From positions 14,000 through 45,999 of the forward strand of contig NZ_AUDJ01000029.1 of assembly GCF_000425405.1 (NCBI RefSeq): DNA of 32,000 nt, written 5' to 3'. Under the pieces are notes generated by a model. It was not told the origin of the DNA. It made no database searches and worked only from the letters and a program-made list of their open reading frames with translations. Shown here one piece after another: positions 1-32,000 of the stretch. How positions within the stretch are numbered: the stretch's first letter is position 1; each line of letters begins with the position of its first letter. Source of the stretch: Ferrimonas kyonanensis DSM 18153. GTDB taxonomy: Bacteria; Pseudomonadota; Gammaproteobacteria; Enterobacterales; Shewanellaceae. The position numbers were made by a program, and so were the translations under genes.

Positions 1-428
1 TGTTCAGTTCGATCAGCGGCAAGGACAAGATGCACCGCAAGTTGCTCAGCAATTACAAAAAGATGATGTCAAAGCTCTACAGCTTTGGTTTTGCCGACCT
101 GAAATTGCTGAAGATCTACGATGTGATGGATCAGGAGCTCAACAGCTTACCTCAAGCCGGACCCATTGATGGCGACGCCCTCAATCGCATGGTTCGCTGG
201 GCGGGGGTGCTGGCTTCTGAGGCGTGCCTGGAACTGCACCTTTCGGGGCAGGATCAGCTGGCGCAGAGCCCGAACGTCACGGCCGGCTCGACCAGTTCAT
301 CGGCAGATTCAACTGCTAATCAACCAGCCAAATCGGTGCCAGCAGCTTCAACGCAAGCACCATCTAATGCAAACACGCCATTAAGCCCTGCTGTACAGCA
401 AGGCTCATTTGGTTTTTCCAATTTCTAA
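1..428 (+). CDS. 3' end of a CDS that begins upstream of the window. It has a low-complexity S/T/A/Q-rich C-terminal tail and may be the ATPase partner of the downstream VWA protein.
   Basis: The reading frame is open from base 3 with no stop until 426-428. The listed ATG at 30 is internal. A G/C hairpin and the next gene's SD follow directly. The function is guessed from the adjacency that is typical for MoxR/CobS-like ATPase and VWA gene pairs. Confidence 0.5.
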   Translation, partial: FSSISGKDKMHRKLLSNYKKMMSKLYSFGFADLKLLKIYDVMDQELNSLPQAGPIDGDALNRMVRWAGVLASEACLELHLSGQDQLAQSPNVTAGSTSSSADSTANQPAKSVPAASTQAPSNANTPLSPAVQQGSFGFSNF

Positions 429-434
429 TCACCC

Positions 435-453
435 GCCCCCCTTATTGGGGGGC
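435..453 (+). other. Intercistronic G/C hairpin (gcccccc-ttatt-ggggggc)
   Basis: A perfect 7-bp stem read directly from the sequence, lying between the stop at 428 and the start at 476. Confidence 0.6.
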
Positions 454-475
454 AAATCCAACCGAGGATCCAGTA

Positions 476-2236
476 ATGAAAGTTACTATTGCAAGGAAGG
501 TAAATGCCCTGCTGCGTGTCATGTCACCTCAAGCTTCCATTAAGGTGGTTTTTGGCCGTGGCGCGTCAGTCAGTTTCGCGAAAGATGTTCTTACGTTGCC
601 AGTGATTGATTTTAATGACGCCGACCAGCTTCGCCTGTTGGAAGGATGCATGGATCATGAAATCGGCCACGTGGATGAAACTGACACCGCGGCAGGCAGG
701 GAGGCCGTTCGCTTATATCCTCCCGTGGTTAGAGATCTTTGGAATTGCATTGAAGATGTACGCATGGAGAAGTGTCGCATCGAAAAGTGGCCAGGCAGTC
801 GTCGCAATCTCTCAGGGCTGGTAGACCAAGCCATCAAGCAGGACTGGTTCGCAGTGCCCGATGAGAGTCGGGTGAATTGGTTGCTGATTTCGAGCCTGCT
901 TTACCATGGTCGTACACATCACCTGCAGCAAGACCAGTTGCGTGGCTTTAACGATGTCGCCCAGCGATTGCTGCCGCGGTGCTTCGCTCCAGAGGTCGTA
1001 AGCGCCATTCAGTCGGTACACGCTGGCTGGAGTGATCTGTCGTCCAGTTTCGACTGCCTGGAGGCTGCGGTGTCTGTCTACAAGGCACTGAAGTCATCCA
1101 CGGAGTGCTCCGAGGACGATACCCAAGATCCTGGCGACGACGCTGCCCCTGGCACCGGCGGTGAGTCCGGTGACGCCGATGACCAGCCCGAGGACGCCGA
1201 CGGTGAGTCCGGTGACGCCGATGGCCAGCCCGAGGATGCCGACAGTGAGTCCGGTGACGCCGATGGCCAGCCTGAGGATACCGATGGTAAGTCAGACGGC
1301 GCCGACGGCGTGCCAGATGATGCCTCCGGCAATGATGGCAGCGACCAGCATAAAGCTCGTAACGCGGCTGAGGTGATAGAGGCTGACGAAACGATGCCGG
1401 ATCTTCATGATCTGGTGCGGGGTTTGTTGGAGCAGCACCACAGCGAACTCAATGCCCAGGATCGCTTACACCCCTTGATGCCTCAGCTCGAAACGGTCTT
1501 CTGTAGGCCGGGCCGAGTCGAACTCGACCAGGCTGTCGTCTCCACAACCAGACAGGTGTTTCAGCAAGCCATGATTGCTAGGCGGGCTAAGCCCGTAAGG
1601 CATGACCGGCGAGGCACCCACGTGAACCCTAACAGGTTGGCAGGTATTGGCTGTGGCAGACTCGAAGTGTTCAGGCGCCGGCAACAGCGCAGAGATGTAA
1701 CGGGTGCTGTAGGGTTCGTGGTTGATTCATCATCGAGTGTCAACACCAGTCAAATGGTAGAGATCAACAAGCTGGTACTGTCCATGACCACTGCCATCAC
1801 TGGTTTGCGTGGTTTGGACGCTGCTGCCTTGTACTATCGGACCAGCCAAGACTTCCAACATGAACTCACCCCTGAGCGTGATGCCTATCTGGCGCTGAGC
1901 TTTGGCGACAAGGTTAGGCCTGATCGCTTTGGGGTATGGTCGAGTGGTGGCACACCAACGGGCAACGCCATGATGACCATGGCCTACCAGCTTGCTGGTC
2001 AGGAGGTGGACAAGAAGGTGATGATTGTCGTCACCGACGGCGAGCCAGACAGTCATGAGACCGTTGAACAAGCTTTGGCGCTTTGTGCTGACCTCGGTAT
2101 CCAGGCTTTTTGCCTCGGGTTTAACGATGCGGTTCAAGGTGGTTTTGACGATGCAGACTATGCCTTCATCGGCGAGCATCTTGAGTCTGCTCAAGCAGTA
2201 ATTCGGACCGAGTTGAAGCGGCGTTTGTTCGCCTAA
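476..2236 (+). CDS. VWA-domain protein (CobT-like or MoxR-associated type) with an N-terminal HExxH metallopeptidase-like motif and an acidic tandem-repeat linker
   Basis: A 586-aa ORF with the SD gaggat upstream. HEIGH is at aa 61-65 (nt 656-670). The C-terminal VWA signatures are the MIDAS-like VVDSSSS motif (nt 1724-1738) and VVTDGEPD. The central linker is the repeated 14-mer GESGDADxQPEDAD. Confidence 0.8.
   Translation: MKVTIARKVNALLRVMSPQASIKVVFGRGASVSFAKDVLTLPVIDFNDADQLRLLEGCMDHEIGHVDETDTAAGREAVRLYPPVVRDLWNCIEDVRMEKCRIEKWPGSRRNLSGLVDQAIKQDWFAVPDESRVNWLLISSLLYHGRTHHLQQDQLRGFNDVAQRLLPRCFAPEVVSAIQSVHAGWSDLSSSFDCLEAAVSVYKALKSSTECSEDDTQDPGDDAAPGTGGESGDADDQPEDADGESGDADGQPEDADSESGDADGQPEDTDGKSDGADGVPDDASGNDGSDQHKARNAAEVIEADETMPDLHDLVRGLLEQHHSELNAQDRLHPLMPQLETVFCRPGRVELDQAVVSTTRQVFQQAMIARRAKPVRHDRRGTHVNPNRLAGIGCGRLEVFRRRQQRRDVTGAVGFVVDSSSSVNTSQMVEINKLVLSMTTAITGLRGLDAAALYYRTSQDFQHELTPERDAYLALSFGDKVRPDRFGVWSSGGTPTGNAMMTMAYQLAGQEVDKKVMIVVTDGEPDSHETVEQALALCADLGIQAFCLGFNDAVQGGFDDADYAFIGEHLESAQAVIRTELKRRLFA
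1160..1327 (+). repeat. In-frame 42-bp tandem repeat: three good copies plus one degenerate copy, encoding the acidic 14-aa unit GESGDADGQPEDAD
   Basis: Units at 1160-1201, 1202-1243 and 1244-1285 are near-identical. Unit 1286-1327 is diverged. All are in frame with the VWA CDS. Confidence 0.9.
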
Positions 2237-2246
2237 CACTAACACA

Positions 2247-2288
2247 CCCATGCGGGGACACCCCCGCATGGGGGCTGTCCCCTTTTTT
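2247..2288 (+). terminator. Double hairpin followed by a T-run, placed after the VWA gene
   Basis: The first stem is cccatgcgggg-acac-ccccgcatggg, the second is gggg-ctgt-cccc, and tttttt follows. Confidence 0.65.
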
Positions 2289-2383
2289 ATCGGAGGCAGC
2301 TCACTGCCTTCACCTGCGGGTATCGCCAATGAGCTCGCTTGGAGCTTATTGGGATACCCGTAGGCACCAAATTGGAGGCAGTT

Positions 2384-3439
2384 ATGCAGAGTAATAAAAT
2401 TCAAGTAGCTAAGGAGCTAATCGACCGAAACGGTGGCATGGAAGTGCTGTTTCACTCGGCATTTCCAGAGTTGGATCTCGCCATAAAGCGTGCGCCTGCC
2501 CAGGTGCCGTGCCCGAAAACTGGTGAAGGCAATACGCGCTTTCGTCTGTTCCGGGATTGGCGAGAGACTGGAGGTGGCCGCACCAACGATGAAGTGATGG
2601 CTGATGTCATTGATCTCGTCGCCTATCTACGCGATATGAGCAAAGGTCAGGCGGCGGATTGGTTGATTGACTACTTCGGTGGCAATCGTGACATTCAAGT
2701 GCCCAACAGGGTGCGTCGACCCGTTGCTTATTGTAGTGAGGCAGAGGTCAGCAAACGTATCGGTCACATCAACAAGTTGAGCGCCAAGGCGGTCAGTGCA
2801 AATCGTGCCGACCCGGTACGGCTGTATTGCCAGCACCGCCGAATCGACTTTCCTGTATTACCGAGTTGTCTGGGTTATTGCGAAGATACCTACCATCCCA
2901 TACTGAAGACCTCTTTGCCGGCGATGCTGGCTCAGGTGGTCAACAAGGAGGGGTTGCTGGTGACGCATCATCGCACTTACATCACCCACGATGGCTACAA
3001 GGCGCCTATTGATCCTGAAGTTCAGAAGCTGATGATGCCCAGCGCCAGCACGCCAAATGGCTGCGCGATTCGGTTGTTTGAATCGTTGCAGCTGGCGGAT
3101 GGGAGTTACGCAGTTGCATTGAGCGAAGGGATTGAGACGGCGATGTCGATGACCAAGGTCACCGGTATTCCATGCTGGGCCGCAATTAGCAACACCATCT
3201 TGGAGAGGGTAGAGCTGCCAGATGATATTCGCCATGTGTTCATCATGGCGGATCGCGATCTGAACCAAGCAGGCTACAACTCCGCGGTGGTGTTGATGGA
3301 GCGGCTACAACGCGCAGGCCTCAACGTGGAGATCTATCTGCCACCTGAGGAGTTCCGGCCGGGGGAAAAAGCCGACTGGAATGATGTGCTGCGTGATGGC
3401 TATCCACACTTGTTTCCTTACTATCAAGAGGCGGCGTAA
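2384..3439 (+). CDS. Toprim-domain protein: a primase-like protein with a degenerate N-terminal primase-type zinc-ribbon region
   Basis: ATG at 2384 sits 5 nt after ggagg, so the listed TTG start at 2339 is less likely. The Toprim motifs are LSEGIETAMS (conserved Glu) and IMADRDLNQAG (DxD). The N-terminal PCPKTGEGNTRFRLF resembles the CPxCGGxDRFR ribbon but has lost most of its Cys residues. Confidence 0.8.
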   Translation: MQSNKIQVAKELIDRNGGMEVLFHSAFPELDLAIKRAPAQVPCPKTGEGNTRFRLFRDWRETGGGRTNDEVMADVIDLVAYLRDMSKGQAADWLIDYFGGNRDIQVPNRVRRPVAYCSEAEVSKRIGHINKLSAKAVSANRADPVRLYCQHRRIDFPVLPSCLGYCEDTYHPILKTSLPAMLAQVVNKEGLLVTHHRTYITHDGYKAPIDPEVQKLMMPSASTPNGCAIRLFESLQLADGSYAVALSEGIETAMSMTKVTGIPCWAAISNTILERVELPDDIRHVFIMADRDLNQAGYNSAVVLMERLQRAGLNVEIYLPPEEFRPGEKADWNDVLRDGYPHLFPYYQEAA

Positions 3440-3483
3440 CCCTTCGGGGTTACCCGCTCCACACATGCACCCTAAGGGTGCAT
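3436..3483 (+). other. Two consecutive hairpins at the stop codon of the Toprim gene
   Basis: The first is gtaaccc-ttcg-gggttac (UUCG loop, 3436-3453). The second is atgcaccc-taa-gggtgcat (3465-3483). Confidence 0.6.
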
Positions 3484-3649
3484 TCCTGAGTGGGTTCATA
3501 CAGCCCGTTTAGAAATGCATCAGTTTTTCCCTGCTCCGCATGAGTCATTTGGCCCCTGGCCAAACTTCTTCTTGTTGAGCAAGCACGACCCAACTGCAGC
3601 CTGTAGTTGGTTATTCACACCAGGTCTTTTTAAGGCCGCACTCACCCCG

Positions 3650-3694
3650 CATAGGGATCACTCCCTATGTCGGGATGTGATCCCTTGATTTTTT
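3650..3694 (+). terminator. Double hairpin plus T-run lying immediately upstream of the SD of the next gene
   Basis: The stems are cataggga-tcac-tccctatg and gggat-gtg-atccc, followed by ttgatttttt. The SD aaggag is at 3695-3700. Confidence 0.55.
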
Positions 3695-3705
3695 AAGGAG
3701 ATCAC

Positions 3706-4020
3706 ATGCAACAATATCAGAAGGTGCTTTTTCACCGTCTTCCTAAACCAAGCCATTGGGCCCTTGAGGTCAATGGTGAACTCGTTGGTGCAGCCAGGTT
3801 CGTTTGGATCTTAAAGCGAATCTGCTACTTGTACTGTCAGCGGAAAAACATAAGGCCTCGCCAGATCAAGGCCTATCGCTGCACCAAAGCCGGTGCACGC
3901 CTCATCAACTCAGATACCCCCATCAAGCACGTCCGCGTCTATCCAGGTGCGATCCTGCTGGTGGGTACCTCGCTGGCGTCTAAGCCAGTGTTGTCTGACG
4001 ACATCTCACTCTACGTTTAG
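3706..4020 (+). CDS. Hypothetical protein (104 aa)
   Basis: A strong SD (aaggag) lies 5 nt upstream of the ATG, and the gene sits in the co-oriented operon. Confidence 0.65.
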   Translation: MQQYQKVLFHRLPKPSHWALEVNGELVGAARFVWILKRICYLYCQRKNIRPRQIKAYRCTKAGARLINSDTPIKHVRVYPGAILLVGTSLASKPVLSDDISLYV

Positions 4021-4029
4021 GAGGTTCCT

Positions 4030-4410
4030 ATGTTCGTTCTCGAAGCTATTGGCTTGGACCGTTCTGGTCCCACTATGCGTAGCCGCAAGAAAACACTGGC
4101 CAGCGGACGCGACATGGATGCGGTGATTGAGTACGCCAGTAAGTATTGCGGTGACATTACTCCAGCCACCACGTTCCTTCCGATGCTGTTGCGCATAGTG
4201 GACTCCGAAGGCCGTTTGGTCTGCGGTGCCACTGTGGATAAACAGCATCGAGTTCTGTGGACATCACCAATCCGTGATGAAACCGCTCGGCAAGCGCTGC
4301 GGCGCGTCATGAGGCGCTGTAACAACTTATATCGAAGGTCAAAATTATCCCTCACCTTGGTTGCCCCGCAATACGCAAACGTGGCTGCCAGTCTCGCATC
4401 AAGTCGTTAA
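4030..4410 (+). CDS. Hypothetical protein (126 aa)
   Basis: The SD is taggagg, and the gap from the previous stop is 9 nt. Confidence 0.65.
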   Translation: MFVLEAIGLDRSGPTMRSRKKTLASGRDMDAVIEYASKYCGDITPATTFLPMLLRIVDSEGRLVCGATVDKQHRVLWTSPIRDETARQALRRVMRRCNNLYRRSKLSLTLVAPQYANVAASLASSR

Positions 4411-4427
4411 TTTATAGGAGTTAATTT

Positions 4428-4601
4428 ATGCACTCGGTTCTTGATTTAGCCCACATCGGTGACGTGTGTTGCCAATTAAACGCAAGTGAGCGTGCTGCGC
4501 TGCTCGCCAAGCTTGATTTGACTGAGGAAGAGGTGCGCGAGGCTTCAGAATCATTGGATTTTCTGTTGACCGAAATCCCGGCTGAGAAGTACGCGCTATG
4601 A
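4428..4601 (+). CDS. Hypothetical small protein (57 aa), absent from the ORF track because it is under 60 aa
   Basis: The SD ggag lies 7 nt upstream of ATG 4428. The translation is MHSVLDLAHIGDVCCQLNASERAALLAKLDLTEEEVREASESLDFLLTEIPAEKYAL. Its stop overlaps the next start as ATGA (4598-4601). Confidence 0.6.
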   Translation: MHSVLDLAHIGDVCCQLNASERAALLAKLDLTEEEVREASESLDFLLTEIPAEKYAL

Positions 4602-4849
4602 ACACATCAACCGTCCCAGTAATCTTGATCCCCGTTAATGAGCGTCATTACTTGGAGGATTCGGTAATCAACCCAACAATCTTGGCCGGCTTAGCGGTCC
4701 ATGAGCATGGCGACTATGGCTTTTCGGTCATCGTCCCAGACCACCAGCGAATCTGTAGCATCAGCGAGATAGCACCTGTACTGGGGGCTTACCTGGCCGA
4801 GGCTTTAGACAACGGCTGCAAGTGGTTAATCATGGAACTGATTGATTAA
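4598..4849 (+). CDS. Hypothetical protein (83 aa)
   Basis: ATGA translational coupling to the preceding small ORF. Confidence 0.6.
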   Translation: MNTSTVPVILIPVNERHYLEDSVINPTILAGLAVHEHGDYGFSVIVPDHQRICSISEIAPVLGAYLAEALDNGCKWLIMELID

Positions 4850-4862
4850 GCAGTGCCGTCAA

Positions 4863-4891
4863 CCCTTACGGGGATCTATCCCCGAAAGGGG
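4863..4891 (+). other. Cluster of overlapping, mutually exclusive G/C hairpins
   Basis: The three alternatives are ccc-ttac-ggg, gggga-tcta-tcccc and cccc-gaaa-gggg (GNRA loop). Confidence 0.55.
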
Positions 4892-4919
4892 TAGGTCCCT
4901 CCACAAGAAGGATCGTCTT

Positions 4920-5192
4920 ATGAACACAATCAACGGAATTTCCCAGGTTTTACCTCATTTCAACTCTGCACCTTCTGCGCTGGTAGCCGTTCGACTGAAG
5001 CGCCCAGCATTTCTGCAGGTAGCGTCATCGGTCGCAGGGGTTACTGCTACCTGGTACAGCTGCTTCGGCATCGAGAACTTTGCGCAGCATCGAGCTCGCA
5101 ACGGGTTTTATAAAATCGAGGCGGGACAGATTACCAAGATCAGTGAGCATGAATTTGAACAGGGCATCGCCTTGGTCGGATTTTCAGCGTGA
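4920..5192 (+). CDS. Hypothetical protein (90 aa)
   Basis: ATG 4920 follows aagaagga. The listed start at 4842 would place the hairpin cluster inside the coding sequence, so it is disfavoured. Confidence 0.55.
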   Translation: MNTINGISQVLPHFNSAPSALVAVRLKRPAFLQVASSVAGVTATWYSCFGIENFAQHRARNGFYKIEAGQITKISEHEFEQGIALVGFSA

Positions 5193-5204
5193 TAAGGGGG
5201 CGGT

Positions 5205-5579
5205 ATGTTGAATCATGACAAGACTGTGATGCAGGGGTTCTGTATGTTGTACCAACTGGACATCGATGCTTGGCCAAAGACAATGCGCCAGTTCGAAGCA
5301 CTGTGCCGTAAGCAGCTTGGTATCGAGCGTGCGGAGCAAGCCATCGCTGACCTGAGGGAACTGCACTGCCGGTTTGAAGTGGGCCCAGATAGCGATGGTG
5401 TCGTTCTGTTGCCGGGAATGACCGAAATAGACACCGCTGAGCACGGCGACATTCAGCTGGCTTTCAACCGCAAGTATGGTGGCAGAATCCGCACCTTCAA
5501 AGCACCGGCCGCCGGTCAACTGGTTGCGTTTTTCCACGCGGCCATGAAGAACCCGCAGGTGGTTAGTATCAACATCTGA
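5205..5579 (+). CDS. Hypothetical protein (124 aa)
   Basis: The SD is aaggggg, 5 nt upstream of the start. Confidence 0.6.
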   Translation: MLNHDKTVMQGFCMLYQLDIDAWPKTMRQFEALCRKQLGIERAEQAIADLRELHCRFEVGPDSDGVVLLPGMTEIDTAEHGDIQLAFNRKYGGRIRTFKAPAAGQLVAFFHAAMKNPQVVSINI

Positions 5580-5594
5580 TCATCTTTAACCCTA

Positions 5595-5625
5595 CTGGGG
5601 AGTGTCCCCAGCATGGGGCACCCCC
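5595..5625 (+). other. Intercistronic hairpin pair
   Basis: The main stem is ctgggga-gtg-tccccag, followed by a gggg..cccc segment. Confidence 0.55.
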
Positions 5626-5637
5626 TTTGGAGGCCTC

Positions 5638-5898
5638 ATGCAGCTAGAACCTGCGCTTATCGAATACATCAATGCAATGGCCTGTCTCGAAACGGGCGAA
5701 TTTTTGTATAAAAAATACTGGCTAATCACAATTCATGAAAATGAAATGCTCTCTCGGCCAATAGACAGCCTTCCCGATGGCACAAAGCTTTGTGTTCTTG
5801 ACTGTCGGGAGCCGGGCCTCTCTAAACCAGCCATCGCTACTTTTAGGTTGGAAAACCTGGCTAAACATAGCCTCGCGGCATATTTGGAATCGCTCTGA
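5638..5898 (+). CDS. Hypothetical protein (86 aa)
   Basis: ATG 5638 follows ggagg. The listed start at 5602 lies inside the hairpin. Confidence 0.55.
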   Translation: MQLEPALIEYINAMACLETGEFLYKKYWLITIHENEMLSRPIDSLPDGTKLCVLDCREPGLSKPAIATFRLENLAKHSLAAYLESL

Positions 5899-6016
5899 AT
5901 TGGTAAATACGGAAAACAGGAGGGACCACCTCAGAAGACGATTTGATGTGCGAATGCGGTTGGGGCGGCGCAGACGCCAGTTTTAGCTACAGAGAAAGAA
6001 TGACCTTTTAAACAAG

Positions 6017-6042
6017 ACCCGCCTGGTGGCGGGTTTTTTTTT
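6017..6042 (+). terminator. Rho-independent terminator that closes the 0-6 kb operon
   Basis: The stem-loop is acccgcc-tggt-ggcgggt, followed by a run of nine T. Confidence 0.85.
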
Positions 6043-6203
6043 GGTTCACCTCTAATAAATGCAGGAAACCACCCTTAATCGGCTCGGTATCTGCAAAAAC
6101 TCTCATTAGCCAGCTCGCATACTAAGAATGCTAATGGACCTTTCACCTGGCGTTCACACTCGTGTGGCCATGGGGGGCTGTAACGTCAATGGAGAACGTA
6201 CTG

Positions 6204-8054
6204 ATGAGATTGATGAGTGGACTAGCTGCGCTGCTATATCTGTTGCCGTCGCTAGCATCCGACGTCACCATGGAGCTTGGTGAATTACATGCGCTGGCTG
6301 TTAATAAGCCGCTGTTTGACGGGAATTCTAAGCCGCTTTCGGTGATCAGGGGGACCGGGACAACTGAGCTCGGCTTTCCCATGGAGGGACCGCAGAATGC
6401 CGTGTTGACTTTGGATCCAACGGCCGACTTTCCCATCATTGTTGCTGGTGTTGAGATCCAGCCTGGCGAGACGGTTTCTCTGAAGGTGACGGTCGCTGAT
6501 CCTAAGCGTGGGTTTGAAGTGCCTGTATACCCAGGTGTTGAAGGTGTGCTTGGTTCGGCCCCATTTGTTATGACTATTGATCGGGTTTATGGACGAGGAT
6601 GCCCGGACAGCTATGAGTTTTCGGAAGAAAGCTGCACGCAATTCCGTACTATGGTTGTTGATTGGTACTGTCAAGACGCTAGCTATCAACTTAAAAGTAA
6701 TCAGGAGTGCCACAAGCCTCAGTATGAGTCGATGATCAAGAGTTGCCCAAGCGGTTTCTCTCTTGAATATTCGTCGAATACTTGCAGTAAATTTAAGCAG
6801 GTTGTGGCCAACAAAACCTGTGCTGCAGGTTTTGATTTGAACAGTAGCAGCTGCATCAAGTTATTGACCGCGAGCCTGCAGTTTACCTGTTCGTCTGGTT
6901 TACTACATGGTGAGCAATGTATTGGTACTACAGTAACCCCTGCAACAGCTTATTGTGCCAATGGATATGCGCAACGAAATGGCCGTTGCGAATTGATGTT
7001 AATTGAGGAGCCTATATACAGTTGCAGTGGAGGGACCTTAAGTGGTGGCCGTTGTATAACTCAATTAACGGAGCCGGCAACAAGTTCTTGCCCGGTTGGC
7101 TTCTATAGCTCGGGCTCGTCATGTAATAAGCAAACCACTATCGCTGCAACTGCGTTTTGTGAAGTTGGGACATTGTCCGGCGCCAGTTGTGTTTCAATTG
7201 CCTCTAAGCCAGCAAAATTGAATTTTGAGTATGGATGTCCTGATGGTGGTAGTCTCAAGCCTGGTAACGTCTGCTACCAACTATATTCTTCGCACAAAAG
7301 CATGGCTTTACCGGAAGGGAGTGGTTGGGATTGCACAAATGAGGATGTGATGCCAGGAGAGCCAGCGACTCTGATATGTGAGAGAACATATTCGGCTTCG
7401 ATGATGGGAACATCCTATTCCTGTGAAACGGGCTGGAGTGTAATTGGCTCGAACTGTCAAAAATCGACTAGTACAGCGGTGGCCTATTCTTGCACCAGTG
7501 GCTACACACTGTCTGGAAGCAACTGCTTGAGAAACACGACTACTGGTTTGGTGTACAGCTGCGCAAACGGGACACTTAGTGGCAATGTATGCTTGGTTAG
7601 CAATTCTAGTGATGCGGAAATGAGTTGTGCGTCTGGCTTTTCAATCAACGAGACCTCTTGTACCAAACTATTGCTCAAACCATATGATTACCAATGCAGC
7701 TCTGGCTGGGATCTGTCTGGCAGCTCTTGTTCACAGGCAACAAGCTCGGCAGCGACGCCTTTCTGTGAGCCTGATTATTCGATTAGTGCAGGCAAGTGCA
7801 TAAAGACACTGGTTACCAGCGTTGACTACGAGTGTGAACCCGGCTGGGTCTTATCTGGGAGTAAATGCAGCACAACATTGAAACAGGCTGCAATTCAGGA
7901 AGGGTGCCCGATTGGTTCTCAGCCTCATCAAGGGGATCAGTGCATAAATATGCTGATCGTTTCAGCCCTACCGCGTTGTGAATCGCCGTATCTCTTTGAT
8001 AGCGTCAATTTGCGCTGCGAGTACACAGACATTAAGCCGATAGGGTTTTATTGA
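6204..8054 (+). CDS. Secreted cysteine-rich repeat protein: a Cys-free N-terminal domain followed by 20 two-cysteine units
   Basis: ATG 6204 is preceded by ggaga and yields the Sec-type signal peptide MRLMSGLAALLYLLPSLASD. The 40 Cys occur strictly in pairs spaced 9-14 residues apart, with the modal unit C-x2-G-[FYW]-x-L-S-G-x2-C. Confidence 0.85.
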   Translation: MRLMSGLAALLYLLPSLASDVTMELGELHALAVNKPLFDGNSKPLSVIRGTGTTELGFPMEGPQNAVLTLDPTADFPIIVAGVEIQPGETVSLKVTVADPKRGFEVPVYPGVEGVLGSAPFVMTIDRVYGRGCPDSYEFSEESCTQFRTMVVDWYCQDASYQLKSNQECHKPQYESMIKSCPSGFSLEYSSNTCSKFKQVVANKTCAAGFDLNSSSCIKLLTASLQFTCSSGLLHGEQCIGTTVTPATAYCANGYAQRNGRCELMLIEEPIYSCSGGTLSGGRCITQLTEPATSSCPVGFYSSGSSCNKQTTIAATAFCEVGTLSGASCVSIASKPAKLNFEYGCPDGGSLKPGNVCYQLYSSHKSMALPEGSGWDCTNEDVMPGEPATLICERTYSASMMGTSYSCETGWSVIGSNCQKSTSTAVAYSCTSGYTLSGSNCLRNTTTGLVYSCANGTLSGNVCLVSNSSDAEMSCASGFSINETSCTKLLLKPYDYQCSSGWDLSGSSCSQATSSAATPFCEPDYSISAGKCIKTLVTSVDYECEPGWVLSGSKCSTTLKQAAIQEGCPIGSQPHQGDQCINMLIVSALPRCESPYLFDSVNLRCEYTDIKPIGFY

Positions 8055-8289
8055 GGCATAGTTATGTTTTACTGGACCGCAACAACCTTGATTTTTTGAG
8101 TTCAAAAACTACGAAATGGCGCACGGTTAATTCATGAAGTTTATCTATTCAAAGTTGCTGGCTTAAGGCCACATATTTTGGAGGAAATGGTCAGGTTGCA
8201 TTGATTTCTAACTGACGCCGACTAGGCGCTGTGATTCGTAATTTAAATGGTGTTAGCTCATGATTACTAGCACTATTCATGCGCTATGT

Positions 8290-8311
8290 CATTGAAAATT
8301 ATCTTTCAATG
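8290..8311. promoter_or_regulatory. Inverted repeat cattgaaa-N6-tttcaatg, upstream of the 8350 ORF
   Basis: A perfect 8-bp palindrome with arms 6 nt apart, about 40 bp upstream of the ATG, in AT-rich DNA. Confidence 0.3.
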
Positions 8312-8349
8312 TAATAGAAAGCATTCTTGAATTACAAATAGTTGTCCTT

Positions 8350-8970
8350 ATGAGTTCTTCTGATTCAGACATCAAAATCCGCATCGTCACCAGTGCTGTT
8401 CTGCACTATCGCATTTCACTTTTGGACGGCAGTACTGCCCCTGGGCGTACTGCTGGCAATCGGCACATCGTAAGCTGGCTTAAGCAAGCGCAGAAATCAC
8501 GTCGTTTTGGTCTCGCAGGCAAGGTGACGCTCGATGCGCTTTTGGCACATGCTGTTAAGAACCGGTTTATGGTTTCTTTGATAGACGAGCTAGAGGCTCT
8601 GGTGGTCCCGGGGCGTGCTAAGCCTGGCAACGGAGCTGAAAAGCCCGCTTTGCTGAGATTGAAGGAAGCAGGGGAGTCCTTGGTAGAGAGGGGCTATACG
8701 GTACAGATCCCGTTTGCACATGATTTTAAAACGGGTATGCCGGACCTGCCTGTCCCTTCGGCGCTGGTGCTGGCGGAGGATATGGTCTGTTTTGACGATA
8801 GTGGTGCTCTTACTGAAGAGATCTCGCTGGTTACAGTGACTGAGGGGGAGCCTGACGGGGTGATAGAACTGTTCCAGCAGTTCGGGTTGTCGCTGCAACA
8901 CAGAGCAGAGGCTAAGCCTCAGGGGTGTGTGCAAACCGAGTATAGATTGACGACCGCGAGTGAAGCCTGA
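8350..8970 (+). CDS. Hypothetical protein (206 aa)
   Basis: A long ORF followed by a hairpin terminator. No clear SD and no recognisable motif. Confidence 0.5.
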   Translation: MSSSDSDIKIRIVTSAVLHYRISLLDGSTAPGRTAGNRHIVSWLKQAQKSRRFGLAGKVTLDALLAHAVKNRFMVSLIDELEALVVPGRAKPGNGAEKPALLRLKEAGESLVERGYTVQIPFAHDFKTGMPDLPVPSALVLAEDMVCFDDSGALTEEISLVTVTEGEPDGVIELFQQFGLSLQHRAEAKPQGCVQTEYRLTTASEA

Positions 8971-8997
8971 AGCCGCTTTCTGATAAGTACGGACAAT

Positions 8998-9029
8998 GAA
9001 AAAGCCCAGTCTGCAAACTGGGCTTTTCA
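8998..9029. terminator. Bidirectional hairpin terminator between convergent genes
   Basis: The stem-loop is aaagcccagt-ctgcaa-actgggcttt. An A-run on one side and a T-run on the other flank it. It lies between stop 8970 (+) and stop 9052 (-). Confidence 0.75.
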
Positions 9030-9051
9030 TGTCTGATTGACTTCGACTCTG

Positions 9052-10443
9052 TTACAGGAAATCTTTCATTGATGGGATCTGCTTAGCTTCCTCCATCATC
9101 TCAGCGCAAGCTGCTTCGACAATCTCCTTACAAAGCTCGACGTGGGCCCTTTCCGCTTTAGTAAGCCCCATCTCCTCAACTTCCTTCAGAGCATATGGCA
9201 GAGCCTGAGTGATACGGTTTATCACATCCAGAGTTAGAAGCTGCATGCGTTCAAGACTGATACCCAGCGTGTTGGCAAAATCTGCCAGTGCAAAAGCGGT
9301 CATTGGGTCTTCAAAGTTGCCGGGGGTGCCAGCCTCGTACTCGCCAATAGACATGGCGTAGAAGCGAGGTGTGCTCTGATCCCTGCCCTGAGCGGACAAT
9401 GCCTCGGCATCTTGTCGTGCCTCTGCCTCACGATACAGTGCCTCGATGTTCACTAGGTCGTAGAAAGGGGTGAGCTGTAACCCTCTTCTACCCACAAAGA
9501 AGCTTATGTTCTTGCCATGAGCGTCGAAGTTGCGGTTTAAGACGTTGAAGACCACCCACTGAACCAGTTGGCGGTGATAAGTCAGTTGGTCATTGGTTTG
9601 GACTGCGGCCAGCTTCGGCAAGGAAACGCCATCCCTGTACATCCTGGCGTCTGGCCCGTCGCCGTTCTGTCGCTCGTACTTATATGCTGATGGAAGATTA
9701 GTGGCCTGGCAGCCATCAATAACGTGGCGCCTGGATACTCGATTTTCATCCAGCAAGTATCTGCGGTCAAAGCGATCGACAATCAGGGTGCGAACCCCAC
9801 CAAATGTAGTAATTCGGGTAGTGGCCACCTGATCAAGGGTGCGTCGGGCCAATGCCATTGTGAAGGCCTCATTGACCACAATATTTGGCACTCTTCCTGA
9901 TTCGAACTTGTAGATGGTGTTGGAGCAGAGCTCGCCCTCACCAAGCCCGAACTGGTCACCTATCTCCAGGATGTTGAGCTTATCCTGAACACCGGCCACC
10001 GACAGGCGGGTGCGGCCGTCCCAGTAAGTAATGAGCCCTGCATTCTGAAGGCGTTGCCCCATCTCCTCATCGGTGATGACCCGAAAAGAGGACGCCTCCT
10101 GCTGAAATCCGGGAGCCGTGAAAGAGAGAGCGCCGGCGGTCTCGGTGCCAATACGACCTACCAGCGCAAACACGTTGGCTCGGGCAATAGTGGTGTTTTC
10201 CAGTAGCTCATCCAGCCCCTTACCTTCCGGTATCAGGTTCTCCAGGAAGTTGCGGACGTTGCGAGGAGGGATGTCCTCGTTGAAGGGCAGGTGCGGTGAT
10301 ACCGGGTAACCATTTTCGAGCCAAGCAGGGTCATAAGTAAACTCAAACTCGCTAACACTGCCAACAGGCAGCGCAAGGATCCCAACTAGGTCTTTCTGAG
10401 CTAGTCGAACCTCAAGCAGCTGGCGGTCAGGTCCAGTCATCAT
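9052..10443 (-). CDS. hipA: Type II toxin HipA-family serine/threonine kinase
   Basis: The N-terminal HipA motif is LSVAGVQDKL. The catalytic-loop motif is FDAHGKNISF (D-x-H-x-K-N). The protein is 463 aa, and its 5' end overlaps hipB by 17 nt. Confidence 0.9.
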   Translation of the reverse strand: MMTGPDRQLLEVRLAQKDLVGILALPVGSVSEFEFTYDPAWLENGYPVSPHLPFNEDIPPRNVRNFLENLIPEGKGLDELLENTTIARANVFALVGRIGTETAGALSFTAPGFQQEASSFRVITDEEMGQRLQNAGLITYWDGRTRLSVAGVQDKLNILEIGDQFGLGEGELCSNTIYKFESGRVPNIVVNEAFTMALARRTLDQVATTRITTFGGVRTLIVDRFDRRYLLDENRVSRRHVIDGCQATNLPSAYKYERQNGDGPDARMYRDGVSLPKLAAVQTNDQLTYHRQLVQWVVFNVLNRNFDAHGKNISFFVGRRGLQLTPFYDLVNIEALYREAEARQDAEALSAQGRDQSTPRFYAMSIGEYEAGTPGNFEDPMTAFALADFANTLGISLERMQLLTLDVINRITQALPYALKEVEEMGLTKAERAHVELCKEIVEAACAEMMEEAKQIPSMKDFL

Positions 10444-10744
10444 CTACCTCCGGGTGAACATGAAAGGGTGACAAGGAACTTGGCTCATCGGTCCTTATCT
10501 GGAATGACAGGCCCAGGTACTCCATAACCTTGAGGACGTTGTTAAGGTTGACGCCGATATCGCCTTTCTCGATCTTCACCAGGGTACTCTTTGACATGCC
10601 AAGAGTATCCGCGACATCCGCCTGGCGCAGGTTAAGCGTGGTGCGCTTGGAGGTAATCGCTTTTGCCAGCTGCAGTGGCGTGAATGGGAGCCGCAGATCG
10701 GGCATGGCCACTGGTTGGACAGATTTCCCTTTTCTCATGTTCAT
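10427..10744 (-). CDS. hipB: HipB-type XRE-family HTH antitoxin
   Basis: FTPLQLAKAITSKRTTLNLRQADVADTLGMSKSTLVKIEKG aligns with the E. coli HipB HTH. The acidic tail ends in DDDWT, and E. coli HipB also has a near-terminal Trp. The start is ambiguous: ATG 10744, 10738 or 10705, none with a good SD. Confidence 0.85.
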   Translation of the reverse strand: MNMRKGKSVQPVAMPDLRLPFTPLQLAKAITSKRTTLNLRQADVADTLGMSKSTLVKIEKGDIGVNLNNVLKVMEYLGLSFQIRTDEPSSLSPFHVHPEVDDDWT

Positions 10745-10748
10745 AAGT

Positions 10749-10917
10749 CCAGAAAAATAGAATTATAAACCTAAGGTACCCCAAAACACCTCTTGAGACC
10801 AGAAAAATGAAATTGACAGCGATTTTCTCCGTTTGGCTTACTAAAAGTCCATAAAACTACACTTAAAAAAGTAAAGCTGCCAAAGGATTTCAAAAGGCCA
10901 TAAAAATAGAATTATGA
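10749..10917. promoter_or_regulatory. Four phased operator-like repeats upstream of hipBA
   Basis: CCAGAAAAATAGAATTATAA starts at 10749, CCAGAAAAATGAAATTGACA at 10799, CCATAAAACTACACTTAAAA at 10849 and CCATAAAAATAGAATTATGA at 10898. The spacings are 50, 50 and 49 bp. The best copy reads CATAA-N8-TTATG. Confidence 0.55.
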
Positions 10918-10924
10918 GAGCTTT

Positions 10925-11693
10925 ACCTTCTTGATGTAGATGTTGTAGCGGATTCCTAGGGACTGATTTCGGCTTTGGCGCAAGCCTGTTGAGCTGTATC
11001 GCCACAACCGCTACAAGCAACGGTGTTATGGACAGGATTTTTGTACTGATGGATGTGCTACTGAAGTCACAGACCTATAGCTGTATTGGCAAGCGAGCCA
11101 AGACCGTTGAAATCAAGTATCGATGCCTCCGCGTAGACCGGTAGCCAGTCTTGTCATTGATGCCACTGGGTTATGACGAGGGAGAATGGAAGATGTGTAA
11201 GCATGGCAAGGAGAAGCGGCATGTCTGGCGCATGCTTCACCTTGCTGTTGATGACCAAACTCACGAAATGAGTGCTGCGGAAGTGAGCCTTGAAAACGTG
11301 GTCGACAACGAGGCACTCCTAACACTGTTGAGCCCTCTAACGGCCAACTATGCGTCAGGCATCAACCGATGATGAATATGACAGCAAGGCGTGCCATAAA
11401 CTGACGAAACGGAGTGGCAAAAAGCCTTCCATCCCGCCACTTAAGATTGTCGGTTACTGGGCGGATGGCCACCCAAGAATTGAGGAGCAATGAATTGTAG
11501 CAGTGGAAACGGGACAATGACTACAGCGCCTAGTCGGAGAAGCGTTGGCTGGAGTCAAAGCGATGAAAAAAGTCATAGAAATGGGTATGCCTATTCGACT
11601 GCGAACTGCCCAGATAACGATTTCCCTTGAGGCAATTGCGTCTCAAGCCTGGGTTTGATCGAGAAGCTACCTAGCAACATTATCAACTTAACC
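10925..11693 (+). mobile_element. Decayed IS5-family (IS903-group-like) insertion sequence remnant: a 5'-truncated transposase pseudogene
   Basis: Translations in shifting frames match the IS903-type transposase as I recall it. Examples are RIFVLMDVLLKSQTYSCIGKRAKTV, LVIDATGL (frameshift) YDEGEWKMCKHGKEKRHVWRMLHLAVDDQTHE, then a stop and a further frameshift, then KKVIEMGMPIRLRTA. The possible right end ATTATCAACTTAACC at about 11679-11693 resembles the IS903 terminal repeat. About 55 N-terminal codons and the left inverted repeat are missing. Confidence 0.75.
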
Positions 11694-11915
11694 TATTACA
11701 AGACCAATTTGTTGTGGCGTTAAGGGCTTTAAAGAAAGCGTTTAATGGTTGTTTCGCCTGCCCAGAATCGCTCCTGTTGTCAATTTAATCGCGAGGACAT
11801 TTATAGTCATCTATCGCATTTTTTTCGTCAAATTTGACATGAAATCTCTTTTTTGTTGTTGTCTTCTTATGCTAAGTTTGGGGTCTTGTTATAAATTCGT
11901 TGGAGTTTATCTGTT

Positions 11916-13340
11916 ATGCGGTTAAATAGTTTTGTTGTTATATTGCTTTTGATGCTCTTTGCATTTCCATCGTTTTCTGCTCTTAAGCCACCACCGCCAC
12001 CTAAAAAGGAACCAAGTCCATATCACTGGGTTAATTGTGTTGATTTGGAGCCAGAGTTCTCTCCTTTAAAGGCAGAAAAATTTGATGTTCCCGCAAACTC
12101 AGAGTATACACGATGCTTTAGAATGACCGGACACAACGACTCTGTTGTTTTAATTACTCAACGCTTCTATTTGAATGATGTGGATAATATACAGGTTTTT
12201 GTTGCTAACGATAAAAACTCTCCATATGAAGCATACAGAAAAATAAACTTCAACAACGTTAATTCCGAAGTTATGAATGCTTCTAAAATAGCTGGAGGAG
12301 ATTCTGATGATGAGATTAGAGTTGTTGTGAAGTTCTCACCTCATTCCGCAGAGCGAGAGCTTGTCATATCATATGGGATGTCCACTGAAGGTACAGGGTT
12401 GTTAACTTTAGGAGTTGCTTCTAACGGAGGGGAACAAACTCAAGGTGATGAGTATAAAGGGCCGAGTACTTACCATATGGACTTTTCAAACCAGGATGGC
12501 ATACAATCAATAAACAGTGAGTTAGAACGATATGATATTTCTAGATACAATAGAAATAGTGAACAATTCGAGTGTTCTCCAGGAGAGGTTCCGCCGGAAG
12601 GAATTAGTGATAACGAGCCGTTGAACTCGGCATTGTTACCAGTGGAGGCGCACAATCTTAGTTTATATGTTGAAGATGATCTGGCTAGAAAGGTAATAGG
12701 AGAAGTGGTTGGATCTACCGAGGACCGCGCATTGAGAATGGCCGCTGCAACTACCGCATACATAAAGTCTAAGTCATACAATAAAAAGGAGCATAGATCA
12801 TTTTACCTTGGAGCCGCGGAAAAGGTGGCGGGTCATTTGTCTGTAAATTCAATGCTTGACTCTCTTTCTGGAGATGTTGATATAAATGCATATAATAATG
12901 GCGTAAGTTATGGATCCCGTTTCTTGAATGACCCCATACGATATGAGTACATCGATTCTTGCAGTAAGGAAAAAATCCATGATACAGGTGTTTGCATATC
13001 ACGTGAATTTAAATTCAGATTCACTGGCATGACTGCTAATCGATGGTATTATAGAAAGTTTCCATATTATTTTGGTGAGAGAGTTAACCTGCATGTTTCA
13101 GCTAATCTCTATAGTTTTCCTGATAGAATCAAAGCGGATTCACTAGGAGGAAGTGAAAGAAATATTACGGAGCTATATTATAGCCCAGGTTACATGAAAG
13201 GAATAGTTGCACACCTATTTTCAGTTTCCGACCATAGTGATAATAAACACGGACCAATACAGTTTTGGGCTATACCTATGAAGGGGGTTGGGGTTTCTGC
13301 CGCGGAAATATCTGTTAAGTGCACGCCGATAGAATGGTGA
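11916..13340 (+). CDS. Secreted protein of unknown function (474 aa), AT-rich
   Basis: The signal peptide is MRLNSFVVILLLMLFAFPSFSA, followed by a PPPPPKK stretch. The N-terminal roughly 130 aa look weakly like a PPC/pre-peptidase-type beta-sandwich. The gene is much more AT-rich than its flanks. Confidence 0.75.
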   Translation: MRLNSFVVILLLMLFAFPSFSALKPPPPPKKEPSPYHWVNCVDLEPEFSPLKAEKFDVPANSEYTRCFRMTGHNDSVVLITQRFYLNDVDNIQVFVANDKNSPYEAYRKINFNNVNSEVMNASKIAGGDSDDEIRVVVKFSPHSAERELVISYGMSTEGTGLLTLGVASNGGEQTQGDEYKGPSTYHMDFSNQDGIQSINSELERYDISRYNRNSEQFECSPGEVPPEGISDNEPLNSALLPVEAHNLSLYVEDDLARKVIGEVVGSTEDRALRMAAATTAYIKSKSYNKKEHRSFYLGAAEKVAGHLSVNSMLDSLSGDVDINAYNNGVSYGSRFLNDPIRYEYIDSCSKEKIHDTGVCISREFKFRFTGMTANRWYYRKFPYYFGERVNLHVSANLYSFPDRIKADSLGGSERNITELYYSPGYMKGIVAHLFSVSDHSDNKHGPIQFWAIPMKGVGVSAAEISVKCTPIEW

Positions 13341-13907
13341 TTAAAATATTTACCATTTGAATTTAAGTGTATCTGATTACGTTTTTTAACTTATTAATTC
13401 TTCTATTTAAGAGGGTTAGTTGCATTAAGCATATTTATGGTTCTTCACAAATTGGCGGGAGCAGGATACAAAAACGGCTGGAAACGTTATAGTTTCATTG
13501 TACAGCCAACCAGCCGTTTTTGATGTCGAAGCTTACCTTACCAATCCCCTTCTAGGACGGCTTTTAATTGTCCATACCGATGTTCACCAGCATAATTTTA
13601 CCATTTACTTGTCTTCCCACGACCATAGCAGGTGTCGCTTGCGCAACAGGTTTCTGTAATTCAAATGGCTAACAAGGATAAAAGAGCAAGGGGAGAAGCC
13701 AAAAAAACTAAAATGCGTAAGCGAAAGGAATTCGTTAATAGCTTAAGTGGAAAGCTTGAGCCCGTGCTCGATAATCCTCGATAGGGAGTTTATTCAGTAT
13801 TCTGGCTATGGCAGGGAATAGGTAAGCTGTGATTCATTTTTCGACCTGCCATCGGAGGCGTTTGTCACATAAGCGAGGATTTGTAGATGTAGTCCGTGAG
13901 TTAGCTG

Positions 13908-14248
13908 TTAAGGATTTTTAGAGATTATATTTCTTCTTTTTTTGTCAGTGACAAAGCCCTCTAGAACTGAGTACATATTAGGACATGTCTCGGAAATCAC
14001 CTTCAGTCCCTCAGAGCACTTAGGATTGCCCATCATGGCTGTGCCAACACCACAAGGGAGAATCGTATACTCTATGAAATTTCGATCTATCTTTCCTCTT
14101 GACCCATTAATACACTCTTCTTTGTAGTCATGTTTATTGAGTTCAATAGTCAGAATAGCTTCCTTGATGTGATTAATATTTACATCGGTTTCTTTTGCGC
14201 AGCCAGATATGACTATAGCGGAAAAGAGACCAAGGTTATAGTTTTCAT
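13908..14248 (-). pseudogene. Small lipoprotein gene disrupted by a 1-nt frameshift in the A4 run right after the ATG
   Basis: ATG at 14248 gives MKTITLVSFPL-stop. Shifting one base gives (MK)NYNLGLFSAIVISGCAKETDVN... and the frame stays open to the stop at 13908. That is a textbook lipoprotein signal with the lipobox ISGC. An A5 run instead of A4 would restore MKNYNLGLFSAIVISGC. Confidence 0.6.
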
Positions 14249-14438
14249 TATTATTTTTATTCTTTATGAAGTTACGCGTATTTTATCCGTTGGCAAAACC
14301 AAAGATAAACTTTGTATATGGCTAAGTAAAATTTTCGAATCTATCAATAAGTCAACATCTAATGCTTATTCATAAAAATCAATAATTAGAATATTTAAAT
14401 TGATTTTAATGTTGGTTGTTAAACTGACATCATTAATT

Positions 14439-15458
14439 TTAAATATGTAGCTTTCTTAAAGCATCGCGCATCTTTTGCTCATCGCGCTTATCATATCGCT
14501 GGGTTGTGCGAAGATCAGAATGTCCCAACAAACGCTGCACAATCAAAATGTCGACGCCGGCATTGAGTAAATTAGTGGCAAAAGTTCGTCGCAAATCGTG
14601 AGGAGAGAACTTCTGTGTTCCAGCAATTGCTTGCAAGTGCTCAAGCGCGTTACGCACTCCAGAGACACCCAGAGGAAGCGATTTTGGGTGTACCTGATTA
14701 TTCCTGTTGGTCCGATAAAACAGCGGCCCAGGCTGATCCCCGCGTAGTGCAAGGTACTTATGCAACGCCGCTAGGGCCCGGGGGCTAAGCTCTAACACTC
14801 GTTCTTTGTTACCCTTTCCTAGGATCCGCATGGTGCGCTCGTACTTATTGAAGCTGGCCATGGACAGGCCTACGGATTCCTCCCTGCGCAGCCCCAGATC
14901 GGTCATTAGCAGCACCAGTGCGGCGTCGCGGGCTGCTCGGAATGGGGGAAATCTCGCTGCTTGCTCCACAAGTAACTCTATTTCTTGGGGTGTGAGTTCA
15001 CGGCCAGCAGGCGCACGAGTGCCTTTTACTGGCTTCACTTCTTTAATGAGCATGTAGGTATGAGCATCGATAAGTTGCAGTCTAAAGCAATGAGAAAGCA
15101 CCCCTTTAATAGCCGCCAGGTAAAGATTGCTGGTGTTTGGTGCTAAGCTTTGAAGCATGTTTGATTCTTCGACACTTTCTTTGGACTGTGTCATAGAGCT
15201 CAGGGTAAATAAATGGTTTTTGAACTTATTAATGGTCAGGTAGGTTAATTTATGCCATGGAAATGTGAAAGGATCATTCCAGTCGAAGCGTCGGGCAACG
15301 TTACTTAGGACATATTCCATGCGAGATTTAGAATTGGCAGAAGGCAAGTCATCCAAGTAGGCTGTGACAGCCACACGGGTTAATTCATTGGTGTGATCGA
15401 CACCGTTTAAAATAATTTCTGAGTTGGGTTGTGCTGCTAGTACCAATTCGTTGCTCAT
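14439..15458 (-). CDS. Tyrosine recombinase / phage-type integrase
   Basis: The full catalytic set is present: GLRREE (Arg), GKGNKER (Lys), HDLRRTFA (His-x-x-Arg), LLGHSDLRTTQRY (His and Tyr). The SD is aggaac. Confidence 0.9.
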   Translation of the reverse strand: MSNELVLAAQPNSEIILNGVDHTNELTRVAVTAYLDDLPSANSKSRMEYVLSNVARRFDWNDPFTFPWHKLTYLTINKFKNHLFTLSSMTQSKESVEESNMLQSLAPNTSNLYLAAIKGVLSHCFRLQLIDAHTYMLIKEVKPVKGTRAPAGRELTPQEIELLVEQAARFPPFRAARDAALVLLMTDLGLRREESVGLSMASFNKYERTMRILGKGNKERVLELSPRALAALHKYLALRGDQPGPLFYRTNRNNQVHPKSLPLGVSGVRNALEHLQAIAGTQKFSPHDLRRTFATNLLNAGVDILIVQRLLGHSDLRTTQRYDKRDEQKMRDALRKLHI

Positions 15459-15874
15459 TAGTTCCTAAGTCCATCTTGGTGCCGATCCAGGCGATCCCGG
15501 TTAATGATCGAAGAGTGTATAAATATAGTCTACTGCCTACTCCTGGTTGATTACAACAATAAAGACGCATTTACTGCTCTAATGTTTGGAGGGGGAGGGA
15601 CCTAAAAATTGGTACTCCTGTGTGAAATCTGGAACAGGGTAGGGCGCAAACCTCTAAAAGATTCGCGTAGCGCAACGTTGTTTTGACTGTTTTTGCTGGG
15701 TGGCCACCGCTGTAACCGTTGGTATGACTGGGTTTTGAGGGTGATTTAGTGCCGAAATCAACCCAAACGAACGACGCGGTATCTGCCGCATTTTTAACCG
15801 GCCTGGTACGTCCGGTCCCGGCGAGATGAAAAAGCTCCCTAATGGGGGTGGCTCGGCGAGGCGGCACTCCTTCC

Positions 15875-16201
15875 TCAGCGGCAACACGAGCCGGCGTGGT
15901 TCTTTATCTCAACCAATACGGTGCCATCTTCAGGGATAGGCATGCTCCAGCAGGTAACGCGCAAGGGCTCCAGGAAGTCCTTAACGTCCACTTGCACATG
16001 CACATCAGGTAGCTCAGAGGTTGGGTGATCCAGGTCGTCCGCATCCACCAAAGTCGCCTCTCTCGATGTCAGGCTGTTGGCCGCATGCAACACCTCGATC
16101 AGCCAGCGCACATCTGTGACTGGTGGAAGGTCCGGGGGCAGCTCAAGCACCTGAAGGCTGTTCTTCCAGAACGGACCAGTTATCACTAAGTGATCTCGCA
16201 T
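15875..16201 (-). CDS. Hypothetical protein (108 aa from ATG 16201; the ORF stays open up to GTG 16237)
   Basis: ggaga lies 5 nt upstream of ATG 16201. The gene is GC-rich and co-oriented with the next gene. Confidence 0.5.
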   Translation of the reverse strand: MRDHLVITGPFWKNSLQVLELPPDLPPVTDVRWLIEVLHAANSLTSREATLVDADDLDHPTSELPDVHVQVDVKDFLEPLRVTCWSMPIPEDGTVLVEIKNHAGSCCR

Positions 16202-16277
16202 GGGCGTCTCCATCGATGAGTCGGTGAAGCTGACCACCAGGTAGTGACCAGCACTTAGTCGAGCCTGCTGCTCCAGT

Positions 16278-16694
16278 TTATGCGGTCCTCTTTCCCAGGA
16301 GCCGCTCTACATAGTTGGCGGGGAACCCATAGGTGGCGTCGGGGTCGCCCACCTTCTTCGCTAGATAGGGGCGCTTTCGTGCTCGGCGATTGAAGCCGGC
16401 AAGCACAAAACGTTCACCCCCGGATTCAAAGGGAACGCTCAGGTCGAGGCCGTTCAAGGGGTGGGACGGGATTGCGGTCAATGCTTTCAGGGCGGTCATT
16501 TCCGGTGTGACTGCGGTACCAGATGCATTCAGCAAGCACAGTTCGACGGGCATCCGGGCGTCGGTTCTGGAGTATCGGATTCTGCCGAGCTGCAGGCTGA
16601 TCCCCAGCTTCTGCGCCAGTGTGTCAAGCTGGGGCTGAAGTTCGGCACGTAGCTGTTCCAGGAGTTCGGTGGTGACTTGGGTCGGTAGGGTCAT
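16278..16694 (-). CDS. Hypothetical protein (138 aa)
   Basis: A strong SD, aaggagag, lies upstream of ATG 16694. Confidence 0.65.
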   Translation of the reverse strand: MTLPTQVTTELLEQLRAELQPQLDTLAQKLGISLQLGRIRYSRTDARMPVELCLLNASGTAVTPEMTALKALTAIPSHPLNGLDLSVPFESGGERFVLAGFNRRARKRPYLAKKVGDPDATYGFPANYVERLLGKRTA

Positions 16695-16802
16695 GATGGT
16701 GCTCTCCTTGCTTTAGATTCAGACAGAGCATCTCACTTGGTGGTGATCGCGCTACTGCGACGGCTATGCGTATGGCCTATTGCTGCCTTACTCAGTCAAT
16801 AA

Positions 16803-16817
16803 TTATGACAACGCCCA
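16803..16817 (-). promoter_or_regulatory. Ter-like site, copy 1 (TGGGCGTTGTCATAA on the minus strand)
   Basis: It is 14/15 identical to the inverted copy at 16948-16962. It contains the GTTGT core and the upstream G that correspond to the E. coli Ter core and G6. Confidence 0.45.
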
Positions 16818-16947
16818 GCTTTCAAGATCGCCTCATGGCACTCCGAATCACACCATGATGACCACTGACAGGCTCCCTCTGCCACAAAAACCGCCTTCCA
16901 GCACCACTGAGGTTCGCTACGGAGTGCAATTAGGGATTATTCCCTAT

Positions 16948-16962
16948 TGGACGTTGTCATAA
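16948..16962 (+). promoter_or_regulatory. Ter-like site, copy 2 (TGGACGTTGTCATAA)
   Basis: This is the inverted partner of copy 1, with a 130-bp spacer, and sits 76 bp upstream of the tus-like start. It matches 12/16 positions of the E. coli consensus AGNATGTTGTAAYKAA as I recall it. Confidence 0.45.
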
Positions 16963-17037
16963 AACTTGTGACAGCGGCAGCGAATTTACTATGATATTGA
17001 TATGATGAACGACCCCTGAGCACCTGTTACGTTAGCC

Positions 17038-17925
17038 ATGGACATTCGTAATCAACTGAAACAGACCTACCGCGACATCGAGGTCAGCCAGCGCCGGCTG
17101 GACTCGGCACTCGATGCCTGCCTGTATGTGCAGGCCAAAGCTTACGAGTTGCCGGCAATCGCCGAGGACGACAGCTTCAAGGCCATCAGCACGCTCGAGC
17201 CGAGTCTAATTGAAGGGTTCACTGCCGAGGCCAAGATCCGTCGTGCCTGGGCCCGCTATTACGTGGACAGCGGCAGCTCCACCCTCTGCTCGGTGAAGAT
17301 GCCTGGGGTCGTTCAATACCAGGCGGCGCCAGGTGAGCTGCAGCGGATCTTTGAGCTGGTAGATGACCTAAATAAGCGCAAGCGGAGGTTTGAAGAGATC
17401 TCCCAGCTGATCGACGATGAGTACGAGCGCCATGCCGCCATCCACGAGCTGTTCCCGCGGCTGCACAACAGGCAGCTGTGCCGGCAGCTGCATTGCGTCG
17501 GCGGCGATTTGGTACCAGACAGCATCGGCTTTAGCTTCAGCAATAAAGTGGTGGCGCACCAGGTGAGCGTTGACGCTACCCTCACCCGCCTGGAACAGAC
17601 GCTCGGCCATTCACTGCTGGCCGCCGCTGACGCCCAACTTGCACGCGCTCGAAGAGACAAGATCCTAGATCTGCAGCAGCAGTACGGCGATGATCTGGTC
17701 CTGGTACACCGCCGCTTCGGTAAGGTGCAGCCGATCTATAACCTGCGCTACGATCGCCAAGTTAGGCAGAAACCGGCCTCGATGCCGCTGCTCCTGCTGA
17801 CCACCACAACAGGCCCGGTGAAACTCAACAACCTGGCCAGCTACAGCATGCGAGTACCGGAGCTTACCGGTGGGGAGTTCCTGGATCCGACCAGTCCTAT
17901 ATATTGGCGAGCCGGCACAGATTAG
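17038..17925 (+). CDS. tus: DNA replication terminus site-binding protein (Tus) homologue
   Basis: Block-wise similarity runs along the whole length against E. coli Tus as I recall it. The blocks are VKMPGVVQYQ vs VRLPGVLCYQ, IHELFPRL vs VHRHLPGL, GFSFSNKVV vs RFGWANKHI, LTRLEQTL vs LAQLEKSL, and FGKVQPIYNLRY vs VKVQPIARVWY. The size is similar: 295 vs 309 aa. Confidence 0.7.
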   Translation: MDIRNQLKQTYRDIEVSQRRLDSALDACLYVQAKAYELPAIAEDDSFKAISTLEPSLIEGFTAEAKIRRAWARYYVDSGSSTLCSVKMPGVVQYQAAPGELQRIFELVDDLNKRKRRFEEISQLIDDEYERHAAIHELFPRLHNRQLCRQLHCVGGDLVPDSIGFSFSNKVVAHQVSVDATLTRLEQTLGHSLLAAADAQLARARRDKILDLQQQYGDDLVLVHRRFGKVQPIYNLRYDRQVRQKPASMPLLLLTTTTGPVKLNNLASYSMRVPELTGGEFLDPTSPIYWRAGTD

Positions 17926-18449
17926 CGCGCATGATCACTGCTGGTACCGGTGAACCTTCACGCCTTCACTCTAAACGACCATTGCCCCGCCAGCGCATCA
18001 TTCAAGCCAACCCACGTACAGATCCACTTCACCGCGGTGGAGAACCTGGTGATGGAAACTCACATCCTTCCCTTCAATAACCTATTGCCCGGGGCCGATG
18101 GCACGGACCCGCGTGAAGCTGCACTTCTCAAGGATTGAACTGCGTGCTGCACCTGCCATGCTGGAGCAGATGCCTCGTAGTCGCAAGGTCGCGCCCACGC
18201 GGCTCCTACGAACAACGCTTACTGAGGCGCATTCATAGCTGTCTTGATCCAGGTGCAGTTGCCACATTACTTATTACCTCTTGTGAGTAGAACATTAGGG
18301 TTCTACTCCACCGTACGGCGCTTTTGGAAAATGGGATAGTTTGCCGGGTTTTTAGAGAAACTGCGCTTCGGGGCTCCGGTGCAACTTGACTCCAAGGCCT
18401 AATGTGCGATGTTGACAAAGAACCACATTCAAGGAGATAGGAGATTAAA

Positions 18450-18755
18450 ATGGATTTTATTCGTCCTGCGGTACTGGCCCTGTTCATTGCGGCCTGCAGC
18501 CCTACCCCCACCATTCCTGCGCAAGTTGGTCATACAGCGACACTACCGTTCCACATGGTCTTTGAGTCCACCGACGACGGGCGCTACTCGCCACGAATCC
18601 CGGTGAAGTTCTTCGACTCCAGGGTTGCGGCCGGCGCAGCGAAGATCCCCGCCGGCGACTGGACTGTAAATGGCGAATCGATGATCCAACCGAGAGCGCA
18701 GTACACGCTGGTACTTCGGGAGAGCGGATTTTTCGAGATCACTGACATCGAGTGA
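18450..18755 (+). CDS. Small lipoprotein (101 aa)
   Basis: The SD is aaggagataggag. The signal is MDFIRPAVLALFIAACS with the lipobox IAAC. Confidence 0.7.
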   Translation: MDFIRPAVLALFIAACSPTPTIPAQVGHTATLPFHMVFESTDDGRYSPRIPVKFFDSRVAAGAAKIPAGDWTVNGESMIQPRAQYTLVLRESGFFEITDIE

Positions 18756-18846
18756 CACCTAGGCAAACTCATCACCCGGGCACCAAGCAACAGGGCAACA
18801 GCACACCAGGTGCGGCAGATCCTGGCAGGCGCCAAAGGAGACACAA

Positions 18847-19074
18847 ATGGGAACTGACAGACAGTACGCCCCAGGGGAAACGCCGGAAAGACGGGCCCTG
18901 TACGAAGCGGTCATTCAAGAGCTCAAAGCCAAGGGCACCTTCTCCTCGGCCGTGGAGTATGGCTGCGTAGGGGAGTGGATTGATGCTGTGTTTGAAAAGG
19001 ATATGTCCTTTAAGTGCCCGGACGAGCAAAATCACTGGGCCAAGCTGAGGTTCAACGGCGTGGAGCGGTGCTGA
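18847..19074 (+). CDS. Hypothetical protein (75 aa)
   Basis: The SD aaggaga lies 6 nt upstream of the start. Confidence 0.6.
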   Translation: MGTDRQYAPGETPERRALYEAVIQELKAKGTFSSAVEYGCVGEWIDAVFEKDMSFKCPDEQNHWAKLRFNGVERC

Positions 19075-19242
19075 CGCCGTTTGAACTGAACTCACGCACG
19101 ATAAGAAGCTGCCCTCCTGGATGTCATGATAAAAATTCAATATGGTCAATGTCCTACGCGGCATGGAGCCAATCGTTCATTTACCAGGGCGGAAGCAAAA
19201 CGTTATACCTAATGTAGGGATCAGTCACAAAAGGAGTTGTGC

Positions 19243-19488
19243 ATGATGGGGGATCAGAAGCAAACTGCGGAATATCTCAAGGGTATTCGGTTAAGAGCAA
19301 GGATTTCGCCAACGGAAATGGCGGAGAAGATTGGCGTTAGCCGCCGCCAGATTTACTACATCGAAGAGGGCGATGGTCAGATTACCGTCCCTCAAATGCA
19401 GCAATGGATCCATGCCTGCAAGCCATCAATGGCCAGCGTCATCAAGAACCTGTTCCCGCAGTTTCAAGCCAACCTCCATCGCTACTAG
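19243..19488 (+). CDS. Small XRE-type HTH protein, paralogue 1
   Basis: The SD is aaggag, followed by ATGATG. The HTH is MAEKIGVSRRQIYYIEEG. It is paralogous to the 21434-21697 gene. Confidence 0.75.
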   Translation: MMGDQKQTAEYLKGIRLRARISPTEMAEKIGVSRRQIYYIEEGDGQITVPQMQQWIHACKPSMASVIKNLFPQFQANLHRY

Positions 19489-19524
19489 ATCCATGCCGGC
19501 CACCTTTGCCGTCCGTTCTTTGCC

Positions 19525-19540
19525 GACCCCTCCTGGGGTC
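19525..19540. terminator. Hairpin between convergent genes (gacccc-tcct-ggggtc)
   Basis: A perfect 6-bp G/C stem between stop 19488 (+) and stop 19557 (-). There is no strong T-run. Confidence 0.4.
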
Positions 19541-19556
19541 GCTTGTATGCGAACCA

Positions 19557-20817
19557 CTATCGCACCGAAGGGATTTCTTCCCACCGGGTCAAGCTGCGCG
19601 GTGAATGCCGAGCACCATTGTCAGCAGAACGGTCACCCAGCTTTTGGGCTGCTATCTGCAGGCTATGGGTGCCGTACTTTGACTGAATGGCCTTGATGCC
19701 TGCCATCAGCTTGTCTGCCCCCTTACGCACCGGTGCATCAAACAAGCCCAGTTGACACTCATCGCGGTTACAAGGGTCAAGAGCGCCCACGGTGACCCGC
19801 CCAATAGGCACTCCGGGCCGGTAAGCCAACTCCACCGCCTTAGCCGCGGCGGTAGCCAGCTCCCTAATGTCGTCCGTTGGGTAAGCGAGCCGTAGCCGTT
19901 GACTGTGCCCCCAACGCACAGATCGGTCGAATGGGCTAGAGGAAAGCTGCAGTAGGTACTCACTGGCCACCAGGTCATGATCCCTGAGCTTTTTCGCCAC
20001 GGTAGACACCCTCTCCATCACTCCCGGCATCAAGGTCACCAGGGCAACCGGCTTCTCCTTCAATGAGCGAGAGCTCATGATTTGCTGGCGATTACTGACG
20101 TCCATGTCCGCCACCCGCATGCACTCCTTACCGTTCAACTCCAGATGCGTGCGTTCCAGGGTGACGCCGTGTAATCGCCTCAGGCTGAGCCGATCGTACT
20201 GAGCCAGGTCCCACGCAGTCCGAATACCTGCTGCCTCCAGCCTAGGCGCCAACCTCCGTCCCACACCCCAGACGTCGCCGACGCTGATGGTGGCCAGCAA
20301 CAGCCTGTCTGGGCGCTCCAGGATACATAGACCACGGTAGTCAGGGTGAGACTTGGCCAGCTCACTGGCCGCTTTGGCCAAGGTGATTGTGGGGGCGGCA
20401 CTGAATTTACAGCCCAGCCGCAGCTCGGTCCAGATCTGCTTCCGCACCGAGCGCCCCTCACCGATGAGGTCACCACGACTTGGCAGCTTGATCAGGCTTT
20501 CGTCCACAGAATACGGGGTAGCACAGGCGCCGTATCTCTGATTCAGAAGGTCATGAAAACGGTGGCTCATCTCGCTAAAGAGCTCGAAGGTTGAGCTTCT
20601 GCGGATCAGAGCATCGCGTTGGTGCTTGGGCAGCGCATCGGTTTGCTGCCAGAGCGGAACGAACTTTTTTAAGGCCCATGGCCTTCGCCTCAGGCGAAAT
20701 GGCCACCACAACGCCGTCATTGGAGCTGGTGACAATGACAGGTCTACCCCGCGTCGCAGGCTCCAGGCTTTGGATCATCGACGCATAGGCACTGGTCAGG
20801 TCGATTAGAGCCCACAT
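19557..20817 (-). pseudogene. umuC: umuC (Y-family DNA polymerase V catalytic subunit) interrupted by a frameshift in an A6 homopolymer
   Basis: The N-terminal MWALIDLTSAYASMIQ...PVIVTSSNDGVVVAISPEAKAMGLKK (frame of ORF 20575-20853) matches UmuC MFALCDVNAFYAS...PVVVLSNNDGCVIARNAEAKALGVK. The remainder, FVPLWQQ...SVDESLIKL...VWGVGRR, is in the frame of ORF 19557-20735. The switch occurs at TTTTTT 20665-20670 on the plus strand. The total span of 1261 nt equals 420 codons plus 1. Confidence 0.85.
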
Positions 20818-21194
20818 GAGGACGGGGACAGTTCGGGGATGGGGTGCCAGCATCGAATGGATCGGATGACGACCCCCTCAATGGCAAAGGCGGCTGGGCC
20901 ACATAGAGCCAGCCGCTCGGTTGCAGTGGCCAACTGGCCCGCTTCCACATCGAGAAAGCCTATTCGAAACTCGCCATCCACAGCACAAACGACCAGGTCA
21001 CCCGTTTTGGCTTCACGGCCGCGCTCCACGATCAGCAGATCGCCTTGATGGATGCCAACGGTTGAGAATTCATTGGTATCACAGCGCATGAACAGGCTAG
21101 CCGCCGGCTTATCAATCAGTAGGGAGTCAAGGCTGAGGACACCAACCTGCATGTCTTCGGCCTGGCTTGGCCAGCCCTGGATTGGATAACTCAT
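20805..21194 (-). CDS. umuD: UmuD-like protein lacking the N-terminal arm and the Ser/Lys catalytic dyad (UmuD'-like)
   Basis: IQGWPSQAED vs UmuD VQCGFPSPAAD, GDLLIV is identical, and AVDGEF is identical. Its 3' end overlaps the umuC start by 13 nt. I chose the start at ATG 21194 because the LexA box lies inside the longer listed ORF. Confidence 0.75.
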   Translation of the reverse strand: MSYPIQGWPSQAEDMQVGVLSLDSLLIDKPAASLFMRCDTNEFSTVGIHQGDLLIVERGREAKTGDLVVCAVDGEFRIGFLDVEAGQLATATERLALCGPAAFAIEGVVIRSIRCWHPIPELSPSSCGL

Positions 21195-21209
21195 GATCGA
21201 TCGACACCA

Positions 21210-21225
21210 CTGTTTATTTATACAG
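21210..21225 (-). promoter_or_regulatory. LexA (SOS) box CTGTTTATTTATACAG
   Basis: A perfect CTGT-N8-ACAG with an AT-rich spacer, 16 bp upstream of the umuD-like start. On the coding strand it embeds a TATAAA -10-like hexamer. Confidence 0.85.
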
Positions 21226-21333
21226 TGGCAGTGTAGCGCCGTCCCCAGCCTTTGTCGATTACCCAAGTACGTTATAGCCAGCTTTCATCGTGCATGGACC
21301 TGCACAGATGCTCATTCGATCCGTTACTGTGCC

Positions 21334-21351
21334 GTGATAGTTGTAACGCAC
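21334..21351 (+). promoter_or_regulatory. Candidate E. coli-type Ter core (gtgataGTTGTAACgcac)
   Basis: An exact GTTGTAAC octamer at 21340-21347, with a G at the position equivalent to G6. It matches 12/16 of the recalled consensus. Confidence 0.25.
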
Positions 21352-21433
21352 GGGTGAATGGGAGCCGTTTACTCTGTATAAAAATCCGGCTAACATTAAA
21401 TTTGCTACTGTAGTTACAAGGAGTGAAATACTC

Positions 21434-21697
21434 ATGGATGAGCCATTTAAGCCAAAGGGTGCAGATAGCAAGCAACTCAAACAAGCCCGGCAGGAAGCCA
21501 ATATGTCAGCGCAATGCATGGCCGATACGCTTGGCGTCTCAAGGAGAAAAGTCCACTACATCGAGTCTGGCCGATCGGATCTGACGATCAAGGAAGCTCA
21601 GACCTGGCTACATGCAACACGGGCTCCAGTCTTGGACTTTCTTCTGTCGCATTTTCCCGCGCTCCACCTGGAGCTTAAAAAACACCTCAAGTCATAA
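21434..21697 (+). CDS. Small XRE-type HTH protein, paralogue 2
   Basis: The SD is aaggag. MADTLGVSRRKVHYIESGRSDLTIKEAQTWLHA parallels MAEKIGVSRRQIYYIEEGDGQITVPQMQQWIHA in paralogue 1. Confidence 0.75.
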   Translation: MDEPFKPKGADSKQLKQARQEANMSAQCMADTLGVSRRKVHYIESGRSDLTIKEAQTWLHATRAPVLDFLLSHFPALHLELKKHLKS

Positions 21698-21709
21698 AGG
21701 AGTTACAAC

Positions 21710-21943
21710 ATGGACGTTACTTCAGTTAATAACACGCCTGCACGCAACACCGCGACCTCAGCCAACAAGGCCGAGGAGACACCCCCAGCCAAAGAGCCGG
21801 CGACCGCAACTCCGGCCACTGACACCGTTGAGCTGGGCTCCGGAGAAGCCGCGGTAAGCAGTGGGGTGAAGTCCCCCACAGATACCTACGCATCCATTCA
21901 GGCCGGTGGCGCCGGCGGCGGCGGCAAACCGCCTAAGAAATAA
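21710..21943 (+). CDS. Small low-complexity (T/P/A/G-rich) protein (77 aa)
   Basis: A strong SD, aaggag, lies 8 nt upstream. The composition looks disordered and ends in GGAGGGGKPPKK. Confidence 0.5.
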   Translation: MDVTSVNNTPARNTATSANKAEETPPAKEPATATPATDTVELGSGEAAVSSGVKSPTDTYASIQAGGAGGGGKPPKK

Positions 21944-21951
21944 GCCACAGA

Positions 21952-22581
21952 ATGATATTTTCTATCCCAAGGAGGCTTCTCCTCGTCACAACGCCGGTGC
22001 TTGCACTGGCGTTGATTGGCTTGCTGTTTCCACCCCTCCTCGCATCACTGTTCGACTCCATCTTTATCGTGGTCGACATCCTGGTGCTGCTGTTGATTGC
22101 CGTGTTTGGGCCAAGAAACCATAACGTCTATGGGTTCCTGCTGACCTTTGCCCTATGGCGAACCCTCTGTGTTCTTATGGTGCCAGGGCTTTACGAAGCC
22201 GGGCTGATGACTTTTTTATTTGGCTGTATTGTCTTAAATACACTGGCCATTTATGCGATTAAATACCGCTTCACTTTAACTTATTGGGCAGTGAGACTAA
22301 CTAAGCCAGCAGTTCGCCTAAGTGGTGAATGCAATAAGGCGTTACAGGCATATCGATTACTACCCCAGGAATGGGCACTGCTGTGGCTACTACGCATTGA
22401 TATTGTTTATAATACCATCGTGATTTCCGAAACCGCTCTTGAAAAAATGAATTTGATTTCCGCAGATCCATTTTATCAAGCCTTGGATACTTTTGGTTTT
22501 ATAAACTTTGTATTGGGGTTACTTGTGACTGCTTCGTTTGTTTTTGATAGAAAACATCGGGAAAACCTGTTCAAAGCCTGA
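21952..22581 (+). CDS. Polytopic inner-membrane protein (209 aa), function unknown
   Basis: It has several long hydrophobic segments, for example LLLVTTPVLALALIGLLFPPLLASLF, IVVDILVLLLIAVF and FINFVLGLLVTASFVF. It starts 8 nt after the preceding stop. Confidence 0.6.
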   Translation: MIFSIPRRLLLVTTPVLALALIGLLFPPLLASLFDSIFIVVDILVLLLIAVFGPRNHNVYGFLLTFALWRTLCVLMVPGLYEAGLMTFLFGCIVLNTLAIYAIKYRFTLTYWAVRLTKPAVRLSGECNKALQAYRLLPQEWALLWLLRIDIVYNTIVISETALEKMNLISADPFYQALDTFGFINFVLGLLVTASFVFDRKHRENLFKA

Positions 22582-22608
22582 ATGCTAGTGCAAAAAAAAG
22601 TCCCAAAA

Positions 22609-22626
22609 AGCGCAACAGGTTGCGCT
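22609..22626. terminator. Hairpin agcgcaa-cagg-ttgcgct with an A-tract 5' on the plus strand (a T-tract on the minus strand)
   Basis: A perfect 7-bp stem. The T-run is on the minus-strand side only, so the orientation is ambiguous. Confidence 0.4.
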
Positions 22627-22697
22627 CTCGTCTTGAAGATTATTTCCGTTTCCTCTTAACTATCCAGTAACCATTATAATCTGATTGCTAATCACTG

Positions 22698-23366
22698 ATG
22701 TTATCACCTGTTCAAACTCTTTCATTTCAAGTTCGCCAAATGCTCGAACACAATGTGCCGCTACCAAGTGAGATCCACTTGCTGTTGGAGTTTTTGCAGC
22801 TTTACAGGTGCGATGCGTCGCTAACTGACATCGCGGATTGGGTCATGAAGACTCAAGACCCCAAGACCATCCTCAAAATTCGCACTCAGTACACCCAGAT
22901 AGAGAGCAGCACGATCATCAGCGATAGCACGGTGGGCTTTCGGCAGCAGATTATTAGCTTGGGACTAAACCGGTTGGCACAGACCATTGAGCAGGCTGTG
23001 GGAGAGAGCATTGCGTTTGGTCCGAAGTATGAGCCAAGCTTTGTCGACTTCAGCAAACACCTGAATGAGCTTGCCTCTACCATCACAGGGCAAGACTCGA
23101 AAAGTCAGCTGATAAAGACGGTGTTTCCAATCTTCAAGCTGGGCCTGTATCTGCTTGCCTTGGCCCACAAAAGCTTCCCTAACCCGATGCCTTGGCAGAG
23201 CGCAGCCAACAGCCCAGACCTGTTCGCAGGGGTCTGCAATATCATGGTGTTCACCCTGAACACCCACTTTGCCGACTCCGAGCTCATGGCGGCGGTACGC
23301 CTATGCCACCCGCGCAACCCTGACTGCATCTTCAACTCAGAGGACTGTGAAGCTTATGCACCCTAA
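22698..23366 (+). CDS. Hypothetical protein (222 aa)
   Basis: A long ORF with no clear SD and no recognisable motif. Confidence 0.5.
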   Translation: MLSPVQTLSFQVRQMLEHNVPLPSEIHLLLEFLQLYRCDASLTDIADWVMKTQDPKTILKIRTQYTQIESSTIISDSTVGFRQQIISLGLNRLAQTIEQAVGESIAFGPKYEPSFVDFSKHLNELASTITGQDSKSQLIKTVFPIFKLGLYLLALAHKSFPNPMPWQSAANSPDLFAGVCNIMVFTLNTHFADSELMAAVRLCHPRNPDCIFNSEDCEAYAP

Positions 23367-23751
23367 CGCCCTTCAGAGTACCCATGACGTACTAACCAGC
23401 CATGGCTGGGAGGCACATGACCAGAACAGCATTGGCCAGTGTTTGGTAAGAACGCCATATGGCGACCATGGATTCATTGAGGTAAACCACGATCCGCAGC
23501 ATCACAGTGGACAGCTCAACCTTGCACTTCAGCTGGTCCTTGCTGCAGGTGACCTGGCCGTGGTTAGTGAATACAACCCAGATGTGACCATTTTCCAGGT
23601 AAAGGAGTACCTCGTGCTGAGGGTTGAGTATCTCCACCAGGAGCACTTAAAGCACAGAGCTCGGTCGTTATTAATGCTGGCGGAGACTCTATTTATAAAT
23701 CTTGGAGTCAAGGGCATTAGTGAAGAGTGTTGCACAAATGCCCCGACATGA
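23356..23751 (+). CDS. Hypothetical protein (131 aa)
   Basis: ATG 23356 overlaps the previous gene by 11 nt. The listed upstream start at 23269 would give a long out-of-frame overlap. Confidence 0.5.
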   Translation: MHPNALQSTHDVLTSHGWEAHDQNSIGQCLVRTPYGDHGFIEVNHDPQHHSGQLNLALQLVLAAGDLAVVSEYNPDVTIFQVKEYLVLRVEYLHQEHLKHRARSLLMLAETLFINLGVKGISEECCTNAPT

Positions 23752-23790
23752 ATTGAAAATAACCAAGCATGGGAATCCACAACTGGCTCA

Positions 23791-24123
23791 TTATCCAGCT
23801 TTAACAATCGTCTCTGGATGGGGGGGAATCGAAACAGACTCAGGTTTTAAGCTTTCCGATTCATCCTCTTTACTCTTAGTTGAATTTTCATCTTCCGACT
23901 TGACTGGTTTATTCTTATCAGCTGGCACCGATTCCATTAAGTCATCGACTGACAACCCACGTTTTTGGAGGTCTTTTGAGATCTTCTTCAAAAAGGCTTC
24001 ATCCTCTTGCCGACGTTTTAATGCAGCTTGCATTCCGACAATTAACCTTTTGATGTCGTTCGCACTAGCGCCATTCAAAAATAACTTAAAATTGTCCTTG
24101 TCGAACAGATCCTGATAAGTCAT
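23791..24123 (-). CDS. Protein resembling only the H-NS N-terminal oligomerisation domain, with no recognisable DNA-binding domain and an acidic/Ser-rich tail
   Basis: IKRLIVGMQAALKRRQEDEAFLKKISKDLQKRGLSVDDLMES resembles the H-NS coiled-coil plus the linker ..[20 protein letters not shown]. The C-terminal TWTGQGRTP-type DNA-binding motif is absent. The gene is AT-rich. Confidence 0.5.
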   Translation of the reverse strand: MTYQDLFDKDNFKLFLNGASANDIKRLIVGMQAALKRRQEDEAFLKKISKDLQKRGLSVDDLMESVPADKNKPVKSEDENSTKSKEDESESLKPESVSIPPHPETIVKAG

Positions 24124-24147
24124 AGCGTATCCCTTCTGTTGATTGAA

Positions 24148-24852
24148 TTAAGTTAACAAATACGACCCAATGCGGTTTAACAGCCACACGACTGACAGCA
24201 GGATCAACGATAACAGACAGCTGATAAGTAACACCGTCAGGGTGCCCTTGAGTATTGGCAGGAGGTAAAGCAGAGCGCAGAGCAGGATCGCCGTCATGGT
24301 AGGGGAGTGCATGCCGGCCTTGAGTGCATTCAGCCAATCGGTTCTCGATGGCCAGCAGTTGCTGCTCACTGCCGCTATTAAGATCAAAGGGACCACGGCC
24401 GTGGTGTCGCCACGGATTAGCTGTACAATGCCGACGCCATCCATGGCACCAGCGCCTCCCCCAAAGAGAAGCGGACTCGGCAGGCTGGACCATTGCCAAA
24501 TAGCGATCATCGACATTGCGCCACTGAACAAGGGCCCAAGTGGTACCAGGGTACAGCCGAGTCGCTGCCAAAGGTTGCCTGGTTCATATTGGTGGCTCAC
24601 ACTCCCACTGGCCAAGCCTTGGTGCGTCTTAAACCAGACCACTTTTCTGACACGATGACCAAACAGCAGGGCAAAAACAAAATGCCCCAGCTCATGCACT
24701 ATCACGCCCGGGACGGAGAATACCCAGCGCCCCAGATACCCAAGCCGACAAACTATGGCACGGCAAAGTAGCGATATCCCTGCAAAGCTCAGTAGCGTCA
24801 GCAGCAGGTCAATGGACACCTTACTGCACCCTACGGAGGAATTGACGGACAT
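24148..24852 (-). CDS. Polytopic membrane metalloprotease-like protein (M50 / site-2-protease-like)
   Basis: VHELGHFVFALLFGHRV (HELGH at nt 24682-24696) sits in a hydrophobic helix and matches the M50 pattern HExGHxxxAxxxG. A second motif, NCWPSRTDW, resembles NxxPxxxxD. The start is uncertain, and ATG 24852 overlaps the upstream gene. Confidence 0.6.
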   Translation of the reverse strand: MSVNSSVGCSKVSIDLLLTLLSFAGISLLCRAIVCRLGYLGRWVFSVPGVIVHELGHFVFALLFGHRVRKVVWFKTHQGLASGSVSHQYEPGNLWQRLGCTLVPLGPLFSGAMSMIAIWQWSSLPSPLLFGGGAGAMDGVGIVQLIRGDTTAVVPLILIAAVSSNCWPSRTDWLNALKAGMHSPTMTAILLCALLYLLPILKGTLTVLLISCLLSLILLSVVWLLNRIGSYLLT

Positions 24853-25603
24853 CTGTGGCTGCCTGACGAAACTCATCGATGGGAGATTGCAATAGACGGT
24901 CGAGATAGTCCGATTCGGACAGGTGACTGAATTTGGCGGCATTCATGACCAGATCCAGGCCTACTGTAGTCCGAAGCACCGCATCTTCAGGCATGGCCTG
25001 CTCAAGGCGAGCCAGAGCATCGTAATCTTGCTGAGAGGCAATCAGGCGAGCCCTCCCTCGAAATTCATGTTGCTGCGCGTACTGGGCCAACAGCTGGCGC
25101 TCTGTGTCGCTGGCGCCATCAAACCCCCACTCATGGAAAGCCATGCTGCTCCAGAACTGAGCAGGTTTACCATCCCAGTAAGCCCGGGCGTACTCCTTAA
25201 TCAACGAGGGATCGCTGACGATGGTGCTACCCCGAAAATCGACAACGGCTATGGAGGTCGCTATCTTGGCAAACCGTTCATCGGTGGCCATGGCAACTCG
25301 CAGAAATTCGGCCATCGCCTTGTCATCAGCCTTCAGGCCCCGAAGCTGACTGGCAAAGAGGCTGGTGACCGTCAAAGGGTCGATTTCGGTTTCATAGCGA
25401 GGTTCATCCATCACCTGCGCAGCCACCACCCTCCAGTCTAACGACAGGCAACCGCCTTGGCCGCACCATGCGGTGGGCGCTTCAGTCAGATCCCTAGCCA
25501 ATTGATAGCCCGCCAGTGATCCAGCGATGAACGCTGTCCCTGCGATAATGCCTCGTACTGATTTCCATGTGGTTGAACGCACAATAAGCACCTTGATTTC
25601 CAT
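24821..25603 (-). CDS. Membrane-anchored protein with a large extracytoplasmic domain (about 260 aa)
   Basis: The N-terminal anchor is VRGIIAGTAFIAGSLAGYQLA. The start is uncertain (ATG 25603 or TTG 25660). Confidence 0.55.
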   Translation of the reverse strand: MEIKVLIVRSTTWKSVRGIIAGTAFIAGSLAGYQLARDLTEAPTAWCGQGGCLSLDWRVVAAQVMDEPRYETEIDPLTVTSLFASQLRGLKADDKAMAEFLRVAMATDERFAKIATSIAVVDFRGSTIVSDPSLIKEYARAYWDGKPAQFWSSMAFHEWGFDGASDTERQLLAQYAQQHEFRGRARLIASQQDYDALARLEQAMPEDAVLRTTVGLDLVMNAAKFSHLSESDYLDRLLQSPIDEFRQAATDVRQFLRRVQ

Positions 25604-25694
25604 GTCGAAAGGTAATTGTGCAGTACGCCAGAGGTGGGCTTGTGCAAAAAGACACCCCAAAACTGGCTGTTCGTTGCAGTTTTAGGGTGGAAGG

Positions 25695-25961
25695 CTATTT
25701 CTCTCGAGCCGAGTCCAATTTGGGGGCAACCGGGGTGGAGGTAGTGGTCTTGACGGCCTGCTGCTGCGTCTTCAAAACCAGGCTGCGGTCTTTGAGGCGC
25801 TCCTGACCTTCCATCACTGAGTCTTCGGACGACAGCAATTCGAAAGCCTTGCTCGCCGATCTGGCTTTTATACAGGCGCGGCGCTGCTCGACATCCAGGA
25901 GGCCCGTGCAGGGTTCCGGCTGCGCGTGCAACACGGTGGCTAAGAAAATAATGGTGACCAT
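25695..25961 (-). CDS. Small exported protein (88 aa)
   Basis: A very strong SD, aggagg. The short signal-like N-terminus is MVTIIFLATVLHA. Confidence 0.65.
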   Translation of the reverse strand: MVTIIFLATVLHAQPEPCTGLLDVEQRRACIKARSASKAFELLSSEDSVMEGQERLKDRSLVLKTQQQAVKTTTSTPVAPKLDSAREK

Positions 25962-25974
25962 AACTCCTCCTGAA

Positions 25975-26445
25975 TTATGAACCGCGATAAGGTTTAAGGT
26001 TCATGCCTAAGCTGCTGTTGATGTCGTACACCAAATGATCCAGCCGCTGGGTCACTCGGCCGCCAACCCGCCAGGAAAACAAAGGGGTCTCGATGTCCGC
26101 CTCCGCGGTACCCAAACCGACCTGAGCCACCGACTTATCTGTGAGATGCCAGACGACGGTTTGCCGGTCACAGCCAAGCCTCTGCTTTGAGAACAGCGGC
26201 ACCCGGAACCATGCGTATTGGCCGAGTAACTCTCCTTGATCATTGATGGTGAAATCGTAGTTTACCGGCAGCAGGGCCAATAACACCCCAAGGGGTAACC
26301 AGACCACTACGGGCAGTATTTGCTGGTGCCAGATCCACGAGTTCAATTGCCCGTAACCGAAGAAAACGGTGGTCAGCAAACACATCACCACCACTGCGAA
26401 AAGCAGCGGTTCTCGGATAAATAGCACCACTTTAAAGCTTCGCAT
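25975..26445 (-). CDS. Membrane protein with two N-terminal TM helices (156 aa)
   Basis: The SD is aaggaaa. The hydrophobic segments are LLFAVVVMCLLTTVFFGY and ILPVVVWLPLGVLLALLPV. Confidence 0.6.
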   Translation of the reverse strand: MRSFKVVLFIREPLLFAVVVMCLLTTVFFGYGQLNSWIWHQQILPVVVWLPLGVLLALLPVNYDFTINDQGELLGQYAWFRVPLFSKQRLGCDRQTVVWHLTDKSVAQVGLGTAEADIETPLFSWRVGGRVTQRLDHLVYDINSSLGMNLKPYRGS

Positions 26446-26570
26446 CGCACACTTTCCTTGTTAAGCACCGTTCACAAGCAACGCCTTTTTAACACTTGTG
26501 AAAAGTTGCGGTTTCATTAATAGTAAACACTCTGGTGTTCAACAACAAAATAACTCGTAGGCCCGTCAAT

Positions 26571-27188
26571 ATGAGCATTCGCAGCGCTCGCTTGCAGGAA
26601 ATCCAGCAGGAGCTGCTCAAAGAGAGTAACAATGATGGCCAAGCCTTCGGCCACCTATTTTGCTTACCCGCCGGCGATGACACCCACTACTGGTACGCAC
26701 GTATTACCCTATCGAAATCTCAATACACCTGCCTATGGCCTGATGCCGACATTGATAAGGCCAAAGTGCAACTTGGCATCGAGCAGTTCATTGAAAGCCA
26801 TGGCGCACTCCCCCTCACATTCGATGAACAACCGCCACGCCCAACCCAGCATTACCTCAACCTGGAGTCTTTCAAAACCTACCTTGCCAACCGCGGCATC
26901 AGGTCATTAGCAGAGTTCCAAAAAGTCGCGGCGCCTGCGTTCGTGCCAACGGATCCGCTTACCCACTATGGCGTCACCGAGTCCTCGCTATTCCACCGCC
27001 CCAAAGCGCGCTTCCTTTCTTTCGACGATGCTGTGAATCTGGCTCGCCAGCTTGATTGCTCTCGCTACACCGATTACAAGAAGATGTGCGAGCGTGGTGA
27101 GCGTCCTCCTGAGCTGCCGGCAGACCCAGTGACCTACTACGGCTACAACTGGCGGGGCTGGGACTACTTCCTAAACAGCCAAAGCTAA
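26571..27188 (+). CDS. Protein with C-terminal integrase-repeat-like modules
   Basis: The repeated module is ..FVPTDPLTHYG.. / RFLSFDDAVNLARQLDCSRYTDYKKMCERGERPPELPADPVTYYGYNWRGWDYFL. It matches the pattern FLxFEEARxxxxxLxLxSxxEWxxYxKSGxxPxxIPxxPxxxYxxxGWxGWxDFL as I recall it. The start could be ATG 26571 or GTG 26535. Confidence 0.6.
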   Translation: MSIRSARLQEIQQELLKESNNDGQAFGHLFCLPAGDDTHYWYARITLSKSQYTCLWPDADIDKAKVQLGIEQFIESHGALPLTFDEQPPRPTQHYLNLESFKTYLANRGIRSLAEFQKVAAPAFVPTDPLTHYGVTESSLFHRPKARFLSFDDAVNLARQLDCSRYTDYKKMCERGERPPELPADPVTYYGYNWRGWDYFLNSQS

Positions 27189-27748
27189 CCTGCACAGCGG
27201 TATTGCCTGAAGGTATGCCGCATCGCCAGGTACACCCCCCAGTTGTTCTCGGAGATGAACTTGGCCACCGGATCGGTGGGCGCGTCCCGGCTGGCCATGA
27301 TACGGTTCATTGCAGAGACAATCCCACACTGGTCGATGCCCAGCTCATGCCGGCGGATGACCGGCGCCGTCATGATGGCCTCAATCAGGTTCTTGCGGGC
27401 ATTGAACTGCTCAAGGTCATAGTAAGCTACGCCAGTAACCACCTCAGAGCCGCTCTCCTTACCGGTGAAATCTCGATCCAGCACAAACCGAGTCACCCTA
27501 GGGCTGATGCTGACGAACCTTACCTTGGCATCATCATCCTTCTGAGTTTGGCTGGCATACTCAAACCGAGGAGCGCTGAGCAGGACCTGTTCCGCGATCT
27601 GCTTGCGATAGGTGTCCATTTCAAACTCCGGAGAGGCTCGATACACACCATTTATATGCTGGATCTGTACCTCAAACCGGAAGCTGGCCTCGGTTGCGTC
27701 GGCGCCCATGGCAAGCACCATGAGCAGGCTAAGCATCCATCGCATCAT
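27185..27748 (-). CDS. Exported protein (187 aa), unknown function, last gene of the minus-strand operon
   Basis: The signal peptide is MMRWMLSLLMVLAMGADA. It is ATGA-coupled to the upstream gene. Confidence 0.7.
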   Translation of the reverse strand: MMRWMLSLLMVLAMGADATEASFRFEVQIQHINGVYRASPEFEMDTYRKQIAEQVLLSAPRFEYASQTQKDDDAKVRFVSISPRVTRFVLDRDFTGKESGSEVVTGVAYYDLEQFNARKNLIEAIMTAPVIRRHELGIDQCGIVSAMNRIMASRDAPTDPVAKFISENNWGVYLAMRHTFRQYRCAG

Positions 27749-28419
27749 CTCTCACCCTCCTCTGCGGCCTGGCGAGGGTCATAGCCCTTGAGCCAGCCGT
27801 GAGTGATCTCGCCGCCCAAATCAGCCTCGGAGTACCCAAACACCCTCAGCACCTCCAGATCATATGGGTCACGCTGCAGCGGCCCCTCCACCAAGGCCTG
27901 CATGGTGATCTCAACAAGGTGCTTCAGGCTTTCATGGGGCAAACGCTCAGGGAGCTTGCCACGGCCGGCCTCGACGCCATCTTCGGGTTCGCGCACCTGG
28001 TAGTGGCTGTCAAAGTCAGCCAGGTTGCCGTGCAGGCCTTGCACAATTTCGGCGATAGGCAGCTTCTCCGGCTGATGGGCCTGGTGCTGCCCCTCCCAAT
28101 ACTGCACATAGTCGACCAGCTGGATCAGGTTGCTGTGGGCACCGATTGGGCTTGGCGCACCCGTGATCTGCACCCACGACGCCTGAAGCTGATTGTGGGA
28201 GGCTACCGCACGGCGGATCTCGGCAGTGGCAGCCTTAAGGCTGGCGACGGTGTTGGCCTCCAGATAGAAGTCCTGGTAGTCATCGTTGGCGACGGGCAAC
28301 AGATAGCGGGAGCGGTCTTTGGTCTGCTCCTGGAATACGTGAATCGTTTTTTGTGTCAGATCCACTGGATAGCTCACCCCCGCATTCAGGGTTGCCATGG
28401 CCAACAGAGAAATCAACAT
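27745..28419 (-). CDS. Exported protein (224 aa), unknown function
   Basis: The SD is aaggag. The N-terminal signal-like segment is MLISLLAMATLNAG. Confidence 0.7.
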   Translation of the reverse strand: MLISLLAMATLNAGVSYPVDLTQKTIHVFQEQTKDRSRYLLPVANDDYQDFYLEANTVASLKAATAEIRRAVASHNQLQASWVQITGAPSPIGAHSNLIQLVDYVQYWEGQHQAHQPEKLPIAEIVQGLHGNLADFDSHYQVREPEDGVEAGRGKLPERLPHESLKHLVEITMQALVEGPLQRDPYDLEVLRVFGYSEADLGGEITHGWLKGYDPRQAAEEGER

Positions 28420-28430
28420 ACCGCCACTCC

Positions 28431-29261
28431 TTAGTGCTCAGGCCTGTGAGCCAGGGTATCCCGCTTAACCAGCTCGCGGGAGGCCGGAAAGAACCACCGG
28501 TTAAAGAAGTAGAACTCCTCCCCCTGAATCCACACCACAGGGGCACCATTGCGGATAGACAGCTTGGACACCCTGTCGGCGTAGGCTCGCATGTAGATGT
28601 CTGAGGCGTACTCACTCCTGGTGGAGCCGCTGGCGATGGCGTACACGGTATCTGCCTTCATCCCCAGATCCGGCACCCCCAGCACAAAGCGTTGTCCATC
28701 CGCGAAATAGGTGGTGTTAGCGTATGACTGTCGAATGCGGTGCAGAAACATCGCGCTCCCAGGGATGATCATGGTCAGGCCATCCTCGCTCATCACCCTG
28801 TAGTCCCAACCTGGCAGCTCTTTAACGTCAGCCAGAGCAAACGCCTCCACCACATGGGTGTATTGCGTTTCAGGATTGCCAGGCAACCACGCATTGCCGT
28901 CGCACACTTGCTGGTCGCGGATCAGCCTGAAGAACGCAATCTCCTCGGTCATGCTCGATGGCAAGTAGCCAGTACAGTCTTCAAAGGTGTTCAGCTGCTG
29001 ATCGTACCAATGCCGGTACGGCTCCCAGAAAAAGCGAGCCAGGTTGTGCTTCTTGGTCAGCTCCGGTTTGTAGGGAAACTGGTGCAGCTGCAACAGATGT
29101 ATATTGCCCGTACTAAGATCGGCGTTATATGCGGGTTTGGTCGTCACAAATCCTTTTAGGAACGATGGCACTTTGGGGTTCACGTTGGTGACAGTGCAAC
29201 CACTTAAGCCACCCAGCAGCAGGGCTGTCACTAAAAAAGCGGGCATCAGTCTGCGTGTCAT
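28431..29261 (-). CDS. Lipoprotein (276 aa), unknown function
   Basis: The SD is ggaggtg. The signal is MTRRLMPAFLVTALLLGGLSGC with the lipobox LSGC. Confidence 0.75.
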   Translation of the reverse strand: MTRRLMPAFLVTALLLGGLSGCTVTNVNPKVPSFLKGFVTTKPAYNADLSTGNIHLLQLHQFPYKPELTKKHNLARFFWEPYRHWYDQQLNTFEDCTGYLPSSMTEEIAFFRLIRDQQVCDGNAWLPGNPETQYTHVVEAFALADVKELPGWDYRVMSEDGLTMIIPGSAMFLHRIRQSYANTTYFADGQRFVLGVPDLGMKADTVYAIASGSTRSEYASDIYMRAYADRVSKLSIRNGAPVVWIQGEEFYFFNRWFFPASRELVKRDTLAHRPEH

Positions 29262-29312
29262 TGTGTCACCTCCATGTTGGTCCCTTTATCAGTAATTGGT
29301 AACAGCCCGGCT

Positions 29313-29349
29313 TGCAAACAAAAGCGCCTTACAAATACGGTAAGGCGCT
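29313..29349 (-). terminator. Rho-independent terminator after the large minus-strand gene
   Basis: On the minus strand the stem-loop is agcgccttac-cgtattt-gtaaggcgct, followed by ttttgtttg. Confidence 0.7.
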
Positions 29350-29365
29350 CGGCAATGACTTCTGG

Positions 29366-32000
29366 TCACTGGTTTGCGGGTTTCGAAGGATCCAGCGGCG
29401 TCAGATCCGGCCCATGTCGACCGGGAGAGCCTGAGCCTCCACCGACCGGCGCCCCTGCCTCCTGGCTGTGCTTGACCGGGTCGATATGGCCAGCCATTTC
29501 ACTGGCGGCCCCCATTAAGCGCTCACCATCTGCAGTACGCCCTGCCGCGACCATAGCTTCCCCCATGGCCATTAAGTGCCCGGGAACCTCTGCATATCGC
29601 TCTAGAGCAGTATGGTTGTTGTGCTCCACAGCTGTATCGTACGCATCTGTAAACCGAGACTGGAAGTCCTCCAGGTTCTCGAATTTCAGCGCATCAGGCT
29701 GGTGGGCGCCCCAGTACGTCGGAAGGTGCGGAGAGAACGCCCCCACATCCGAGGCGTCATGACCCAGGATGGCCATTCCTGCGCTAACCGCTAACCCGGC
29801 CGAAGTCTCTCCGGCATTTGCATAGCCAGCACTCAACTGAGCCTGAGCCACCGGGGTTAACGGGACGCTTTGGCCAGAGGAAGCAGACAGCATTCGAAGA
29901 TCATCCAGCGCCGCCATCGTCTTGGGGCTGTTGCCGTTAATCGTCTCTGTCGCCTGGCGCCACTTGTCACCGTTTTCCACCGCTCTGTAGAAGTCCTCGC
30001 CGTAAAGCTGCTGGTAGCGCTCGGCAACATCATCCATCAGTGCCACTGCGCCGGCGCTGGCCGGATTGCTCATCAGCAGCTCAGGGCCAGGCACATCGCC
30101 TCTAAGCATCTCACTCATCAAACCGGCGTACTCCAGGCTCGACTGCCCCTCAGCGACCAGTGAAGCATGGGCATAAAGCGCTTTTTGGCTGTCAGACCAC
30201 TGGCTTGATGGGCCGGAGAGATGCTCATTGAGCAGGTTCATTGCCCCCTGCCATCGCTCTTTATCCGCGCCCGCCAGGGCCTGATTGGTGTGGTTTTGGA
30301 GCTGATCAAAGTTTGGTGCCACATCGGGGTTGCCGTGGGTTAGGGCCCCGGCGATGGCCGCCACAGTCAGTTGCTGCTCGGGCAAGGATAGCGGCTGGTC
30401 GCTGTTAAAATGCGACAACGCAGCTGTGGGATAGGCTGCATTGGTCGCCGCCTCCACGTTCGCGGCTTGCACGGCCAGGGGTACCGTCTCATTCCCCTTG
30501 TAGCCATTGGCGCCATAGTGATCGTCACTCAGGGAGTAGGCGATCAGGTTGTCGTTGGCTGCCTCAACACGCTGCGCGGTTGCAAGGGACCGATCAGCAA
30601 AGCGCTGCTCGAGCTGAGCGCTAGCTTGCTCAAGCCGCGCTTTGCCACCTTCATGAGCTTGATACACCTGGTTTTCGCCATTGAGAGCAGCCTTCTCGCT
30701 CTGCAGCGCCAATGACGTGACCGCATCACGATCCCTATCAATTTTATCTGCACGCGCGGCCTGCTCTGTCTTGGCCTCGGTGGATACCTCGGAGGGCTTA
30801 TTGGCCTGCTGCTGGATCTCATCTGTGAGCTCGGCGGAGCGCACCAGGGCATGCCCAAGCTGCTCGATGCCGGTACGGTTCTTGGAGTTATCGCCAATAT
30901 CCTTGAGAGCTTCACCCATGGCCCTGACGCCAGCTGAGTAGTCACTGCCCTCCCCGCCTCTACCATCTGAACTCAACAGCTCAATGTTTCCTTTCTGAAT
31001 GTCCTGGTACATGTCACGTAGCGCGACACCCCATGCAGCCGACCCCTGCATCTCAGGCGTGAGCTGACCGGTGGTGTTCTCGAGGCCGAAGTTGAACGAC
31101 TGACGCAAGCGCTCTGCCTGTTGATATGCTGCCGAAGCCGGGGCACCATCGACGCCCAAGTTGGTCACATCTACTCGGTCCTGCAGCTTCTGCTGCTGTG
31201 CGGCCCAGGCCGCCTGAGCCTCCTCATGACGAGCATTTTCCTCTGGCGAGGCATCCGCCGATGGCGCCTGCAAAGGACTGGCATTGTGCTTCTCCAGAGC
31301 GGCGACAGCTTGCAGATGCTCATTGAGATTGCCGTGGTCATCCATCCGAAAGGCATCGGACACCAAGCCGTTTGCTTTCAAGGCATCCAGTACCTGCTCC
31401 CCCTTGATGCCAAAAAGGTTTTGCGCGAGTTCAACCGCAGTCATATTGCTGTTGATTGAGGCGTTCACCTCGGTCAGAGCCGCTTCTGTGGCCGCTTCCA
31501 GGTTGGATTTACTGGTGGTGTAATTTTGAAGTAGCGCCGCGCCATCGGTGCGAGCGTTGGTCCGGTTGGCGCTGAGCTGGTCGTTATGCACCTTGGAGTA
31601 GCGCTCCGCTTCCAGCAGATTGCTTTGATATTGCTCATTGTATTGCTGGGAAAACTGTTCGGCGGTGCTTGCGCTCACGCCGGCTTGCGTCAGAGCCTTA
31701 GTCGAGATGTCACCGCCACTCACCAACGCCGACAACGCCCCCCCAGCCTTCCCTGCCAATGCCTTAATACCTGACTTGCCATCGAAGCCCAACTTGGCCG
31801 CGAGCTCATCACGCTGCTCTTGAGTCATCTTATTCACGGTTTGCCCCAGGGCATTCAGAGACGCAGAATCCGATTTGGTGAACCCTTGGTCCAAGTAGTT
31901 ACCAACACTGGTTGTGTTGCCGGCGGACAGTGCCGCCCCCCTTACATGACTCCATTGCTCATTGACTGCGTGCTGTGTGCTGGACAGCTCTTGCGATGCC
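29366..32000 (-). CDS. Very large Ala/Gln/Ser-rich protein, with its 5' end outside the window (more than 877 aa visible). It may be a TraG-like or mating-apparatus-associated protein.
   Basis: The minus-strand frame has no stop between the listed TTG at 31894 and base 32000, so the CDS continues beyond the window. I saw no enzymatic motif. The functional guess rests only on size, composition and the exported-protein operon downstream. Confidence 0.75.
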   Translation of the reverse strand, partial: ASQELSSTQHAVNEQWSHVRGAALSAGNTTSVGNYLDQGFTKSDSASLNALGQTVNKMTQEQRDELAAKLGFDGKSGIKALAGKAGGALSALVSGGDISTKALTQAGVSASTAEQFSQQYNEQYQSNLLEAERYSKVHNDQLSANRTNARTDGAALLQNYTTSKSNLEAATEAALTEVNASINSNMTAVELAQNLFGIKGEQVLDALKANGLVSDAFRMDDHGNLNEHLQAVAALEKHNASPLQAPSADASPEENARHEEAQAAWAAQQQKLQDRVDVTNLGVDGAPASAAYQQAERLRQSFNFGLENTTGQLTPEMQGSAAWGVALRDMYQDIQKGNIELLSSDGRGGEGSDYSAGVRAMGEALKDIGDNSKNRTGIEQLGHALVRSAELTDEIQQQANKPSEVSTEAKTEQAARADKIDRDRDAVTSLALQSEKAALNGENQVYQAHEGGKARLEQASAQLEQRFADRSLATAQRVEAANDNLIAYSLSDDHYGANGYKGNETVPLAVQAANVEAATNAAYPTAALSHFNSDQPLSLPEQQLTVAAIAGALTHGNPDVAPNFDQLQNHTNQALAGADKERWQGAMNLLNEHLSGPSSQWSDSQKALYAHASLVAEGQSSLEYAGLMSEMLRGDVPGPELLMSNPASAGAVALMDDVAERYQQLYGEDFYRAVENGDKWRQATETINGNSPKTMAALDDLRMLSASSGQSVPLTPVAQAQLSAGYANAGETSAGLAVSAGMAILGHDASDVGAFSPHLPTYWGAHQPDALKFENLEDFQSRFTDAYDTAVEHNNHTALERYAEVPGHLMAMGEAMVAAGRTADGERLMGAASEMAGHIDPVKHSQEAGAPVGGGSGSPGRHGPDLTPLDPSKPANQ

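What the first reader, a model, noticed from the sequence alone, without database searches (positions are those of the whole stretch)
6204..8054. Secreted 616-aa protein built from 20 consecutive two-cysteine units (C-x2-G-[FYW]-x-L-S-G-x2-C)
- **Architecture.** After a Sec signal peptide and a Cys-free domain of about 125 aa, all 40 cysteines fall into 20 pairs. Within a pair the spacing is 9-14 residues, mostly 9-10. The pairs are separated by Thr/Ser-rich linkers of 6-12 residues (nt 6600-8018).
- **Examples.** YSCSGGTLSGGRC, YSCTSGYTLSGSNC, YQCSSGWDLSGSSC and YECEPGWVLSGSKC. An aromatic residue usually lies two positions before the first Cys.
- **Resemblance.** The unit recalls the C-terminal two-Cys sub-loop of eukaryotic EGF-like domains (C-x-x-G-[FY]-x-L-...-C). 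It lacks the other four cysteines, so I cannot assign it to a bacterial repeat family that I know.
- **Context.** The gene is lower in GC than its flanks. It lies between a strong terminator and an AT-rich gap, consistent with acquired cargo.
- **Possible roles.** A disulfide-stapled surface fibre, an adhesin, or a receptor-binding protein of the element.
Basis: partly seen in the sequence, partly recalled or inferred. Interest (0 to 1): 0.7.

Follow-up and report, generated by a model that had tools for sequence, protein, structure and literature searches.

The report
Secreted two-cysteine-repeat rod protein
This Ferrimonas gene encodes an exported protein built from 20 disulfide-stapled mini-hairpins, a repeat that also forms part of some TraN mating proteins and giant Ig-like plasmid proteins, so it is probably a surface contact protein of a conjugative element.

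Summary
ORF 6204-8054 encodes a 616-aa protein with a signal-peptide-like N-terminus and a Cys-free domain of about 113 aa. Its 40 Cys form 20 two-Cys units of about 23 aa (35 of 39 Cys gaps are 10-13 residues; 0 of 100,000 shuffles reach that).

It is the annotated "hypothetical protein" of Ferrimonas kyonanensis and matches no Pfam or NCBIfam model. It is not an orphan: 613 clusters (50% identity) match at E<=1e-3. The same unit occurs:
- in long TraN mating-pair-stabilisation proteins, but not in F-plasmid TraN;
- in giant "Ig-like" proteins encoded just upstream of trbC-traU-traN on marine MOBH plasmids;
- fused behind DUF4165+Big_3_3, the architecture of the conjugation-promoting IncHI and IncA/C "Big" proteins;
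- in some RHS-associated proteins.

New points:
- The array splits into 9 + 9 regular units around a variable, aromatic-rich centre. All but three of 15 array-bearing TraNs and many other relatives show the same balance.
- A conserved C-terminal tail co-occurs with the N-domain.

I infer a folded-back stalk carrying a variable distal tip. The likely role is cell-cell contact during conjugation. This is unproven.

The parts
6014..6037 (+). Intrinsic-terminator-like hairpin (10-bp stem, T-run) that ends the upstream transcription unit
   Evidence: sequence
6191..6194 (+). GGAG ribosome-binding site, 9 nt before the ATG at 6204
   Evidence: read directly
6204..8054 (+). Coding sequence, 616 aa plus stop; identical to the Ferrimonas kyonanensis hypothetical protein P0001
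6204..6260 (+). Signal-peptide-like N-terminus (residues 1-19: MR, hydrophobic core, SLA|S)
   Evidence: by inspection. All N-domain-first relatives have a similar N-terminus. No predictor was run.
6261..6599 (+). Cys-free N-domain (residues 20-132), predicted all-beta. It is the most conserved part of the family and matches no curated model.
   Evidence: 35% identity (E 3.5e-15) to residues 707-806 of a Klebsiella IncHI1B DUF4165/Big protein. Found in 46 of 169 relatives. No Pfam or PDB match. Conservation.
6600..7190 (+). N-arm: two-Cys units 1-9 (residues 133-329, 18 Cys)
   Evidence: AF2 pLDDT about 70-78 over residues 150-310.
7191..7421 (+). Irregular, aromatic-rich centre (residues 330-406; Cys 345, 357, 377, 392). 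It is the least conserved segment and the proposed distal tip.
   Evidence: Mostly pLDDT < 50.
7422..8018 (+). C-arm: two-Cys units 12-20 (residues 407-605, 18 Cys)
   Evidence: In the fragment model of residues 401-563, pLDDT is 82-95 over fragment residues 60-160, which are protein residues 460-560.
8019..8051 (+). C-terminal tail EYTDIKPIGFY, fitting the family motif C-x4-7-P-hydrophobic-hydrophobic-end
   Evidence: 22 of 36 N-domain proteins against 3 of 144 other relatives
8055..8349 (.). AT-rich intergenic gap (GC 0.366)
30..3439 (+). Backbone genes of a MOBH-plasmid/ICE-like element: DUF3150, VWA/CobT-like, and DUF7146+Toprim
   Evidence: Pfam. The best plasmid relatives of the VWA protein are the same Pseudoalteromonas and Shewanella plasmids that carry homologues of the finding. 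The Toprim gene is syntenic in L010 and L011.

Best explanation
The gene encodes an exported, disulfide-stapled beta-rod protein. It belongs to a large, uncurated family linked to F-type (MPF_F) conjugation systems, mostly on MOBH-type plasmids and ICEs.

**Shown**
- The architecture is a signal-peptide-like N-terminus, a conserved N-domain of about 113 aa, and 20 two-Cys units.
- The same unit makes up the middle of long TraN proteins.
- The N-domain plus array module forms the N-terminus of giant Ig-like proteins encoded directly upstream of the S26 peptidase-trbC-traU-traN genes.
- In other relatives the module is fused behind DUF4165+Big_3_3. That is the domain set of the secreted IncHI and IncA/C 'Big' proteins needed for conjugation at 25 °C.

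**Inferred**
1. After Sec export, DsbA-type oxidation closes each C-x9-14-C pair. Each unit becomes a small beta-hairpin plus a long linker strand, like the C5-C6 hairpin of EGF, and the units stack into a stiff thin rod.
2. The 9 N-terminal and 9 C-terminal units run antiparallel as a folded-back stalk. The variable, aromatic-rich centre (residues 330-406) sits at the far end as a ligand-binding tip.
3. The conserved N-domain and the conserved C-terminal tail meet at the near end and dock the protein to a partner. The partner could be the outer membrane or T4SS, the pilus, or another Big or TraN protein.
4. The protein promotes donor-recipient contact (mating-pair formation or stabilisation), working like a TraN tip on a stalk but without TraN's membrane base.
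For: **Family size and membership**
- 613 clusters match at E<=1e-3, 253 at <=1e-10 and 41 at <=1e-30.
- Of 169 held relatives, 14 carry the TraN C-terminal domain and 46 carry the query's N-domain. Pfam and NCBIfam confirm the TraN identity.
- P0026 and P0034 are DUF4165 + Big_3_3 + N-domain + array; P0048 has the same layout but only Big_3_3 scored.

**Synteny**
- The giant N-domain + array + Big protein lies just upstream of lepB(S26)-trbC-traU-traN in Shewanella plasmids. V. cholerae pNDM-116-14 has an Ig-like protein in the same position.
- Array-bearing TraNs sit in complete F-type operons that also encode DsbC.
- The window shares its VWA/Toprim backbone with the plasmids that carry homologues.

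**Literature**
- Big proteins with DUF4165+Big_3_2+Big_3_3 are secreted and needed for conjugation (PMC6764697, PMC8730810).
- TraN consists of a base plus a mid-sequence tip that sets recipient specificity (PMC9246713, PMC13104618).

**Unit structure**
- AF2 predicts an all-beta repeat. pLDDT is 82-95 over about 4.5 units in the fragment model.
- cEGF passes its cut-off in relatives.

**Fold-back stalk**
- Arm Cys counts are balanced: query 18|18, P0003 13|13, P0084 11|11, P0030 34|33, P0025 56|56.
- Asymmetry is <=0.1 in 12 of 15 TraNs and in 46 of 132 relatives overall, against about 10% expected by chance.
- The two arms are not direct duplicates of each other.
- The centre is the least conserved part and the N-domain the most conserved.
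- The C-terminal tail motif co-occurs with the N-domain: 22 of 36 against 3 of 144.
Against: - No tra gene is recognisable in the 32-kb window. The rest of the 76-kb contig could not be fetched.
- In the window the gene is a stand-alone unit between a terminator and an AT-rich gap, with low GC3.
- Arm symmetry fails in many relatives, for example P0043 29|17, P0062 14|31, and P0049 with no break. My break-calling was crude.
- AF2 gave no confident global fold: pTM 0.22 for the full protein and pLDDT < 50 over most of the centre. I could not read inter-arm contacts.
- Foldseek found nothing similar in the PDB.
- The same unit occurs in RHS-associated and other non-conjugative proteins. It is therefore a general extracellular module and does not by itself imply conjugation.
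- The link between N-domain and tail motif could reflect shared ancestry only.
- How the protein would cross the outer membrane is unknown.
Confidence: 0.45

Rival explanations
1. General surface or matrix adhesin. The array is a straight spacer, like EGF or CCP strings, that holds the N-domain or the C-terminus away from the cell. The function would be adhesion or biofilm formation and unrelated to DNA transfer. The element merely carries it.
For: - The unit occurs in RHS-associated proteins, in Sushi-containing proteins and in a protein with a prepilin-type N-terminal domain.
- There are no tra genes in the window.
- The gene has low GC3 and is its own transcription unit.
- Many relatives have asymmetric arrays.
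Against: - The relatives closest in architecture are on MOBH plasmids and in the same backbone region.
- The N-domain is shared with the Big proteins next to tra genes.
- Arm balance in the query and in TraNs argues against a simple straight spacer.
Confidence: 0.3
2. Remnant of a larger gene: a truncated giant Ig-like protein or the N-terminal piece of a split TraN. It would have little function of its own.
For: - Natural split TraNs exist. P0014 carries the array part and the next gene carries PF06986. E. coli plasmid CP088671 has two adjacent TraN CDSs.
- Giant relatives begin with the same N-domain plus array.
Against: - The ORF is intact, with its own RBS, signal peptide and the family's C-terminal tail motif.
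- Many free-standing relatives of 440-1,000 aa have the same start and end.
- It lacks the TraN N-terminal region.
- No TraN C-domain gene follows it in the window.
Confidence: 0.07
3. Secreted competitor or exclusion factor. A base-less TraN-like stalk and tip would occupy the recipient-side receptor, or mask the host's own surface, and so reduce redundant mating.
For: - It has the stalk-plus-tip layout of array-bearing TraN but no membrane base.
- Exclusion proteins that act on TraN-mediated contact are known (TraT, Sfx; PMC11493245).
Against: - There is no direct evidence.
- The characterised Big proteins promote conjugation rather than block it (PMC8730810).
- The N-domain is conserved, as expected for a docking module.
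Confidence: 0.08

Closest known systems
Array-bearing TraN proteins of F-type T4SS (for example P0002, P0005, Sphingopyxis pDB-1 TraN, V. cholerae pNDM-116-14 TraN)
   Same: - They carry the same 23-aa two-Cys unit (28-31% identity over 70-80% of the query, E down to 1.7e-48).
- The array is interrupted by an irregular centre with near-equal arms.
- They are extracytoplasmic and disulfide-rich.

   Different: The query lacks TraN's N-terminal region and its C-terminal PF06986 / TIGR02750 domain (the base). It has its own N-domain and tail motif and is not in a tra operon. F-plasmid TraN itself has none of these units.
Plasmid 'Big' proteins of IncHI and IncA/C plasmids (RSP, RSP2, pKAZ3 ALG87338.1)
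   Same: - The query's N-domain is homologous to the ~100 aa that follow Big_3_3 in Klebsiella IncHI1B proteins with this architecture (35% identity).
- Relatives exist as DUF4165 + Big_3_3 + N-domain + array.
- Giant relatives occupy the position just upstream of trbC-traU-traN.

   Different: The query has no DUF4165, Big_3_2 or Big_3_3 domain. The characterised Big proteins are not reported to contain Cys arrays: the Klebsiella example has 2 Cys. The function has been tested only for the Big proteins (PMC6764697, PMC8730810).
cEGF (Pfam PF12662), the C-terminal C5-C6 hairpin of calcium-binding EGF domains
   Same: The local motif [Y]-x-C-x2-G-[FYW]-x-L-x-G-x2-C is shared. Pfam's cEGF model passes its cut-off on units of relatives P0002 and P0007.
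   Different: There are two Cys per unit instead of six. The query itself has no cEGF hit at E<=10. The units repeat head-to-tail with a constant 11-residue linker.
Sushi/CCP (complement control protein) modules
   Same: The central Y-x-C-x2-G-Y-x-L-x-G hairpin motif is shared. A profile of the array gives marginal PDB hits to CR2, SPICE, VCP and DAF (E 2e-4 to 0.4). There is also a weak Pfam Sushi hit (E 4.6).
   Different: CCP modules are about 60 aa with four Cys (I-III, II-IV) and a conserved Trp. The hits are marginal and Cys/Gly/Ser-biased. No homology is claimed.

Membership tests
TraN (mating-pair stabilisation protein, PF06986 / TIGR02750) | Conserved C-terminal TraN domain | tested here: not met
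   No Pfam hit at E<=10 and no NCBIfam hit. A local phmmer search with the P0002 C-domain hits 14 relatives but not the query.
TraN (mating-pair stabilisation protein, PF06986 / TIGR02750) | TraN N-terminal region and a position in the tra operon next to trbC/traU/traF | tested here: not met
   The N-terminal probe does not hit the query. Neighbouring genes are small hypotheticals, a DUF2913-like protein and HipBA.
Plasmid Big proteins (RSP class: DUF4165 + Big_3_2 + Big_3_3) | Presence of DUF4165 and Big_3 domains | tested here: not met
   Pfam finds none in the query. The query shares only the unnamed domain that follows Big_3_3.
Plasmid Big proteins (RSP class: DUF4165 + Big_3_2 + Big_3_3) | Secreted to the medium and required for conjugation | not testable with these tools
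   Known only from experiments on R27 and pKAZ3 (PMC6764697, PMC8730810).
cEGF / EGF-like domains | Score above the Pfam gathering threshold for PF12662 | tested here: not met
   The query has no hit at E<=10. Relatives P0002 (33.1 bits) and P0007 (26.8 bits) pass the 26.6-bit cut-off.
cEGF / EGF-like domains | Six cysteines forming three disulfides per domain | tested here: not met
   There are two Cys per 23-aa unit throughout.
Sushi/CCP | A module of about 60 aa with four Cys and a conserved Trp, scoring above the Pfam threshold | tested here: not met
   Pfam Sushi scores 8.2 bits against a cut-off of 20.7. Profile hits to CCP structures are marginal.
N-domain + two-Cys-array family (uncurated, defined here) | Signal peptide, conserved N-domain, first Cys at about residue 131-153, array of C-x9-14-C units with 11-residue linkers, and a C-terminal C-x4-7-P-hydrophobic tail | tested here: met
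   The Pseudoalteromonas plasmid homologue also has its first Cys at residue 133.
Sec-exported protein | N-terminal signal peptide with n-, h- and c-regions and a small residue at -1 and -3 | tested here: inconclusive
   MR / LMSGLAALLYLLP / SLA|S by inspection, with matching N-termini in relatives. No signal-peptide predictor was available.

The most novel reading that the evidence does not exclude
The two-Cys unit is a length-tunable building block for folded-back stalks. Equal numbers of units on the way out and on the way back set how far a variable tip is held from the cell: 9+9 here, up to 56+56 in relatives. F-type conjugation systems use this device twice, inside long TraN proteins and in a separate family of base-less proteins such as this one. 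That would make reach, and not only tip chemistry, an evolvable factor in mating-partner choice.
Probability: 0.25. Interest if true: 0.7.

Novelty: new variant of a known kind. Interest (0 to 1): 0.5.

Why it matters
- **TraN coverage.** TraN tips and plasmid Big proteins are current targets for understanding, and blocking, the host range of resistance plasmids. The TraN papers I searched describe short, medium, long and V-shaped TraNs, and none of them mentions these Cys arrays. Neither Pfam nor NCBIfam has a model for the unit or for the N-domain.
- **A new module to annotate.** Recognising the module would give a name to hundreds of "hypothetical" or vaguely "Ig-like" proteins on marine and environmental plasmids.
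- **A testable structural idea.** The proposed paired-arm stalk of variable length could be tested directly.
- **A link between two protein classes.** The module connects TraN and the Big proteins, two conjugation-contact protein classes that have so far been treated separately.

Tried and rejected
- **Near-identical DNA.** Searches of E. coli genomes and plasmids found nothing.
- **N-domain homologue search.** The word-indexed search with the N-domain alone returned nothing. The profile search added only 11 new proteins, too few to deepen the AF2 alignment much.
- **Reaching beyond the window.**
  - Both genome-contig scans were empty, and an earlier alignment was too diverse to search with.
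  - Exact-protein look-ups of the edge ORFs failed.
  - The only contig on record for the protein is 8 kb.
  - So I could not check whether the 76-kb contig holds a T4SS.
- **Half-duplication idea.** I rejected the idea that the two arms arose by a recent duplication of one half. Direct pairing of units scores no better than the average pairing, and there is no DNA-level repeat.
- **F-plasmid TraN.** I rejected the idea that canonical F TraN contains the unit.
- **Unannotated ORFs.** ORFs at 21952-31894 gave no usable match in Pfam or NCBIfam; the only Pfam hits were two sub-threshold M50-peptidase matches to ORF 24148-24942. The 842-aa ORF has no plasmid match.
Full report
**1.

The ORF spans 6162-8054 on the + strand. 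The ATG at 6204 lies 9 nt after a GGAG. It gives a 616-aa product identical to an annotated "hypothetical protein" of Ferrimonas kyonanensis, P0001, which is alone in its 90% cluster.

- Residues 1-19 look like a Sec signal peptide. This is by inspection; no predictor was available.
- The first Cys is residue 133.
- The 40 Cys alternate between gaps of 10-13 (inside a unit) and almost always 12 (between units).
- 35 of 39 gaps fall in 10-13, while the best of 100,000 shuffles reached 17.
The looser signature is common: Gly at +3 in 15 of 20 units, and an aromatic at +4 in 12 of 20.
- There is no DNA-level repeat.
- The terminator at 6014-6037, the lower GC (0.484; GC3 0.474 against 0.56-0.68 in most neighbours) and the AT-rich gap at 8055-8349 (GC 0.366) are all confirmed.

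**2. No curated model, but a large family**

Pfam and NCBIfam give nothing for the protein, and PDB sequence search gives nothing. An exhaustive HMMER search of 1.84 billion cluster representatives found 613 clusters at E<=1e-3, 253 at <=1e-10 and 41 at <=1e-30. Members range from 242 to 4,511 aa and carry up to 304 Cys.

**3. Who the relatives are**

- *TraN proteins.* P0002 and P0005 carry PF06986 at the C-terminus and the same Y-S-C-P-S-G-x-T-L-S-G-x-x-C units in the middle. They sit in complete F-type transfer operons that also encode DsbC. F-plasmid TraN has none of these units.
- *Free-standing proteins with the query's architecture.* P0003 and P0004, and a 537-aa protein on a Pseudoalteromonas MOBH plasmid, share the layout. 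The Pseudoalteromonas protein also has its first Cys at residue 133.
- *Giant "Ig-like domain" proteins of Shewanella plasmids.* These begin with the same N-domain plus about 70 units and continue with Big/PKD domains. Their genes lie directly upstream of the S26 peptidase-trbC-traU-traN genes. V. cholerae pNDM-116-14 has an Ig-like protein in the same position.
- *Fusions behind Big domains.* P0026 and P0034 are DUF4165 + Big_3_3 + N-domain + array; P0048 has the same layout, with only Big_3_3 detected.
- *Klebsiella hits.* The 524 Klebsiella plasmid hits match only the query's N-domain. It shows 35% identity to the ~100 aa that follow Big_3_3 in DUF4165/Big_3_2/Big_3_3 proteins of IncHI1B plasmids.
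- *Others.* The unit also occurs in RHS-associated proteins and a few others.

Proteins with the DUF4165 + Big_3_2 + Big_3_3 architecture (R27 RSP, pKAZ3 ALG87338.1) are secreted and needed for conjugation at 25 °C (PMC6764697, PMC8730810).

**4. Context of the gene**

No tra gene is recognisable in the window. Upstream lie DUF3150, VWA/CobT-like and DUF7146-Toprim genes. The best plasmid relatives of the VWA protein are the very Pseudoalteromonas and Shewanella plasmids that carry homologues of the finding. The Toprim gene is also upstream of P0003 and P0004.

The gene therefore travels with a MOBH-type backbone rather than as random cargo. Its low GC3 still allows a separate history. The rest of the contig could not be reached.

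**5. The unit**

- AF2 on the full protein was weak: mean pLDDT 54 and pTM 0.22.
- A 163-aa fragment (protein residues 401-563) with an in-register repeat alignment reached pLDDT 82-95 over fragment residues 60-160, about 4.5 units.
- Each unit is predicted as two short strands around the G-aromatic turn, plus a long strand that starts at the second Cys.
- Foldseek found no PDB counterpart.
- Pfam's cEGF model passes its cut-off on relatives' units.
- A profile of the array hits CCP/Sushi structures only marginally, through the shared Y-x-C-x2-G-Y-x-L-x-G hairpin.
- The array begins with a C1-type Cys and ends with a C2-type Cys. Adjacent pairing therefore leaves no free Cys. This is inference.

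**6. Organisation of the array**

The query has 18 Cys, then an irregular centre (residues 330-406, 4 Cys, aromatic-rich), then 18 Cys.

| Protein | Cys in N-arm | Cys in C-arm |
|---|---|---|
| Query (P0001) | 18 | 18 |
| P0084 | 11 | 11 |
| P0003 | 13 | 13 |
| P0066 | 18 | 17 |
| P0030 | 34 | 33 |
| P0025 | 56 | 56 |
| P0100 (after an extra 12-Cys run) | 21 | 21 |
| P0026 (after an extra 12-Cys run) | 43 | 42 |

- In an automated count, asymmetry of 0.1 or less holds for 12 of 15 TraNs, 12 of 32 N-domain-first proteins and 46 of 132 relatives overall. About 10% would be expected for a randomly placed break.
- There are clear exceptions, so the pattern is not universal.
- The arms are not direct duplicates of each other.
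- In TraN the tip is a mid-sequence insert between base-forming N- and C-terminal parts (PMC9246713, PMC13104618). Equal arms on either side of the centre are what a stalk that goes out and comes back would need.
- The centre is the least conserved part of the family (majority fraction 0.15) and the N-domain the most conserved (0.50).
- A C-terminal tail motif, C-x4-7-P-hydrophobic-hydrophobic-end, occurs in 22 of 36 N-domain proteins against 3 of 144 others. This fits the two chain ends meeting, but shared ancestry could also explain it.

**7. Verdict**

The protein is a real, exported-looking, disulfide-repeat protein of an uncurated but widespread family. The family is tied by homology and synteny to F-type conjugation contact proteins.

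The most likely role is a stalk-and-tip contact protein that helps mating-pair formation. My confidence in this full reading is 0.45. A general adhesin is the main rival. It is neither a TraN nor a Big protein by their defining domains.

Novelty is moderate. It is a new variant of known conjugation surface proteins, with an undescribed repeat module and a testable stalk hypothesis.

Noticed in passing
window 9052-10744 (- strand): A HipA-like kinase (463 aa; Couple_hipA + HipA_C) with an overlapping upstream HTH_3 (HipB-like) gene. This is a toxin-antitoxin pair 1 kb downstream of the finding.
   Followed up: partly
window 17038-17925 (+): A Tus-like replication-terminus-binding protein (Pfam Ter, E 3.4e-32) sits on what otherwise looks like mobile-element DNA, near UmuD/UmuC-like genes (19557-21266, - strand).
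   Followed up: no
window 11500-15500: A low-GC island (GC 0.33-0.42) holds a 474-aa ORF (11916-13340) with no family match and a tyrosine integrase (14439-15458, - strand). A short transposase-like fragment at about 11145-11369 is 58% identical to a stretch of a Klebsiella plasmid.
   Followed up: partly
window 21952-31894: About ten ORFs have no significant Pfam or NCBIfam match (two sub-threshold M50-peptidase hits at 24148-24942 aside). They include an 842-aa ORF (29366-31894, - strand) that has no tblastn match in 72,556 plasmids.
   Followed up: partly
window 26502-27185 (+); L001 11142-11519; L010 9524-9904; L011 9523-9903: A ~126-aa protein is encoded immediately upstream of the finding's homologue in three other elements. 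Its relative in this window (26-28% identity, C-terminal half of the ORF) lies 18 kb away. It may be a partner protein of the family.
   Followed up: partly
L013 10001-13251; L007 1763-5698: These look like split TraN genes. In L013, an N-terminal array-bearing part (P0014, 632 aa) is followed by a separate 451-aa gene carrying PF06986. E. coli plasmid CP088671 likewise has two adjacent 'TraN' CDSs. I cannot tell whether this is a frameshift or a true two-piece TraN.
   Followed up: no
L002 14923-24726 (Shewanella aestuarii pPN3F2_1): A 3,267-aa protein has 152 Cys. About 33 units of period 25 and about 35 units of period 23 flank an irregular centre. The two arms use different unit lengths but have similar total length.
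   Followed up: partly
L002 6123-7361: An annotated IscB RNA-guided endonuclease gene lies on the same Shewanella plasmid, 8 kb upstream of the giant repeat protein.
   Followed up: no

Follow-up and report, generated by a model that had tools for sequence, protein, structure and literature searches.

To our knowledge, Escherichia coli and Bacillus subtilis are the only bacteria whose replication fork traps have been characterized in detail. Paired inverted ter sites have also reportedly been described on plasmids R6K and R1/R100, in work by Horiuchi and Hidaka and by Hill, both from 1988, and by Krabbe from 1997. In the 'type I' two-site fork trap of E. coli and other Enterobacterales (Toft et al. 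2021, PMC8707476), the Tus protein acts with asymmetric Ter sites of about 23 bp, one of which, TerB, lies upstream of tus, and two sites of opposite polarity form a trap at the GC-skew switch. The core of the E. coli Ter site comprises positions 6 and 8-18 (PMC8347550). The R6K terminus and the terRL/terRR sites of R1/R100 (PMC10331603) likewise consist of two nearby ter sites whose polarities are opposed; on these plasmids the sites set the terminus or make replication unidirectional, and they guard against over-replication. R6K and R1 carry the sites only and rely on the chromosomal Tus of their host.

Tus genes on plasmids and other mobile DNA are also on record. These include the 'mobile tus' of Galli et al. 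2019 (PMC6549158) and both CDS191 of pAQU1 and the 'ter' genes of IncA/C and IncT plasmids (PMC4036041), and a further tus gene occurs on chromosome 2 of Pseudoalteromonas (PMC7858055). In the literature searched, the ter sites belonging to mobile Tus proteins were 'only implicated' or could not be located by means of the E. coli consensus (PMC6549158, PMC4036041, PMC7858055). The initial annotation of the DNA described here held that Tus is normally chromosomal, a view that the documented plasmid-borne and 'mobile' genes (PMC6549158, PMC4036041) do not sustain. A Tus on a mobile element is therefore not new, given IncA/C, pAQU1 and the 'mobile tus' of Galli 2019; what is new here is a set of candidate cognate paired sites.

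The locus in question lies in a 32-kb window of the marine bacterium Ferrimonas kyonanensis, the window being the whole 32,000-nt stretch of DNA that was analyzed, out of a 76-kb contig. Its Tus homolog belongs to the same family and has the same predicted fold as the Tus of E. coli and other Enterobacterales, and the locus shares with E. coli Tus-Ter G6 and GTTGT within a putative asymmetric site some 23 bp long, one site upstream of tus in the orientation of TerB, and two sites of opposite polarity that would form a trap at a GC-skew switch. Unlike those systems, the Ferrimonas protein is only 21-25% identical to enterobacterial Tus, the core of its putative site differs from E. coli Ter at positions 15, 17 and 18, and the residues of the lock pocket are only partly kept. 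Moreover, the partner site is 130 bp away, as against 18-560 kb in chromosomal traps, and the putative module sits on an element of the conjugative-plasmid type in an order, the Alteromonadales (Ferrimonadaceae), without a 'resident' tus. In contrast to R6K and R1, the element has a divergent tus of its own, which would make it independent of the host.

Tus Homolog and Its Genomic Setting

The 295-aa CDS at 17038-17925 on the plus strand is a real but very divergent Tus. It matches the family HMM of Pfam PF05472 (Ter/Tus) with an E-value of 3.4e-32 and scores 112.1 bits where the cut-off is 22, with residues 6-270 aligned to positions 1-271 of the 296 in the profile, and a sequence search of the PDB returned E. 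coli Tus chains at an E-value of 5e-8. Scores against the NCBIfam equivalogs NF002810 and TIGR02648 were far under the cut-offs (87.2 versus 323 bits and 65.1 versus 178.3 bits, respectively). Judged by its sequence, the protein is a member of the Tus family and not an equivalog of enterobacterial Tus. A word-indexed protein search found no match for it besides itself.

An AlphaFold (AF2) model of the protein reached a pLDDT of 91.3 and a pTM of 0.85. When this model was compared with the PDB by Foldseek, the only significant matches were Tus chains 4xr2, 4xr1, 4xr0 and 1ecr (E-values of 1e-21 to 1e-23, TM 0.75-0.78). The predicted fold has the two α/β domains and the interdomain β-strands of the Tus type; in the Tus fold, these strands bind DNA. 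The Tus call of the initial annotation was borne out by the family HMM and the PDB match, and the fold check that it had proposed gave a predicted structure superposing on Tus only.

Near-invariant residues of the family that the Ferrimonas protein keeps are H136 (H144 of E. coli), R226 (R232) and K170 (K175). The roles of the cytosine-pocket and lock residues of E. coli Tus (I79, F140, H144 and G149) were reportedly worked out by Mulcair et al. in 2006. When the corresponding pocket was inspected, as the initial annotation had suggested, H144 was found to be retained as H136, but F140 is replaced by H132, I79 by V76 and G149 by R141. Two further residues of E. coli Tus are also changed, K89 to L83 and R198 to L193. 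Since the pocket and lock residues are only partly kept, it is uncertain from the alignment whether the Ferrimonas protein would form the C6 'mousetrap' lock.

The setting of the gene is that of a mobile element. Its neighbors encode a DUF3150 protein, a CobT-like VWA protein, a Toprim protein, HipBA, a tyrosine recombinase and UmuDC-like proteins, and BLASTP placed the window in collinearity with the MOBH conjugative plasmid pVPS91 at 38, 62, 71 and 78 kb. The backbone of this plasmid type is marked by DUF3150, VWA/CobT-like, Toprim, tyrosine recombinase and tus genes, of which VWA, Toprim, tyrosine recombinase and tus were the ones seen in line with pVPS91, and the VWA protein matched 1122 plasmid records, 911 of them conjugative. 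The placing of tus among mobile-element genes, already noted in the initial annotation, is upheld by these neighbors and by the pVPS91 collinearity, and the element appears to carry a conjugative plasmid backbone of the MOBH pAQU/IncA/C-like type. Like the known mobile tus genes, the Ferrimonas gene belongs to the backbone of large marine conjugative plasmids of the MOBH type; its product, however, is only 23-28% identical to known plasmid Tus proteins. Within the 32-kb window, no relaxase or T4SS gene was recognized with Pfam or NCBIfam, and the right-hand genes were likewise recognized by neither. The 842-aa ORF at 29366-31894 had no plasmid homolog, and megablast of the 14-21 kb region against plasmids gave no match. 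An HTH gene occurs 2.2 kb downstream.

Paired Ter-Like Sites Upstream of tus

Two Ter-like 15-mers lie in inverted orientation upstream of tus. The left site is on the minus strand and has a 23-bp footprint, in E. coli Ter numbering, of 16799-16821; the plus strand at 16803-16817 is TTATGACAACGCCCA, which reads TGGGCGTTGTCATAA on the minus strand, with G6 at 16816 and GTTGT at 16812-16808. The right, tus-proximal site is on the plus strand, with a footprint of 16944-16966, and contains the 15-mer TGGACGTTGTCATAA at 16948-16962, with G6 at 16949 and GTTGT at 16953-16957. Between the 15-mers is a spacer of 130 bp (16818-16947), the predicted termination zone, whose sequence differs among relatives. 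The two arms are complementary at 14 of 15 positions, as the initial annotation had read them, and the 32-kb window holds no third good copy of the 15-mer. A chance origin had been put at roughly 1% in that annotation, and simulation made it rarer still: inverted arms 15 nt or longer with no more than one mismatch turned up once in 1000 simulations of the 343-bp intergenic region under a first-order Markov model. A divergent 138-aa ORF adjoins this intergenic region, and the region of the pair is partly shared by a further, weaker inverted repeat (16689-16701 / 16851-16863).

Alignment with E. coli Ter gives the sites a numbering and a predicted polarity. G6 and GTTGT at positions 10-14 were present in seven of the seven sites examined, which bears out the Ter-like core and upstream G described earlier; the sites are asymmetric, and their conservation extends over about 21 bp. 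Of the 12 core positions of E. coli Ter, 7-8 match in the window, with G6, position 8 (R), GTTGT and A16 kept. Core position 9 differs, and so do positions 15, 17 and 18 (CATA versus AACT). By this comparison, the Ferrimonas site is akin to the E. coli Ter consensus without conforming to it.

As had been claimed, the two G6 ends in the window point toward each other, and they do so in both of the close relatives described below; the tus-proximal site is oriented relative to tus like the TerB-type site in a Klebsiella record. The pair has the geometry of a fork trap, with two sites of opposite polarity and with permissive faces that, by Ter alignment and TerB-like orientation, are predicted to point outward. 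This is the viable arrangement, because non-permissive faces turned outward would, with efficient blocking, leave the spacer unreplicable.

A consensus scan also placed a σ70-like promoter candidate for tus at 16968-16995 on the plus strand, with a -35 of GTGACA, a 16-nt spacer and a -10 of TATGAT. Since this candidate begins 2 bp past the 23-bp footprint of the right site, autorepression of tus is plausible.

Conservation of the Pair in Close Relatives

The evidence that we take as decisive for reading the repeats as Tus sites comes from a comparison with two relatives. A scan of 1.8 billion representative proteins yielded only two clusters with more than 30% identity to the Tus homolog, and these two close relatives, at 35-36% identity, belong to a conjugative element of Neiella (L001) and to a metagenomic Rep3/ParA plasmid (L002). 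The motif GGRYGTTGTCATA is common to the window and to both relatives, and in each case it forms an inverted pair directly upstream of tus. The Neiella pair is TAATTATGACAACACCC/GGGTGTTGTCATAATTA with a gap of 173 nt, and the L002 pair is TTCTATGACAACACCCT/AGGGTGTTGTCATAGAA with a gap of 143 nt, ending 1 nt before the tus ATG. In each locus, GGRYGTTGTCATA occurs exactly twice, with no copy elsewhere. Outside the sites, the upstream regions of the three loci, spacers included, are unalignable, and tus is the sole neighboring gene that pair-bearing loci have in common. At the sequence level, the pair is conserved across lineages and is exclusively associated with tus. The initial annotation had allowed that the pair might prove to be the operator of a different regulator; its recurrence before tus in both relatives, amid non-homologous flanks and with only tus in common, speaks against this.

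A blind motif scan of metagenome contigs pointed in the same direction. It returned three contigs, two of which (L007 and L008) carry further L002-type tus genes, while the third is an unrelated repeat array. The pair scans of public collections took in spacings of 130-160 nt, a range that the 173-nt spacing of the Neiella type exceeds.

GC Skew Around the Pair

The cumulative G-C skew of the 32-kb window follows a tent-shaped curve, which rises from 0 to a maximum of +488 at 16775 and falls back to +32. This apex is 28 bp from the left site, and the skew is +0.058 to the left of the pair and -0.052 to its right. A maximum of this kind is what converging forks would be expected to leave. The tus gene, though on the plus strand, itself has a negative skew, so the switch is not purely a coding-strand effect. 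The apex does coincide with a large-scale switch in gene orientation, and it is therefore not independent proof of fork convergence.

Skew apexes or plateaus are also found near the pair in L001, L002 and pVPS91. Plasmid pPHDP70 yielded the motif only in its tus-proximal copy, and its skew is monotonic. Near the local skew minimum of pVPS91 there was only mobI, and no rep gene or iterons; iterons were also absent between tus and the Rep3 gene of L002.

Predicted Mechanism and Alternatives

Taken as a whole, the locus is rather probably a self-contained replication-termination module on a large MOBH element of the conjugative-plasmid type, in which the Tus-bound pair would trap both forks in the spacer. 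We infer from the conserved pair that the divergent Tus would bind as a monomer to each asymmetric site of about 21-23 bp upstream of its own gene. By analogy with E. coli, whose site polarity it would share, the left site is predicted to block leftward-moving forks and the right site rightward-moving ones. A fork arriving from either side would then pass the first Tus-site complex at its permissive face and be arrested at the second. Both forks would end in the 130-bp spacer, which would fix the terminus of the replicon there. If the origin is suitably placed, the pair could also make replication largely unidirectional and keep the replicon from over-replicating, in the manner of plasmid R1. 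With its tus-proximal site abutting the predicted promoter, tus is probably autoregulated as well, much like TerB in E. coli.

Another means of accounting for the sites is as operators only, through which Tus would repress the tus promoter and possibly also the divergent 138-aa ORF, with fork arrest having no physiological role on the element. The right site does abut the predicted -35 of tus, the proximal site of L002 reaches almost to the ATG, E. coli TerB, located in the promoter region of tus, has an autoregulatory function (PMC10331603), and in both the window and the Neiella locus the pair stands between divergent genes. One site would suffice for autoregulation, yet the inverted partner, 130-173 bp away, has been kept in three of three lineages, and L002 and L008 have a third, weaker site outside the left site and in the same orientation, resembling the backup Ter sites of E. 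coli. In addition, the divergent gene is not conserved among the relatives, the genes upstream in L002 are co-oriented, and the skew apex falls at the pair. In the one system studied, a Tus-family protein is also, once bound, an intrinsically polar barrier. A purely regulatory function is thus unlikely, although it has a real claim to consideration. Nor need any regulatory role be uniform, since the distance from the proximal site to the ATG varies among the three loci (75, 42 and 1 nt, the last in L002).

The locus could conceivably also be a decaying remnant, in which a 3′-truncated or frameshifted tus is non-functional and the sites persist only through recent descent. Residues 277-295 are predicted to be disordered, the C-terminal RLHLY-type strand of most homologs is absent, and past about 17890 the other two reading frames are weakly similar to the C-termini of relatives (QISAH, RLH), making a frameshift at the 3′ end possible. 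The equivalents of K89 and R198 have also been lost. Decay is nonetheless improbable considering that, this end aside, the ORF runs unbroken through 270 aligned residues and its fold is predicted with confidence, that the arms are still nearly identical, and that the skew apex is sharp. The C-termini of both close relatives are atypical too, and the subfamily may simply differ there.

Finally, it is very improbable that the repeat represents the operator of another regulator, MITE-like ends, or an ssDNA/RNA hairpin that signals single-strand initiation or transfer; in ssDNA, pairing of the arms is possible (MFE -26.4 kcal/mol, z -3.85), and both the nearby HTH gene and the overlapping weaker repeat would suit such readings, but these were rejected because the spacers are unrelated and leave no MITE body, the arms are constant and do not covary across lineages with 35% protein identity, and only tus travels with the pair, while the one arm difference in the window breaks the pairing, an Rfam search gave no relevant family, and the motif is Ter-like and oriented like TerB.

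Other Tus Subfamilies and Implications

Inverted pairs of their own, 80-195 bp apart and directly upstream of tus, were also found on pVPS91, on a P. donghaensis plasmid and on the Pseudoalteromonas secondary chromosome. No clean pair was seen upstream of the more distant tus loci L003-L005, L010-L012 and L023, and an alignment of the upstream regions of three IncC-type tus genes contained nothing conserved. What the comparisons add to the record is a specific, conserved paired site for one tus subfamily and candidate pairs for three others.

These pairs suggest an evolutionary reading, which we put forward only tentatively. A tus gene preceded by a co-evolving, inverted Ter pair with 80-195 bp between the two sites may be an ancestral, portable fork trap, from which the wide traps of Enterobacterales would derive by separation of the sites after domestication. 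By the same tentative reading, the module would recur in the clade of Ferrimonas, Neiella and the Rep3 plasmids, in pVPS91/pAQU-type plasmids, in the MOBH plasmid of P. donghaensis and on the secondary chromosome of Pseudoalteromonas. Reviews have proposed that Tus-Ter was domesticated from plasmids, without a plasmid module holding both gene and sites to cite. A compact module of tus and two Ter sites, with a site (GGRYGTTGTCATA) that departs from the E. coli consensus, is a concrete candidate for such an ancestral unit.

Orthogonal Tus-Ter pairs of this kind would allow tests of how much the C6 lock contributes to polarity, and they could also be useful as site-specific fork barriers. For the plasmids themselves, the module would explain how the terminus is fixed, or how replication is made unidirectional, in large marine conjugative plasmids whose hosts lack Tus.

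Tus on a plasmid-type element

The initial annotation called the 295-aa product of the CDS at 17038-17925 (+) a Tus homologue, and searches bear this out. Pfam PF05472 matches residues 6-270 (E 3.4e-32; 112 bits, cut-off 22) and a PDB search returns E. coli Tus chains (E 5e-8), while two NCBIfam Tus equivalog models score far under their cut-offs (87 vs 323 bits; 65 vs 178 bits). An AlphaFold2 model built with 57 homologues (pLDDT 91.3, pTM 0.85; residues 277-295 disordered) superposes on Tus alone in the PDB: Foldseek recovered 4xr2, 4xr1, 4xr0 and 1ecr (E 1e-21 to 1e-23, TM 0.75-0.78), and the first match after these chains stood at E 0.24. The product is a genuine, if highly divergent, Tus. 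The cytosine pocket is only partly preserved, with H144 kept as H136 but F140, I79 and G149 replaced by H132, V76 and R141; the equivalents of E. coli K89 and R198 are also lost. The roles of these pocket and lock residues were reportedly worked out by Mulcair et al. 2006.

Galli et al. 2019 (PMC6549158) defined three clades with a "resident" tus, and Ferrimonas (Alteromonadales, Ferrimonadaceae) belongs to none of them. The neighbours of tus in the window encode DUF3150, CobT-like VWA, Toprim/DUF7146, HipBA, tyrosine recombinase, UmuD-like and UmuC-like proteins. Of the 1122 plasmid records that carry a homologue of the VWA protein, 911 are typed as conjugative. The gene order is collinear with that of pVPS91, a MOBH/MPF_F conjugative plasmid: VWA, Toprim, tyrosine recombinase and tus lie at 38, 62, 71 and 78 kb in pVPS91 and at 0.4, 2.3, 14.4 and 17.0 kb in the window. 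The context is a conjugative-plasmid-type backbone, on which tus is a known passenger. Indeed, the premise that a mobile Tus is unusual is outdated, since PLSDB holds 26 records with plasmid-annotated tus genes (Vibrio, Pseudoalteromonas, Photobacterium, Aeromonas, Klebsiella; all <30% identical to the window Tus), tus on pAQU1, IncA/C and IncT plasmids was already recorded (PMC4036041) and "mobile tus" has been described (PMC6549158). The protein and the presence of tus on plasmids are already known. No cognate ter site of any mobile Tus was found in the searchable literature and, as far as that literature extends, a self-contained unit of tus and two Ter sites with a divergent conserved site is undescribed.

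Several other features of the element were observed. GC content drops to 39-46% in a segment at 11000-15500, against 52-59% elsewhere. Within this segment lie a 474-aa ORF that matches no family and, on the minus strand at 14439-15458, the gene for the tyrosine recombinase, a protein 32.5% identical over 338 aa, its full length, to the pVPS91 backbone recombinase, likewise a few kb from tus. On chromosomes, dif is placed near the terminus; by analogy, the recombinase may provide multimer resolution close to a terminus. By far the best-conserved protein between this element and pVPS91 is encoded by a small ORF two genes upstream of tus (15875-16237, minus strand; 60% identical to the hypothetical protein at pVPS91 49859-50197). 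A toxin-antitoxin pair of HipA (463 aa, HipA_C and Couple_hipA) and a HipB-like HTH protein (105 aa) lies at 9052-10744 (-), and a UmuD-like (Peptidase_S24) and UmuC-like pair at 19557-21266 (-). The UmuC-like ORF may be truncated or mis-started at its N-terminus, because it aligns to the IMS catalytic-domain profile only from position 61/148 onwards and has TTG as its start codon.

Paired Ter-like sites upstream of tus

A repeat finder recovered the proposed sites, TTATGACAACGCCCA at 16803-16817 (left, minus strand) and TGGACGTTGTCATAA at 16948-16962 (right, plus strand; both in plus-strand reading), as the arms of a 15-nt inverted pair that are 93% complementary and lie 130 nt apart. As had been estimated, chance is an unlikely source: when the 343-bp intergenic region was simulated 1000 times with a first-order Markov model, only one run contained an inverted pair of 15 nt or longer with no more than one mismatch. 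In the window, the exact core pattern GNNNGTTGTCAT occurs only at these sites, and no third convincing copy of the 15-mer was found with up to three mismatches allowed. The region also contains a second inverted repeat (GGTCATGATGGTG at 16689-16701, CACCATGATGACC at 16851-16863; 12/13 complementary), whose left arm overlaps the start codon of the 138-aa divergent ORF and whose right arm falls within the Ter spacer. By a rough estimate, chance alone would give about 0.07 pairs of this kind in a stretch of that length. The pVPS91-type site has CATGATGGT as its core, and this second repeat contains the same sequence.

The likeness to Ter extends beyond the window. Seven sites were aligned on GTTGT (positions 10-14 of E. 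coli Ter): two from the window, two from a Neiella tus locus (L001) and three, including a weaker third copy, from a metagenomic locus (L002). Position 6 is G in 7/7, and conservation reaches about position 25, with GTTGTCATAATTATTG in the left window site and the right L001 site. Against the conserved E. coli core, positions 6 and 8-18 (PMC8347550), the window sites match at 7-8/12 positions and differ at 9, 15, 17 and 18. The proximal (right) site is oriented relative to tus like the TerB-type site of a Klebsiella record, AGTATGTTGTAACTAAGG, which lies on the tus strand 21 bp before the ATG.

The non-permissive face of E. coli Ter is the low-numbered, G6 side (PMC4499146). If that polarity holds, the right site is predicted to block rightward forks and the left site leftward forks, with the two G6 ends facing each other. 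Because every fork would meet a permissive face first, the predicted arrangement is the classical trap, 130 bp wide, that forks enter but do not leave. Independently, simple logic favours inward polarity, since with outward-facing blocks the spacer could not be replicated. In L002 the third site flanks the left site on its outer side and shares its orientation, much as backup Ter sites do in E. coli.

The pair travels with tus

Scanning all 1.84 billion cluster representatives with HMMER yielded 91 Tus-family matches, among which only P0002 (36%) and P0003 (35%) exceed 30% identity to the window Tus. The first, P0002, belongs to Neiella holothuriorum (Alteromonadales, Echinimonadaceae); TraG_N and DUF4165/Big_3 proteins are encoded at its locus, L001, as well. 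The P0003 cluster consists of metagenomic sequences, and L002, the longest of its contigs, has a Rep3_N initiator gene 1.35 kb 3′ of tus and a ParA-type gene, so that by gene content it is a plasmid. Immediately 5′ of tus, both loci carry a perfect 17-nt inverted pair with a core identical to the window's: TAATTATGACAACACCC (4854-4870) and GGGTGTTGTCATAATTA (5044-5060) in L001, 173 nt apart with the tus ATG at 5103, and TTCTATGACAACACCCT (9823-9839) and AGGGTGTTGTCATAGAA (9983-9999) in L002, 143 nt apart with the ATG at 10001. The motif GGRYGTTGTCATA occurs exactly twice per locus, against our estimated chance expectation of ~0.002 occurrences.

Outside the sites, the upstream regions of the window, L001 and L002 are not alignable. 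Near the pair, tus is the only gene common to the loci, and two other weak window matches to L001 are >9 kb distant. When 241 million metagenome records were searched blind for the pattern as a pair spaced 130-160 nt apart, three contigs came back, two of which (L007 and L008) have a P0003-type tus adjoining the pair. Judged from these loci, the pair travels with tus and nothing else, which argues strongly that Tus is its ligand; on the same ground, the refuting case raised in the initial annotation, an operator of a different regulator, becomes very improbable.

The third contig, L006 (Ga0114973_10035043, 3018 bp, freshwater), is an unrelated repeat array. At 1370-2600 it has ~50 copies of a 21-bp TTGGGAGTTGTCAGACA-like unit in blocks of alternating orientation; the unit contains TTGGGAGTTGTCA(G/T/A)A and has GGGNGTTGTCA in common with the Ter-like motif. 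The contig shows no tus ORF, and a 442-aa ORF beside the array has no Pfam match. Could this be an iteron or fork-barrier array?

GC skew

The leading strand is typically G-rich, so a cumulative G-C maximum marks a terminus. The window's curve is a tent, rising from ~0 to +488 at 16775, 28 bp from the left site, and falling to +32 at 32000 (skew +0.058 left of the pair, -0.052 right). This is what converging forks produce, but large-scale gene orientation converges at the apex too and confounds the signal. The minus-strand genes left of the apex (hipBA, recombinase) give only small dips, and plus-strand tus sits on the falling limb. In L001 the apex lies within ~2 kb of the pair, and in L002 a local plateau maximum spans it. 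In pVPS91, a complete plasmid, a long rise ends at 73-77 kb. Beyond the tus pair of this plasmid, at 77.5 kb, the curve turns down, and it has a local minimum at 97 kb; the pVPS91 origin was looked for but not identified.

Mechanism and alternatives

The reading we favour, and hold to be reasonably probable, is that Tus binds both sites and that the bound pair would form a polar 130-bp fork trap, setting the point at which a large plasmid-type replicon terminates in hosts that lack Tus. An additional role of the proximal site would be that of an autoregulatory operator, because it abuts the predicted tus -35 at 16968. Where the initiator gene lies beside tus, as in L002, one fork would be stopped almost at once, making replication effectively unidirectional; this is how R1 has been described, and Pseudoalteromonas chromosome 2 is proposed to behave likewise (PMC10331603).

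That same promoter-proximal position would suit a pair serving as operator only, a reading we regard as rather unlikely beside the inverted partner kept in all three lineages and the skew apex. More doubtful still is that the module is a decayed remnant. The C-terminal strand (RLHLY type in most homologues) is absent, the ORF stops ~10 residues short of its relatives, and past ~17890 the other two frames are faintly similar to relatives' C-termini, so the 3′ end may be truncated or may carry a frameshift, either genuine or introduced in assembly; the Tus fold is nonetheless kept, and the two arms still agree at 14/15 positions. Within 17880-17990, the +1 frame reads ...GEPAQISAHDHCWYR before a stop (compare Neiella ...TQIISAHFGIV) and the +2 frame ...EPSRLHSKR (compare RLHLY). 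A non-Tus site, hairpin or MITE is very improbable for a pair that moves with tus alone.

Candidate ter sites in other tus subfamilies

By sequence comparison, inverted pairs are also present upstream of tus in other subfamilies, where the site sequences differ. In pVPS91 (L013 2218-2446, record 77541-77761) the arms are TTTAGACCATCATGCAA and TTGCATGATGGTCTAAA, 189 nt apart, and in the P. donghaensis MOBH plasmid NZ_CP032092.1 (L022 1271-1467) they are ATCTATACCATCATACTA and TGGTATGATGGTATAGAA, 161 nt apart. Two Pseudoalteromonas secondary chromosomes have AAAGAACACATCTTACTTAA and TTAAGTAAGATGTGTTCCTA with a 194-nt gap and a third copy (NZ_CP077771.1, L014 2181-2414) and CAAAGAACACATCATACTTAA and TTAGGTAAGATGTGTTCTTTG with an 80-nt gap (NZ_CP133572.1, L021 1314-1435). 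The right arm is <70 bp from the tus ATG in all four. On the tus strand, the proximal sites of pVPS91 and P. donghaensis have the sequence G(C/T)ATGATGG, which resembles GTATGTTGT of E. coli Ter; their common ATGATGG core resembles Ter positions 8-14, and the pVPS91 pair sits where the long skew rise ends. No clean pair was found at the thresholds used in L003-L005, L010-L012 or L023, and pPHDP70 yielded the proximal motif copy alone, with no second copy; an IS91 transposase is annotated ~0.5 kb upstream of its tus.

The Pseudoalteromonas motif (TTAAGTAAGATGTGTTCCTA / TTAGGTAAGATGTGTTCTTTG type) is ~20 bp long and inverted, with copies 80-194 nt apart directly 5′ of the chromid tus. The E. coli consensus failed to locate the ter site of Pseudoalteromonas chromosome 2 (Xie et al. 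2021, PMC7858055), and a 2023 review describes that site as "only implicated" (PMC10331603). The ~20-bp copies are candidates for the chromosome 2 ter sites that published work has not identified (PMC7858055, PMC10331603).

What the first reader, a model, noticed from the sequence alone, without database searches (positions are those of the whole stretch)
20805..21225. LexA-controlled UmuD-like protein that starts at the cleavage site and has lost both catalytic residues
- **Anchoring the alignment.** I aligned on the invariant blocks GDLLIV and AVDGEF, which gives an offset of 18 residues from E. coli UmuD.
- **Missing N-terminal arm.** The protein starts only 5 residues before the equivalent of the Cys24-Gly25 self-cleavage site, which here is Gln6-Gly7.
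- **Missing nucleophile.** The Ser60 position (GDSM) is occupied by Glu42, in the context TNEF.
- **Missing general base.** The Lys97 position (TVKK) is Gly79, in the context RIGF.
- **What this means.** The product resembles a genetically pre-processed UmuD' that could neither need nor perform RecA*-stimulated autocleavage.
- **Regulation.** A perfect CTGT-N8-ACAG LexA box is retained 16 bp upstream.
- **Two readings.** If functional, this removes the post-translational SOS checkpoint on Pol V activation. Alternatively the operon is decaying, because umuC is also frameshifted.
Basis: partly seen in the sequence, partly recalled or inferred. Interest (0 to 1): 0.65.

Follow-up and report, generated by a model that had tools for sequence, protein, structure and literature searches.

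The report
Ready-made, protease-dead UmuD' with partner UmuC
This SOS-controlled operon encodes the small subunit of the error-prone DNA polymerase V already in its "cut" form, with the self-cutting machinery deleted. The same form is conserved in Ferrimonas marina and in a sister strain, so it looks like a working variant rather than a dying gene.

Summary
Window 20805-21194 (- strand) encodes a 129-aa S24/UmuD homologue. HMMER alignment to E. coli UmuD puts Gly7 at Gly25, Glu42 at the nucleophile Ser60 and Gly79 at the base Lys97. A CTGT-N8-ACAG LexA box lies 15 nt upstream of the ATG, just after a sigma-70-like promoter.

It is not a one-off wreck.
- Ferrimonas marina has a 125-aa relative (45-48% identity) with the same short N-terminus, the same Lys97-to-Gly change and no Ser60.
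- That relative has a LexA box at the same position and an intact, overlapping umuC.
- The two proteins keep the fold-defining residues. They differ from canonical UmuD almost only around the active site.
- Third codon positions are far more diverged than first and second positions.

The umuC frameshift here is one extra A in an A5 run. A 99.4%-identical contig from another sequencing run has A5 and an intact 419-aa UmuC.

Best reading: a genetically pre-activated pseudo-protease UmuD' serving its own, unusually divergent UmuC. The precedents are phage P1 HumD and phiKO2 gp23. I rate it a new variant of a known kind, of moderate interest.

The parts
21230..21258 (-). Sigma-70-like promoter candidate: -35 TCGACA (21258-21253), 17-nt spacer, -10 TACACT (21235-21230).
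   Evidence: Consensus scan, 9 of 12 matches. This is a consensus match only. Its position immediately upstream of the LexA box is what makes it credible.
21210..21225 (.). LexA (SOS) box: CTGTATAAATAAACAG on the - strand. It starts 4 nt after the -10 element and ends 15 nt before the ATG.
   Evidence: It is the only CTGT-N8-ACAG in the window. An equivalent box, CTGTATAAACGTACAG, lies 16 nt before the ATG of the F. marina orthologue. The box is unchanged in sister-strain contig L012.
20805..21194 (-). umuD'-like gene: 129 aa, S24 fold, no scissile Ala/Cys-Gly bond (Gln6-Gly7), Glu42 at the Ser60 position (21069-21071), Gly79 at the Lys97 position (20958-20960).
   Evidence: - Family and alignment.
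- AlphaFold2 model: mean pLDDT 82, core above 90.
- Best structural matches: E. coli UmuD' 1ay9 and 1umu, rmsd about 1.5 A, TM-score normalised to the target 0.84.
19557..20817 (-). umuC (Y-family polymerase). Its start overlaps the end of umuD' by 13 nt. In this sequence it is interrupted by a +1 frameshift.
   Evidence: - Pfam IMS, IMS_HHH, IMS_C and DUF4113 are found on the two fragments.
- The repaired product is 419 aa.
- It keeps Asp6, Tyr11, Asp101, Glu102 and a QLGLF clamp-type motif.
- The intact 419-aa version is P0410 on L012.
20665..20670 (-). A6 homopolymer (T6 on the + strand) that causes the umuC frameshift. A5 restores ...GLKKFVPLWQQ...
   Evidence: - One search shows the repair.
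- L012 lacks exactly one A here.
- F. marina UmuC reads GLRKFEPWFQQ at the same place.
20575..20817 (-). N-terminal 80-aa fragment of UmuC, as it would be translated from this sequence.
   Evidence: IMS domain positions 1-62. It is on record as a separate called gene from the 76,447-bp source contig.

Best explanation
**What it is.** This is a LexA-repressed umuD'C operon. Its small subunit is a pseudo-protease, encoded directly in the activated UmuD'-like form.

**How it probably works.**
1. When LexA is inactivated during the SOS response, the promoter fires.
2. The 129-aa protein and, by translational coupling through the 13-nt overlap, UmuC are made together.
3. The small protein adopts the UmuD' fold (shown by modelling).
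4. It dimerises and binds UmuC to form a Pol V-like complex (inferred from E. coli Pol V).
5. No RecA*-stimulated self-cleavage is needed or possible. The scissile segment, the Ser nucleophile and the Lys base are all gone (shown from sequence).
6. Activation by RecA-ATP transfer is presumably still required (inferred).

**Origin.** The ancestor was probably a short-armed Vibrio-type UmuD (MxxIPIxA(S/Q)AGI(T/V)GFESP). It lost the six residues carrying the scissile bond by an in-frame deletion, leaving MS-YPIQ-GWPSQ. The active site then drifted.

**The frameshift.** The umuC frameshift in this particular sequence is either a very recent one-base homopolymer insertion or a sequencing error.
For: **A conserved relative exists.**
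- In a HMMER scan of 1.84 billion cluster representatives, the only close relative is P0234 from Ferrimonas marina (125 aa, E 1e-20).
- It has the same short N-terminus (MSGYPVFGFPSP), Lys at the Ser60 column and the identical Lys97-to-Gly change in the same motif (GEFxxGFLD).
- Its locus has a LexA box 16 nt upstream and an intact 426-aa umuC overlapping by 4 nt.

**The pattern of change points to loss of catalysis only.**
- Among 43 columns conserved at 70% or more in 203 canonical UmuDs, both proteins are changed at only 7: Phe52, Gly58, Ser60, Met61, Asp75-to-Glu, Lys97-to-Gly and Ile119.
- The fold-defining residues are kept.
- Identity between the two proteins is enriched at conserved columns: 27 of 43 against 23 of 66 (Fisher p = 0.006).

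**Signs of purifying selection.**
- Nucleotide identity by codon position is 0.63 / 0.67 / 0.35 for umuD' and 0.47 / 0.56 / 0.36 for umuC.
- Sister-strain contig L012 is 99.4% identical, has A5 and an intact UmuC.
- The operon differs between the two strains by 5 synonymous and 3 non-synonymous changes (binomial p = 0.027 against a neutral 75% non-synonymous).

**The parts look functional.**
- UmuC keeps Asp6, Asp101 and Glu102, plus the C-terminal DUF4113 domain.
- The model of the small protein matches UmuD'.

**Precedents and independent cases.**
- P1 HumD (129 aa, starts MGFPSP, LexA site annotated, noted as complementing UmuD') and phiKO2 gp23 (Thr at the Ser60 column).
- An independent metagenomic lineage, P0285, has Ser-to-Ala and Lys-to-Arg changes with 8 residues before the Gly. 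It also sits directly upstream of a umuC.
Against: - umuC is frameshifted in the window itself. As written, this genome would make only an 80-aa UmuC fragment.
- Both UmuCs of the clade are highly aberrant. They violate 14 and 17 of 50 columns that are at least 90% conserved, against a canonical mean of 1.5 and a maximum of 8. The changes include Phe10-to-Ala and loss of Glu15 next to the active site. This could mean relaxed constraint.
- The clade is tiny: two 90%-identity clusters among 5.8 billion.
- dS is saturated, so dN/dS between the two species is only indicative.
- NJ pairing of the two UmuD' proteins has only about 50% bootstrap support.
- Six or seven residues remain in front of the Gly. 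In E. coli, a non-cleavable UmuD lacking residues 1-17 gives only low mutagenesis (PMC5342242).
- No functional data exist.
Confidence: 0.7

Rival explanations
1. The operon is a decaying relic. Loss of the arm, Ser and Lys, together with the umuC frameshift, are steps of pseudogenisation, and nothing functional is made.
For: - The frameshift in the window.
- UmuC violates 14 of 50 highly conserved columns.
- The nearest canonical homologues are only 35-43% identical, and both proteins sit on long branches.
- The gene lies in a mosaic island full of ORFans.
Against: - The same architecture is intact in F. marina, about 46% diverged, and in a 99.4%-identical strain.
- Both ORFs are free of stop codons despite saturated synonymous divergence.
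- Third codon positions are much more diverged than first and second positions.
- Changes are concentrated at the active site, not spread evenly.
- The LexA box is conserved in position.
- The UmuC catalytic triad and C-terminal domain are kept.
Confidence: 0.12
2. The small protein has been repurposed. It is a non-catalytic S24 scaffold that modulates RecA filaments, the replisome or the clamp (a 'polymerase manager' or SOS modulator role), rather than activating UmuC for translesion synthesis. On this view UmuC is dispensable, or is itself altered in function.
For: - Orphan short, catalytically dead UmuD'-like genes without umuC exist on mobile elements (P0400, P0261, P0264), and P1 humD has no umuC partner.
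- The retained N-terminal (S/G)YP(I/V)x aligns with the TFPLF part of the E. coli arm (column match at Pro16).
- The divergent UmuC active-site surroundings are compatible with a changed role.
Against: - Overlapping, co-oriented umuC is conserved in both species.
- UmuC and UmuD' of the two species co-cluster, with UmuC bootstrap support of 98/100, as expected for co-evolving partners.
- HumD, the orphan precedent, is annotated as functionally complementing UmuD'.
Confidence: 0.1
3. The umuC frameshift is not biological. It is a homopolymer miscall in the deposited assembly, and this strain has an intact operon like its sister.
For: - The difference is a single extra A in an A5 run, a classic error site.
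- The rest of umuC is undamaged: 7 substitutions in 1,260 nt against L012, of which 5 are synonymous.
Against: - The independent Logan assembly of run SRR896452 is identical to the window over 20709-21718 but stops 39 nt short of the run, so it gives no second opinion.
- Real A5-to-A6 slippage mutations are also common.
Confidence: 0.4

Closest known systems
Bacteriophage P1 HumD (and N15 gp26 / phiKO2 gp23)
   Same: - Encoded directly at about UmuD' size: HumD 129 aa, gp23 127 aa, window 129 aa.
- No cleavable arm.
- A LexA site lies upstream.
- phiKO2 gp23 has also lost the nucleophile (Thr at the Ser60 column).
- Sources. Function is per McLenigan et al. 1999, of which only the title was seen, and the GenBank note.
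   Different: - The phage proteins start exactly at Met-Gly (MGFPSP) and keep Lys97. HumD also keeps a Ser at the Ser60 column.
- They have no adjacent umuC and borrow the host's.
- Their C-termini differ (..VFGVITHVINDA..), so the window protein is not in that clade. It carries the Vibrio-type IEGVVIRSIRC tail.
- Here the gene is translationally coupled to its own divergent umuC.
Canonical short-armed UmuD of Vibrio / Moritella / Psychromonas / Shewanella and marine metagenomes (135-136 aa)
   Same: These are the closest sequence relatives, at 38-43% identity. They share LSLDSLLIDKPAA, GDLLIV, GEF and the IEGVVIRSIRC(H/W) tail, and are umuC-linked accessory subunits.
   Different: - All keep G(D/E/N/K)SM Ser and CK Lys, and carry the A(S/Q)AGI(T/V)G segment.
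- The window lacks those 6 residues.
- The window has TNEF and IGF instead of the Ser and Lys motifs.
E. coli UmuD / UmuD' (Pol V accessory subunit; PDB 1ay9, 1umu, 8gmt)
   Same: - Same fold: Foldseek TM-score 0.84 normalised to the target, rmsd 1.5 A.
- Same LexA control and the same umuD-umuC gene order.
   Different: - E. coli makes a 139-aa precursor that must be cut at Cys24-Gly25 by Ser60/Lys97 on RecA*.
- Here there is no site, no Ser and no Lys.
Engineered E. coli variants: UmuD' expressed directly, non-cleavable UmuD 3A (a 'UmuD' mimic'), UmuD 18 (deletion of residues 1-17)
   Same: They show that a non-cleavable protein with a short or loose arm can partly behave like UmuD' (PMC5342242). 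From my own knowledge, not checked here: Nohmi et al. 1988 reported that Ser60-to-Ala does not impair an engineered UmuD' in mutagenesis.
   Different: These are laboratory constructs. UmuD 18 supports only low mutagenesis with E. coli UmuC. Here the partner UmuC has co-diverged.
Ferrimonas marina S24 family peptidase / 'DNA polymerase V' (P0234; GCA_900129905.1, contig FQXG01000009.1)
   Same: The only true family member found. It has the same short N-terminus, Gly at the Lys97 column, no Ser60, the ERGR motif, the LexA box position and an overlapping umuC carrying the same derived Phe10-to-Ala, Asn73-to-Thr and Phe253-to-Leu changes.
   Different: - Only 45-48% identical (UmuC 36%).
- Lys rather than Glu at the Ser60 column.
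- Chromosomal housekeeping neighbourhood (purEK, LysR), versus an ORFan-rich island here.
- Annotated by its sources as an ordinary S24 peptidase / Pol V subunit, with nothing indicating that the loss has been noticed.

Membership tests
Peptidase S24 / LexA-UmuD superfamily (homology) | Significant match to the S24 profile and the S24 beta-fold | tested here: met
   PF00717 scores 31.1 bits against a cut-off of 23.3. phmmer to UmuD' structures gives E = 1e-11. The AF2 model has pLDDT 82, with best Foldseek hits 1ay9 and 1umu.
Autoproteolytic UmuD (functional S24 peptidase) | Ser nucleophile (E. coli Ser60, motif GDSM) | tested here: not met
   Glu42 in the context TNEF. F. marina has Lys at this column.
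Autoproteolytic UmuD (functional S24 peptidase) | Lys general base (E. coli Lys97) | tested here: not met
   Gly79 in the context RIGF. F. marina also has Gly.
Autoproteolytic UmuD (functional S24 peptidase) | N-terminal arm carrying an Ala-Gly or Cys-Gly scissile bond | tested here: not met
   Only MSYPIQ precedes Gly7, giving a Gln-Gly junction. The A(S/Q)AGI(T/V) segment of the nearest canonical relatives is absent. The upstream in-frame extension is implausible.
UmuD'-like Pol V accessory subunit encoded in pre-processed form (HumD-like functional class) | Gene product of UmuD' size that needs no cleavage and is under LexA control | tested here: met
   129 aa. LexA box at 21210-21225, conserved in position in F. 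marina. P1 HumD comparison.
UmuD'-like Pol V accessory subunit encoded in pre-processed form (HumD-like functional class) | Supports UmuC-dependent mutagenesis; forms a UmuD'2C complex | not testable with these tools
   Only indirect evidence: conserved overlap with umuC in three genomes, and co-clustering of both subunits.
UmuC (Pol V catalytic subunit, Y-family) | IMS + IMS_C + DUF4113 domain set and the catalytic Asp6 / Asp101 / Glu102 | tested here: met
   Domains. The catalytic residues are conserved in the alignment.
UmuC (Pol V catalytic subunit, Y-family) | Uninterrupted reading frame | tested here: not met
   A6 at 20665-20670 shifts the frame after codon 51. The frame is intact in sister contig L012 and in F. 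marina.
UmuC (Pol V catalytic subunit, Y-family) | Canonical motif I (D-x-N-x-F-Y-A-S-x-E) and other near-invariant residues | tested here: not met
   Phe10-to-Ala, Glu15-to-Ile, Asn73-to-Thr, Tyr77-to-Phe and others: 14 of 50 conserved columns are changed. Nine of these columns are also changed in F. marina.

The most novel reading that the evidence does not exclude
The Ferrimonas-type operon may be a naturally rewired Pol V. In this reading, the RecA*-dependent cleavage checkpoint has been deleted genetically. The retained N-terminal (S/G)YP(I/V)x peptide of the dead UmuD' has then co-evolved with an altered UmuC active-site entrance (Phe10-to-Ala next to the steric-gate Tyr11, loss of Glu15, Asn73-to-Thr). 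Published Pol V models place the UmuD' N-terminus at that site (PMC12926913). The result would be a mutasome with different timing, and possibly different fidelity or sugar selectivity. The tandem double-S24 proteins and the independent P0285-umuC operon would then show that bacteria have repeatedly re-engineered which part of UmuD carries the substrate and which carries the catalyst.
Probability: 0.25. Interest if true: 0.7.

Novelty: new variant of a known kind. Interest (0 to 1): 0.5.

Why it matters
In E. coli, slow RecA*-dependent cleavage of UmuD is the textbook post-translational delay. It keeps mutagenic Pol V as a last resort. Uncleaved UmuD also has checkpoint and proteolytic-targeting roles.

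A chromosomal, LexA-controlled operon that makes the activated form directly, and has discarded the protease, would show that this layer is dispensable in some bacteria.

It also gives a natural system for asking three things:
- What replaces the delay.
- What the residual N-terminal peptide does at the UmuC active site.
- How UmuC co-evolves with its small subunit.

There is a practical point too. Annotation pipelines currently label such proteins "autoproteolytic subunit" or "S24 family peptidase" (names). For this clade that label is wrong.

Tried and rejected
- **Upstream start giving a normal arm.** Rejected. The only in-frame start, TTG 21266, lies upstream of the predicted -35 element. 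It would read through the LexA box, and its 24 residues resemble no UmuD arm.
- **Alternative catalytic pair (Ser44 or another Lys).** Rejected. Ser44 is Lys in F. marina, and no Ser/Lys falls on the catalytic columns in any alignment. Lys63 is conserved between the two proteins, but I could not place it structurally.
- **Membership of the HumD clade.** Rejected, on the C-terminal motif and the alignment. The NJ tree groups the long-branched 'dead' proteins loosely, and I treat that grouping as unreliable.
- **Programmed frameshift at the A-run.** Considered. The needed shift is +1, not the dnaX-type -1, there is no slow codon after the run, and the sister strain simply has A5. A mutation or sequencing error is more economical.
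- **Identifying the source organism.** This failed.
  - The plasmid collection gave no match.
  - The genome-contig scan returned only distant Bacteroidales and Enterobacter hits.
  - Source names are withheld for the window's own proteins.
  - A Ferrimonas-like marine gammaproteobacterium is an inference from the nearest relative only.
- **Metagenome scan for more clade members.** It found only canonical Ser/Lys relatives.
- **Failed look-ups.** P0113 and P0279 were not on record. The HumD paper PMC94175 is not held. The first (frame error; query length; time-out) failed for technical reasons and were repeated.
Full report
**1. What is in the sequence**

- On the - strand, an ORF runs from ATG 21194 to the stop at 20805-20807 and encodes 129 aa.
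- It passes the Pfam Peptidase_S24 threshold: 31.1 bits against 23.3.
- phmmer against all PDB chains finds E. coli UmuD/UmuD' first (8gmt, 1umu, 1i4v, 1ay9; E = 1e-11 to 1e-9), then LexA.
- The alignment is gap-free over query 7-85 and UmuD 25-103.
  - Gln6-Gly7 lies on Cys24-Gly25.
  - Glu42 (TNEF) lies on Ser60 (GDSM).
  - Gly79 (RIGF) lies on Lys97 (TVKK).
- In a MAFFT alignment of 251 single-domain homologues, 214 carry Ser+Lys at those two columns. The window carries Glu+Gly.
- An AlphaFold2 model built on a 56-sequence alignment has mean pLDDT 82, above 90 through the core.
- Its best structural matches are UmuD' 1ay9 and 1umu: rmsd about 1.5 A, TM-score 0.84 normalised to the target. 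The fold is intact and only the chemistry is missing.

**2. Regulation and the start codon**

- The only CTGT-N8-ACAG in the window is at 21210-21225.
- One such match per 32 kb is not improbable by chance (0.63 expected), so the evidence lies in its position.
- It starts 4 nt after a promoter-like TCGACA-17-TACACT at 21258-21230 and ends 15 nt before the ATG.
- The only in-frame start further upstream, TTG 21266, lies before the -35 element. It would translate the operator itself into a sequence with no likeness to a UmuD arm.
- A longer, arm-bearing product is therefore unlikely.

**3. The N-terminus is better described as an internal deletion**

- The closest canonical relatives are UmuDs of Psychromonas, Moritella, Vibrio, Shewanella and marine metagenomes (38-43% identity, 135-136 aa).
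- Their arms are short: M-x-x-I-P-I-x-A-(S/Q)-A-G-I-(T/V)-G-F-E-S-P.
- The nearest metagenomic ones even share LSLDSLLIDKPAA with the window.
- Set against MLKFIPITAQAGIVGFESP, the window's MS-YPIQ-GWPSQ and F. marina's MSGYPVF-GFPSP look like the same arm with six residues removed. Those six (A-Q/S-A-G-I-V/T) contain the Ala-Gly bond.
- The large alignment independently places the window's Pro4 on the conserved Pro of the FPLF/IPI motif.
- This is an inference from alignment. It changes the picture from "a gene that begins at the cleavage site" to "a gene from which the cleavage site was excised".

**4. It is a conserved form, not a private accident**

*The F. marina relative*
- An index-free HMMER scan of 1.84 billion cluster representatives found one close relative, P0234 (125 aa, E = 1e-20).
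- A profile search identified it as a Ferrimonas marina protein that its sources call "S24 family peptidase" / "DNA polymerase V".
- It shares several features with the window:
  - the short N-terminus;
  - Gly at the Lys97 column, in the same GEFxxGFLD motif;
  - the derived ERGR after GDLL;
  - a Trp in the C-terminal tail.
- It has Lys where Ser60 should be.
- Its locus (L011) shows a LexA box, CTGTATAAACGTACAG, 16 nt before the ATG.
- It also shows an intact 426-aa umuC overlapping the stop by 4 nt, among ordinary chromosomal genes.

*Where the two proteins have changed*
- I took the 43 columns that are at least 70% conserved in 203 canonical UmuDs.
- The two proteins are both changed at only seven: Phe52, Gly58, Ser60, Met61, Asp75 (Glu in both), Lys97 (Gly in both) and Ile119.
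- They keep Gly25, Ser28, Ala30, Leu40, Leu44, Pro48, Gly65, Ile66, Gly69, Asp70, Leu71/72, Arg76, Gly92, Glu93, Phe94, Gly129 and Val130.
- Identity between them is enriched at conserved columns: 27 of 43 against 23 of 66 (p = 0.006).

*Codon-level evidence*

| Gene | Identity, codon position 1 | Position 2 | Position 3 |
|---|---|---|---|
| umuD' | 0.63 | 0.67 | 0.35 |
| umuC | 0.47 | 0.56 | 0.36 |

- Synonymous sites are saturated (pS about 0.72), while dN is 0.49 for umuD' and 0.77 for umuC.
- This is the signature of a pseudo-enzyme kept under selection for its scaffold.

**5. The partner polymerase**

- Removing one A from the A6 run at 20665-20670 yields a 419-aa UmuC with the IMS, IMS_HHH, IMS_C and DUF4113 domains.
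- It is very divergent. The best canonical homologues are 33-35% identical, and F. marina UmuC is 36% identical.
- In an alignment with 115 UmuCs it keeps Asp6, Tyr11, Asp101 and Glu102.
- It differs at 14 of 50 columns that are at least 90% conserved. F. marina differs at 17. The canonical mean is 1.5 and the maximum 8.
- Nine of those columns are changed in both proteins, three with the identical substitution: Phe10-to-Ala, Asn73-to-Thr and Phe253-to-Leu.
- The two UmuCs form an exclusive NJ pair in 98 of 100 bootstraps. The two UmuD' proteins pair in about half.
- Both subunits therefore appear to have diverged together from a common ancestor that already had the dead, arm-less small subunit.

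**6. The frameshift is not operon decay**

- Cluster look-up showed a 419-aa member (P0410) and a 129-aa UmuD' variant (P0412, Met15-to-Val) on a 2,732-bp Logan contig from run SRR33330815.
- That contig (L012) aligns to window 18923-21652 at 99.4% identity, with 16 substitutions and a single indel.
- The indel is one A fewer at window 20665, giving A5.
- F. marina reads GLRKFEPWFQQ where the repaired window reads GLKKFVPLWQQ, so A5 is the ancestral frame.
- Within the two genes the strains differ by 5 synonymous and 3 non-synonymous changes.
- The window's A6 is thus either a very recent slippage mutation or a homopolymer miscall.
- I could not decide between these. The independent assembly of SRR896452 (L001) is identical to the window but ends 39 nt before the run.

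**7. Mechanism proposed**

*Shown from sequence or modelling*
- A LexA box sits over a promoter.
- The two ORFs overlap.
- The UmuD' fold is retained.
- The scissile bond, Ser and Lys are absent.
- The UmuC catalytic triad and C-terminal domain are retained.

*Inferred from E. coli Pol V biology*
- SOS derepression yields the small subunit directly in its active form.
- It dimerises, binds the UmuC tail and inserts an N-terminal arm towards the UmuC active site, as in the published Pol V model summarised in PMC12926913.
- RecA-ATP is still needed to form the active mutasome.

*What is lost*
- The slow cleavage delay.
- The UmuD2C "checkpoint" state.
- ClpXP targeting through the full-length arm (roles summarised in PMC5342242).

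*A caution*
- A 6-residue stub remains. E. coli UmuD lacking residues 1-17, which has a 7-residue stub, is non-cleavable and only weakly mutagenic.
- Activity here probably depends on the co-diverged UmuC.

**8. Comparison with what is known**

- The idea of a genetically pre-processed UmuD' is not new.
  - P1 HumD (129 aa, MGFPSPAADY..., LexA site annotated) carries a GenBank note that it functionally complements UmuD'.
  - phiKO2 gp23 is similar and has Thr at the Ser60 column.
- What differs here:
  - loss of the whole Ser-Lys dyad;
  - a different origin (Vibrio-type tail, internal deletion);
  - residence in an operon with a cognate, co-diverged umuC.
- Among the homologues retrieved, other short proteins lacking Ser/Lys occur.
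  - One, P0285 (Ser-to-Ala, Lys-to-Arg), also sits directly upstream of a umuC in groundwater metagenomes.
  - Others are orphans next to a plasmid replicase, an IS110/BrxR region or an SRAP gene.
- Two surveys of bacterial Y-family polymerases and their partners that I searched describe UmuD only as the cleavable precursor in the passages retrieved (PMC6511836, PMC12926913).
- I did not find this variant described, but my literature search was limited.

**9. Verdict**

- The decay reading is disfavoured at about 0.12.
- It is a new variant of a known kind and of moderate interest.
- Its value is as a natural experiment on the Pol V cleavage checkpoint and on UmuD'-UmuC co-evolution.

Noticed in passing
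Not in the window: proteins P0233, P0235-P0250, P0257, P0259, P0278, P0280, P0283, P0302, P0315, P0336, P0342, P0347, P0352, P0360: About 30 cluster representatives are tandem double-S24 (UmuD-like) proteins of 235-280 aa. Domain 1 usually keeps the (A/C/T)-Gly cleavage-site arm but has lost Ser60 and/or Lys97, typically Lys-to-Arg. Domain 2 lacks the arm but keeps both catalytic residues. This looks like a single-chain UmuD dimer with substrate and catalyst on separate domains. I did not examine their genomic context or search the literature.
   Followed up: partly
L019 2501-2905 and 2895-4214 (also L020): An unrelated metagenomic lineage (P0285, 134 aa, only 8 residues before the Gly, Ser-to-Ala and Lys-to-Arg) also sits immediately upstream of, and overlapping, a 439-aa umuC in a chromosomal-looking context. 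Dead, arm-less UmuD' plus umuC has therefore arisen more than once.
   Followed up: partly
window 19243-19488 (+) and 21434-21697 (+): Two small, mutually similar XRE-type HTH proteins (81 and 87 aa, both with ...GVSRR..YYIE.G... and a similar C-terminal half) flank the umuD'C operon. One diverges from umuD' and the other converges on umuC. The same arrangement is present on L012. They could be local regulators (compare CroS control of rumAB in R391, PMC8460599), but this is untested.
   Followed up: no
window 17038-17925 (+): A 295-aa ORF matches the replication-terminus protein Tus only weakly (NCBIfam E = 1e-24, 87 bits, far below the 323-bit cut-off). It lies within an ORFan-rich stretch next to the operon.
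   Followed up: no
window 9052-10744 (-) and 14439-15458 (-): A HipA-like ORF (463 aa, HipA N-terminal domain) has an overlapping 105-aa upstream ORF, so this may be a toxin-antitoxin pair. A tyrosine recombinase/integrase lies next to a low-GC patch (39-43% at 12-15 kb, against 52% overall). Together with many ORFs that have no family match, this suggests the window is a mosaic genomic island.
   Followed up: no
L017 1733-2368 and 2501-2854: A 117-aa short UmuD'-like protein lacking Ser and Lys (P0264, GNAM / CR) lies divergently next to an SRAP (SOS-response-associated peptidase) gene with no umuC nearby. [quoted passage not shown]
   Followed up: no
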